Below are positions 1 through 64,000 of a stretch of DNA of 64,000 nt, in pieces. Made by a program: the position numbers and the translations under genes. Source of the stretch: Setoptus koraiensis. Its lineage: Eukaryota; Animalia; Arthropoda. The notes below the pieces were generated by a model. It saw nothing but the letters and a program-made list of their open reading frames with translations. It made no database searches and was not told where the DNA came from. The stretch lies in the NCBI GenBank assembly GCA_048013815.1, contig CM106586.1:23808001-23872000 (forward strand), in the 5' to 3' direction. Position 1 is the stretch's first letter. Each line of letters opens with the position of its first letter.

Positions 1-1768
1 CGGTCAGTGTTGACAACAAGAACGTTACCGATGCAATTGAGATGGTTATCATGAGATGATGAGAGCGTGTCAGCAACTCTTTACATGGCCAAAATAGATT
101 CTCCAGTACCTCCCTGACAACAAAACACTCAATAGGATATGTCAGCATGATAGTTATGGTGAATAATAGACGAGCTAAATTAGCGCCATAATCATCGAGA
201 CAAAAATTCTCAAATAAATCCCCTTGGCTAAATGATTTAAATGTTGCATAACCAGCAATACCAAATACAACAACTATGAAGCATGATATTCCTACACTTG
301 CGTGTGTCACCTTGTCCCATCTTAATTGTGTCGGATTCTCTAGGCTACCGTACAACAAAAAAGAGCTATGGTGACACATATAAGCAAAACAAATGATACC
401 AATCGATTGTGTGATGTCGTTACCAATAAAAGTGTACGAGTCGTCGTTGGTTCCAACTAGATTTGACATACGATCAAATCTCATTATAACAAACAATGTT
501 ACATAGATGATCAAACAAAGCGACACCATCGACACCTGATAGATAAATCATGTGTAAATTTAAATGATTGATTGTTGGTAGATAAACAAACAATGGTGAA
601 CCATGCATCCGTCTGTCAACAAATAGACATATATTAACATACTGATTAAGTAATGTATAATCGTTAGTTAACTCACCTTCGACATCTTTGCAATATCTTT
701 CTGGAGCGACAGTGGAAGTGTAACAAATATGGTGGATAAAAATACAATAGAATTTCTATTTGCCAGTATGTGGGAGTGGCTCACTGCGGGGGAAATTGTT
801 GAAATCAATCAAAATTGATTAATCAATTAATTAGCATGGATGCATGGATATAACTTTAACTGACAGGGATGCAATTCAATATTAGTTCTTACAAGCGAAT
901 ATCCATCGGAAGACCTTTGTAACGGTGTCGCCAATAATCACGTTGTAACTTATCATTGCTTTTTTGCAATTGTCGATGATTCGATGTGGACGAGACCCAT
1001 TAAAGAAATGTCAAATCAATTAATTGTAGTCAATTAGGATGAACAGTGAAAAACAGTAAAATCTAATCGTTTTAAACATCTATATGAAGTACCAGGTACA
1101 TACCAATGAAAGGGTAAACAAACTGTAACAGTGTCAATAGGTAAAATCCTGGCCGCCCGAACGCCACATGAACCAAATCCTGATAAGATGTTACGCCGGC
1201 CAGGTTGGCTGATTTGACTAATAGACTGAGAGAATAATCTGTAACTATTGCCAAACCAATTAAAAGAAACAAACCAAAACCAAAGCCGGCCTTATGCAAC
1301 GCGTAAGGTATACCAACGATACCTGAACCTAAGATACTGTTCACATAGTTGAGACCAATATGATTCAGACTAGTAGTAGTGGGCCCATCTATTTGCTGAA
1401 TGGTTGCGCCATTGTTTGTTGTGATCAAATTCTTCAAGTCATTTTGGTTGTGCTCGTAGAATTGGCTCTCGATATTGCTATTGTTTGTGGCCTCGGTGGC
1501 CGAGGGTGAGGTGCCACTTATCTGCAAAAATCAAGAGTATGAATGAATAAGAATGAGAATCGATAGTCAGCTATGCAAATGTCAAACAAACATAAGAACA
1601 TGTATATGCAGTGAGGATAGGATTTGTTGTGCGTACCGTCGATAGGTTTGCTGGATTTCTATTTCCATTATCTTGGCTAACACTCTTGGTGCTGCCGTTG
1701 TTATTGTTGTTGGATGACGTAGATATTGGCTTGAGGATGTGGGCCGATTCCTCTCTAGTGGTTGCCAT
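1..1768 (-). CDS. SLC38A11: Sodium-coupled neutral amino acid transporter, SLC38A11-like; 3' end runs off the window. Exons 1768-1637, 1521-1104, 958-893, 783-677, 535-<1
   Basis: Aa_trans motifs NSILGSGIVGIPYALHKAG, AMISYNVIIGDT, LPLSLQKDIAK, FAYMCHHSSFLLYGSL and QGDLFENFC. Four GT-AG introns (115, 145, 109, 141 bp) join in consistent phase. Confidence 0.87.
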
Positions 1769-3695
1769 TTTTAGAGAGTATCCAGTATATTAGATTTGTG
1801 TCTCCTCTATTTTGCCCTGTTCTATAAGTTGTTGGATGTTCGGTCAGTCAAATACGAGAAACAATTGATGCAATGATGTTAGCTGCTATTTTACGTCGTT
1901 TCGTTTGGTGGTTTCGTAAAGTTAATTTTAGCTCTGCGTTGATTTATGATCTGATTAATTGGTTGTGATGACATTAGGGAGATGCCCCCACAAATAGTGC
2001 TCAGATATTTGGAGATCAATAGAGAACAGACAGTGGAAGTGCAAATTGCGGGGTACTCGCAATTCAATCTCAATGTCTATCCATATGGACTATTTGGTCA
2101 TGTGTATGGTGGGCGATTGGCATGTAGCCACCACATCACCGAGACACGCTAGTGTATTAATAATAATACGTGGAAAGGTGTCCTTGTTACGTGCCAAAGG
2201 ATGTACAATATTGCTGAATGGGGGATTTGTTGTCGGTTGTTTGAGTTTGCGTCATGAGCTTATTCGTCGCGTAGCCCGTCATAAGCCTGTTATTCGTCAA
2301 CCATAGAGTTTGAGTTATATAATACACACACTTACACACTAGAAGAACCTCTCTTGCTCCTCACTACTTACTATATGACGAAAACAGGAGCTTGCCGCGA
2401 CAAAATAAAGCTCCCTCGTTTTCTCTGTTTGTTATTACCATGCCCGAAGAACAAGACTGCAAACGAACAAAGGTTCTTAGAAATCAGCCAGTCTATTGAT
2501 ATGTTATCCTGTTATACTTTCGATCATTATGTAATACTATGTTGGAAATGTGTTTGAGAGTGTGACCGTTCATTATTTATGTTTTTTTTATCCTTAATAA
2601 TAATGGCATCCAGAAAGGGCAAAGGTGGCGGTGATGGCGGTGCACAATATATTATTATTACTGTATTATTATTATCATATAAGTTTACTTCTTTCTTTTT
2701 CCGTAGAAGAATTTCTCTGTTGCCAAAATGGGATATGATGAGATTAAATTGTCGATATCGACGAGGAAATTAATAAAATATATACGCCAAAGTGATCTGT
2801 GTTATCTCTTAACGTATACTAACTATGGCTGCTAAGTTGTCGACGAAACATCGAAATATCCACCGAAATCCACAGATTAAATATCCGATGGCTAATGTGG
2901 CCGTCGGAGCAGTTCCATCACTGAGCTCAAGCAGTAGCATGACTTGCCATTTTGACGGTTCTATACCATTGTCAGCGATGTAGTTTCGTCAAGTTCCTAT
3001 CCAATAGGTTAGTACTTCTAGCTCATGTATTGAACTGGAGAAGCAAGAGTAGAATTGATAGAATTGCGAACGAGTCTTTGTTGTTGTCGCTCTTGTTGTT
3101 CTCTCGTTGTCGTTGTTGTTGCTCACGCTCCTCAAAGTTGTTGTTGTTATGTAATAATTCTTTGTTGTGTCGTTACAACAACTATTCACTTCATGTGGCA
3201 AACAGGGCAGTGCTGCCGTTGCAAGTTCTTTGCCATTCCTTTGTAGTTTAGTTATAGTCAGTCTACAAGACTGTCAGTTTAGAGAGCCGACCGACTCAAG
3301 TTGGCTTCGCTCCTTACCTTTTAAGATTTCTCACGATAACGGCTTCGTTGAGAAGAACATAATGCGCTAATGCATCATAGTCAGTCGTATCAATATGGCT
3401 CAAGACAGATAGTAACCCTAATTTTTGTAGCTCTCAAGCAAGTGTTATAAATGCAAGTTCACTTGCAGGAAACCATCATTTGTTGATCATTAATTATCAC
3501 AAGAATAAGTTACATACCTGTAACAAATTGGCTCAAGCTTGATTACTCATGCACATCAGTATCAACAACATGAAATGTCTAGAATATGTAATACACAAAA
3601 TGTATGCATAGATTCCACCAGATATGATTTATTTAGTGGAAAAAACAATGAAAATACAACTATTACATTTTTACAATAATTCCTGAACGATGCCG

Positions 3696-5195
3696 CTATT
3701 GTCTTGAAAATCGGAAAACAGTGCCGCCCGTGTCGCCAAATATCGATCCATTGAAAGAGGCTTGTTGTGGTTTAGTCGACTGCCTCTTGGTTTTTTCCAA
3801 GAAACTCTTCAATTGAGCATAAGATGTATCGCTAGAACCCCCCGAAACATCCTTGATCATTAGCAGATACTTGTACTCTATAAATTTTAGAATTTTTCTG
3901 TATTGTGCACCATAGGTTTGATTTAGCTTTTCTGAAGATTCTTCCAAAAAAGCTCGCAGGACGGTAGCTGTTATCACAGGTTCCGGTTTCGAATTCAACA
4001 TTGCCGCCAACCAAGACCATGCATCCTGGACTCGTCTTTGTTGGCACATGGCTGAATATATCATTGTGAGACTACGCATACGGCCCAAATATTTGTCGTC
4101 TGTCTCCAGTATCTTAGTTTCATGGTTGTAGGTGTAGCCACAAACTATCTTATGCTCAATCTCAGAAAGGTTATCACGAGCCGGATAAAAAGGTACAGTG
4201 TAAGGACAGCGCTGCTGTATGCGCGCAATCAGTAGCTCGCCAAAGAGGGGATAGTTATCTATCAGGCTATTGGCCACAAAAGCTATAGAGGATGTTGTCT
4301 CGGATGGTTTCTTTGAATCGAATAATTTAGGGCCAGTGGTGACAAATGTTTGAGCTGCCAAGTCCAAACAGAATAAAGGTGCTGCTTCATGCTGTCTGGT
4401 GTCAATGTAACGACCCTGAAATTCCACAGTTTTACCGCTAAATATTGAGCTAAGTCTGTTGACGGTATCCTTGAGATGCTGAGGTCCTATGTTAGATATT
4501 GAATTTATTGGTTTCCTAATTAATATTCGAAGATCATCTATATAACTCTTGTAACCTACCTCGTCGGTTAATTTCGAATAGGATGCTTTAGTCCTAGTTA
4601 TAACGTTCTGCAATCTCTGATAGTTTTCTATGATAGACTCATCGGAGAACACGTTCTTAGCTTTTTGTGGGATTGATTCTTGAGGCGCTTCGGCCTGCAG
4701 TTCTGTGGCCAGCGGCTCGTATGTTTTAGTTTGCTCAAGTGATTGATCGACTGATGATTTGATTGTTTCAAGTTTTGCTGGTGCTACAAACAAATTAGAT
4801 GGCTGTGGCTGAGATACAATTGTTGACTGAGCCTGCGTTGTTGCTGTTGGCTGGACTTGTGTTGCCATTGTTGGCTGATTCTGTGGTACTATGGTAGGCT
4901 GGCTGGCAAAGGTAACTTTTGGTCTCCTGATAGAGAGATCTTTGGCTGTTTCTTCGGCTACATTCTTCTCAAATTGTTCCACCAGATCATGGAAAATTTG
5001 ATCCCAATTGTCTTTTCTTTTTTTCATTCTATCCGAGACTCTCTGGGAGTAAGATTGTCTAATGCGATCCATCTGGACATCACTTTCCTCGCTAATGTCC
5101 TTCAATGTTTTTATGGTAACATCACGGAATAACCGTGAACTTCTCTCGTCCATCTTATTCATCTCAAGATGAATGAACTGGGAGCAATCTTGCAT
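3696..5195 (-). CDS. GLE1: mRNA export factor GLE1, single exon, 499 aa
   Basis: C-terminal GLE1 domain motifs FGELLIARIQQRCPYTVPFYP, YLGRMRSLTMIYSA and WSWLAAMLNSKP...TATVLRAFLE; coiled-coil N-terminus. Confidence 0.93.
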   Translation of the reverse strand: MQDCSQFIHLEMNKMDERSSRLFRDVTIKTLKDISEESDVQMDRIRQSYSQRVSDRMKKRKDNWDQIFHDLVEQFEKNVAEETAKDLSIRRPKVTFASQPTIVPQNQPTMATQVQPTATTQAQSTIVSQPQPSNLFVAPAKLETIKSSVDQSLEQTKTYEPLATELQAEAPQESIPQKAKNVFSDESIIENYQRLQNVITRTKASYSKLTDEVGYKSYIDDLRILIRKPINSISNIGPQHLKDTVNRLSSIFSGKTVEFQGRYIDTRQHEAAPLFCLDLAAQTFVTTGPKLFDSKKPSETTSSIAFVANSLIDNYPLFGELLIARIQQRCPYTVPFYPARDNLSEIEHKIVCGYTYNHETKILETDDKYLGRMRSLTMIYSAMCQQRRVQDAWSWLAAMLNSKPEPVITATVLRAFLEESSEKLNQTYGAQYRKILKFIEYKYLLMIKDVSGGSSDTSYAQLKSFLEKTKRQSTKPQQASFNGSIFGDTGGTVFRFSRQ

Positions 5196-5496
5196 TATGG
5201 TTTTGGTATGATAATTTCTAATAGTCCCGAAAAAATATAATATTATTGTTGCTAAGGTAATAAATTTCTATCAATGTAAGGTGTCCTCGTCTATAGAAAA
5301 AGACACCGTTTCTGCATCTACTGGTATGGAAGTCATCAGCTGTACAGATTCGCGCGATGCACGTTCAAATAAAGCGCCAACTTTTATGGTCACCTGATGC
5401 CAATTTCTGCAGCACGCAGTTTCATCGAAACACTCATTTATTATGCTACATATTTTGAAATGATAAAAATCTGCAAGACCTTTTTTTTTATTAATT
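5196..5496. promoter_or_regulatory. Short bidirectional promoter region between GLE1 and ZCCHC8
   Basis: The two start codons are head to head, 301 bp apart. Function is inferred from geometry only. Confidence 0.6.
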
Positions 5497-6447
5497 ATGT
5501 CCAGTACGAAACGATACTTTTTGGAAGATGATGGTAAGGATGGTCAGTCATTTAGGCCGGGAGAAATAAGTCAAGAGCTACGTTTTGCATTGGGGATAGC
5601 ACCCGATAAATTGCCCATATGGATATATAGAATGAGAGCCCTTGGTTATCCACCTGGCTGGCTGAAGAAAGCTCAAGTGTCCTCGTTGAACATGTTTGAT
5701 TCGGACCAAAAGGACGGAACGTCAAATGGATCCAACAAGAGGCGTCATCCGGATTTAGACGAGGGTGAAATTGTCGACGAGACAGCCGAATATGATCATT
5801 CGAGCTTAATCGTATACCCAGGCTTCAACGCCCCCATGCCCGAAGGTGTGATTGATTGTCATTACTACCTGGGTATGCCCTCCATGATGGCTCACCAGCA
5901 ATTAGATTATGCAAAAATTCATCTCAAAACTCCCAAACCTTTACCAAAGTCAAAGCGTCTGAGGACTTCTGAAGTGTCTGACGAGTCCTTCGAAACACTA
6001 GAGACCACTACCGACACTTCCAACAAGCCCACAACCTCAGATTCCCCTAGCTCACCTGATAGCCCTACCAGGATGCCATCGTGTTCGGCCAGCACGCCCT
6101 CCCATGATACAATCAAAATAGACGAAGCAACAACCCCTTCTGGTATATTGAAGAAGATTTCCGAGAGTCACCCCATGCCCAATAACCCCAAGAAGCCCGA
6201 TTTGGAGAAATTTTCCGAGGGCATGAGTGATTTGATATATTTCAACAATTTGCCAAATTACACGGGTATTTTTGATAGAGTAAGAAAAGTACTGAATGAT
6301 GCGCGAAATAAAACACCAGAAAAACAAAGACAGGATACGCCTAAAGTTAGCACCCCATCAGAAACAAGCGCAAATAATGAAATAACTACTATTACTATAG
6401 ATGATGATAGTCATAACGATGATAACGACGATGTTATTATGATATAA
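5497..6447 (+). CDS. ZCCHC8: ZCCHC8-like NEXT complex scaffold, single exon, 316 aa; PSP domain and C-terminal motif, no zinc knuckle
   Basis: PSP motif FRPGEISQELRFALG...IYRMRALGYPPGWLK and C-terminal PDLEKFSEGMSDLIYFNNLPNYTGIFDRVRKVL. In-frame TAA at 5464-5466 upstream of the ATG. Confidence 0.82.
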   Translation: MSSTKRYFLEDDGKDGQSFRPGEISQELRFALGIAPDKLPIWIYRMRALGYPPGWLKKAQVSSLNMFDSDQKDGTSNGSNKRRHPDLDEGEIVDETAEYDHSSLIVYPGFNAPMPEGVIDCHYYLGMPSMMAHQQLDYAKIHLKTPKPLPKSKRLRTSEVSDESFETLETTTDTSNKPTTSDSPSSPDSPTRMPSCSASTPSHDTIKIDEATTPSGILKKISESHPMPNNPKKPDLEKFSEGMSDLIYFNNLPNYTGIFDRVRKVLNDARNKTPEKQRQDTPKVSTPSETSANNEITTITIDDDSHNDDNDDVIMI

Positions 6448-6469
6448 AGGAACTATATAAGTAGTAGGA

Positions 6470-9400
6470 CTATTTGTTGAAATCTCCAAAAAAGTTTAAC
6501 ATATGATGTAAATTAGCATCACAGATTGAATTGGTAGATAAATCCAAAGGATTCCATGTTACGACTAGATTGAGCTTTATGGATCCAGTTTGGTTTAGGC
6601 TTATGGTCATCAACTGACTGTGGGCGGTAAATAAATCTTTTGTTTCGCACAATTTGTTCCCCAGCAAGACCTTTTTGCCCAGACCCTTGCATTCGGACGC
6701 CTTGACCGAAAGAACGTCATTGATGCGAGCCCTGAATATGGCCTCTTTGTGGTCGCACTTTTGTTTGTCTCCTTTAAGTACTCGTATTTTAGTCTTGAAT
6801 TTTTGATTATCTCCATATTTGATGGTGATCTATAGGCCATTTATAAGTGGATAAATTGGATAGATGAGGGTGATGGTAAATTAATATCACATGAATAGTA
6901 CAAATTTTGATAGATAAATTTAGTTATTTTTGGATAGGATTCGCGTGTGTGATTTAGTAGCGCAGAATTAGCTCATTTCATATGCTTATTATCAAGAAGT
7001 GGATGGCGCTGAAAGGGATCTTTATAACTGTGAGACCGAGACTCAAGATTTAAGAGGATACAAGGACTGACGGAGCTGTTGGCCGCATCGCACGGACACT
7101 GGCTACAAATGGTGGCGAGCGCAAAGTAAGTGATGACGGACAAAGAAGCACCTGGGAAACTTCCTATCGGCAATGTACATGCCGATAGAGAGAAAGTGTA
7201 TTTGGCCGTCCGGAAAACATCTCTTCCATAACTATAGTTATGTAGTGAGAGTTGGTTTCTCAATAATTGTGTAACTCGCATTTTGTTGTTGTTGTTGCTG
7301 CTGTTGTGAATCCAATTATTTATTTATAGTATGATGGATAGAGTGATATGAGTGTGAAGAGTGTTCTCCTTTATGGCCTAGAGACTTTTGGCTATATGAT
7401 TGGGAGAATGAGATGATGATTGCGGCTATCAGAGCATGATGGACTCATTAGTAAACATTGCATGACTTAATTTAGCCGAGGCAGCGGCAGCAGCGACGGC
7501 TCGCACAATATATAAGTATAATAGTGATGGTAATAATGATAATAATACCTGATATCTGTTGTTGTTGTTGTTGAGGCAGGGATGCGAGTGATTAAAATGA
7601 AACCATGATCAAAAGTAAAAAATTGCAGCCTGTTTAATTGCATGCCAATGTTTGTTGGCGCTCATCAGTGGACGCGACTCGAATTGGTAGGATCCGCAGC
7701 AACAATTGTAAATCGAGGAATAGCTCGGGCTTTATTTGGGCGCCGTTATTATCCGTCACTCGTGATAATACACCGTGGTGGGGCAGCAATCATCATTTTA
7801 TGCTAGAAATGTCAGTGATGACGCTGGCTGTTTGATGATTGGCCAACAGTGATGACCGACAATTGACCACTACACCTTGTGGCAGCGTTACATGACTCGA
7901 ACAAATGAACAAACGATGCTCAAATGAAATGGCATCACTGGCAAAGGAGCGATGACCGGCGCTTGCACACAACGGTCGCCATTCATCATTTTCACACAAT
8001 TTGGCCAACAATTTTGTGACCAATGGGAACATGAGTCTGGCTATAACTAACGCACATTAAGAAAAAATACTAACTGTGTATGGATAGCTTGCAAAATGAA
8101 TTTACATTCGAGTTTATGTGTCTAGTGTCCATGATGCAAACAGCATCGTAGATATATGAATATATGGCAAAAGGTAAGGCAAACAACAAATGTAATCTTG
8201 TCCCGAAGCTAATATCTTTGCGTCGCTCAATTGCTGTTACGGGATGCCGTGGGCACTCGATGCAACTGGACGTAACTGCGGCCAGTTGCGCCGACAGTCA
8301 CATCGAGCAGCGGTGATTCAGTAGTGGCGGCGCTGACTGATTGAATGACCGGCCGGCCGACAGACGCCCGACCGGCTAAATGGAAATAATAAAGTGTTAT
8401 TATGAATATAAAGACGACGCTCGGTCAGATCAGACAAGCGCTCACCCGACGCTTTAGAGAGTTTGAGAGTCAGCGAGAGTCACAGGATAGATACAAACAA
8501 CAAGTGTCTATTATACAGTCGGAATAAATTAATATATGCTGGCCAGCGCAAGTGTTTGTGTGATATTAATCGTGCCTTTGCTTACAAGATTGACGACCTT
8601 ACACAACAGCAACAGCGACAGCAACGACAACGACAGCGGCAACAACAACAACAACTTACACTAACGGCTTACATAACACATTACATTAGTTGCGTATGGC
8701 CAGATAACGAGCCAGCGATCGGACCGAGGCAAGGCGATGATTTAGACTAATCATAAATCTTGCGACCACCGCTCTACATTATTGGTTTTGCGCTTACAGT
8801 GCGCTTGTTTGCATCATGGCTTGCCCATTGGCAGCCGTTGTTGCTATTGAGTGTTGTCGGTTGAGTTGTTGGAGAGCGACAGTGTTGGCTAGACAGCGGG
8901 CGGCCGGCCGACAACACAGCGAGCGAGCGAGCGTAATCTACTTTGAATAATCTAGTTTGAATCTGAAATAATCTGGCAATGGCGAGCAATGGACGGCGAG
9001 CGAGCCAACACGACATTGAACACAGGACGACTAACAAATGTTAGCTAACAAATGTGTTCAACGGCAACAACCACGACGACAACAAATGATCATTAATGCG
9101 CTACAGCAGTGCATTACGACAGTGTATCACAACAGTGTATTACACAACAACAGTGTGTGGCTGTCACTCGACGGCTCGCTCATAAACTCGGCGACTTTTG
9201 GTGTATCAACAACGAGATATTTGCACACTCATGCACACTAATCAATGCATTGTTGCCCCCGTCTACCTGTCCAATGTGTTCATTTCAGTTTGCTCAATGT
9301 TGCTCTCCCGTGAACCCTTTTGCTCGCTCTTGAGCTCACTTTTCTGCTCACACATCCAGTGGCCGCCACCGATCACTCACTGACGACACATAACTCATTT

Positions 9401-12400
9401 GCATACAATTTATATAATAGGCATAATACAGGCATCGCTGCTACAGCAACAGCAAGTGACAGCCAACGGGACACTTTTGCATCATCGCATCTGGCTCATG
9501 CGTCAGCTATAAATTACCTGTTGTCTGTCCATACAATTTATAGCACATCAAGTATCAAGTGTCTAGGCAACAAGTGGTAACAAGTGCATTGATTTGGGGG
9601 CACACACACTCAACGCTCATTTGCATGTTAATGTGATATGATTATGTAACAAAACTGGTGCTCGTCGCAACCGCAACATTGACTGACTGGCTTTTGTTCA
9701 ATGTATCACAATGTGTGCGTGCTTGCCAACAGATTATAGACAACTCATACAAGTTGCGTAAGCTTGTTTAATGTCACTTATTGTCAACGTTACATTCATC
9801 ATGTCATTATCATCATGTGTGTGTGTGTCCTCAATAATTGTCCAATGTCCTTGTGCCAATTAGCAAACGCTTGACAAGTGTCACTGTTGGCCAGTGGCCC
9901 AACTACCTTGCCTACCTGACAGTGTTAGGCTAACACGTAAGCCGGCTACCTGGTGCCTTTGCTCCAATGAGTGCACTCAAACGGGCACTGACATGACGTA
10001 ACCAGCCACAAAACTACCGTTACTGGTCAGCCAATGATGACATGATGCACCGGCGACCTGCGCATAGATTAGATAGTCATCGTTACGACTGGTAGTTGGT
10101 GGCGCCAAACAGACGCCGACATGACCGACACTGACATAACCGACGCTGACATAACCGACACTGACAAAACGGATGGTGGGTGGGTAACGGGACAGACAAG
10201 TGTGCAGAGCAGCGGGCATGGTTTCGAAAAAGAAGAGCCACTGACAGTTGTGACTTGACTTTTAGACGCGCGCCAGGCAAAACATACAAATGATGCCGTC
10301 GTCAATTAGCGCATTTGGTGTTGCCCGAGTCGCCACCATTCGGCCGAACGGACGATAACTGGTTGCATAACTGGTTTGTGTCGCATTGCAAAACACTTGC
10401 AAGCGTCAAGTGATTGCTTTTTGCCCGCTTTCGCTCACCAAAGTGCAAGTGATGGCCGCTTTACGAGTGCCAAACGGCCTGTCGTTGTTGTTACTGTTGT
10501 TGTTGTTGTGTGCGTCATGTGATCGACCGTTACATAACCGCGCTCATATCGCTTAGATATCGGCCTTATCTGGTGCACAACTGACCGCACAACCGACTGG
10601 CCAGTTGGAGCTAAAGTGACCAGCTGAACAAGACCACCTAGTTGCTCTAGTTGCAACTTGTGCACAACATTGGCAAGCTAGTTGTAGTTGGGAAATTCCT
10701 ACTCATTAGGGCTCACACACAAATTAGTTGGCAGTCGTATTAGCTGTGGCCGGAATAGTCGCTTACGATAAAACTGTGCGAACGAGTCTCGACAAACGGA
10801 TTGCTCGTTACAACAACTCGACAGTTACAACTCAAGGTGTTGCGACTCTCAAGAGCCAGCCTGTCGAGTTGAGGGTCTCGGCATGTTGAAAGGCAAACGG
10901 AGAAGAAGAGGTTTGTCTCTCAAAAGTTAGTTAGTGGCATCGTTGAATACTATTCAATGAATGGAGTCAGTAAATTGTATTGCGAGCGTAGTAAAATATT
11001 GCAATAGAGAGAGAGTGACAACAATTAGCGTTTACACAAGCGCTTTAATCTTGTGACGAGTTTTTAAGGCATGCAACTCAATGCAAATTGACATTGCATT
11101 CAATTTTCAATTGCATCGCTCTGATATCGGTCTGATATGAGTGTGACATGACGCTCCGATTGAAAGTCGCTGTGAGCGAGTGTCGCCGTTCAAGGTTACG
11201 CAACACGAATTATTATAATACCAGCATTATAATGGCAGTGATACAATATTAAGCGGGGGCATGCATACACACGACGCCAATTGGCAACAATTGCAACAAC
11301 AACAGCGACAGCGGCAACAACAACAGCGACAACAGGCGTCTATTCATTGAATTACGTCGAGGGCCAGCTCGTTGTTATAAGTAGCCGTCGGATAATAACA
11401 TTGCCATTGTTAACAAATTCTATTTGTGATAATATGTCTATATAAAGAGCGCACAAAGACGAGGCGACGACGACGAGTGAGCGGGCGGCCGGACTCACAA
11501 TTGAGTTTTAACTAAAAAGTTTCGACTGAAAAGTTTCGGCTGAAAAGTTGCGACCGAAGAGTTGCGACCGAAGAGTTTCGACTGAAAAGTTTCGAGAATG
11601 GAAACGAGCGCACGAATAAATAAATAGGCGCAACAATTATGGTTATGATAAACAAATAACGAGCCACGATCGCTCGTTATTTGGCTCTCTCGCCGGCCGT
11701 CCAGCCATCGAGCCCAACAGCCAGCCCAAGAGCCAGAGAAGCCCCCATTTCGCAAACACTTTGCATCGGCCGGGCGAGCCGAGCTGGCGTGCAACCGTTA
11801 CAACAGCGACACATTGACACTGAAAAGTTGATTGTCGATCTGTGTCTCTCAACTTGTATCTGTGGCTGTTACAAGTTGTTGCCAGACAGTGTCTTGACCG
11901 TCGCTTACAATGGACAGCAGCGACAGTGAAAGCGAACTCGCTTGCACTTTGCGAGAGTCGAGAGTCGCCAATCGGGACAGCGACAGAGTCAATTGTCGAT
12001 TGTTTGCCTTGGTGTGTCTAATTGCAGATCTGGCTGCCAGTCGACATGCTAAACACGCCAAACGGGACAGAGCGAAAAGAACGACAATGAGCGAACGTTC
12101 GGTACGGATCCGAACGTAACGGGGATGCGTATTTGTTGCGTATATCAGCGCCATTTGTTGGCAATCCGCCTTTTCGGTTATTTCAAATAACTTATTTGTC
12201 GGCCGCGCAGTTGGCAATTATAAACTTGATCGCACAAGCTCATTTGCTCGCTTGCTCACTTGCTCACTTGCTCATCTGCTCACATGAACCAGCGAGACAG
12301 CGAGACGGCGAGAGAGAGCCAAATGAGCAATTGCAAATAAATAATATTGCTGGCTGGCAAATAATATCGTTGGCCCGCTTGCTAATCATAATGTCAGTGT

Positions 12401-13690
12401 TGCCATTGGTTGGCTTGGCGTGCCGGTCAGTGCATTTCAACTAGAGTGTTTGTGTTGGTTTGTATGTGCGGTCACAGTGGCCTTATGAGCGCAGTTGGGC
12501 ACTGGATGCAATTGGATTGAATGGCGGCTCAGTGCGATGCGTTCAATCCAACGGCAATGGCAATAATAATTAGATTAGTCGCTATGGCCACAACCACCAT
12601 CAGTTGCCATGTAACAGCGTGTCTGTCCGGACTGATGGTTGCGTAACAAGCCAACGAAAAGTACATGACTTGATGCGACACTCGCCTGTTAATACTTGCA
12701 ATACTTGCAATACCTGCAATACAGTTACTAATGCGGTGCACCTACAATATCAATAGAGTATCAATAGAGCGCAGTCATAAACACGAGATTGAGTGAGTGA
12801 AAGTGAACCCGTTGACTTTTGCAAACCCGTTGACTTTTGACAGAGTGCAAGTTTGCAAAGAGCGCGCTCACATCCAAGGAACGCGATGATCAAATGAGCG
12901 GCATTATTATGTAACAGCGGGCATTCAATTAGTGCTGTTCATGCACTCACACACGTGAACGGGCAAACTCGCTGCATGGCACTCTTGTGAGTCACAGGCT
13001 CGCCAGAACAGCAATTGAATTAGCGGCCACATTAGCATAAGCACGAACAACAACAACAACAACAACAACATTGAACATTGAATTGAGCGCGGCGCAACAG
13101 GTTGCGGGCCGCCAGTTGACACGCTGTCGCTGTCGTTGTTGCTGTTGTTACTGTCGCTGTCGCTGTTGTTGTTGCCGCTGCTGTTGTTGCCGCTGCTGTT
13201 GATATGCCACTGATTGCGTTCAAGTTCGTGCCACACTCTTTACATCTCACGACTGTCGAGACCGTTTTGGCGAGCGACAGTTCGTTTGGCAGGCAATCGG
13301 CGGACAGCGTTTTAAATCAATTTCCAGTGGCTGGCGCCGTTGTCGGTGGCGCGGCTCGCAAACTGATAAACTGACAACGAGAAAATCTGATTGCCGGCCG
13401 TACGGCTGGCACATTGTGTGCTGGCTTGTCACATTGTCTGTCCGCCTGACAACTCTGGCGCTTGCGAGCCAACGAGACAGAGCTGTCAAACGCGAGCGGC
13501 TCAAACATAATGAAACATAATGAAACCTGTGAAACGTTGCGACGCGAGCTTCACCCCAACCGGCCACTCTGACGCGAATCCGCCAAATCTGTGCAAATCG
13601 ATGGCTGCGCCAGTTCATGCGCCGATTCATGCGCCGATAAAGAACAATATGCAGCTTACGCAACACTCGTCGGCCGCTAACCGTTGTTGT

Positions 13691-13722
<32 letters not shown>

Positions 13723-16700
13723 CTGTCGTTGTTGTTGCTACTTCCGATAGGTCGGACAGTTATCGAGTTGCATGGACAGGCTACTGGCTGGCCAGCGCAG
13801 TCGCATTGGTGTGTCACAGGTATCAGCTGAGTGTCAGGTATCAGCTGAGTGTCAGGTGTGTATGAGTCGGTTGCAAAATTGTTTGGCTGTCAAGAGTCAT
13901 CTCACAATCACAATATTGTCAGGTAACACACAGGTAAGTGGCTGCTTGAGCAAGTGTCACCTATTGTTGCCACCATCGGCGCCACTTGTTAGTGGCAGCC
14001 ACTGTCAGCTGACTCATGCTCATGATATCTCAGCTGACACTCATGATATCGCAGCTCATGCCTGTCGAAGCGCCCCCAAAATTATTCTTGCTGCCTTATT
14101 CTTGCTCACCTGGCCACTATTGGCCAATATCCGCGCATTTCCACTTGTTCGCCTGTCGCTGCTGCCTGCCGTGAATGGCGTGAATGCCGTGAATGCAATA
14201 TCCGAATATCGCACAACAGTGACCAGGCCGTAAACACACACACACTCTGTGACTTTATGACACCGGCGATATTAATTTTGCCAGCTTAGATTTGCCAGCG
14301 TCTCTCGCAAGCCTCTAACAAGATTGTGAGGTGGCTGCTGTTGCGCTTTTGTGCCGCTACGCTGGTGTTATTTCCAATGTGCGTCCATTGCGTCACTGCA
14401 TTATTACGTCGCTGGGTCGTTGCATCATTGCGTCGTTGCGTCGTTGCGTCGTTGCCTCGTTGCATCATTGCAGCAAGCACAACAAGTGTGATAAGTACGG
14501 CGAGTATAATGAACAGATGATATCATCACCGGCCGGCCATCGGATGAGCCTGTGATTTCTCTCTACATTCCGCATGACATATAAGGCGCCCTCCTGATCG
14601 CTCATGCCCAATCGCGCAATCTTGCGCTCAGCCGCTCGCTCATCTCGCCGAGCTCATGCGAGTGGCCATGCCAACTGACGACCGACGACCGGCGACCAGC
14701 GACCGGCGACAACATTATCATATATCACCCACAATACACGGCATGTCAGCCACAATTTAGCGTATATCACCGGCTCACGGTGCGTTTGGGCTCGCAAGCG
14801 CACTGTGAGCGGGCAGCGGGTGGATTCGGTTACAAGTTGCAGCCACTTTTGCAGTTATCACACTCATCGTCATTATTATATATTATTATCGCCACTATGC
14901 TGATGGCGACTCGTTGCTTGTGCTCGGTGAATGCATTTGCGTCTGCTGCAAATCGCTGCTCACATATATCGCTGTTTACATGTATCACTGGTTACATGTA
15001 TCGCTGTATATGGCGAGCACACGCCGAGACTGACTGAGGTGTCTATGAGTCGACCATTAGCCGGCGTCTTGGCGAGACCGGTAGCGGTCGTATTTCATCG
15101 TCGTGAAAATGACTATTATCACGCTGATTATTGTGGCGAGTTTACGCTAGAACACACACAAACAACAAGTGGCTGGTCTGACAGTGGCGCTGGCAAGCAA
15201 GGTGTATTGTTCCATTAAGTTGTTGCGAGTTGCTCGAGCGCCGATGAGACGCCAACACAACAACAACACAACAACAACACAACAACAACGACAACAACAA
15301 CAAATCATGAGCACCGATAAAGTGGCCACAGTCGCTGCTGCTGAATGCATCATGCTGATCATTAATGTTGGCCAGTTATTATCATCATTATTGTTGTTCA
15401 AACAAACAAACAAACAAACAAGCCAGAGAAAGCTTGGCACAGGTCGCAAGCAAGTGTTGCGCACAATTTATGGCAGCTCGTTTCTTTCTTGTCGACTAAA
15501 TGACTCGACTAATGAAGCGTGCACAGCTACTAGTCAAGTGCAACTCATCATCGACCTGGCGACTCTCGATAAAGTCAATGTGACACAAAACGACACAAGC
15601 GCAATCTGACGTGCAACATGTCGGCGAGCTCGCCATTTGTCGACAGGCTTGTCGGCGGCACGACGAGCAAACACGAGCTCGCTGGCATCATTAATGATTA
15701 ATTGCGTTCGCTCACTATATGCCGACATTTGCTCGTTTGCTGCACTTTATTTGACTTTCGCTTTCACTTGGCACTTGTTGAGCGTCACATCGCGAGCTGA
15801 TATAGGGTGTCTCAATCAAGCGGGCCTGTTTCTACAGATTATGCTACGCTACCTTCCACAGTGCATTGTCTTCACACAAACACTGCGCGCTGCTTCCAAT
15901 GTGCACCGATGGTTTATGAAATATCCAACAGAGGCGCTGCTCACACTTTGTTCAACGAAGAATGCACTGCAGCGCGGCTCTCGTGGACTTTTTGTAAACT
16001 AATTTAGGTGCATCAGAAAAACCTGTGCCGCTTGAATCGCACAGTTCGTGCGTAAGCTTGACTTTGAGCGTGTTTATTGTCGTGGTACAACAGCAGCACA
16101 TAAAACTACTTTGCACTGTCTGTGCTTGTGTGCTGCACATGTGTTTCTGGACTATGCTGGCTTGATTAAGACACCCTATACTTTTACTCGTCGCCACACT
16201 TTTGCGCTCGCACCTTTGCTTTAATGTTACATGCCAAACAAAGCAGCTTGCTGTTGCGTAACTGCTCGACAGACTAACCGACCGGCAGACAAACAGGCAG
16301 ACAAACAGGCAGACAAACAAGCGGACAAACAAACTGACAAACAGACTGACAAACACAAACCCACTGACTGCATAAATGGCTGCCAGGCTGATTGATGAGC
16401 CCACCAAACAAACGGATAATAATCGTTGATACGCGATACTCAGCGAGCCATTAATTCAATTGTGTGATGCGTCATCGCCTCTCGCGAGCTTGCCCACATT
16501 AGCTTGCCAACATTTTGTTGTTGTTTGTTGTCGGCTGACATTCACCTATTCGTATTATCATTGATAGTATAAGTTATACGCTGTTGTGCTAGCGTTCGTA
16601 TTGTTCGCAATCATCGCGGTCCATATATTGTCCGCCAAAAGTGCCCCGCCTGTGCGGTTATTTCGCCGCTCGGGTATTGGGGTGTTCGGGGTCAGGGTGT

Positions 16701-18806
16701 CACAGTAATCATAATGCAGGCATTATCACAAATGTGTGTCTCTACAATTGGGCGAAATGCTGAGCTTTACATAGACCAACGGCGATAATTGATATGCCAG
16801 ACATAAATATTACATAACCAACAAACGAGAGCATGACTCCAGCAATATCTAGAGCAAGATAGCCAGATAGTCAGTTGTAAAGTGCAGCAATAAAAGTGCT
16901 GTTGTTGTGGTTGCGTTGTCGTCTAATGTACTGATATACTAATACTGATATACTGATATCCTAATGCTAACATACTGATATACTAATACTAATATACTGA
17001 TATATTAATACAGCACCAATTTATCAACTCGAGCAGCTAACGCAACCGTACCCAACAATAAATTTTGCCTATTGTTCGCGCTGAGCAATACATTTTATTG
17101 CCATCGCACTATGGTTTGTTATCTGGCAACAACCAAATTAACGAATGCACAAATATCAGATCAAATACAGATCAAACTCAGATATGATCAATTCACATCG
17201 ATGGTGAGCCGGCTAACGACAAACCAACAACGAGCGTCAGGTTCAATATCAATAGTAGCGGCGCCAACATGGACAAACCGATGGATAGATTAATCGAGAG
17301 AAATTTTCGCTACGACTTTCGCTATTGGAATTACTCCGAAATTTTTTCTCTCTAATAAAAAATTATCTGGCGGAAACTCTGAGGGAAATGCACCAAGCTC
17401 TGTGGGAAATATACGGAAATGTGAGGAGATTGCCCGAAAACGTGCGGAGTTTGCAGAAATGGCCCGAAGAATTGCGGAAAGATCGCGAAGAATTGCGCGA
17501 AAATTGGAGGAACATTTGCGAAAAATGTGAGAAATTGCGCGAGGAGTGGAGGAAATTGATGGAAATGGTCGGAATTAAAGCAAGATGAAATGTGTAGATT
17601 GCATGCACTCACCTCAAACACGTCGCCGGAGCATATTCTTGCGAAGCCCTGGATGCTCCTGATTTGCAGCATGAAGGTGCCCATGAGCGACTCGAGTTCT
17701 AGTTCAATTTTGTCTATGGTTTCCATGAATTCTTTGATGCTTGCTTTGGCAATCTTACTGTTAATGGTGCCATTGGATAGTGCCGAGGCCAAATGAGTTC
17801 TAGAGGACGTTAGTTTGCCTAATGAGGCCGATGAGAGCGACGCCGACGATAGTGCGTAAGCTCGCGATATGGTGCGCACACTTTGGCCCATTTTTAAATG
17901 TAACAAATAAGTGTCACGAAGATCGTGCAATCTCATTAATTGATTTTCTAATTGTTGAGCGTATTTGTAGGCGATTTTTGTTTGTTGTTCCAAATCGAGC
18001 GTGACAGAGGACGAGGTGGACGACGAGTGATGCGAGGCGGCCGACAAACTGTAATTGTCCGCGTCGCCTTTCACCCTGGCCGCTATGTTTGATTTGCCAG
18101 ATAGCGAGAATTGTCTGTGTGGCTGTGACGGCTTGCGACTGTTGTTGCTTTTGTTGCTGTTGTTGTTGTTGCTGGCGTGTATTGGGTGATGATCGTAATT
18201 GTTGATTATGTAATGATTGAAACTTTTGCTTTTTCTGGACGCTGCACACTGATCGATGACCATGTCGTTGGCTAGCGATTGGCTGTTGCACAAGTTGGCG
18301 TTTGCGTTGCTGTTGCTGGCCGCCGTGGATGCGGCCGACGTTGACGAGGACGAAAAGGAATTCTTGAGATGATCACTGGCTGATGATTGGCTCGAATTTG
18401 CCGAGGGCCGCTGATAGTCGTGCATGCCGTAGTTGTAATAATTGTTGTTGTTGTTGCTCGCCGTTGTTATGCTGTCCATGTCGTAGTCGGGCGCATCTAT
18501 GGCTATGGATGCGCAATTGTAATTGTTGTAATTGTTGTGGTGATGCTGCTGCTGCTGTGATCTATGGCTTGCGCACTGAATTGTGGAATTATGTAATTGA
18601 ATGGGAGTTGGGGCGCCGCCGGACGCGTTACTGTTGTGCCGAGAACAACAACATTGCATCGATTGCACACTGACCGTCTTCAGGGCCCGCTGCTGCTGCT
18701 CGCTCTCCTCAATGTCCGACTGGGCCAACCGGATGCACTCAACGAGGCCCGCAGCGACGGCGTCAAACATGACGAGAGTGCGCTCGTTTGATAATTGACT
18801 GGCCAT
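6470..18806 (-). CDS. RIPOR: RIPOR/FAM65 family protein, N-terminal (PL48-type) region, ~517 aa; exons 18806-17613 and 6829-6470, intron 10,783 bp
   Basis: Exon 1 ends ELESLMGTFMLQIRSIQGFARICSGDVFE|GTGAGT. Exon 2 starts tatag|ITIKYG and continues to SECKGLGKKVLLGNKLCETKDLF...INLNQ-type GSIKLNLVVTWNP. The phase-0 join reconstructs the RIPOR pattern GFARLCPGDQYEIFMKYG...CETKELF...GTIKLNLEITW. Additional 5' exons are possible. Confidence 0.85.
10124..10168 (+). repeat. 3 x 15 bp tandem repeat (ACCGACACTGACATA)
   Basis: Read directly from the sequence. Confidence 0.9.
11516..11595 (+). repeat. ~5.7 x 14 bp tandem repeat (AAAAGTTTCGACTG and variants)
   Basis: Units start at 11516, 11530, 11544, 11558, 11572 and 11586. 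Confidence 0.9.
16284..16355 (+). repeat. 6 x 12 bp tandem repeat, each unit ending GACAAACA
   Basis: Read directly from the sequence. Confidence 0.9.
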
Positions 18807-21800
18807 TGTCTCATTAGTTGATAATTGACGTAATTGGTTTAATTGGTTGGTTGGCTGTTCATTTAGAGTGATCTCACCATCACATTTCACACATGCCAAT
18901 ACGCGTAAATGTTCACATGAATAATAAATGTTGTCGAGCCGGTATTGTTGTTGTTGTTCACCATTCGATCAGCTAGCGCCACCACAAAGACGCCATTCAG
19001 TTTGTCAATGTTGAATATCTCTTTTCGTGTCAGCTCGCCACTAAATGTTTCAATTGTTGTTGTGTCTCAACTCGCTTGCCGTGTGTTTTAATTAGTCGAT
19101 TAATGATGATAATATTTTATGTCGTCACTCCATAGGCACTTGTGTGAATGCCAAACACAGTTTGTTTATGCCACCATTTTGCTTATTATACGAGTTGTAT
19201 AATACAACCACCACCGACAACAACAAGTGCAGTGCGCGTCAGCGTTTGCGCATCACAAAGCTCATGTTTGTGTTGCCTCGACTGCCACCTGTCTGACACT
19301 TTTCTCAACTCCACTCCCCCGCACATACAAATTCTCAAAGTGCACTTGTCGCGCTCGACACATTTGTCCCTTGTACCCCGCTCACCAACAAAATACAAGC
19401 TCACCAATGGCATAAACACAACCGCAAAAGCCATTCGACGGGATAAATGGGCAGCGTACTTTGGGCATTTTCTTGTAGGCAGCTTCACCCGGCAACATCT
19501 TTTCTCCTAAAGTTTGTAACAAACTCTGTTTGGCACTGTTTCAGGGTGCTTTCCACAACTTGCCACCATTCAAATGAACAACGGCAATAATGCATAATTT
19601 GCATAATGTGAATTCACGCTCGCTCTCGCATGACAAATCCCACGTGACTTGTGCGACTCACGCGATTTCCGGTCCGGCAGTCAAGCACTCGATTGTTGTC
19701 ATTGGTGCTTACTTAAATGTATTACACAAATCGTTAGATAAATTCATTTTGATGGCAAATCGTCGCTGACAAGTTGCCCTTTGCTGGCTAGACTATCCAG
19801 CCTCTTCCAAAATGAATCACAACGATCAACTGTTACAAGAGTCCATCGCCAATTGCTTGCCGATAATTCTAATTGTTTTGTGAACTTATTCTGTTCACAA
19901 AATTTGTGACTGATAACTCTCTAGGTTATCACTAATAATAAATTATTATTAATTAATAGGCATCAGGTATTGGCCATTGTGTCAAGTGTTGTGTGCATGA
20001 GCCTCAAATAGTCTGAAATAGTCTCCCCATTGTGGTCTCCTCAAGCTACCCATATCGAATGAAGGTCGTCCATTCAGTGGACATTTGGGCAGGTACAAAC
20101 TTTTAGAATGTCATTTATCTTTCACCGGATCAATACCAATGAAGTAAACATCGTCTTGCTAGCAAATCTTGATTGTTGTGAAGCTGGCTTCTGGCTTTTC
20201 TGGCCGCTCACATAGTGAAAGTTGAGAGTTGCTTGTGACGCACTGCTAATCGTCTAATGAATAATGTCAAGGAGGCCAGATAAATCAAATCTGATTTGGG
20301 TGTCAAATCGTTAGTTACAAGTTCAGTTGACAAGTACACGAGCATCATTTTTAGCATCGTCACCAGCTATTATAAATCACATTAAACTAGTCACGTACTT
20401 GGGTACAGTTTATCAAGTCGACATTGAATAAACAGAGATACATTGACTGAGAGATAACTCATTCATTTGGGTGAATCATCAATCATCTATCACTGATGTG
20501 ATATCATCAAATATAATTATCATTTTTTAGTCACAGTGAGCGTATTGAGTTTTGACAAACGACTTGGGATCAAGTTTGCGTCAACTTTTGATGCTCTCTC
20601 GAGACTTGAGTCAGTCACGAGAGTAAGTCTCATAAATGAAGGAGAAAATTTTGTTTGTTGTTTGCTTCACCCGATCACCCGATTGCTGCGAACATTCAGA
20701 ATATTTCGAGCATTATAGATAATATCTGACAGATATCCCAGATATTCCAAGCAGCACAACCAACAACCGAAAAACAAACCAGCACAATCGGTTGGAAGCA
20801 AGTTGTTGACTTGATCAATGAAGGAAATCCGTTTTCAATTGAGCAATTCAATTGTGTTTCTACACAGTGCTTGCCAACGTAATATTATTGAATGCCGGTT
20901 AATCAAATCTCGGTAATACTGTGTGTTAATTTTGCGCATACCTAATTAGCTTGTTGTTTGTATCACCAGTACACTAGCATCTCTGGCTTGTCCGTTGGAT
21001 GGTGGTGGAAAATGTTGCAAAGGTGAGCCACAACTTATCATCGGCTGAGTGAATTGACTCAGTGTCTGTGATTATTACGTTACTTGTCAATCTATTTATT
21101 ACGTTGTTTGGGCATGTATAGCAGCATTATTCGCCATTATTCTTTGAGCAGTTGAAGTGGGTGCTGCACATCCAATCAGCTATGGAATTTCTAGTTGGAC
21201 CGTCCAAATTATGGACCTCATGGTGTCATCATAATTTGCATACCATTTGCACATGTAAACAAAGCAAATAATTAAATACAATTAAATACATAAGCTTGCT
21301 ATGAACAGCAACAGTGAATCTAGCCGGCAAGCTCGTCATCGTACAATAGCCAGTCAATTGCGTCATCATTTATTGATTGTTTGAATCATTGTCAAGTGAC
21401 AATTGTGAGACAATGATTCAAACATTGGCTCAATTGTGAACAAAAAACAAAACAATCGATGGCTGATCGGTCAGCTATTACACAAGTGGCATCAACATGC
21501 GAGAAGATGCTTTGTTTTTGGAAAAAATTTCGATTCTGTGCCAAAATTGCTGGCTATTAGTTTTCTTGTTGATTGCAGCAAACTAATAGATTTGACAGAT
21601 TGCCGGTGAGTGAGCGAAGCAATGAATTTTCTCATGGCTCATCTCGACTAATGTACACTTGTTGTTTCAAGCTGTTGTAGCTCAAACCTAACAAGCAATT
21701 CGTTACAAACAATAAGCAATAGTTAGTTGGTTGTGTCAGTTGGCCACTTATGGCCATTACATCATCACTGAAACAACAAGCTAACAACGGCGCTTGTTTG

Positions 21801-24137
21801 CCCGGCGTGCACATATGTTTTACACAGGCTGCAATCAACTTGTTGGGAGGTCGCATCATCATATCGCATAATATTTATATATGCGTTTGATGGCTAACAC
21901 AACCGGCAGCGATATAACAGTAATTGGTGATATTTCCTCATTTGATCATTCGCTAATGGTGTAGAGTGCTGCCTTTTTCGCTAGATGGCCATTTACTGCG
22001 ATGCGAACAGCCTCCACAAAAGGTAAATATTGGAAACGATTGGCGATTTATTAACAAAATAATAATATTGTTCAATGTAATCCGTTGTACTGGCAAGATG
22101 CTGATGCTGATGATGATGTAATATGTAAAAAAGAAACGGAAGTGTGCCAACATAACACAGTCTAACCGTTTGAGTCAAACGACAACAAGGCAATCGGCGA
22201 GCATGGTGGCCGCATCGGAACAGTATGCGTGATTTGCAGCAATCATTGTGAATCAATTATTATATTATTATTATCATTATTACAAACTCATGTAATGCTC
22301 ACGTTGACCGGCAACAATATCAAACAAATAGCAGCGAACAGAAAGCAAACAACAAACAGGCTGCACAAACGGACAAACAAATATATACATGTAATAAATG
22401 TACAATTTGTACAAACAAGCCATCGTGTAAGAGGCCGCGCGCAACAATCCAAACTCTGACAGTTGAGAGAGACCCAACTCGTTGATGCTGGACAAGACCG
22501 ATACAGCCAAACGCAAGACCGTATCAGCGGCCAAACGCAAGACTGCCAACTGGCAGTAACAAGTAATGATAAGAATAATGCCAAATGAACAATTTGAAAC
22601 AATTGCCCAAAAAGAACAAGCCGAAACGAAGAGAAATTATTCGCACAGGCGGCAAAATCGATTCCTATTGATTCGTTTCGTTTCTTCGAATTGTTGTTTC
22701 GTTGTGTTGCGTTTCGTTTCATTTGGCTTCGTTTCGGGCCGGCTCGTTGCTACTCCGTGTCCAATGGCAACCAGCGTACACACAATCTATCCTGCTCAGG
22801 CCGGCAAAGAATGCAAATGCAACTGACAATTGCGAGATAAATAATAATAATAATAAAGAGTTTTCCCTCTCTCCCTGTGCCTCCCTTTCGAGTTGCCCAT
22901 TGCACTTTGATGACACACTCGACAAACAAGTGCCGTACAAACAAGTGCATTATATAAACACATAATGCAAACAAAACAGTTTCTTTTTGCCAACAATACT
23001 GCAACAAAAACCCAACAGATCTATTTATGTTGCGCAACCACCAACAATGCGCTGGCTTGGTGATGCTTTATTTCATTTGTTGTGATTTAATCTGGCGCCG
23101 GCCCGTTCCATTCGATCTCGTTATGCATTTATTCCGGTGGCCAATCAAGTCAAAGTCAATTGGCTCGCATTTGATACGAGCAGTCTAATTTGTGCAGTGG
23201 CAAGTGAATAACAACTCTCGATCGTTCCCACTATCGCCTGCTAACAAGTGTAACTATGACAACCACCACTGACAACAACACCAAAAATGCTCTTGTTGTT
23301 GTAACCTTTGTTGCTGCTGTGAGAGCTGTGAGAGCTGGTCAGCTCATTGGTCGGCTGTGAGAGTGACCAATAAGATAGTAACAAGATATTGAAAAAAATG
23401 TGAACGCACAAAATCTTGTGCATTTTTGCTCTCAATCATTTCCCTATCGAGATCGATTGAACTTGAATTGTTTGCACGCATACCGGTCAGTGGCTAGTGG
23501 ATTGACCATGCAAAACTTTTGTACAACTTTTGTGTAACACTCAACGATGTAGCCACCAGAACAACAAGTGTACGTATAAGACTTTACAAAATTTAAACGA
23601 GTTGTTAGTTGTAGTTGAATGTAGAACCAACTCTGACACATTCTGTCCATATAATTGTTGTCTGCAGTTGAACGATATCTTCTGAAATGAATCATCTGAC
23701 ACTGAATGCCTCCAGTATCTAACTTGTGCGCCCTCACGATTGCAGTTAATAAGAAGAAGAAAACACCGGAAATCCGCTGATATCTATTGATAATTTTCGA
23801 AAATATTTCATGGAGCTCCCTTTACGCCGCCACTGACAGAATTAAGTTCAAATATGCAGACAAACATATCGTCGCCAGTAACATATTCTCCATAAGATAA
23901 GCGCGTTAACAATATTATGAAATGCGAAATAAAAATAAAAATACAACTGGACATGGGTTAGCCATGGATCGCAATCCAGTGATTCAGCTGAAAAATAAGT
24001 TAGCGCATAAATGGTAAATGGGATTCGAAGCGTCCATTCAAAGCTGACAAATGTAGGCAAATCGATAATGTGATAGCGCATAATTAGTAGAATATATTCT
24101 GACACCAGTCAGAATCTAAGTGAGCGATCATTCAACC

Positions 24138-24504
24138 ATGTCTGTGAACGATGCTCTCAATAACGATTGCCTCGGACTCATATTCGGATATTTTCTCAAC
24201 TGTCTTGTCACTGCGTGTTAAAAACTCAAAATCTCTCAACACTTTGAATCAAATGATTGGATTTAAACCGGTATGTGAGTGATGGGGTCCCATTAATACA
24301 CAATGGACCGACTGGCTAGCCAGCAGTCCGAATGAGTGGCGGGCAATTACGGAGGTGGCGCCTCCTGGTAGTGAGCGTGACGACGAAATTTCAATCGTCG
24401 TGATAAACAAGTTGAAAAATAGATGGCGCACCAGTTGTGGTAAAATTATCACTTGCATAGTGAGCGATATTTATTACACTATACTATACAATTTTGTACT
24501 ATGA
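24138..24504 (+). pseudogene. Possible F-box-like gene remnant (1 frameshift, 1 in-frame stop)
   Basis: MSVNDALNNDCLGLIFGYF, then in the +1 frame ...KPVCE*WGPINTQW..., resembling the F-box pattern L.DD.L..IF...VC..W. The IF-to-VC spacing is longer than canonical. Confidence 0.3.
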
Positions 24505-27500
24505 GGCTCATAGTATGAGCATGAGGGCATCAATGGAATCACTGGCGTAAAATATATATATATTCGGCCAGTAATGACCTGGAGTGTTCCGATGAGTGTT
24601 AAATCAAAGACTCACTGGGTTCGTTTGTCAACATCGGCCAGCATTAACCTTAGCTGGCCGTTTGGGGCCCCGTGGTGGAGCGAGGCCCGCAGAGGCCGGC
24701 AGTGCGACGCGACCGTTGAGAGCCTCGCGATTGCCGAGGGATTCTGGCTGGTCGCTTGCTGGCTGCGTAATATGGCTGCCGCCGCTGATATAATGCGGGG
24801 CGGGCGCAGTGCGCGGCGAGCCTTCATTTGTTTGACAAGAGAGTGTCGGTGAAAGAAGAATAATGATGAAAAAGTGTAGTGAGCATAGTTAGGTTGAGTG
24901 GAGCGAAAGGTCGCGCGCAACTTGGCATTCTTAGGCCCTCTGCTGGGGCCGGCCGGCGGCTGGCTGGCGAGCCCGGCGAGCCGCTGCAAACAAAATGGAG
25001 CAGAAATGGATCGGAGCGAGTTAATTCTTTTTGTCGGTCGCTGGCTGTCGGTCGCGCTGCCTGTCGGACAATGCCGCGCTGCCGCTGCCGCCGCCGCCAA
25101 CTGGCGCTATATGGGCCCCGGCGGCCTTCTCGTGGCTCTTGGCTGGCGCTTTGGCTGGCCCTTGGATGGCTCTTGGCTGGCTCTTTGGCTGGCTCTTTGG
25201 CTGGCTCGCGTTCTTTGGGCCTGTCGCTGGCGTTCGTTTGAGTCGCTGGCGTTCTTTGGGCCCGTGGCTGGCGTTCGCTCGTTGGCCGGGCGCTATTCAA
25301 CATAATGGCGAATATAGAGCAGACACGGCGTTTCTCTGACAGCATCCGCCAAATGCGTATGTGTGTGTGTGCCATTCACACAACAAACAATTCATTCATC
25401 TTCGTCATCTCACTGTCACCAGTCATGAGCCAGCATTGATGATCGCGAGTCGCGGGTCTCGCTGCTCGCCAATGTGGGCCCGCTGTGGGCATTAGCGGAC
25501 AGGACAGAATAGAATGGATGAGCGCACAACTTGCAACGTGCACACGAGCGGCCCGTGGCGCCGAATCCCAATTCGGAGCGGATCCCAATTCGAAGCGAGT
25601 CCCAATTCGGCCCGAACTGCGCGCAGCGCTCGCATGTTCCGCGGCGGCGAGCTCGCGCGAGCCCCGCCAACGAACGCCAGCGACACAAAAGCATCCAGTT
25701 GCAAATATCGACTTGTCTCCGCATGCTGGCGCGTATATTGATGCAAACGGCGCCACCAGCAACCGCCAGCTACCACCAAACAGACACAAGTGCCCTCCAT
25801 ATCCGCTGGTGGTAGCACGTGCAAACGCGCCCGCCATTCATTTATCTCCCCTCCCATCCCGTCGTGGCGTCGCATCCTATCGCTGGCACGGACCCTTTAT
25901 AGGACCATGTTGCTCTTTAGTCAACGAGCCTTTTTGTTGTCGCTGCTGTTGTCGCTGTTGTCGCTGTTGTTGTCGTTTCTTTGTGGCCTGTCCTTCGCAG
26001 CGCCCCCGCCAACATGCGTCGCCGAGGCTCGCTGCGACTCGGCACTCGCACAAGCGCCCAAGATGAAGCTATAAGTTGGCCCCGTTCCCTTTATCACTCT
26101 GGCTCCCTCTGTCTCGGGCTCGCTCACTCCGCCTGCTCGCCCAACAACCAGCCACGAACCCGCCAAGACGCCGACGAGCATCCGGGCGGGATTATTTCAA
26201 TGGCTGGCTTGTCGGCTCGGCGCGACGCGGCGCGGCAAGCTAGCGAACGAGCAAACGCTGCGACCACATTGCCGCCGAATCGACTCGCCGCCGACGACAA
26301 GCTAGATGAATGATGAATTAATGATAATAAGTCAGTTGATTCTCTTTTGCGAGCGCAAACGCGGCGCCCATCTCCAGACAGCCTCTGGCCTCTATTATAG
26401 GCAAGAGGCAACCCTTTGCGCCCCCTCCAAGACATTTTTTGTTGCTCGCCACTCTGGGCTCCGCTCTGAATTTGCACACATGCGAACATCCCGGCGCAGA
26501 TATAATATGCAGATACGAGCATTGGGCCAGCTATCACTATATTTTATTAAATTTACACATGAATATATAAATAGGTTCAGGTATGGATATTTGCACTTTC
26601 GGCGATTGCGCTCCCTCTGTCGAGACCAATCTCTCATCCAATCCAAACAAATGGCAGAATATTTGCAATATTTGGGCCCGTCGCACTGGCGCCATCACAC
26701 GCCAACATCGTGCGGCTCTATGGGCCTTCGAGGGACGGCTCCCCTCGAAGAGGCCGCACACTGCATGGCACAGAGCTCGGCCCCGCACAGATATACCCGG
26801 ACATTAGCTTCAACAAACTGACCGACCTATCTTTTTTATGCGCTCTTTTGCGCTGGCACGCCCACAGGAAGTTGATCGCGCGGTGGATCGGGACACACCT
26901 CCGTGCGGTTTGTGTGTTCCGCTCTGGGCAGCAGTGCACGCGGCGTCTCTGCCCGATTGCCCGCCGGGCCGATGTGTGGTGCGACGCCGACCGGCCCAAA
27001 ATTGACCGACTCTGTATGCTGGGATTATCGCGCAAGAGCGGGCGCAAATTGGGCCACGGATTGGCCGACAGTGTTAAGGTTGTCGGACGGCGTTCGTGGC
27101 GCCCCAATCGGAGGTATATACAAATACACATGTTGGCGGTGCATGTGAATTGATAATTTCATGATTTTGTCATGAGTCGGTCGTCGTGCCGTGCGTTGTC
27201 CGAATGAAGTTGTCGTGCTCTCTCGAGAAGTTGTCAGTTTATCCACACATACCATACGTCATGCACTTCCTCTTTGCGCAACATCCATGGCATTGATTAA
27301 TTGTTGTGTGTTTGCAACAAGCAACGAATATCGCTGTTGCTATAGTTATCCGTTTGCATTCTCTGTTTGTTGTGTGTGTCTAATCTGCCTCTTGTTGAAA
27401 TACGAAATCCCAAAGACTGGCGGCAAAAGTATCGCTGTTTACAGCATTGTTTTATCGCGAATTTGCAAGTCGAAAATTCTCCGCTCTTCGCAGCCGAAAA

Positions 27501-30500
27501 ATGCCCTGCTCCTCGCGGTCGAAAAATGCCCTGCTCTCTCATAGGGGACACACTGAACAAAACTCTCCCTTGGCTGCATTTTTTGCTGTTTTTCCGACGC
27601 GAATTTTCCAATTCGCAACATGTTTGCGGCTGTCGAGTGAGTGCGGGCATCATGAGGGCACTCGCTGGCCTGTGTACCAGTGGACGGTCTCGAAGCTGCC
27701 GCGATTTCCTTCAAAACAGGCAGCCCATTGTGTCTGCTGGCGTCGCCCACGGAAATGAGACATTTTTTTGAGAAATGAGACGACGAAATTTCCCTGATCT
27801 GGTGGATTTTTTTCTGTTTTTGAAATTTGGCCAGACGCTTCCGCTCATTCGTTGCTGTTGCCTCGACAGCAATGAATGAGCGGAGACACCATCGAGAACC
27901 CCAATGAATTTTGAACGAGTGAACTCGAATATTTGCTCGAATGCAACTCGCCCAGTTGGCTGAATCAAGTTCGAACATTGCCAAAATAGCGCCAATTAGA
28001 CCCTAGAATAGCCGACTAATCGACATGTAATATCCTTATCTATCTTTATCTAATATTGTGCGACCGCCAACTCGCAACGAACGAACGAATTACGCAATTA
28101 CGTAATAAACCGATGAGCGCACAACAGAGAAATTGTTGGCTCTCTTCTGGAATCTGTGCACTTGCAGCAGTTGCGAGCTGATCTGTTTCTCCCTCCAACT
28201 GTCCTGATTCTGACTGTCCGGCCAGCCAGACAGTCGAGACACTGAGTTTAGAAATTTCTCTGGAATTTAGAAATTTCCAACCAAGACAAGGTGTGCGTGT
28301 TGCTTGTCTCGGTTGTATTGACGACTACCGTAGACACTGGCTGACTGGTTGGCTGGCTGGCTGAAAAATGGACAAGTTTTGGCATTGGACGAAACCAAAG
28401 GACGAGGACAACAACTTAGGGCATGTTTGGGCTGTTGTTGTTGTTGGCGAAAAAGTTGTTTGTCTCTAGCACACCTTTCTTTTTCTCTCTCCACTTGCCT
28501 ACTTGGCGAGTGCAGTTTGCTCAGACCGCGTCAAGTTGTCTGCCAGACAGAAGGCACAAACTCTTGATTCGCGAGTCTTGATCCGAGAGTCTTGAAACTC
28601 GCAAGAGGAAACTCACGGCGACCGCGACGCCACCAAGACGACGAATAAATAATAATAATAAGACTAAATATAAGAATGAGAATAAAAATAAATATGAAAA
28701 AGTAAAATGCAATAAAATCAGCCATGTATTATCCTGTCGTCGTTGCGACTCGCAGCCTGTGACTTGTCTTGGTGGGCCTAGCAGTGGCATGTGAGACGAG
28801 CATACGGCATAGAGAAATGGAGCTCGCACTCACTAACACAACTCGATACGATTCCTTGAATATCCAGCTCGCTGTCGGGGAATCTCTGGTTTTGTCGGCG
28901 ATTCTCACCGGCACACTGCACATTGCCAAACGGAGCTGCAGAGGTGTGGATTTAGGTGTGTGGGGGGAGGGGGCGCCACACTCGGGACTGTTGCTGGCCG
29001 GCAGTGTTGGCCAACAGCCCGAGCACTGCTGCCCGAAAGAAGCAAAGAAGCCGTCAAAGAATTGTTCCTCTCTATACTGCGCTACCTGTGTGTCTCTATA
29101 CGTATGCCGTATCTCTATATGTGGCGAGTTGTTGGCTTCGACGACGACGGTTTCACTGGCGCCGACTTGTTGTTGCACCTGATCAAAGTGCAGGCACCGA
29201 TCGCATCGGCGGCGGCAGCAGCTCCGAAGCTTTTTAGATTTCGAAGCTTCGAAGCTGTCGGCTCGACCAGTCGAGAACAACAACAGCATTCTTCTTTTTT
29301 TGCTTGCGAGCTGCCAGTTGCTGCCAGCTGTTCCACTGGCAGCCAATCTTGCGCACTGCATTCTCTCGTCGTCGTCGAGAGAAGTTCTCGCCAAGAATTT
29401 CTCTCTCTCTCTCTCTCTCTCTCGCCGAGAATTTCTCTCGACAACATCGAATCGCTTGTTGTTGTTCTTTCTGCTCCGTCAGTGGCCAAAATAGCTACCT
29501 AACTTTTGCTCTATATCTCGCTAGAATCTATATTGAAGCCACCGAGGCTTCCTCTGCCCACGCACCAGCTCCGAATTGGAATTTCGAAGGCACCCATGTT
29601 GTTGCTGCTGCCGCTGGACAATGTCCAATGATGGCGCAATAGGCGACTTGACCAGTTGGGCCGGTTCGTAGTTGCGGTGGTCATCATTAATTAATGAGCT
29701 TGCACGCCGAATAACTCGCTGACCACTCACTTCATTCCATCAAAATTGCACCACCGATTCGTCTGTTGGTTGTTTCAACGAGCCGTTTGTTTCGGTTTAT
29801 ATTCGTTTCAGTTTGTATTTGTTTCGGCTCATATGCTGTCTCAGTTTATGCCAGCGATACCTGCGATACGGCCATAGATGCTTGTTCGCGATAAAAACGC
29901 CAACGCTACTCGCCAATGGCCGATGCTTCCATCTTGGTCTAGCTTGATTTTGTCAGCTATTATCTAATCGTTGTTATCTCACTACTTCTGGCTCGCGTTG
30001 GCGTGTCTCTGGCGTCTGGCTGGTCAGTGAGTGCGTTTGTGTCTGTTTTTTTTTGTGTTGAAAGAGGATAAGAGGAAATGCAAATTTTCGAAGAACAGTT
30101 CTGCTCGCTATAACGCCAAATTTTACAATATTGCCGCCCAATATCTGACCATATTTATTTATATTTATTGCCCTGAGCGCAATTTAATTCAGCCTGAACA
30201 GATCATAGGCCAAATTGTCACCCTCAAATTGTCGTCTCACAAGACAGTTGTTAGACAGTTTCAGTCAGGCCGGCATTGGTGTTGAAATGGCAAGCTGTCA
30301 CATGTGTACCGTGGTAACATGACGGGCATCGACAGATCGCAATTGACCGTTATTATCTGGCTGCGTCATCTACAACCACGCCAACCTAGGTGAGCTCGCC
30401 AGTGGCTAGTGCACCCACATGCAGCCGTTCAAATATTTGCCGTTATAAACAGACAAATAAATAATTTATGTTGCGGCAAAAAGAATCAATATTAATTGGT

Positions 30501-30969
30501 GTCGGTATTAATTATCGCGCCAGACAACAGGCGGTGTTATTATGTGTTGAATGGGGCGACGACAACGAAGAGCAAGCAAACAAGACGCTTCTGTCACTGT
30601 CCATTTGCAACTGCCTGTCAGACTGTTGTTGTCGCTCGTCTGACAACAAGACTCGTGAGCTCGTTTGCGTCTTGTGTGTTATAATTAGACCGCATGAGCT
30701 AATAAAAAAATCTCGATCGCTAAATGAAGATAAGCTGGCGCTGTTACGCAATATATGCTAAATTATTATTGAAATTATTATTTTTTCATTATGTAACACT
30801 GTGTTATGCATGACGCACGCCGGAGAGCTGGCAACATGTAGTAGTAGCAACTCGCCAAAGATGGAGCTCTCTAGGCGGGACAGTGTGCAAATGGCGCAAG
30901 TGAGTGATGGGTACAGACTCCATACAAATGGACAGAGCAAACAGACGGGACATGAGCGGGGATTCAGCG

Positions 30970-31093
30970 AGGGAGAGCGGATAGATTTGAGGGATACAAG
31001 GGAGAATGGATAGATTTGAGGCAGGCAAGGGAGAGCGGACAGATTTGAGACGGGCGAGGGAGAGCGGACAGATTTAAGGCAGGCGAGGGAGAC
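30970..31093 (+). repeat. 4.3 x 29 bp purine-rich minisatellite (AGGGAGAGCGGACAGATTTGAGGCAGGCG-like)
   Basis: Units start at 30970, 30999, 31028, 31057 and 31086. Confidence 0.9.
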
Positions 31094-31610
31094 GCGCGGA
31101 CGGGATTAGCGAGACAGGAGAGAGCTAGCGATCGGGCCGGCGAGACAGGGAGAGAAAGATTATCATGATTGCCAAATGATTAATGACTTGCGAACCCGAT
31201 CACTGTGCCCACTGTGTCGCTTGCATGTTGCCGTTGCTTGCCGTTGCTCGCTGTTGCGCTCCGGGCCACCTCTGAGCCGAGTCGCGAACGCCGGATCGCT
31301 GCGAACCTTCGAATCTGCGAACCCTCGAACCTTCGAACCTTCGAACTGGCAACTGCTCGCTGCGAGCTTCGAGCCGGCAACCGGTCATTGCGAACAGCGG
31401 ACAGCCCGAGCCGTGAGATGGCCGGCGTTGATGTTGGCGTTGTTTTGGTGCAGTTTGCCCAGGAACAATTGGGAGCCGGCCGGCCGGCCACATACTTCGT
31501 TGCTCACTCACACGGATTCGCCAATCTCTGTTTCATTTATTTTCATATCTGTTTTCGCTTCTATTTTCGTCTGTTGGCTCGCCTCGCTATCTCTCTGACA
31601 CACACCGAAT

Positions 31611-31667
31611 ACCTCGGACATGTGCGGATTCCTCGGACATGTGCGGATACCTCGGACACACACGGAT
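31611..31667 (+). repeat. 3 x 19 bp tandem repeat (ACCTCGGACATGTGCGGAT)
   Basis: Read directly from the sequence. Confidence 0.9.
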
Positions 31668-31998
31668 ACTCGGATCGCGGATCTGTCGGCACACTGTCCG
31701 TTCTCATTCAATTGCAAGCGAGCCGGCCCGTTTGTTTCTCCGTTTGGACACAAACGCACCAAAAGTGACAAACAACGGGCGTCGCAACGGTCATGCCTAG
31801 ACCGTCGCCAATGGTCAGATGAGATTAGATTGGCTGGATTGGATTATCTGTGCACTTATCTCTCGCCCATGGTGTGTTTGTGGATGCGATAAACAAATGA
31901 CACCTATTAGACGCCGCAACAACTGTGCTTACAACTGTGTGTTGGTCGCCGAAGCTCGTCGTTGTTTATGCTGTCGCGTTACGTCAGCTGATGCAGCG

Positions 31999-32008
31999 CT
32001 GTCAATCA
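31999..32008 (-). promoter_or_regulatory. TGATTGACAG Pbx/Exd-Meis/Hth decamer site
   Basis: Exact match (CTGTCAATCA on +). Binding is inferred. Confidence 0.5.
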
Positions 32009-32935
32009 ACCTATATGACGCGGCATGACATTGTGACGAGCATCACATCATGCGATGGTCATCGCACGATAATCACATGATGATCACATGACGATGGTCG
32101 TGTCATGATGACGGCGCTAACAAATACATCGTATATAGACTATGCTGTTACATCATACAATATTGGTACTATGTTGGCGTTTGTGTTGGTTGCATCAGTT
32201 GTGCGTATGCCAGTGTCTCGCCTAGCCAACCAACTAAACACTGGAAAATCTTTGCTTACGAGGGCTTTGTTAGCCAAGGTGATACAATGATGAACACACT
32301 CACCTGTGAGCACACAGGTGAGCACACAGGTGAGTGTGCAAGTTTGTGTGTGGCACCGGCATCGACGGCGCGCAAATTGATGAATGTTGTTGTTGCCAAT
32401 GCGACGGCCAGTTTCGGTAGTCGGTCGATTCGCCTTTGGCCCTAAACACACATCTACTCTTTACCTGTACACACTATACACAGAGTGTGTGTGTGTGTGT
32501 GCAACAAACATGCAAACATGGCCAGAAATTCTAGATTAGATGAGCAACATGAGCAGACGATTGCGCAACGGCAGCAATGGCAACATTTGCAAGCCGAGCA
32601 TTTCATCACGATCTAAGCGCCTATATGCAGTGTTGTGCAGTTGACGTTGCGCTCCATCATCAATCATTATCTATCTGTGTGTGCCTGCCACCGGTTGATA
32701 CTGGCGTCGTGGTGGTTGCTGTTGTTGTTGTTGCTGTTGCTGTTGTTGTTGGCACCGGCACCAATGATATCGAGAATGGTTGGCAGTGGTCAGATTAGAC
32801 ATTAGAATCGGCGCTGGACATTGAGCAATGGCCACTGCCTCTAATGTCTTGCTCGCTTACTTTGTTAGTGCCCTCATTCTAAACAAAACATAATGCATGA
32901 GACGACGGCTCAATGTGTGCGCACTCTGCTGCCGG

Positions 32936-33138
32936 TTCGAAATTCGCAGTTGGCAGTTCGAAATCACAAGTTCGCAGTTCGCAGTTCGAAATTCGCAGTT
33001 GGCAGTTCGAAATCCGAAGCTCGCAGTTGGCAGTTCGAAATCAGAAATTCGCAGCTCGGAGTGAGCAGTTCGTAGTTCGAAATGAGAAGTTCGGAGTCGG
33101 AGGTTCGTAGCTGGAAGTTCGAAATTCGAAGCTGCAAA
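32936..33138 (+). repeat. ~29 x 7 bp degenerate array (TTCGCAG/TTCGAAA/TTGGCAG)
   Basis: The 7 bp register is kept throughout. Confidence 0.9.
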
Positions 33139-34826
33139 CTTGGTGTGTCGCTCGAAGTGCGCTAATCTCGGCCGGATTGTGTACAAGTGCAGTGCCAACT
33201 TGCACACAATCCGACACACACAGCGGCCAGCACACATGCGTTGGTCGCTGTCATGTTGTTGCGTATCATGGCATGTTTATTCTCGATGCCAACAGTTGCC
33301 AACATTCGCATTTGCAACATTTGCCAATGTTGCCAATTCGCTCGCATTGGCCATTGGCTTCGTTTTGAGAGCCATCGTGTTGTATTGCGATTGTTGCATG
33401 CACAAGCAACGGCGTTCATGCCAATTGTGGCATCAAGTCGCAATGCACTCGACATTCGCTTGCCATTGCCCGTTTTATGGCGGACAGACAGTTGATTCCG
33501 TCGGGCTGGCTGGCTGGTTTGCGCGAACAGCCAGCCAGACGGACACGAAAAGAAGAGAGGCCAGCGGTTTAAATCATGTCTAGCTCACTCATTATTTTTG
33601 GGCAAGTGCGCTGCGAGAGTGAGCAGCGAGCGAATGAGTCTAAATAAATTGCAAGTCTAAATGCGAGTGCTCTTGCGGAGCATGCACTATGTCATTAGAC
33701 ACCACAACAACAGCAGCGGCAACAGCCGCAGCAACAGCACAACAACAACACCAACAGCCGCAACAACAGCAACTGCACAACAACGCCGCCAACAGGTAAC
33801 AACAACAGCCAGCAACAACAACAGGTGAACACTGACACTTGTAGTTGCGCAACAGTGCCACAACACTGCGCAACACAGCAGCAAACGATTTTGTGCGCTT
33901 CTAGTCACCTGTCGCACTCACCTGTCTCATCGTGTGCTGTGTGTCGGCCCCTTTGTGTGAGCTCGAGCTGTGCGATAGTGTTAGCACTGTTTCGGCAACT
34001 ATATCTACTCCATGAATATATAGAGCTCATTTCTATTGCATCACTATATCACTTGTGCTACGATTATTATTATTATATAATATTATTACAGTGTTACAGG
34101 CAGCCACCACTTTGCAGGCCGGCAGCACCTGTTTGAATGCTGCCAATTGATGCCACTATTTACCTGTGTTGCTGTTGTTGGCTTGAATGGACATTGAGAC
34201 ACTGTTGCCACTTAAATGTTTCGTTGGTACGATGCTAACGGGTCCCGTACGTATGCTGACGCGACAGTGTTTGGGCCGATAAAATGAACCCGACTGGCCC
34301 GACCGGCCGGTCATTTCATCGGGTAGCGGCGGACAATTGCAGCGCCGGCCGCACTGGCCAGCATGAGGTCGGTCAATCGAGCGTGTCCCGGCAAACGCTG
34401 CAAACACACAGTCCGCATACACTGTTTGCATACAGAGTGCGCACACCGAGAGGCAATCGCAGCGCTTGACCAATCATCGCAATGATGATTTTGCAAACAA
34501 GCCAAGCGAAGCATCACTCTATACTGTGCCATGTACGCATATAGTGATACACCGGCGTGTATAGTATCAGTATGGCACCAGCATAGCTTGAGCAGTATGC
34601 AAATATCCTGTAGTGTCAGTTACGCAACACAAGCGACAGCACTCGCCTGCACTGTTGTTCTTGACAGCGGCGCAACAAGCTCGCCACACGCTCGCTGCCG
34701 GTGCATCAATTGTGGTTTGAATGCAACACACTCACTTGTTGCTGGCACAGGTTTGCAGGCCCATGTTTGCTGGCTATGTATTCATGCAGCCATATTCTGA
34801 CGGCCTGCCGATTGTTGTGTAACATT

Positions 34827-34935
34827 CTGCCAGTTCTGTCAGTGCTGTCAGTAGTGTCAGTAGTGTCAGTAGTGTCAGTGCTGTCAGTAGTGTCAGTTCT
34901 GTCGGTAGTGTCAATTCTGCCAGTTGCGCCAGTTG
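34827..34935 (+). repeat. 9 bp tandem array with 7 x TGTCAG
   Basis: TGTCAG at 34837, 34846, 34855, 34864, 34873, 34882 and 34891. Confidence 0.9.
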
Positions 34936-36685
34936 TTTCAGTGCTGCCTGTTCGTCGGCCGCACAGCCCGAGCCGTCGTTGTCGGTTTCGGTCAATTGTC
35001 CGCACTGGTGTTGTTGCGACACCACCAACAACAACAGACAGTTCCCACAGACAACCTGTTGCTGTGTGTTGTCGCTGTGTGCTGCTGTTGTGTGCTGCTG
35101 TTGTGTGCTGTTGTCGTTGCTGGCTTGCGTAACACTGGCTGCTGTCACATTGTGGCCATTTCAACACCTGACAGCAGATCCACGAGCCAATGAACCTGAC
35201 ATAAGAGCATACGCAGCAGACAACTGTTGTGAGCTTGCTGTCGTCAATTGGGCAGCAAACATGACAAGCGGATAGCACAAATAGATTGACAGGTATAGTC
35301 AGGTTATCGTTGGGCATAATGGCAGCGCTAAATGCTAATGATATTGCAGCGTGTGTGCGTGCATGAGCTTATGTGAGAAGTTGCATGAAGTTATAGGAGA
35401 GCGCATAATGATTCCATTCTCAAAACTCAAGGTGATCCCTCTGACTTTGCACACTGGGCTGCACTGCCACTCGAAATTCGAATGTGACTCGTCGTCATTA
35501 GCCGCCGTTGGCTCGTCCAGCTCACTCTCTGTTATAGCTATATATATATACGCAATATTCGCAGAGAATTGTATTACAATACACATGAGGACGGCTTGTT
35601 GAGCATTGTCGGCAGTTGCTGAGAATCGTTGTGAATTGTTGGCAATTGTTGGCAATCTTTGTGTTGTGAACAGCCTGATGTTTGAATTGCTGCTGCAATT
35701 TATATTGTGTGCGCTATTCCAACTGCAGCCGCCGACTGACAGTGGCGCTGGCTCGTTTACCTGGCCGCACTGGCCAGCTCGCCAGCTCGCCAAATCGACG
35801 GCCCAGTAAACGAGCCAGCGACCATTCAAAGGCCAATTCAAATTGGTGCATATAAAGTGAATTATATTATATGAATTTATCGTACACACACACAGTCATG
35901 AGTTACAATGCCAACACTAGCAATGAGTCGGCATAATAAGAGCGAGTATAGGTAAAATGGGATGATGACAGCGACATGTCATGTAATATTCATAATGCCA
36001 AGCGACGGGACACACACACAGGGCCACAAAGTCGTGATTTGGCCATTGTTGCGAACTAACAAGTAACTCAATGAGAGCTATCATATGACAGCTAATGATG
36101 ATCCATGTCAGCTGGTAATCAATTAGCCTAATGACATTTGAATTTGTTGTGTGCAGTCGATTGCGATGCACACAATGCCGGCGCTGGCAATATATCGGCC
36201 CAACAACTGTCGAATTGTTGTCGTTGTTGTTGTCGTTGTTGTTGTCGTTGTTGCTGCGGTTGTTGCTGTTGTTGTTGCTGCTGTGTGTCGAGACGAGAGC
36301 ACGACAATGAACAGTGCAGGCGGAAACAAACTGACGAGCTCGTCGCTCGCTGTCCCAGAGCCGGCAAAAAACTCGCAATTGGCATCGTCGTGCTTGTATC
36401 ATCAACGCTAATGATTTTCATATCCCTATGTCTGCTGTTGGGCCAACAACAAACGGATAAACGTCGATAGACGACGTTTTGTGTTTTGTTTTGCGCGTCA
36501 ATCAATTCACCTCTCTGCACAACGCTGTCCAACCAACGTATGCACCGATAGATGTACCATTTATTCATATATTCATGCATATGCAAATGTTGTTTGCTCA
36601 AAATCGCACTCATAAGATGGCTTTGTTTTTGAGCATTCGTCCAGTGGCATTTTGAGTGGGCCTAGCGAAGCGTTCATCTTGTCGC

Positions 36686-36724
36686 AAAAAGCGCACAAGA
36701 TTCCGCGAATCTTGTGCGCTTTTT
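36686..36724. other. Perfect hairpin/cruciform, 18 bp stem and 3 nt loop
   Basis: AAAAAGCGCACAAGATTC-CGC-GAATCTTGTGCGCTTTTT. Confidence 0.95.
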
Positions 36725-39430
36725 CAATCAGTTGCTACAATGAGTTGTTATCAATAAAAGTCGAAAGTTGAATCGCAATGATGCGCACTGTTTTGGTGCT
36801 ACTTTGGTGCATTTCGCGCACTTTGGCTGCGCTTTGTCAATGCGACGACGGGCAACAGCACTGCATTATGCAGCGTTATTGCTCGTTAACGTACGTTTTT
36901 GCTGTTTGTTTATGCGATAATGGGAGCCGGCCGCACACCAACGGTCGCAAACGCGCTGCTTGGCTTGTTGTTGGTGCCACTATATGGCCGTGTTGGGATG
37001 TGGCCCGCGCCGGCTTATTGCGTCGCAACATTGCGATTTATAATGGCCAATTTATAGTGGCAAATTCATAGTGCGCGCGAGGTCGTGAGGAGCTGACACA
37101 AATGTCAGCGGGCTGGCAAAACTGGTGACAGAAGGAGCAAGTTTTTTTAAATAATGCCAAAGCCGGACCATTGACAACAACAACAACAACGGCATGGTAA
37201 ATACCTCGTGTGTACGAGCACTGGCATTGGCCAGTTCACATGACCACACGACACAAATAATCATTAGTGGTGGCATATTGCTCAATGAGATGAGGCGCCG
37301 CACCGTTGGCCGCACTGTCGGCCAGCGAGCAACAGAGTTGAGCCAGTCGTGGCAGAAAGAGAGAGCGAGAGCGAGATAACTGAGCGAGAAAATAACTGGA
37401 TCAATAACTGGATAGCATGTAGTGATGGCGATGATCAATGAATATTATCAATAAGTAATAAATTTCTATTTTTTCTCTGGCTCTCGCTCGCTCTCTCTCA
37501 CTCTCTCGTGTGCTCATGGACGCAGCCAGTGACAACACACAACAACAAGAGCAATAATTGAATAACAGAACAGATATAATAATAAATCATCGTCTTTTCG
37601 ATTGACTCCGCACACTGGCGACTGCATTCATTCGAGTGACAGCCGTTTGAATTCTCGCACTACTCCGGCTAACTCATTCATCAGTTGTGTGATCTGATTT
37701 AGTCCACTCTCTGTTATATATATAAATATAACTGGTGAATATTTATTGATTGTTAATGATGATTCTCCATTACTGCCATTCGCTCATATTGCCGCTCGTT
37801 GTGTGATATTTGTTGTTGTTTGCCGCTGGCTGCTATTTGCTGGTATTTAGTGCACCAACATTGAACAGTTATACCACTAATAATATTATTATCCGGCCCA
37901 CCGCCAGTGTCCCGCCATTTCCGGTGCTCGTGGGGCCCACCACTCACCTAGCGCACCTTTGTGAGGCGCCTATCCGCCTGCTGAGGCGCCCTCGGCCCGC
38001 CGGGGCACCTTCGGCCTGCTGGGGCACCTTTTGGGCCGGGTGATGGACAGCGCGCACAGTGAACTTTACTTTTGTTGTTGAGTCTTTGCAGACAAATTAT
38101 TATATATAGGCGCATGATAATTATTATAGAGCGGGGTTATTTTTCTTTTAGCACAGATTTACTTAGCGTGTGCGTGTGTGTGTGTTTTATCGCGGCGGGT
38201 GCCACCCACCGGGGCGCAGGAATGCCCCCGAACGGTCACAGCATAATCTTTTCTCGCTCTTTCCCTCTGCCGGGCGCTTCTCTCGCCAGTTCTCGCACTG
38301 CTCGCGGCACAAATCGGGCCGCTCGAACGGACAAGTTATTGTTGTTGATCAACGTTTTTCAACTTGGCCCGAGCTCAAGCAACAACAAACGAATGCGGCG
38401 TGTGTGCGCCCTCAATTGTGCGCCACCAACATCTGGCAATCACACGATCTGGCGATTTGCCGCTGGAGAAATTGCATTGCATGGCGTTGGCCGATTTTGG
38501 CGATTATTTTACTGGCATTTGCATTCGCAAAATAACTGCCAAAATCAGCCAAAACTGCACACAGTTGACGCAACTATTGAACCGTTTCATCTGGCTGCCA
38601 CCAAGGGGCCGCTTTCCGTGACACCAACAACTGCGTCACTTGTGCAGCGCGCTAGCTTGCCAGCAAGCGAGCATCAACGCGATGAGAGCCAGCGAGAGAG
38701 AGAGATGATATAATTACTATATGTTACAGCTGTTACACACACATATATATATATGCAGTCAAATTCAGGCCGTGGCGCGGGCGGCCGGCGGTCAGCGAAA
38801 TGTGGCCACGTGCTGGCCTGCCTGTGGCCGGGAGGTGTGGACATTGGTGCACGCATCGCTGCTGGCGACTTGGCCCCACTCGGCCCCCTGCATCCAATTG
38901 CGCAACAACTCTATCGCTAATGGTACTCAGTCGGCTATTCATACTAAAGCATACTCAAGGCGTGCGCGCGCCCCCTTTCTCTGGCGATGCCCAACTGATG
39001 ATTATGGTCTGAGAGCGACAGCGACAAAAGTGGCAGCGCCACTGGTCACTTCCGTCGCCGGTGCCCACCCACGACAGTTGACAATTCATCAAGTGCCGCT
39101 CATTGTATATATGTTGTATATATATGCGAACAGCTGATGCAATTTTGCAGATAAATAGTTAATAGGAATTCTTTTTTTTTCTTTTTCGCTTGTCCGCTCA
39201 TCATGTGGATATTCATATTGAATATGAATACGAATATCCAGTATGAATATCCGGTATGAATATCTACATGATGGGCCGGATGGCCAAATTGGTGCTTCTG
39301 ATGGGCTCGCATCGCGCATTTATTGCAACACAGTCCAATATTAGCGCTTCAATGGGAGACGCGATGCAGATTCGCGCATCATTGCTGCAAATTCGCTCCG
39401 TTGCGAGCAGCGCGCGTTCAGCCTCTAAGG

Positions 39431-39455
39431 CGAAATTTTCGAGTCGAAAATTTCG
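39431..39455. other. Perfect palindrome, 12 bp arms and 1 nt spacer
   Basis: CGAAATTTTCGA-G-TCGAAAATTTCG. Confidence 0.95.
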
Positions 39456-39584
39456 ACTGTCACACACAGTGGATTGTCACCTCTTGCGTGTGCTGATTGC
39501 GCCCTATATCGGGCCCCCTCTCTCTATATGCGACTGTGCGTCTATATGCGACGAGACGCGCTCGTTCACGCATGTGAGTGGCTT

Positions 39585-39594
39585 TGATTGACAG
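39585..39594 (+). promoter_or_regulatory. TGATTGACAG Pbx/Exd-Meis/Hth decamer site
   Basis: Exact match. Binding is inferred. Confidence 0.5.
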
Positions 39595-40078
39595 CCTGTG
39601 TGCACAGCACTAAATGCAATTTAAATCGTTTCTCGCCGGCTCGAGCCTGTTCGAACCGGGCGACGTCGGGCCAAACTCGAGCGTCGGGCCGCTCGCAATC
39701 GATTCGAATCGCTCATCCTGCTCATCCAGCCAGCACAGTGTGTGTGTGTGTGTCAACATGTCGCGCTGCATGGAAATTGCATCGTGCGCGCGTTCCAATT
39801 CGAATTCGAACGCGGCTCCGATGCGGCGTTCGAACTGGGTGCACTGTTGGCTGTGTGTGCGCGGCCATTGACGGTTCCAACTGCGCTGAGTGCGTTCGAC
39901 GTTTTCGCTCCGGCCCGTGCACACACACTGACTGGCTGCTAGCGAGCGGCGCTAGTGACTGGCGGCGGAATCGCGAATATCCGAACATCGGAACATGCGA
40001 ATATCCGAGCGTCGAGAGTGCACGAGCAGAGCGCTCTCGAGCGGCGGCGGCAAACAGACGACACGTACACGCACACAC

Positions 40079-40083
<5 letters not shown>

Positions 40084-40138
<55 letters not shown>
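40084..40138 (+). repeat. (CA)~27 microsatellite
   Basis: Read directly from the sequence. Confidence 0.95.
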
Positions 40139-40140
<2 letters not shown>

Positions 40141-40746
40141 TCAACATGAAGAGGCAACGGGGAGAGCGACAGTGGGAGAGGAGGTTGCATTCACGGCGCG
40201 CCGCGCGCGGAGTCTCTCTGCTCTTTCTGACACTTTGTTGGCAAGTGGAAGATAATTAATGATCTTTCGCTCTAGTCCCATTCTAAACACTTATTTCCAC
40301 CTCTCTAGCCGGCGCACACTGGCGCTGGCACAATCGCCGTATCGGGCCGTATGTGCCCGCGTTGAGCCGCAGCCAGCGTGTTTGCGCCCGCGACGGCCGC
40401 TGATCTGGTTTGGTCGCCGCGCTATGCTCCGCTCCGGTCGGCCCCGTTCGGCTTCGTTCGGCTCCGTTCGGCTGGTCGCGGCGCTCGGCTGCGGCGCTGG
40501 CTCGGGCCGGCGCGGTCCCCAGTTCGGCTGCGGCAATTGGCGCTGGGCTCGGCTCGCAGCGGCTCAGCATCTAGTCGGCGTCGAGTTGTTATATAGTCTC
40601 ACTATGTACAACGGCCAATATATCCATGCGAGTGGCTGCATCTGCCGCAGCCATTGTGTGCCATCTGCAATGCCCGTGTGCCAGTCGGGCCGTGTCGTGC
40701 CAGCGCTTTCGTTATACTTGCCATTAAGCAATATTTCCAGGGCGAG

Positions 40747-40832
40747 CACTGCCTTCGAGCACTGCCTTCGAACACTGCCTTCGAACGTTCGAATATTGCC
40801 TGCGAGTATTGCCTGCGAATATCGCCTGCGAA
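40747..40832 (+). repeat. 6 x 13 bp tandem repeat (CACTGCCTTCGAA grading into TATTGCCTGCGAA)
   Basis: Three units, an 8 nt interruption, then three units. Confidence 0.9.
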
Positions 40833-43645
40833 CGTTGGCCCGTTGCAACCGCGCCGGAATCCGATTCGAAAGCCGATTCGCGTCCGTCCGACACACGTGA
40901 GGCGCACCAGCGACTCCTCCTACGGCGGCGCCATCTAGCCATCGAGCGCCGCCGGTTGGTGCGGTCCGTCGGTGCAGTGTGGGCCAGCGCTCACAAGTTG
41001 CGAGTCGGCCGTGGTTGCGAGAGCCGCCAACATCGGCGTTGCCCAAAACAAAACAGCAACGCCAACAACCAAACGACCGCCGCCAAACAACTGCAACAAG
41101 CAAACTGCGACGACCAGACCGAAGAGCGAAAATTTGAATTTGAATTTGAATAATCCGATAGGTGGTAACAGCGACGTATGCGCGCGTATGCGTGTCCGCT
41201 CGACACCGACAACAACAACGGCAACAACAACGACAGCACCAACAGCAACAACAACGACAACAACAATGCAAATGCAAATTGCCCATGCCACATCGGAGCG
41301 CACCGCGGCCACGCCAACGTGCCCGACATGCGGGCCTAAGCGACCGAGCCAGTGATACACTTTGGTGGCGACAGGTGTGCCCGCGATAGGCCGCACCGCG
41401 CCAAATATCAAGGCCACAAGTGGAGGCACGGCAAACTGTCCCCAAAAGTGATTTATATTTTTATAGGCCCGCCGGCGGTGGCCGTTTTGGCCCGCTCTGG
41501 CCCGTAGTGCCGTGTTTCGGCCCATTTTGTCATTGTGCCACCGTCACAGGCGATGTTGTGCCACTTTGCCGCTGTCGCAAGCCAACTTTGTTGCAACTCG
41601 CAACAACGGCTCGCAAAGCCAGTAAAGAGTTTGAGAGATAAATGTAAATGGTCACAATTGACTTGTTACGAGCAGGAAATTGAATCATCGTGCGCGTCGC
41701 GGCGCGTATGTCGCCGCTCGCTTACATAATGTCACATAATGTCACACAATAAATCTTGGCTACTGGCGCCATCGCTGTTATACATGGGCCAAGATTTAAA
41801 GCAAAAGTAACTGGAGTGAGTGGCGACAAATCATGGCCGCCAAGCGGGCCCATTTGGCACACAACAAACTGGCGCTGTCCTGGCCGAAAGGCGCACTTAT
41901 TGGGCAGGCGGGCCCATTTAGCGAAATCGCTCCCTTCGGCTCCCGTCGGCTCTTGTCGGCGCTCCTCGGCGCTGCCCGGCTCCCGTCGGCTTTCCACGGC
42001 TTTAGTTGGGGACACTGATTTGCGCCAGCTGATAATTCTTGCCAGCCAGCGACAGTTTCCAGTTTAAATCATTATGATGCAAGCGAGCGAAAAGCGCCAC
42101 TGACACCCACAACTCGTTATGGCATTGTTGTGCCTGTCGCAAGCGACACCGGCAACGGCCACTGCAGAGGCGGCCCCCAAAAGAGGCGAACAGAAGAAGA
42201 AAAGGTTGGCCCGAGAATGCAACAATTCATTGGCCAGAGACGGGGCACACAGAGCGGGCGAGGGGGCGAGAAGGAGCACGGCAAGTAGAGGGCCGACACA
42301 GATGACAAGATGATATATTCGAATCGATTTATCTCTTATCTTTATACACGCGCTCTCTTTGTATCGCTGGTGTTGTTGTGTCGCTGTTGTTGTTGTTGTG
42401 TCGTTGTTGTTGTCGGTGTGTCGCTCGTTTGTTCTCCGTTGTCGCTCTCTCAAGTCAAGAGAGCAACAACAGCAACAACAACAGCAGCGGCAGCAGCAGC
42501 AGATAAACAGAGTGCAGATAAATAGACGAATGGAATTGATAGATGCGCTTTGATTATGTAACACAGTGTCGCCGTTGTTGTTGTTGTTGCTGCTGTTGCG
42601 CAGGCCAGCAGTGGTGCGGTATGGCAACATAAATCGCGACTTAATCGCGCGCCAAAGCTATATATACTGCAATTGTGATAAACTATGGTGCTGACAAGGA
42701 TGGCGTTGCAACAAAAACACTTTGTTTGCAACCAAAACACAACACACACGCACACGCACGCACTCGCTGGCTATGTCGTGGTGGCGACCGAGACACGACA
42801 CACGCACACGTACACGCACGCCGACAGCAGCGGAACAGGCATAGGTCAAACGCAGCTGGCTCGCTTCAATTAGTGCAGCACGCGCTGCACTGACAAACTG
42901 TGCCAATCGGGCACAGTTTCTGCAAAGTCTCTCTCTCTCTCTCTGTGTGACAGCGACTGTCCTCTGGCTTTGACATTGTCAAATTGACACTGGGCAAGGC
43001 GGCACGGCACGGCGCAACCGGCCAGCAAGCCGGCACAGGCGCGCACAGTTTTGCGCTGGTGATTATGTGAGATAATGATAATGAATAAATGCGTTGCGTG
43101 CGCAAGACACTAGATACAGGCGGCCAACAAACGGCCAGCGAATAGATGGAGTAGAAACGGGCGAGTGATTGATGCCCGGCGATGCCAAGTGCCGGCCATT
43201 GTGTGTCACATGGCCGGCGCAACTACACAGATTATGCTATATGTCAACATAGAGCATTTGTTATCTCTGACATACGCTTAACTGTGTGTGTCCGTATCTG
43301 TGATGCAACACTGCCGTTGTTGTGTAACATCCGTAACAACGGCAACAACAACAGCAACAGCAGCGACAACGACGGCGACAACGACACGGCACAGCCACCC
43401 ACTACTGCAGTGTTAATGGTGGCGCTGCGAGGGACGCGCAACTGCAACGACCGGACACGGGACAAGCGGCGAGCGGCGAGCGGGCCAGAGGGCGGCCGAT
43501 ATAAAATAGTAATTTATTGCCATTGGTCAAGCTGTCTATATGTCCATAAACTAGTTGACCGCTGGTAATAACTAACTGTAACTGTCACTGTTGTGGCCGC
43601 TGGCGCTGTTGTGTTATTACGGCATTAACATTGAAACTATTTTAT

Positions 43646-43671
43646 CAACTCGACCGCTGGCGGTCGAGTTG
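43646..43671. other. Perfect palindrome, 12 bp arms and 2 nt spacer
   Basis: CAACTCGACCGC-TG-GCGGTCGAGTTG. Confidence 0.95.
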
Positions 43672-44443
43672 TAAATGGGCGCCGTCATCATGGCGATGGC
43701 ACGGTTGTTGTTGTTGTTGCGGTATGGCACACAAAGCGGTTGGTGGCACAACGCGCCGGCGCCCATCGCTGCGGCCGGGGTGATTTATTTACATCGGATT
43801 GACTCCATCTAAACATTGATTTGTTGCGGCCTAATGGCCGATGGGCACTTTTGCCACACTTGCACATAATCTAGCAATAAATATCTCTCGTGTGTGTGTG
43901 TGGCGATAATTTATTTATTCTGTCGACGCTCGCAGTTGTTGTTATTGTTTTTTAATCTTGATTGTTCTAATTGATTGCGGTTGATTGATGCCGGCGCTGA
44001 TTATTTTCAGCAATTGACATTTCTGCTGCTTGCACTGACATCATTATCATTTGCATGCGACTTTTCCACCGGCCAATTGCTTAATTATGCCTGGCCGGCC
44101 ATTGGTGTTAATTGACCGGTGACCGTCGACCGGTGCGCCGACAGCCACGACACAATTAGACAGCGTGGCTGCGTTCGTTTGGCAGCTCGGATATTGAGAC
44201 AACAGTGTCAATTGACACCTTGGGCTATCGCGTCGCACCGCCGCCAACAACAACAATAAAAGGCTAGATTGTGCACGGCGATAACGCTGAAGGGATTAAC
44301 CCATCGATCATTGGCCGAGCGCCTATTCGGGCGTCCAATTGAGCCCGTGGCTGCGCCACGTCCACTGCATTATATCCAGCGCGTATATCCACTGCATTAT
44401 ATGCACTACATTATATCCACAACAGTAGAGCGGTATAGAGCGC

Positions 44444-44568
44444 GTGAATCGGTCCGTGAGTGAATCGGTCCGCGAGTGAATCGGTCCGCGAGTGAATCGG
44501 TCCATGAATGAATCGGCAATTGGCAATCGGCAATGAGCAATCGGCAATGGGCAATCGGCAATGGGCAA
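44444..44568 (+). repeat. 4 x 16 bp (GTGAATCGGTCCGCGA) followed by 8 x 7 bp (TCGGCAA/TGGGCAA)
   Basis: Read directly from the sequence. Confidence 0.9.
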
Positions 44569-44607
44569 TATAGGACAGATGGATCGCTTGCACGCGATTA
44601 GCCACTT

Positions 44608-44676
44608 TGATTGACAGCTGACTGACAGCCACTCCATCCTATATTGGCCGCTGGGCGTGCAATCAGCTGTCAATCA
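44608..44676. promoter_or_regulatory. Inverted pair of TGATTGACAGCTGA elements (two Exd/Hth decamers), candidate Dfd 3' enhancer
   Basis: 44608-44621 and 44663-44676 are exact reverse complements; an extra TGACAG lies between them. Confidence 0.55.
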
Positions 44677-45374
44677 GCGCACGTCACTGCTACCGTGCGT
44701 TTATAGGCCCGCACGCACTCTTTGCACACGTACATGCAGTGCGTATTGGCAACTGTCGAACTAGCCCGTGTGTTAGATAAGAGAAAAAGTTCGACGCTCA
44801 CTGATTGGCTGCTTAACAGCATAGACGGCCGTTGCAGCACTCACGAGAGTGCGTGTGTTTGCGCAAAAGGGTGCGTTGCGTGCCGCTGCCGACCAGCACT
44901 GGAAAGCGCGTTAATTTGTGCAATTTGTGCATTTATATGCGTGTACAAATATGCGTGTATATGTATGCGTGAGGCAAAATGTTATCTGGTGCGCGCGCGT
45001 CGCCACGGCGAGATGGCCGCAGCTTGATTGATCTAGATGTGTCTAGACGAGATGTGTCCGTAGCAATGTTTGCGCCGGCCCGACATGTCGCGGCGCGGAC
45101 GAGAGAGCGGACGAGCGAGCGAACGGCGACCGGCTCAATATAGGGCACTACGAGCACAGCGTTGCTGTTTTGCATTGGCTTCGGCTTCAGACTCGGCTTC
45201 AGATTCGGCTGCTCCAGTTGGCGCAGTTGGCCAGATGCATTCTGCTGGCGATGAAAAGAAGGAAAAGGGAGGAGAAGAAGCGCACAAAATAAGAAACAAG
45301 AGCAGTGGATATAAAACAAGTGCAAGTATAAAAGAAAGGCGCACACATCGCATGATTGTTGGCGTTGTTGCCGT

Positions 45375-45406
<32 letters not shown>

Positions 45407-45644
45407 TTCGCGACGCTGTGTCCTCTAATTCCGAGCTGCCTTATTCACGTCCCGAGTGCGCACATAATTCGACGTTCGACGTTCCTTCGATGATCAACTC
45501 GGCAGGCCGGTCAGCGCATGCAGCATCCAGCTCTAAGCGACAGGGCGGATTCTCGCTATTGATGCGCGTTGCGAGCTGCCAGCTTGCGATACACGCTACA
45601 CAGCGACGGACGCGCCAGCGACAGAGCGGCCGACGGGCCGGCGA

Positions 45645-45741
45645 GAGAGCGACCGACGAGCCAGAGAGCGACCGACGAGCCAGAGAGCGACCGACGAGCC
45701 AGAGAGCGACCGACGAGCCAGAGAGAGCGACAGACGAGCCA
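45645..45741 (+). repeat. 5 x 19 bp tandem repeat (GAGAGCGACCGACGAGCCA)
   Basis: Four exact units and one variant unit. Confidence 0.92.
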
Positions 45742-46318
45742 GCGAGAGCGAGAAAGAGAGCGAGAGGTTGTGAGAAGAATTCGACAACACGAACAACAGC
45801 GACAGCGCCAACAACGACAACAACGGCAACAACGGCAACAACAACAACAACAACTGCACCAACCAGAATCATTAATCATGTGCGTGCGCAAGTCTATGAC
45901 AGGACTAGGTTTTGTTGTAGCCGTTGTTGCTGGTGATGCCGGCGCTGGCGCTTCTTCCATGGCTGGCCCTGTCGCTGTGTGTGTGTCTCTGTTGTGTCGG
46001 GCATGAAGCTGGCCGGCGCGTCTGGCCTGTGCCGGGCTCGCTATCGGCTTCGACATCGGCGCTGGTGTTCGGCTTCGGCGCTTCCAATTCGCCACTACAA
46101 GTTGGCCAACTGCAACGACGAGCGCTGCAACGACGAGCGCTGCAACGCCGACAGCCGCCACCAGAGCACTGGACGAGTGCACAGCGGCGAGAAGACGCCC
46201 GAGCGGCCGCATCCAACGGCGACCGGCGAACCCGACCGGCAGCGCATAGAAGCGCACAGAAGCGCATAGATCGGCCGAGAGGACAGCTGAGAGCAATGTG
46301 TCAAAATGCAGATACACA

Positions 46319-47267
46319 CAGCGAATTCCAATCAGCGACCAGCGCCGGCGCTGGCCGCCGAATTGTCAATAATTGGCCAGCGCTAATCAATACCATGACA
46401 CTCATATTGGCCGCACTATGCACTATGACCGCCACAATAAAATATTGTTGTTGTGCCGTGCGGGCATTGTAGCCAATTTTGCGCCGTCGCTCGATTGTGT
46501 CGCCGTTCGGTTGTGTCGCCGTTCGGTTGTGTCGCCGATCGGCCGTCCATTCACTCGCTATATTGTGGCCGCTGCTGCCGGCCACAATATAACGGTCACT
46601 GCTAATCAATATTTGCCTTTGTTTTAGCTGTGCTTGCTTTGGCGTTGACATGCATCACTGTCAGCGCCAAAGTCACTGGTCGGCGGCCAGTGGTCAGTGG
46701 TGGCTGGCCAGCGGACCGGCGGCACCGTGCCAGCCGGTGAACAAGACACGGCCAACGGTGACAGCGGCCAAGGGCGGCAAATGACAACAGTTGTGGCGGC
46801 GGCACGCAAATTAACGACGATCAAATCAAATCTACCCTCACAAGCCACACAATTGTCAGCCCAGCGAACGTGCCCAATCGGACAGGTAAGGCGGCGGCCG
46901 AAGCGTGCGCGTCCCGTCGGCGCGCTACGGCCAGACGACGAGCGAGACCCGATTGATCGATCACTCGATCCATCAAAATTTGTCCGCTGGCTGGCTGGTT
47001 GATTAGCGCCCGTCGCGCGAACGCAGCGCCGGCCGGTCGGCGGGCGCGTGTTGCTTTCGGTGGCAACACAAATCGTCACTGTCCGCCGATCGCCCAAATA
47101 CCCGCCGCCGAATGTGTGCCCAACGAGCGCACGTAAACAAACAGCAGCGGATATAAACAAGCCGCAAGCGAGCGCGCCAGAAATGGCCAAATTCGGGCTC
47201 AAATGAAGCTGTTGGTGGTCGCACCCAAGCCTCATCGGTCATCATTAGGCCACGTGAATTGTGACAG
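46319..47267 (-). repeat. Left arm of a long inverted repeat (3' of Dfd)
   Basis: Its reverse complement aligns with 55243-55982. Positions 46930-47077 are identical to 55419-55566 (148 bp). Confidence 0.95.
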
Positions 47268-47299
47268 CTCTGTGTGTTATTAATATTAATATTTGTGCG

Positions 47300-47305
47300 T
47301 TTATT
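47300..47305 (-). terminator. Candidate Dfd polyadenylation signal AATAAA
   Basis: First AATAAA I found on the - strand after the Dfd stop, ~370 nt downstream. Confidence 0.5.
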
Positions 47306-47310
47306 TATAG

Positions 47311-47347
<37 letters not shown>

Positions 47348-47567
47348 GGGTGCTGCTGCTACTGTCTCGACCCTGTCGCTGTCACTGCTGTCTCTACTGT
47401 CATAGTCAGCTGATAACCTTAACATTTGTATCAGCTGTGTGCATTTGGGGCCGACAACATTTGTGAGAAATGAGACACACAAACACGCAGACAATCAGCT
47501 GTGCTGTGATGTGAGACCAATATCAATATCAATACATAAAGTGTAAGTATCAGAGTGTTTACATGTG

Positions 47568-47598
<31 letters not shown>

Positions 47599-47678
47599 CG
47601 TTGTGAATATTATTAAATTTAATGTGATGACAATGACAATGACAATGATGACAATAATGACAATGATTACGATGATGA

Positions 47679-50600
47679 TCAATTGGCGCTGGAAAAAAGC
47701 TGTTGCGTTTGTGTATTTATTGCCTGTTGATGGTTGCTGTTTGCTGCTTGTCTCCCGGCCCCATTACTGTGATGAGTATTATTAGTGTTGGTGTTGTTAG
47801 TTGTGTTGTTGTGATTGCTTATTGAATTATTACTAGTTGTGGTGGTGGTTGTTGTGCCGGTGGTGCTGTTAGTGTCGCAAACGTTGCCGATATGCTGAAC
47901 GGCGCCCACGGGGGAGATAGTTGTTGTTGTTGTTGCGAGCTCGTTGGCCGCTTTAGCTGTCGCTGTCGTAATAGTAGTGATTTTTGGTTCCTGTTTTATG
48001 CTAACTGCATTTGTGTTGTTGTTGTTTGTGTTATTGTTGTTGTTGTTGTTGTTGCTATTTGAGTTGTTGTTGTTTTGATTTTGGGGCTTCTTTTTAACAT
48101 TTTTAGTATTGGGCAAATTGTTGTCTTTTTTGTATTTCATGCGCCTATTCTGGAACCAAATCTTAATCTGTCTTTCGCTTAATGCCAAATTGTGCGCTAT
48201 CTCAATCCGTCTGCGTCGTGTTAAATATTTATTAAATAGAAACTCTTTCTCTAATTCAACTATCTGATAACGAGTGTAGGCCGTCCTCTGGCGCTTCTGG
48301 TCCGCCGCCGACAGTCCGCCGTTGATGGAATTGCCCACTGTCGATCGATGCCAATCAACGATTGCGATTTGTGATTTGCGATTTGCGATTTTTGATTTGC
48401 ATGACCGATGCGCCCGTTCCATGGGCCGTTGATAGAGACGCAATATGCGACCATGATTTATTTGCGCCAATTTATAATGCGATTCAAGTGGCATTATGCG
48501 TAGGCCAACAGGTTTGTCGAGAATGGACGGCACGCCATTTATAAGCATTTATATTCATATTCATTATTCACCATTAGACAAACATGGCGACCCAATGAGC
48601 AGCAATATTTATTATGCAAATTGTTGTGGTATGGCGTGCAATGAGATGATGGAGAGATAAGAGAGTATAAGTATTCATTAGTTATTTAGTTTATTATTTC
48701 AATTTTAGTCAATTTGATTTGTAGTGTTTACAGTATCGAGCTGACACATGAGGCGCTCAGCTGATAGCTTGAGTGTTTCAGAGCAAATTGCTGCCGAATG
48801 ATTGAGCGGTATTTATATTATTTATATTGTGTGTATATTACACTTTTATTTATCTGGCCGGCGATTGCTATATAATGAGATAATATATTGCCATCACTAT
48901 ATTGCTATATAGTGTGTTGGCAGTGAAAAGTGAGCCAATAAATCAGCCTGTTTCGTGTCTGACACTCATTGGCTATCGCGGGCTGCAGCTCGCTAATTAA
49001 GTTACACAATTATTGCATTATTAATGTTTGTTGGATTGTCCTCAAGTGGCACTCACACTTGATTTGCTTGCTAATTGTCGCGCATCGACAATTGACAACA
49101 AAAACACAACAAAAAGTTTTAGTCGAGTTGCCCACATGACACAAGCCTTGCATGTCATTCTGGCTTCTTTGTTTGTTGTTTGTTGCATTACGCCACAAAC
49201 AGTGTGTCGCAATCACAACAACAACAACAACAACAACAGCACTCTAACAAGACCGATCGACACGATAATTGGCGCCCGTTTGATTGCGTCACTCTTTGCA
49301 CTGACAGTGTCGTTTTCACCTGACACACAACGCACACAGCGTCACACTGTCGTGAGCGAGGCAGACGTTGCAATTACGCAACAATATCGGCTAATAGAAC
49401 AACAAGTATCGTCAGTGTCATTTGGCCACTTGAGTGCTGATTGAGTGCGCCAGTGAGACTGCGACGGTCTCACAGTTCGATGAAGATGTCAGCCATGATT
49501 ACAGCGTTGCCAGCTGACTAACAAATTGTAAATTGCGTTGTTGTTAGTGTCAAGTGTCACACAAATTACGACACAAACAGCTGATGCAGCGAACCTTTCT
49601 CAGCTCGCCAATCATCTGACTATGACAACAACCGACACTGACAACTACTGACGCCGCCAACAACTGACACTGACAGCGACACACACACACACGCCTATAT
49701 CCGGTCTGGCCAGCGGCGACAGTCGAGCCGAGTGTGTCGCCGGTCTTCCCGTCGCCGCGGCCCTATATAGGCCACACACTGGTCGCTGGCCTTGCGACCG
49801 CTGCCCGTCGGGCAGCTCGGCTGCGCCACAGCTAGCACACGTCAAACACGACGGGCCGGCATCAAAAGATGCGCGCCACACACACACACCCACAACTGTC
49901 ACATCCTCGAGCCTCGGCCCGTCGCTTCCGAAGAGTGCGCCGCACTAACGCTGTTGCCCGGCTCGCTGTTCCGCGCGGACTGTTTGCGGGATGTTTGCGG
50001 AGTGTGTCGGCGTGGCTGCGACCAGACTAGTAGTTCCACAATCAGTCCGCAAACAGTCCGCGAACGGTCCGCAAACAGCCCGCAACGAGTCCGCGCTGTG
50101 CCCGCAGCCAGCGGACAATATAGGACAGCAGCGAGTGCGTTCGCCCGTGGGCCTGCCAGTGGAGCGCGCGCTGGGTTGTGTGCGGCCGCGCCGTGGCGCA
50201 CAATTGCGTATCGGTTGCGTATTCACGAGCGCAGTTTTGCGTGGCCATCGGGCCGTCGGGCCAACGAACGAGCGCGCCTTCTCTGGCCAGCCCTGCGCCC
50301 GTTTCCGCGACTGATTCATCCCTGCGAGTGACTGTGCGAAACCACAACACACACACACTCGATTGTTGTTGGCCAGTCGGGCCGGTTGAGCCGGAGCTGA
50401 GTGGAGCGGAGCGGCGCGGCGAGAGTCGGCACTGTAATTGTTTATTTGCAGCGGCTGGCGAGTCGCCGGCGAGCAGCGCACGACAGTTGAGCTGCTTGCG
50501 TCTCGGGCCGGGCTGCGGTCGCATGCGAAACTGAAATTGGCAGTGCGCAATTGGCGCTGCGAGATTCACGCCATGAAATTCGCCGATTCGCCGATTCGCA

Positions 50601-53600
50601 GCCGAGCTACGAGGCCGTTGCCGTAATGCGCGGAGATGCGAGCCAATCGGCGGCTTGGTCGCTGCTCAATGCCAACAACAGCCCAGCGCTCGGTCGTGTT
50701 GCGTCGCCTCCTTTCGGCGGCTACATCGCGGCTCGCAGCCATTGATTCGCTTGCCTTCGGTGGCGTTCGCTGCGTTTGCCGATTCGCTGGCGTTCGCTGC
50801 GTTCGCCGATTCGCTGGCGGCCGCCGCTCGGCTCGCGTCGGGCGCACACTGGCGCAGGTTCGCCACTTTCGTTAGTCGGCTCGGCGGCTGGGCGGGTGTG
50901 TGCCGCTCAATTGTTGTTGTTGCGGGCGTCTGACGGCCGTCGATCCGCGCTGTTGTCTCGCCAGACAGCAGCGCTTGTGGCGCAACCGACGGGCCGGCTG
51001 GCGAGCCGAGCGAGCGCGTGAGCCGAGCAAGCGGGCGAGCAGGCCGAAAGAGCGAGCGCAAGAGCGAGCGCAAGAGCGAGCGAACGAGCGAGCGAGCGAG
51101 CAAGCGAGGAAAATGGCAAAAATTGGCATTGGCTGTGTCGCTATTTTTGCCTGCAGCTCATGCCATTTTGTTGTTGCGTCGGCCCGACTCGCGAGCTACA
51201 CGTCGGCTGGCTGCGAGCGGCCGACAGCGACAAGCCAGCCAACGAGCGCCGCCAACGAGCGCCAGCCAATGAGCGGGCGAGAGCGCCGCCGCCAGCCAAT
51301 GAGCGAGCCGAGCGCCGAGCGCCAGTTGAGCGCTGGCGCTAGTTGAGTGAGTTCGCTCGCTCGCCTGCGAATTCGCTGCAATTTCGCCGCAATTTCGCTC
51401 TCGTCTGGCGGGCTCGCAACACAATTCGCACAACACAATTCAGCGAGCGCGCCTGTGAAGCGATGGTGAGGAAATATTCACGCAAATGTTGACGCACGCA
51501 GTGTGTGTGTGTGTGTACGTCGTCATCTGTTGTTGTTGCGACAGCCAAAAGCTGGCAACAACTCTGTTAGTCGCTGCTTCTCTCGCTCGCTCGTTGCGTC
51601 GCCCTCTCGTTGTGCTCGCAACGCTGTCAGCCTGTTCGCTGGCTCGAGCGAACGCCATTCTATTCTCACGTATGCACACTGTCGTTGCTGTTGCTGTTGT
51701 TGCCGTTGTTGCTGTTGTTGTTGTTGCTGTTGTTGTTGCTGCTGTTGTTGTTGGTGCTGTCGCTGTTGTTGTTGCCGCTGCGAGCGCTGCTGCTGGCAGC
51801 AACACAAACACACAGTTGGCTGCCGATAGTGATGCAATAGACGACGCATCGGCCGCCCGCTCGCCTGTCTGTTTGTTTGTCGCCGTTGAAGTTTGCTCAG
51901 CGGCATCAACGACATCGCCAACAACGACACCGCCAACAACGACAGCGCCGACAACAGCGACGCCAGCGCGCCAGCGACACATCGCAGCCGCTCCAAGATG
52001 CGGCTTTATAGACACGGCGGCAATTATAGGCCGCCATCGGCGCAGCCCCCCAGCTACGCGCTGTGCGTGTGTGTGCGTGTGTGCGCTGGCCAACTCTCTT
52101 GCCGGCGCGTTTGTGATCGTCGCGGTCGCACAATTCGGCCGAATTTTCGAACTCGACCGAATATCCGAATTCGACCGAATATCCGAACTCGACCGAATAT
52201 CCGAGTTCGACCGAATATCCGAACTCGACCGAACATCAGAACTCGACCGAATATCCGAACTCGACAGCCGACAAGACGGGCGGCGCGCCCGAACGCCCAT
52301 CGAGCGCCCGAACGCTCGCATGCCCAAACATTCGCGCAGTCGAGCGCTGCGACCGTTCGCCGTTGCAACGTTCGCCGGTTCGTCTGCCCGAGCCGCGGAC
52401 GAGCCGCGCTCCGTTCTTTATAATGCGAACCGCCCCGCTGTACAGGCGGCACGGGCGGCACCAATGGCAACAATGGCGCGCTGCTGAGCTGCCGCAACCG
52501 CGCCAAGAAGCGAGTGCGGCCCCCAGTGCGGCCGGCGCGGCGCGGCCCGCCGCGACGGGGGCCGCACTGCGGATTGCGAGCTGCGAACCGCGGACTGCGA
52601 ACCGCGGACTGCAAACTGCCGACTGCGGGCCGAGCGCACAAGTCGGGCTGTGATACTGGCAGCGGCGAAATATGATGACTTGTTTGGGCTGGCGGGGGCA
52701 AGCAGCATCGGCGCGCAGTTTCACTCGAGGCACCGGCGCGCAGTTTTACGAGAAGCCGAGGGTCGGCCCTGAGCGGCACAGTGCAGAGTTGAGAGTTGCG
52801 AGCGGCGAGGGGGCACCAACGGCACACAAAAACAACGGGCCGGCCAGCAAACAACAAAGTCAAACAAACAAGAATTATGATAAATAGCTGGCTGCGTCAG
52901 TGTCCACTGCGGGTCGCTGTCAGCGGCACTCAAGGTGAGTTATCGCGGCAACAATCGCGACGGCAGCCACGGCACAACGAAGCGACATTTGAATATTATT
53001 CGGCGGTCGCTTGTTCGGCGGTCGCCGGGTTCGCGGCCAATTGCGAGACGTGCCAGCGCCGAGCAGAGAATTAGCCCGGTCTTACAACTCGCTGCTGGAG
53101 CGAACAAGTCGAAGAGAAGTGGCCCGTTGTTGGCCACTTTTTAGGCACAAAGGCGCAAGTTGTCACATTGTTGCTGGCCACTCACGCTGCCAGAATGCGC
53201 CAAAAAATAGCCAAAAAGTTGGCCACAAATCTCGCACCGTCGTCCGGCTCAACCGACGGGACGGGCCGGCCCGCAGCGATTTCGGCGGTGCGGCGATTTC
53301 GGCCCGACTCCAGATTGAATTTTCCAAATTTTCTAAATTTTCTCGATTTTCCCGACACTCCAACGCGGCGGCCTATAGATGCGGCCCGCAGAACAGCATG
53401 CTATACCGGCAGAGTGACACAGTGCTGTCAATGTGGCACTGAATGGACCAGCACGGATTGCATAACACACACAATAATACGTATGCGTACATGCAACGGG
53501 GGATCGGAATGATAAATATGGTGCGCTCGTCACCTCACCACTTAACTCGAAAGCGCCACCGATTGTCAGAGCACGGGTGAATAGCGCACCGTGACACGCT

Positions 53601-56600
53601 ATAATATTTATAATATGCGCACCAATGCGCTGTGGATATCGCTCAACAGATTGTGGATACTATATCCTGAATACTATATGGGGATATCCACGATGAACAG
53701 CGTCATGGCATTAAGGCATTACAGCATTATGGCATTATGGCGTGGATATCTCCAGTGGCATGGATATCTCTGGCGGCGCGGATATCGTGGATATCGCCGT
53801 AGCAAGTAGCAAGTAGCAAGGATGGAGCAGTGCTTTAGGATATCTGTGCGCCAGCGATAGGCCGCACGGATATCCTAAAGCACAGATATCGTAAAGCACA
53901 GATATCGGCGCGTCGACATGGCAGGCGCGTGAATCACGTGTAAATAGGTCAGGTTACGCCAGTGACAGCCAGTGAGTCGGCAACGCGATCGATTGCGTCA
54001 CTGCATTGCACTTTAACAGCGGCACACAGGGGGCGCCTACAAATGGGGCCCCTCTGGCGGCGGCCGCTGTTAGTGCAAGGCGCATAAAGTGGTTTAATAA
54101 ATCAATTCCGCACCAGATACGACAATCGCGTATAAATAACACGCTCGTTTGTTCTCGTGTCTGCTGGCTCGTTCTTTGCCCGCCGTCGTGTCTGTAGCCG
54201 CGGCTGTGTGACGTTACAACTTGACACAAGCACCAACAACAGCACCAACAACAGCAACAACAGCAGCAACAGCAGCAACAGCAACAACAACAACAGCAAC
54301 AACAACAACAGCAACAACAACAACTTGCCAGAACAACTTGTGCTCAGGCAACAACAGTAAGTGTGTTCACGAGGGCGAAAACACACACACAATCACGCAC
54401 AAATTGTGCGAGCGGCAGCCCATGCATAACACAACACTGACACCCTTGAACGTCAAATTGTCGGATTGTCGGATTGTCGAAGGCGCTGCAAGTGTCGAAC
54501 GTTGGTCGCTGGATGGCTGGCTGAGTCGCAGCTCGCAGCTCGAAACTCGCGACTGCAACTGGCAACTTGTTTCCTTTCGAACGCTCACTGCGAACTCGCT
54601 GGCGAACCTGTTCGCCATTGTGTTCGGGCGAGGCTGGCGCAGCGCTCATTAGCACACACATTTGGCACATTTGGCACATTTTTAGCGCAACAGTGCTAAG
54701 TAAAAACTGCATTTAGCTGGTCGCGCCGCCATGCCAATGCCTGGCCGGCTCATTCACTGGCTGGCGGGCCGGCTCACTCGCGGCTGGCTGCTCGGCTCAC
54801 TTGCGGCTGGCTCACAACTTGTCGGTCGGTCGCGGGCCGGCTCGTGTGAACCAACGAAACTAGCCCAAGGCAGCGCATTTCACAAAAAGCATATTTCACA
54901 CAGTGATTTTGCCAGTGTTTCTGTGCTCCCTCGCAGCGCTCTCCCATGCCTTACATGCACGCAATGGCACCACTTGTTTGGCGTGATTCGTGCCCTCAAC
55001 GGTGCGCTGTTTGTGGCCGACATGTCGCGTATCGCTCACTGACGAACCCAATTCAACCGACCAACTACCAAACGACAAGAGCGTTACATAACAGCGACAC
55101 TTTTTGTTTCTAGGTGTCGCCACTGGTGGGCTCTGACTGGTAGCATCTACGACATGGCCATGTGAGATAAGATGGAGAAAGTTGCACAACAGTTGAGGCG
55201 CAATGCACAGCCCAGCGGGCTCGCATCACCGGGCCACGTACCTGTCACAATTGGCGCGCCCTAATGATGACCGATGAGGCTTGGGTGCGACCACCAACAG
55301 CTTCATTCGAGCCCCAATTCGGGCTCGCTTGCGGCCTGTTCATGCCCGCTGCTGTTTGTTTACGTGCGCTTGTTGGGCGCACATTCGGCGGCGGGTATTT
55401 GGGCGATCGGCGGACAGCGACGATTTGTGTTGCCACCGAAAGCAACACGCGCCCGCCGACCGGCCGGCGCTGCGTTCGCGCGACGGGCGCTAATCAACCA
55501 GCCAGCCAGCGGACAAATTTTGATGGATCGAGTGATCGATCAATCGGGTCTCGCTCGTCGTCTGGCTGTTGCGCGCCGACGGGACGCGCACGCTTTGCCC
55601 GCCGCCTCACCTGTCCGCTCGTTCGCTTGGCCGACAATTGTGTGGCTTGTGAGGGTAGATTTGATTTGATCGCCGTTAATTTGCGTGCCGTTAATTTGCA
55701 CACAACTGTTGTGGAGCGGCGTCATTTGCCGCCATTCAGCGCTGTCACCGTCATGTTGGCCACTGGCCGCTGACCACTGACTGTTGGCGTTGACAGTGAT
55801 GCATGTCGACGCCAAAGCAAGCGCAGCCAAAACAAAGCCAAATATTGATTAGCAGCGACCGTTATATTGTGAGCGGCAGCAGCAATGAATGGACGGCACC
55901 AAATCGCCAGCAAGCGGCCAATAAAAATGTCATGCTATTGATTAGCGATTGACAATTATCGGCGCTCGCTTTCGAATCGCTGCGGCCAGTTGTGTCCAGT
56001 TGTCGCTCGTTGTCGCTCGCTGACGTTTGTTGATGAGTCGATGGTCGTCGATTGTCGATCGCCAGTTGGCATATTCCACAACAATCCGGCGGGCGCATTG
56101 TGAGCGGGCGATAATTTGCCTGTTGTTTGATTTGTCGTTCTTGTCGTGGCCGTGGACAGGAAATGAGACTTTCGCGTCGTTCGCATTTCGTTTGCACGCC
56201 GCCTGCCGGTGTCCGTCGTGTCAACGGGTTTGCGCCGGAGTCGGCCCGACGACGACGACGACAACAAAAATAAAAACAACAACAACGACAACAACGACAA
56301 CAACAAGTGTCGTTATAGGGCCGCGTTGTGTTGCGTAACTGCGCTGTGTTGCGCACTGTTACACTGGCGCGTACATGCGCGCCAGGGTCGGCCAAAAAGT
56401 GACCGGCGGCCGTCGATTGTTGGTTGCAAGGTTGCTCACTGCACGGCCTCGTGTCTCCCCAGACAGACAGACAAACAAAGAACAGCGAGAGAACGAGAGA
56501 ACAAAGAACCGAACAACTGGCTGCCTATATAGGGCACAAAAGCACACACACACACACAACGTGATTGACAGCTCCACTGACAGCGGGTGATTGATGAGCG

Positions 56601-59443
56601 GCGCGCTAACGTCACTCTGAGCTGCGCTGGCCTATAATTTTCATTAATAATCTTGTCCGATAATTTTCATTTTGTCACGATGTTGCCAAACTGAATCTCG
56701 CTACATGTTTTGTCGTGTGATTCGCACATCGCGCAACACAAGTCATGTGATCAGCTGCTCGTCGGCATAGCCGCCGCGATGGCTGCTTCATCCACGGCTC
56801 GTCTCGTCTCTAATTGGCGCCCTCTTTGCGTCGCGATTGAATTCGCAGCAAGCTAATTCGCAGTCTAGTTGCGGCCAACATCCACACAGACAGTGTGGCT
56901 CGCAAAATCACAACATAACAACAAAAAACAGTAGCTCGCCGGCCAGTGCAGCCCATGGGGCCAGCTCATGCGGAAACATGCGGCTGGCAGTGGAAAAAAG
57001 TTGCAAAAAACGACGCACACACACAGTTCAACTAGTGGATTGTTGTGCATCTCTGGCACAGTGTTGCGGCACAGAGCATCACTGTTCGCGTTCGTGAAGT
57101 GATTATTCTCTCATGGCAAGCATGAATTGAATCTGTTGTTTCAAACAGATTTCAAACAATTTTCAGCGCTGCCAAACCTCGGCTCGTTGTGCCCTTTTGC
57201 TGCCAATTTCAATGGCAAAATGGCAACAAATTTGAATATTAGAGAAATTTCTTTGCATTTCACAAGCGTCTCGACAGAGCGCCTTTCGAATGGCTGATCC
57301 ATTGTGCGCGATTGTTTTTCTCAACAACAACACGCTTATCAGCTAGCGGTTGCTACGAGAAAGAAACTGCAACCGGCTTATTGGCGCATGAGGATAATCT
57401 CTGACGAGCTCCACGACGATTGCCTGTGTCGTGTTGAGGCTCGGCACCGACAATTATCAGCCATTATTAGTTATTATTATTAGTTGGTCTAACAATAATC
57501 AAGCCGGCGATTATCGGCACGCTGCAATGATAGCCTGAGTATGAGATTTGTTGGGACACAGTGTTTACGAGGAAAATAAGCAAAAACAAATAGGAGGATT
57601 TCTCACCTTGTGACGAATGCTTCTTTTGCATCCAGTCATAAACAACTCCCCCTTGCTCTTCGCCGCTCAACTCCGATCCACTGTGCGAATCATCGTCGTC
57701 ATCGTCGTCTTGGTATTCGTCGGCCGAATGATGCTGCAGTTGTGGCTCTTGTGTGTTGTGAAGGAGTTGTTGTTGTTGTGTTGCTTGTTGTTGTGCTTGT
57801 GTCTGTGGTTGCTGGTGTATCTGCTTCAATTGTTCCGCTTCTAACGACACCGACGACGACGATGGCGAGCTGGCTACCAATTGTGCGAGCGGGTGCTGTG
57901 GTTGCTGATGAATTAATTGCTGATATTGATATTGCGGTTGTTGTTGTTGGTGTAAGTGACTGGCTTGTTGATGTTGGTGCTGCTGTTGTTGTTGTTGTTG
58001 AGATTGTTGCTGCAACTGCATCTGCTGCAATTGTTGCTGCATCTGATGCTGCTGCTGCTGTTGTTGTTGATCGGCCTCTAGTGACACCGACGACGACGAG
58101 GGCGAATGTTGCGTAAGAGGATGCTGCTGCGGCTGCTGGTGACCTTGTAGGGGTGCCAGAGTTGGCGGCGTCGATATAGGTAGGATCCTCAAATTGGTGC
58201 CGGCGGCATGCAGACTGTCCGCTGCTGAGGCGCCGAAATTGCTGCTGGCGCTGCTATTATTAGACTTGTTGCCATTTGTGACAGGCTGCAAAGTTTGGGG
58301 CGACTGGTGATTTGGTGGCGTTCCGTTTGCTGGCGACGCGGCTATTGCGCCCATTGACGTGGGCACCACCGGCACGCCGGCAGCAGCAGTAGCAGCTATC
58401 GGCAACAATATAGGACTATCGGCACAGGTAGCCGGTTGTGCAATACCGTTCATGATGGGATGCTGATGATGATGCTGAAAGTGTTGCTCATAATGTTGGT
58501 GTTGCTGATGGTGATGTTGTTGCTGTTGTTGCAGGTGGTGGTGGTGGTGGTGGTGAAGTTGTTGTTGTGGTTGATGCTGCTGATTATGTAAATGCTGCTG
58601 CTGTTGTTGTTGTTGTTGCGAATGCTGTTGGTGATGGTGCTGCTGAAAAGCAGCCGCATTCTGATGATGGTGATGGTGTTGTGCATGTTGCGCGTGGTGC
58701 TGGTGGTGAAGGTGGTGATGGTGGTGAGCGTGCGGCATCAAAATCATGGCATGATGCTGCTGCTGTTGCTGTTGTTCAATATTGGTTAGATCGGCTGAAT
58801 TAAGCAAATGATGATGATGTTTGTTGTCCGCTAGCGGTGATTGATTGCTGGCCAGCACTTGTTGTTGTTGCTGCTGCCGCTGCTGCTGAGTGAATTGCTC
58901 CTGATGTAAATCAAGCTGTTGGTGTTGGAGGTGATGAAGCTGCTGCTGCTGCTGCTGTTGTTGTTGGTGGTGGTGGTTTTGATGCTGCTGGTGCTGATGG
59001 TGTTGTTGATGGTGGTGCAATTGATGGGGTGCTTGGTGATGCTGTTGTTGTTGTTGTAATTGTTGTTGCTGCTGTTGTTGTTGTTGATGCTGAAAGTGTT
59101 GCTGATAAGTGTGATGATGCTGTTGATGACTCTGAATTGTGACCGGCGTGATGTTTGCTGTGAGTGTTGGCGTCGATTGGGGACTCACTGCGCTCGCCAG
59201 CATGGTGGCATCGCCCGCGCCTAAACTGACCGGCGACTGATGGTGATAATTGTGAGGTAGGCTCCCATTTGTGATTGGACTAGCCGAGTGATTGAAATGA
59301 TGATGATGATTATTGTTGTAGTTGACCCTAGATTGAGTGGCCACAGTGACCGCTGCGCTTGCTGCTGCCGCCGTCATTGCCGATTGTTCATTATGCGACA
59401 CAACAGGATATGATAGATAATCGGTGGCGTTCTCTGTCTTCAT
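47679..59443 (-). CDS. Dfd: Hox4/Deformed-type homeodomain protein, ~831 aa; exons 59443-57607 and 48337-47679, intron 9,269 bp
   Basis: Homeodomain at 48299-48120: [60 protein letters not shown], followed by the Hox4-diagnostic LPNTKNVKK. Exon 1 is Q/H-rich and ends [13 protein letters not shown]|GTGAGA. The phase-1 acceptor cag|TG restores the frame. Confidence 0.85.
52148..52265 (+). repeat. 6.5 x 18 bp tandem repeat (CGAACTCGACCGAATATC)
   Basis: Units start at 52148, 52166, 52184, 52202, 52220, 52238 and 52256. Confidence 0.93.
55243..55982 (+). repeat. Right arm of the long inverted repeat (inside the Dfd intron)
   Basis: See the left arm. Contains TGATGGAT (55521) and TGATCGAT (55533). 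Confidence 0.95.
56562..56595 (+). promoter_or_regulatory. Composite TALE/Hox element in the Dfd intron: TGATTGACAG + TGACAG + TGATTGAT
   Basis: Exact motifs at 56562, 56578 and 56588. Binding is inferred. Confidence 0.55.
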
Positions 59444-59758
59444 CGTAATTAATTAATGAGAGAAAATGTGCTATTATCTTTCTGTTGTATTTCTATTGTA
59501 TGTTGTATTATTCATTACTAAAAACTATATAAACACACACACACACACACATACAACTTCCATTTCGACTATGTATAACTTCAACTTGCTTTAGCTCTGA
59601 CAAACTGACTTGTGAGTCAGTTCGGCAACACACACACACACACACACATTCGACTCAATCCAGTGCATTTCTTTTATTAGCGCATGCGCACGCGCCTTAT
59701 TGCTGTTGCCGTAGTCGCTGTAGTTGTCGCTGTAGTTGCCGCTTTTGTAGTTGTTGCT

Positions 59759-59777
59759 GTAGTAGTAGTAGTAGTAG

Positions 59778-59839
<62 letters not shown>
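59759..59839 (+). repeat. Compound microsatellite (GTA)6(GTT)21 upstream of Dfd
   Basis: Read directly from the sequence. Confidence 0.95.
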
Positions 59840-59841
<2 letters not shown>

Positions 59842-60710
59842 GGCTGTTGTTGCTGGACTGTATTGATTCGAATTTCTACATCACCCATTGGTTATTCGCA
59901 TCAGACTCTAAATGTGCAAGAATGTGTTCTCATATAGAAACAAACAATGATGGTGGCCAACCTCTAATGTCAGTCCCATACAGCTGATGAGATTGCATAA
60001 GAGTAAGAATGATACAGAGTAGCTGACAAGTTGATTTGTCAACAAAATTATCCAATTATTCGAATAATGAGCATCAGTAATCTCGCAGACACATCACAGT
60101 GTCTGCTCATCCAGTGTAGCCAATTGTCGAGTTTGGTGGCATATAGACCTTGTAGAACACCTACAATCGTTTGACTATTCGCGATTGGTTAACCCAGGGC
60201 CAGTGGGCACGCCAGAGTTCACTTGCTTATTATGTGATGACTTGGTCAAGTTCACGAGGCAAACTTGCAAGTCACTGTAAAAAAATCAATGACAAGTCAG
60301 GAGTGTAGAAAATACGCTGAAAGTTTATTCCATCCAGATAGACTAAAGAATTTTTCGGCTCAAGCCCCCAGAACAAAATGGACAGCGGTCTCGGTGAGGT
60401 TTATTGATTCGAGAGAAATCCAAAGAGTCTGATAACAGGCCATGGTGACGAGCAACAACAATAACAAAAGAAAAACATTCATCGAATTTCCTGACTCCGA
60501 CTCATTGGATCCATCAAGTTGACCAGAATCCGTATTGCTTTAATAACTTGTTTGTTCAAACTTGTATGCTGGCGCCGACGACCTATCGTAGTCCGTCACC
60601 AAGAGGTTGTGAGGGACCCCTCGGATGTGCCTAGAAAAAGCCCGTTGCGAAGAAAGTAACATTTGTAAAATGCACCTAGAGTTCGTAGAATGCAATACAC
60701 ATCCTTTATT

Positions 60711-62723
60711 TTATATCACTTGAAAAGTAGGTTGTTTGTCTAGTTTGTCTATTTTACTCTTTGTTCTTTCTTTTTCTTTATCCGTGTGAGACTTGGGATC
60801 CCTGGGATCTTTTCCTTCTATCACAAGTTTGACCTCGTCAGCGTCGAGAGTTTCATACCTGACCAAAGCATCGGCTAATAATTGCAACTCATTCTTATGT
60901 GCCTGTAGTAACACTTTGGTTCTATCATATGATTCCTGTAAATATTGAGCAAACAGGGGCTAGTTAGTTAAATGTTGACGGGGAATATTAACTACGAATC
61001 ACATTAGAAAAAAAAAAATACTTACGTTTAAAATCCTACTTATCTCTGAGTCTACCAACTCTATCGTCGCCTCTGAAAATTTTGATTCTCCCTCACGCTG
61101 TTCGTTGAGTGTTCTCATGCCCACCTTGTCGGACATTCCATAGTGTTTCACCATACTTGTGGCTAAATTGTTTGCAGTATCGAGGTCATTACTACATCCT
61201 GTGCTAACACGGTCTGATCCTAATATTATCTCTTCAGCTATGCGGCCGCCCAGGTTCACATCTATAGACGCTGACAATTGCTCTTTGGTAAAACCGATCC
61301 AATCTTTATCTGGTATATAACTTGTGTGACCCGCAGATTCGTTGCGCGCTGTTATTGTCACTTTATTCAATTTGGCCGGATGTTTTCGGGTGTAGTATAA
61401 TACTAATGCATGACCAGCTTCGTGATAGGCAGTGGCCAAATTCTCTTCGGGGTCAGGAACTCTGCTTTTAAACTCAGGTCCCATCATAATTTTGTCTCTG
61501 GCATAATCCAACGTTTCTGCGGTCACCACATCTAAATTGTCTGTTGCGGCCCTCAATGCAGCCTGATTGATAAGATTCTCGATATCGGCACCGGTAAAGC
61601 CCATGGTAGCTTTGCACAATTTATCTATATCAATCTCTGGTGAGGCCCTTATCTTGCTGAGATAGTGTTGGAGTATTTCCTTGCGTCCTTTAGAATCAGG
61701 TTTCCTAACATGTATTTTTACATCAAATCTTCCAGGTCTGAGTAGCGCCGAATCAAGTTCTTTCGGTCTATTTGTGGCTCCTAGAACAATTATGCCTTCA
61801 TTTTGACTAAAGCCATCCATCTCACTTAGCAGTTGATTAATAGTTTGATTGGCATATGGATGCAATAAACTACTACTGCGTTTAGCTCCAACTGAGTCCA
61901 TTTCATCGATGAATATTACGCATGGCGCACGTAACTTAGCGTTCGAAAACAGCTCTCTAACTCTCCTAGCACCTTGTCCAACTAGAATTTCATCGAATTC
62001 TGAGCCAGCAGCATGGAAGAAAGGAACTCCAGCTTCGCCGGCCACTGCTCTAGCTAGCAATGTTTTTCCTGTGCCTGGAGGTCCGACTAGGAGAACGCCT
62101 TTGGGTAATTTTCCGCCCAATCGCTTGAATCTTTCTGGATTGCGAAGATACTCAACAACATCACCGAGTTCTTGTTTGGCTTCATCGCATCCTTTAACAT
62201 CCGCTAATGTAACGCTGAGCTCCTCTGGACGCACTTCCATATTGTTCGAGCCCATCATTACACCTTTAAAGGGTCCCTCTTTTGCTATGACAATATATAA
62301 GCCAAACGCAATAGCCGTCCAAATTAGTCCCTCGCGCAACCATTTAGATATTACAATACTCTTAGCCTCTTTTTGTTTTCCATGCCAATAGCCCTCGGCA
62401 AAGGCGAGAATTTTCGTTTTTTGGGCGTCAGATGATTGTGCAGCCTTGTCATCTGTCATAAATTTAACACGCCCAAAAATCTTATCAGGAGACGACTTGA
62501 GAGCCGCTGCTTGTACATCCTTGGTTAGCCAATGATGAGATATCTGAGCTCGATTTTTGCTCATATTGGGTAAATCTAGGTCAACGACATCATCATCGGT
62601 TCGTTTAGATGTGCCAAGTCCGAAAGATTGGTTGGCAGCCCGGGATCTGAATTGTCTTGTGCATATTCGCTCTAATCGGAGCCGACGAAATATAATTATT
62701 GGAGGTTTTAGGAATGTTTCCAT
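60711..62723 (-). CDS. YME1L1: Mitochondrial i-AAA zinc metalloprotease YME1L, ~640 aa; exons 62723-61026 and 60935-60711
   Basis: Walker A GPPGTGKT, Walker B IFIDEMD, SRH LDSALLRPGRFD and HEAGH zinc motif, plus a TM segment. A 90 bp GTAAGT..TTTACAG intron joins ILN to ESYDRTK. Confidence 0.96.
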
Positions 62724-63754
62724 GTCTTAATAGTTGAATAATTAATAAGTTAAATAGTTAATAATTGAATTAGTAACAGCAGAATTATTGTGTCAAAATA
62801 GAAATAGGTGACGAGGAGAGAAAATACAATTCATCTTGGCGTAATTTCGAATGCGTTAGAATAGCTGTACAAGACATTACATTCGAATGTAAAGCAAACT
62901 AAGTCAGAGTTAAGTGGACACCCTGTACATTTGCCAATGACAGCATTATTTTCATGTGCGCACACAGCATGCTACATGTATGAGTGCTCACTCTCTAGCG
63001 TTGCCAATGCTGAATTTACAAATACAACAACATAGGCACAGGCCCAACACATGCACATGATTGATACTGGGCACAGAAATTCATTAGATTCGTACAAAAT
63101 AAAAATAAAATTCTTCGAAAGGTGAAATCAGATTATCTAACTATGCCACTATAACCACTGGTCATGTGGAATATCACACGCGAGAGACACTAGCCACGGT
63201 CAGTTTGAAAAACTAGCTGGAGCTCTCGCCATGGCCCCCGACATACCTCTGAAAGGTCGAAAGTGGGAGGCACTAGAAGGCGCGGTTCGTTAAAACTCCC
63301 ATCTCTTGCCTCCCATCTTTCAGTCGAATCTCGTAGCGCGCAGGACATCATGGGAGGAACCAGAAAATCTAAGGGAGCGTAGAATGAATGAAAACAATGG
63401 AACACCCCAAATAAAAGATTGTGCTCGCCTGAACCTCAATGCGTTGACCGGAACGACACCCTGCCGGTTCTCTATTCACTAATGCCTCAAATACATTATT
63501 GCATGATCTACTTAGTCTAACAGTGATAAAATTTGGTAGACACATAATTAATAAACATGTCAACAAAATGTCAGCAATACAACTGCGAACTCCTTGTGAA
63601 AGCCATTACCTCGGGCACACCGTTATGGACCACCCAAGGATTTGAGATCATAAGGCAAAACCTGGATTTAGATGACAAACAAAATAACCAATGAACTCTT
63701 TAAATTAGCACGGCACGAGATGAGGCTATTGTTATTACAGATTTCATGTGTATT

Positions 63755-64000
63755 TTATTGGCAATCTTCACGCTTGACTATGTCGGCTGGATCGGCGGAA
63801 TTACTTTCGATGATCGAGACACTTTCATCGGTTGAAGCCACACTTTGCGGCGTCTGAGTATTCGTTGTTTTTGTTATTGCACACGTTCCTTGTGCAACTC
63901 TAGCCAACGTTATAACTAGTGAATCTATTACTTGTTGCATAAAGGCAAGATTATTATCTGTTAACAAATGAACATCATCACATGCACTATGATAACACTT
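63755..64000 (-). CDS. C-terminal end of a probable M28-family aminopeptidase (5' part outside the window)
   Basis: The frame is open from the window edge: KCYHSACDDVHLLTDNNLAFMQQVIDSLVITLARVA, resembling the M28A C-terminal CYHxxCD zinc-ligand motif and following helix. Confidence 0.55.
   Translation of the reverse strand, partial: KCYHSACDDVHLLTDNNLAFMQQVIDSLVITLARVAQGTCAITKTTNTQTPQSVASTDESVSIIESNSADPADIVKREDCQ

What the first reader, a model, noticed from the sequence alone, without database searches (positions are those of the whole stretch)
46319..55982. Long inverted repeat brackets the Dfd homeobox exon: possible DNA-inversion or RNA-pairing switch on a Hox gene
The arms (~950 and ~740 bp) enclose a 7,975 bp spacer that contains the 3' splice site, the whole homeobox exon and the predicted 3' UTR. 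One arm is intronic and the other is just beyond the gene end. A 148 bp core is perfectly identical while the flanks have many substitutions and indels, which suggests ongoing gene conversion or selection on pairing. A 13 bp indel breaks the shared frames, so the arms are non-coding. The core holds Pbx/Hox-type TGATGGAT and TGATCGAT. Hypotheses: (1) recombination between arms flips the homeobox exon and uncouples it from exon 1 (ON/OFF allele or somatic switch); (2) read-through nascent RNA folds into a long stem that loops out the exon and affects splicing, 3'-end formation, editing or siRNA production; (3) a duplicated autoregulatory enhancer that pairs to loop the gene.
Basis: partly seen in the sequence, partly recalled or inferred. 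Interest (0 to 1): 0.85.

Follow-up and report, generated by a model that had tools for sequence, protein, structure and literature searches.

The report
Two-copy inverted repeat around Dfd homeobox exon
A real, two-copy inverted duplication of non-coding DNA brackets the homeobox exon of a gall mite's Deformed gene; copying between the two arms keeps them alike, and they most likely act as a duplicated pair of regulatory modules, not as a DNA-flipping switch.

Summary
Arm A (46333-47267) and arm B (55242-55990) are inverted copies, about 91% alike, with a perfect 148-nt core (46930-47077 = 55419-55566). They enclose 7,974 nt holding the 3' splice site, the homeobox exon and the short 3' UTR of a minus-strand Dfd/Hox4 gene.

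The arms are non-coding. They match no RNA or protein family and have no third copy in the window. In an independent deep run the shared part has about twice the depth of single-copy flanks, so this is a two-copy repeat, not a genome-wide transposon. One independent contig crosses arm A in the reference orientation, but it passes through the shared tract, so it does not prove phase.

In that other strain the arms are identical over 323 nt. The tract mixes the window's arm-A and arm-B letters and carries a 6-nt insertion that neither window arm has. [quoted passage not shown] All Hox/Exd-like and Hth/Meis-like motifs of arm A lie in these islands.

Best reading: a duplicated Dfd regulatory module evolving in concert. 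The inversion-switch idea has no support, and an RNA stem would need read-through. The scan earlier noted another conversion-homogenised palindrome and many inverted duplications in this genome.

The parts
46333..47267 (+). Arm A of the inverted repeat. It lies downstream of the Dfd stop codon and just past the predicted poly(A) site. It is about 155 nt longer than arm B because of an insertion with a 16-nt tandem repeat (46491-46542).
   Evidence: independent contigs
55242..55990 (-). Arm B of the inverted repeat, inside the 9.3-kb Dfd intron, about 1.6 kb downstream of the exon 1 donor.
   Evidence: arm-B-type contigs in X1 and X5
46930..47077 (.). Perfectly identical 148-nt core in arm A, equal to 55419-55566 in arm B. 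In another strain the identical tract is 323 nt (46800-47116).
55419..55566 (.). The same perfect core in arm B.
   Evidence: ungapped register of pair I1
47679..48337 (-). Homeobox exon of a Dfd/Hox4-type gene (homeodomain Pfam E=5e-22). The acceptor AG is at 48339-48338 and the stop codon at 47679-47681.
57606..59443 (-). Dfd exon 1, Q/H-rich, ending in the hexapeptide-like YDWM. The donor is CAAG|GTGAGA.
48338..57605 (-). Dfd intron of 9,268 nt, which holds arm B. It sits between the hexapeptide and the homeodomain.
47300..47305 (-). The only AATAAA on the gene strand between the stop codon and 45500. The predicted cleavage site is about 10-30 nt before arm A.
46583..46665 (.). Island conserved in organism C (3 substitutions and 3 one-nt gaps in 83). 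Its first 49 nt are identical in organism D. It holds TGATGCAT flanked by TGACA/TGACAG and a 14-15-bp local hairpin.
46952..46992 (.). Island conserved in organism C, holding the palindromic TGATCGATCA and TGATGGAT (Hox/Exd-type sites).
47195..47268 (.). Island of 74 nt identical between the window's arm A and organism C. It holds TAATGA, CACGTG and TGACAG. Organism C's contig ends exactly at the inner boundary of the arm.
46362..46411 (.). Outer island conserved in organism C (6 differences in 50).
46754..46787 (.). Weaker island conserved in organism C (5 differences in 34), holding TGACAG.

Best explanation
A roughly 0.75-0.95-kb piece of non-coding Dfd regulatory DNA exists as two inverted copies. 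One lies in the long intron and the other lies immediately 3' of the gene. Shown: it is a two-copy repeat, not a transposon family. It is non-coding. The arms exchange sequence by intrachromosomal gene conversion, which makes the perfect core and makes its extent differ between strains. A second species carries a colinear element with short, strongly conserved islands. Inferred: the islands are transcription-factor binding clusters (Hox/Exd-type TGATNNAT, Hth/Meis-type TGACAG, TAATGA). On that reading the two arms work as a redundant pair of Hox/TALE-responsive, probably auto- or cross-regulatory, enhancers of Dfd, placed as Hox4-class enhancers are in flies (intron). The inverted arrangement would be a by-product of the fold-back type of duplication that other scan notes report often in this genome. 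It would not be a device that flips or loops out the homeobox exon.
For: The repeat and its core are verified. Copy number: in run X5 the single-copy flank contigs have word depth 150-225, while the 323-nt contig shared by both arms (46800-47116, bounded exactly by the arm A/B divergence points) has 314. There is no third copy in the 64 kb. Gene conversion: the shared X5 contig carries window arm-B letters at 46862, 46898 and 47078. It carries arm-A letters at 46817, 46858, 46878, 46888, 46900, 46926, 46929 and the 6-nt indel. It also has a 6-nt insertion absent from both window arms. The flanks differ by about 1 letter in about 2,900. Non-coding: frame-breaking indels, flat codon-position counts, and no Pfam or Rfam match. 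Conservation: organism C's 691-nt contig is colinear with 46583-47268, with four islands and inter-island gaps of nearly the same length (88/89, 164/168, 202/204). The last island is 74/74 identical. Organism D keeps 49/49 nt. Motifs: TGATNNAT occurs 4 times per arm against 0.7-0.9 expected from surrounding non-coding DNA (P about 0.01), and TGACAG 3 times against about 1. All of them, and the TAATGA, fall in the conserved islands, which cover about 30% of arm A. Precedent: the Drosophila Dfd intron holds a neural autoregulatory enhancer with [T/A]GATNNATNN Hox-Exd sites bound by Dfd-Exd-Hth (PMC4678145). Eriophyoid genomes are TE-poor (1.54% in Aculops lycopersici) and intron-poor, and their retained long introns are thought to be rich in cis-regulatory sequence (PMC7738191).
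Against: No functional or chromatin data exist, so the enhancer reading rests on conservation and on short degenerate motifs chosen after seeing the sequence. The enrichments are modest. I could not obtain organism C's locus, so I cannot show that its copies are inverted, number two, or flank the homeobox exon. Its arm contigs have depth 79-83, against 29.6 for the adjoining flank contig and 8-13 for unrelated contigs, which is more than twofold, and coverage may be uneven. More distant relatives' Dfd loci (L001-L007) show no arm homology, no inverted repeat and none of the islands. Contig depth is only a rough guide to copy number.
Confidence: 0.55

Rival explanations
1. Neutral relic. A chance fold-back or inverted duplication copied a piece of intron or 3' flank. 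Gene conversion alone keeps the copies alike. At most one copy, the original, has any function, and the arrangement around the homeobox exon has no meaning.
For: Other scan notes report many inverted duplications in this genome, and one other small palindrome with a conversion-homogenised core (unchecked AI notes). Most of the perfect core is not conserved between species, so conversion rather than constraint explains it. Distant relatives lack the arms.
Against: Both arms keep all the cross-species islands at 85-100%. In a streamlined genome with tiny intergenic regions (PMC7738191), useless DNA is expected to be deleted. Organism C's contig ends coincide with the arm boundaries, which suggests the duplication predates the species split.
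Confidence: 0.2
2. RNA stem. Transcripts that read past the poly(A) site contain arm B (intron) and arm A. These pair into a long double-stranded stem that loops out the homeobox exon and affects splicing or 3'-end formation, yields circular or edited RNA, or feeds small-RNA production. Inverted repeats flanking mouse Sry, which drive circular transcripts, would be the analogue (from memory).
For: The two inner arms can form about 435 intermolecular pairs at -937 kcal/mol, against about -385 with a shuffled arm. In run X1 a contig covering 45866-47303 has depth 17.3, against 1.3-5.8 further downstream and 128 in the 3' UTR. If X1 is RNA, this means some read-through across arm A.
Against: X1's kind is unknown, and uneven DNA coverage would give the same picture. 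No run known to be RNA was found to hold the stretch. The only AATAAA lies just before arm A. The homeobox exon is a terminal exon with no downstream donor, so back-splicing is not expected. No A>G excess was seen in the arms. The local hairpin at 46636-46673 shows no compensatory change between the arms.
Confidence: 0.1
3. Paired boundary or tethering elements. The two like sequences pair in chromatin, as fly insulators such as homie and nhomie do at eve (from memory), and loop the homeobox exon and 3' end. This is the 'pairs to loop the gene' part of the reader's third hypothesis.
For: There are two near-identical elements in a Hox locus with conserved islands. The conserved island holds an ATCGAT-type palindrome (GATCGATC, found nowhere else in the about 36 kb of surrounding non-coding DNA).
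Against: There are no contact or binding data. The motif resemblance is from memory and weak. The loop would enclose only half of a transcription unit, which no known boundary pair does.
Confidence: 0.07
4. DNA-inversion switch. Crossing-over between the arms flips the homeobox exon and turns Dfd off, either as alleles in the population or somatically.
For: The arms clearly recombine (conversion), and the identical tract of 148-323 nt is long enough for homologous exchange. In human Y palindromes, conversion is accompanied by rare inversions (PMC3723533).
Against: Only the reference orientation is seen: the assembly, one X1 contig across arm A, and no strand-changing joints. Inversion would destroy an essential Hox gene. 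No recombinase gene or site is present. In the Y palindrome, inversions are about 20-fold rarer than conversions.
Confidence: 0.03
5. Two copies of a dispersed transposon, or an assembly artefact.
For: None found beyond the repeat itself.
Against: The depth is about twofold in X5, and independent contigs from other samples reproduce both arms and their junctions. There are no terminal repeats, coding capacity or family match, and no third copy in the window. The clade is TE-poor.
Confidence: 0.02

Closest known systems
Sex-chromosome palindromes with arm-to-arm gene conversion (e.g. human Y palindrome P6; PMC3723533)
   Same: Both have inverted arms separated by a unique spacer. The arms are homogenised by non-reciprocal exchange, the conversion state varies between lineages, and conversion far outweighs inversion.
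   Different: These arms are about 100-fold shorter (0.75-0.95 kb against about 110 kb) and only about 91% alike outside the core. They are non-coding, whereas Y arms carry genes. Here the important sequence, an essential exon, lies in the spacer. No GC bias is visible in the few converted sites.
Drosophila Deformed intronic neural autoregulatory enhancer (NAE; PMC4678145, citing Lou et al. 1995)
   Same: Both are non-coding elements in the intron between hexapeptide and homeobox of Dfd, with several [T/A]GATNNAT Hox-Exd composite sites and Hth input.
   Different: There is no detectable sequence homology. No function has been tested here. The mite element is duplicated in inverted orientation 3' of the gene, which is not described for the fly enhancer.
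Redundant ('shadow') enhancers arising by local duplication (general concept, from memory)
   Same: Both involve two similar modules near one developmental gene that are expected to drive overlapping expression.
   Different: Shadow enhancers usually share binding-site content but not alignable sequence. Here the copies are alignable and evolve in concert.
Mouse Sry flanked by long inverted repeats that promote circular transcripts (from memory: Capel 1993, Dubin 1995)
   Same: In both, an inverted repeat brackets the DNA-binding-domain exon of a developmental transcription factor, and pairing in a long precursor RNA is possible.
   Different: The Sry arms are many kilobases long and lie within a known long transcript. 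Here one arm lies past the predicted poly(A) site, and no circular or read-through RNA is shown.
Other inverted duplications noted in this genome by the scan (s1-314233, s1-333808, s1-303156 and others)
   Same: They are of the same size class (about 0.5-1 kb), inverted and non-coding, and in one case have a conversion-homogenised core.
   Different: Those are mostly tight head-to-head promoter duplications with short spacers. This one has an 8-kb spacer enclosing an exon and shows cross-species conserved islands.

Membership tests
Palindrome / inverted repeat evolving by arm-to-arm gene conversion | Exactly two inverted copies separated by a unique spacer | tested here: met
   Searches show two arms and no third copy in the window. 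In X5 the shared contig has depth 314 against 150-225 for single-copy contigs. Depth is only a rough measure.
Palindrome / inverted repeat evolving by arm-to-arm gene conversion | Non-random tract of identity between the arms | tested here: met
   The perfect run is 148 nt, with P=0.0011 to <5e-5 under random placement of the differences.
Palindrome / inverted repeat evolving by arm-to-arm gene conversion | Paralogous variants exchanged between arms in some lineages (polymorphic conversion) | tested here: met
   In X5 and X1, arm A carries the window's arm-B letters at 46862, 46898 and 47078. In X5 both arms collapse into one 323-nt contig at about double depth. The flanks are nearly identical.
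Palindrome / inverted repeat evolving by arm-to-arm gene conversion | Arms more alike within a species than orthologous arms are between species | tested here: inconclusive
   Organism C's element is under 80% alike outside four islands, while its own contig ends at the arm boundaries as a collapsed repeat would. Its copy number, orientation and location could not be seen.
Hox/Exd/Hth-responsive (auto)regulatory enhancer | Cluster of Hox-Exd composite sites and Hth/Meis sites | tested here: met
   TGATNNAT occurs 4 times per arm against 0.7-0.9 expected, and TGACAG 3 times against about 1. The enrichment is modest and the motifs were chosen post hoc.
Hox/Exd/Hth-responsive (auto)regulatory enhancer | Binding sites conserved between species | tested here: met
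   All TGATNNAT, TGACAG and TAATGA sites of arm A lie in the islands shared with organism C, which cover about 30% of the arm.
Hox/Exd/Hth-responsive (auto)regulatory enhancer | Drives Dfd-dependent expression; bound by Dfd/Exd/Hth | not testable with these tools
   This needs reporter, EMSA, ChIP or ATAC experiments.
Site-specific or homology-driven DNA inversion switch | Both orientations of the spacer occur | tested here: inconclusive
   Only the reference orientation was seen: the assembly, the X1 contig 45866-47303, and no strand-change joints. Short-word contigs cannot phase a repeat of 148-323 nt, so rare inversions are not excluded.
Site-specific or homology-driven DNA inversion switch | Dedicated recombinase or recombination sites | tested here: not met
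   No Pfam domain was found in any ORF of the arms or spacer.
Transposable element (including foldback/MITE) | Multiple dispersed copies; terminal repeats, target-site duplication or transposase | tested here: not met
   The depth is about twofold only. There is no coding capacity or family match, and the outer ends are fuzzy and decayed.
Exon-flanking inverted repeats driving RNA circularisation or hairpin RNA | Both arms lie in one transcript | tested here: inconclusive
   The AATAAA lies before arm A. The X1 depth pattern hints at read-through, but the kind of run is unknown.
Known structured RNA or microRNA | Match to an Rfam family | tested here: not met
   There were no gathering-level hits in the window. 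The arm gave only a sub-threshold mir-4875 hit at 23.6 bits against 90.

The most novel reading that the evidence does not exclude
The inverted repeat is older than the split between at least two mite species and is kept because the arms must match each other. They would pair either as an RNA stem in read-through pre-mRNA or as chromatin elements, and this pairing would control the use of the Dfd homeobox exon (splicing, 3'-end choice, a homeodomain-less or circular product, or a gene loop). Gene conversion would be the means by which the match is kept. This would be a Hox gene whose DNA-binding exon is regulated by a conserved, concertedly evolving palindrome.
Probability: 0.1. Interest if true: 0.8.

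Novelty: new member of a known kind. Interest (0 to 1): 0.38.

Why it matters
The case shows a small inverted duplication with polymorphic arm-to-arm gene conversion that carries conserved non-coding islands around a Hox exon. It sits in one of the most streamlined animal genomes, where spare DNA is rarely kept. If the arms are enhancers, the locus shows directly how a redundant enhancer pair is born and then evolves in concert. It also marks candidate Dfd control elements in a lineage with a radically reduced body plan and a scattered Hox complement. The repeat could also cause rare loss-of-function inversions of Dfd. The mechanism itself, duplication followed by gene conversion, is ordinary.

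Tried and rejected
1. Transposon or multi-copy repeat: rejected on depth, absence of coding capacity and absence of a third copy.

2. Coding arms: rejected.

3. Known RNA or Hox microRNA: nothing at gathering level in the whole window, and only a sub-threshold hit in the arm. The 74-nt invariant island does not fold better than shuffles (z about -0.15). The hairpin at 46636-46673 (segment z=-4.4) shows no compensatory change between the arms.

4. Relatives. The homeobox-exon search found only distant eriophyoid-type Dfd genes: P0042, P0025 and P0061. Their loci L001-L007 are about 74% alike in the homeobox. They have no arm homology, no inverted repeat and none of the islands at up to 2 mismatches per 18-mer.

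5. Two exact-pattern scans of metagenome contigs with conserved island sequences were blank.

6. Exact look-ups of five window ORFs (the homeobox exon ORF, three others from the arms and their flanks, and the neighbouring protease) found nothing on record. Contigs of other strains and species therefore could not be fetched.

7. The search for RNA runs returned only runs of unknown kind.

8. A cryptic donor-like CAG|GTACGT at arm B's inner edge and CAG|GTRAGG inside the arms were considered as alternative-exon signals. I dropped them because organism C does not keep them.

9. The homeobox itself was deliberately kept out of the reads tools.
Full report
**1. The observation**

The repeat finder finds one long inverted repeat in the window, and every other pair it reports is trinucleotide-type low complexity. 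blastn and MAFFT resolve the repeat into three blocks:
- 46800-47267 against 55690-55242, 91.2% over 468 columns;
- 46571-46693 against 55883-55760, 91%;
- 46369-46414 against 55959-55914, 85%.

Recognisable similarity runs out near 46333 and 55990. Arm A is longer, mainly because of an insert that contains a 16-nt tandem repeat. The longest exact run is 148 nt (46930-47077 = 55419-55566). Random placement of the observed differences gives such a run with P=0.0011 in the inner block and P<5e-5 over the whole aligned arm. The spacer is 7,974 nt.

**2. The gene**

The 289-codon ORF 47679-48548 on the minus strand carries a homeodomain (Pfam E=5e-22). Its best named relatives are Hox4/Deformed proteins of spiders, mites and insects. 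Upstream on the same strand lies a Q/H-rich ORF (57467-59443) that ends in [13 protein letters not shown], followed by CAAG|GTGAGA. The acceptor ...GATCGACAG|TG at 48339-48338 joins in frame and gives ...[25 protein letters not shown]....

The intron is 57605-48338 (9,268 nt) and contains arm B. The only AATAAA on the gene strand between the stop codon and 45500 is at 47305-47300. Arm A (inner edge 47267) therefore starts some 10-30 nt beyond the predicted cleavage site. The layout 'one arm intronic, the other just beyond the gene end' is confirmed.

Other notes of this scan call the genome an eriophyoid gall mite. I did not verify the taxon. The homeodomain does share unusual residues ([15 protein letters not shown]) with three unnamed relatives from metagenome and Logan contigs.

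**3. Not coding, not a known RNA, not a transposon**

- The arms differ by indels of 13, 29, 6, 6 and 13 nt.
- Substitutions fall 6/10/8 on codon positions 1/2/3 of the longest arm ORF.
- No Pfam family matches any ORF of the arms or the spacer.
- Rfam gives nothing at gathering level in the window, and only a sub-threshold hit in arm A.
- There is no third copy in the 64 kb.

**4. Independent reads**

This was the only read-laying run allowed. I laid it on 43650-47650 and kept the homeobox out of it.

Run X5 behaves like deep whole-genome data.
- Six flank contigs with 0-1 differences in about 2,900 nt have word depths of 150-225.
- Where the arms differ, two contigs are seen, one arm-A-like and one arm-B-like: 150 and 202 at 46616-46631, and about 225 and 159 at 47117-47201.
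- Between 46800 and 47116 there is a single 323-nt contig of depth 314. Its ends coincide exactly with the first arm A/B differences on either side.

That is the signature of a two-copy repeat collapsed by a 31-mer assembler, not of a genome-wide family. The tool warns that depth is no exact copy number, so I treat the twofold figure as rough.

The shared X5 contig is a mosaic.
- It has the window's arm-B letters at 46862, 46898 and 47078.
- It has the window's arm-A state at 46817, 46858, the 6-nt indel, 46878, 46888, 46900, 46926 and 46929.
- It has a 6-nt insertion near 46902-46912 that neither window arm has.

In that strain the arms are identical over 323 nt, whereas in the window they differ there at ten substitutions and one indel, even though the flanks of the two strains are almost identical. 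New mutation cannot produce this, and exchange between the arms can. Gene conversion is therefore recent and polymorphic in the species. No GC bias is visible among these few sites.

Run X1 has the same arm-A variant on a 1,503-nt contig. That contig runs from the outer flank (45866) through arm A to the inner flank (47303) in the reference orientation. No strand-changing joints were reported in any run. A 31-mer contig that passes through a shared tract of 148-323 nt cannot prove phase, so rare inversions are not excluded.

**5. Other species**

Run X7 (organism C) has a 691-nt contig colinear with 46583-47268. Four islands pass the 80% threshold:
- 46583-46665;
- 46754-46787;
- 46952-46992;
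- 47195-47268, which has 0 differences in 74 nt.

The stretches between the islands are too diverged to lay, but their lengths are almost unchanged (88/89, 164/168, 202/204). The contig begins and ends where the window's arms stop being alike, and its last 30 nt overlap a 3-kb flank contig. Its depth is 83. A 1,977-nt contig that matches 46362-46411 has depth 79, and its preceding letters resemble arm B's outer flank. The flank contig has depth 29.6.

This pattern fits a repeat whose copies are identical within organism C. I could not see its copy number, orientation or position relative to the homeobox exon, and coverage may be uneven. Run X16 (organism D) keeps 46583-46631 with 49/49 identity.

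Most of the window's perfect core is not among the islands. Arm-to-arm identity there therefore reflects conversion, not constraint. The invariant islands, by contrast, reflect purifying selection.

**6. What the islands contain**

TGATNNAT (the Hox-Exd composite core) occurs four times per arm, against 0.7-0.9 expected from about 36 kb of surrounding non-coding DNA (P about 0.01). TGACAG (Hth/Meis) occurs three times, against about one expected.

In arm A, all of these sites and the one TAATGA lie inside the islands shared with organism C, which make up about 30% of the arm. One island reads TGACA-TGCATCA-CTGTCA, a Hox/Exd-like site between two Hth-like half-sites. The motifs are short and were chosen after I had seen the sequence, so I rate this as moderate support.

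The Drosophila Dfd intron holds a neural autoregulatory enhancer with such composite sites, bound cooperatively by Dfd-Exd-Hth (PMC4678145). In the eriophyoid Aculops lycopersici, transposons make up 1.54% of the genome and over 80% of genes lack introns. The authors suggest that the retained long introns are kept for their cis-regulatory content (PMC7738191).

**7. RNA pairing**

If one RNA held both arms, the inner 450-470 nt could form about 435 intermolecular pairs at -937 kcal/mol, against about -385 with a shuffled partner. Whether such an RNA exists is open.

X1's depth is 128 at 47356-47556 (3' UTR), 17.3 on the arm-A contig, 1.3-5.8 further downstream and 3.7 on an arm-B contig. That looks like RNA with partial read-through. 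But the kind of run is not on record, and no run known to be RNA holds the stretch. No editing-like A>G excess appears. The local hairpin in one island (segment z=-4.4) is not supported by compensatory change between the arms.

**8. Relatives further away**

The three eriophoid-type Dfd loci that I could fetch (L001-L007) are about 74% alike in the homeobox. They have no arm homology, no inverted repeat and none of the islands. One of them (P0042 on L001) encodes hexapeptide and homeodomain in one ORF, that is, without the intron. Their flanks are short, so this is weak evidence that the repeat is confined to a narrower group. Two metagenome pattern scans and five exact-protein look-ups were blank.

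**9. Context from the scan**

These are unchecked AI notes. This genome is said to hold many 0.5-0.6-kb inverted duplications, mostly at head-to-head promoters. It is also said to hold one other small palindrome whose core is homogenised by conversion. The scan has therefore met the same process before, on other DNA of this genome. That makes a general mutational origin (fold-back duplication) likely for the Dfd repeat as well.

**10. Verdict**

Shown:
- The repeat is real, inverted, non-coding and present in two copies.
- It brackets the Dfd homeobox exon.
- It is undergoing arm-to-arm gene conversion.
- It contains islands conserved in at least two other species.

Inferred:
- The islands are transcription-factor binding clusters.
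- The arms are a duplicated pair of Dfd regulatory modules.
- The inverted geometry is a by-product of how the duplication arose.

The flip-switch idea has no support and is biologically costly. The RNA-stem and chromatin-pairing ideas remain possible minority readings. The closest known kind is a palindrome evolving by gene conversion, as in human Y palindrome P6, where conversions outnumber inversions about 20-fold (PMC3723533). The mite repeat is much smaller, with non-coding arms and the important sequence in the spacer.

Noticed in passing
window 47950-48320 (-); P0042, P0061, P0025: The Dfd homeodomain is unusually diverged at normally invariant places ([19 protein letters not shown]; RRMKYKKDN instead of RRMKWKKDN). 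The W-to-Y/F change and the ADQKRQR / [17 protein letters not shown] flanks are shared with three unnamed relatives from metagenome and Logan contigs.
   Followed up: partly
window 57606-57650 (-): The hexapeptide reads YDWM instead of YPWM. The relative P0042 has FPWM.
   Followed up: no
L001:2233-2775: In one relative (P0042), the hexapeptide and homeodomain of Dfd lie in a single ORF. The intron that holds arm B here is therefore absent there, and the Dfd intron is variable within this group of mites.
   Followed up: partly
window 42000-58000: The non-coding DNA around Dfd is crowded with short tandem duplications of 7-30-nt units, 2-8 copies each: 84 TRF rows in 16 kb. Examples are 44440-44569, 45602-45751, 50756-50819 and 52135-52265.
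   Followed up: no
window 18900-46300: About 27 kb downstream of Dfd has no convincing ORF in an otherwise compact genome. No Hox microRNA or other Rfam family was found anywhere in the window.
   Followed up: partly
window 47356-47556: In run X1 a 270-nt contig over the Dfd 3' UTR has depth 128, against 1-6 in nearby intergenic DNA. The deep run X5 shows no laid contig at 47402-47650. This is unexplained; X1 may be RNA, or a filter may have removed X5 contigs.
   Followed up: no
window 60999-62723 (-), 17352-18899 (-), 3696-5195 (-), 5497-6447 (+): The neighbouring genes are an intronless AAA/peptidase-M41 (FtsH-like) protease 1.5 kb upstream of Dfd exon 1, a PL48/FAM65-like gene, GLE1 and a PSP-domain gene. 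None is a Hox gene.
   Followed up: partly
window 46556-46591: Arm A alone carries a small perfect-stem palindrome (ATATTGTGGCCG...CGGCCACAATAT) where arm B has a shorter, non-palindromic version.
   Followed up: no
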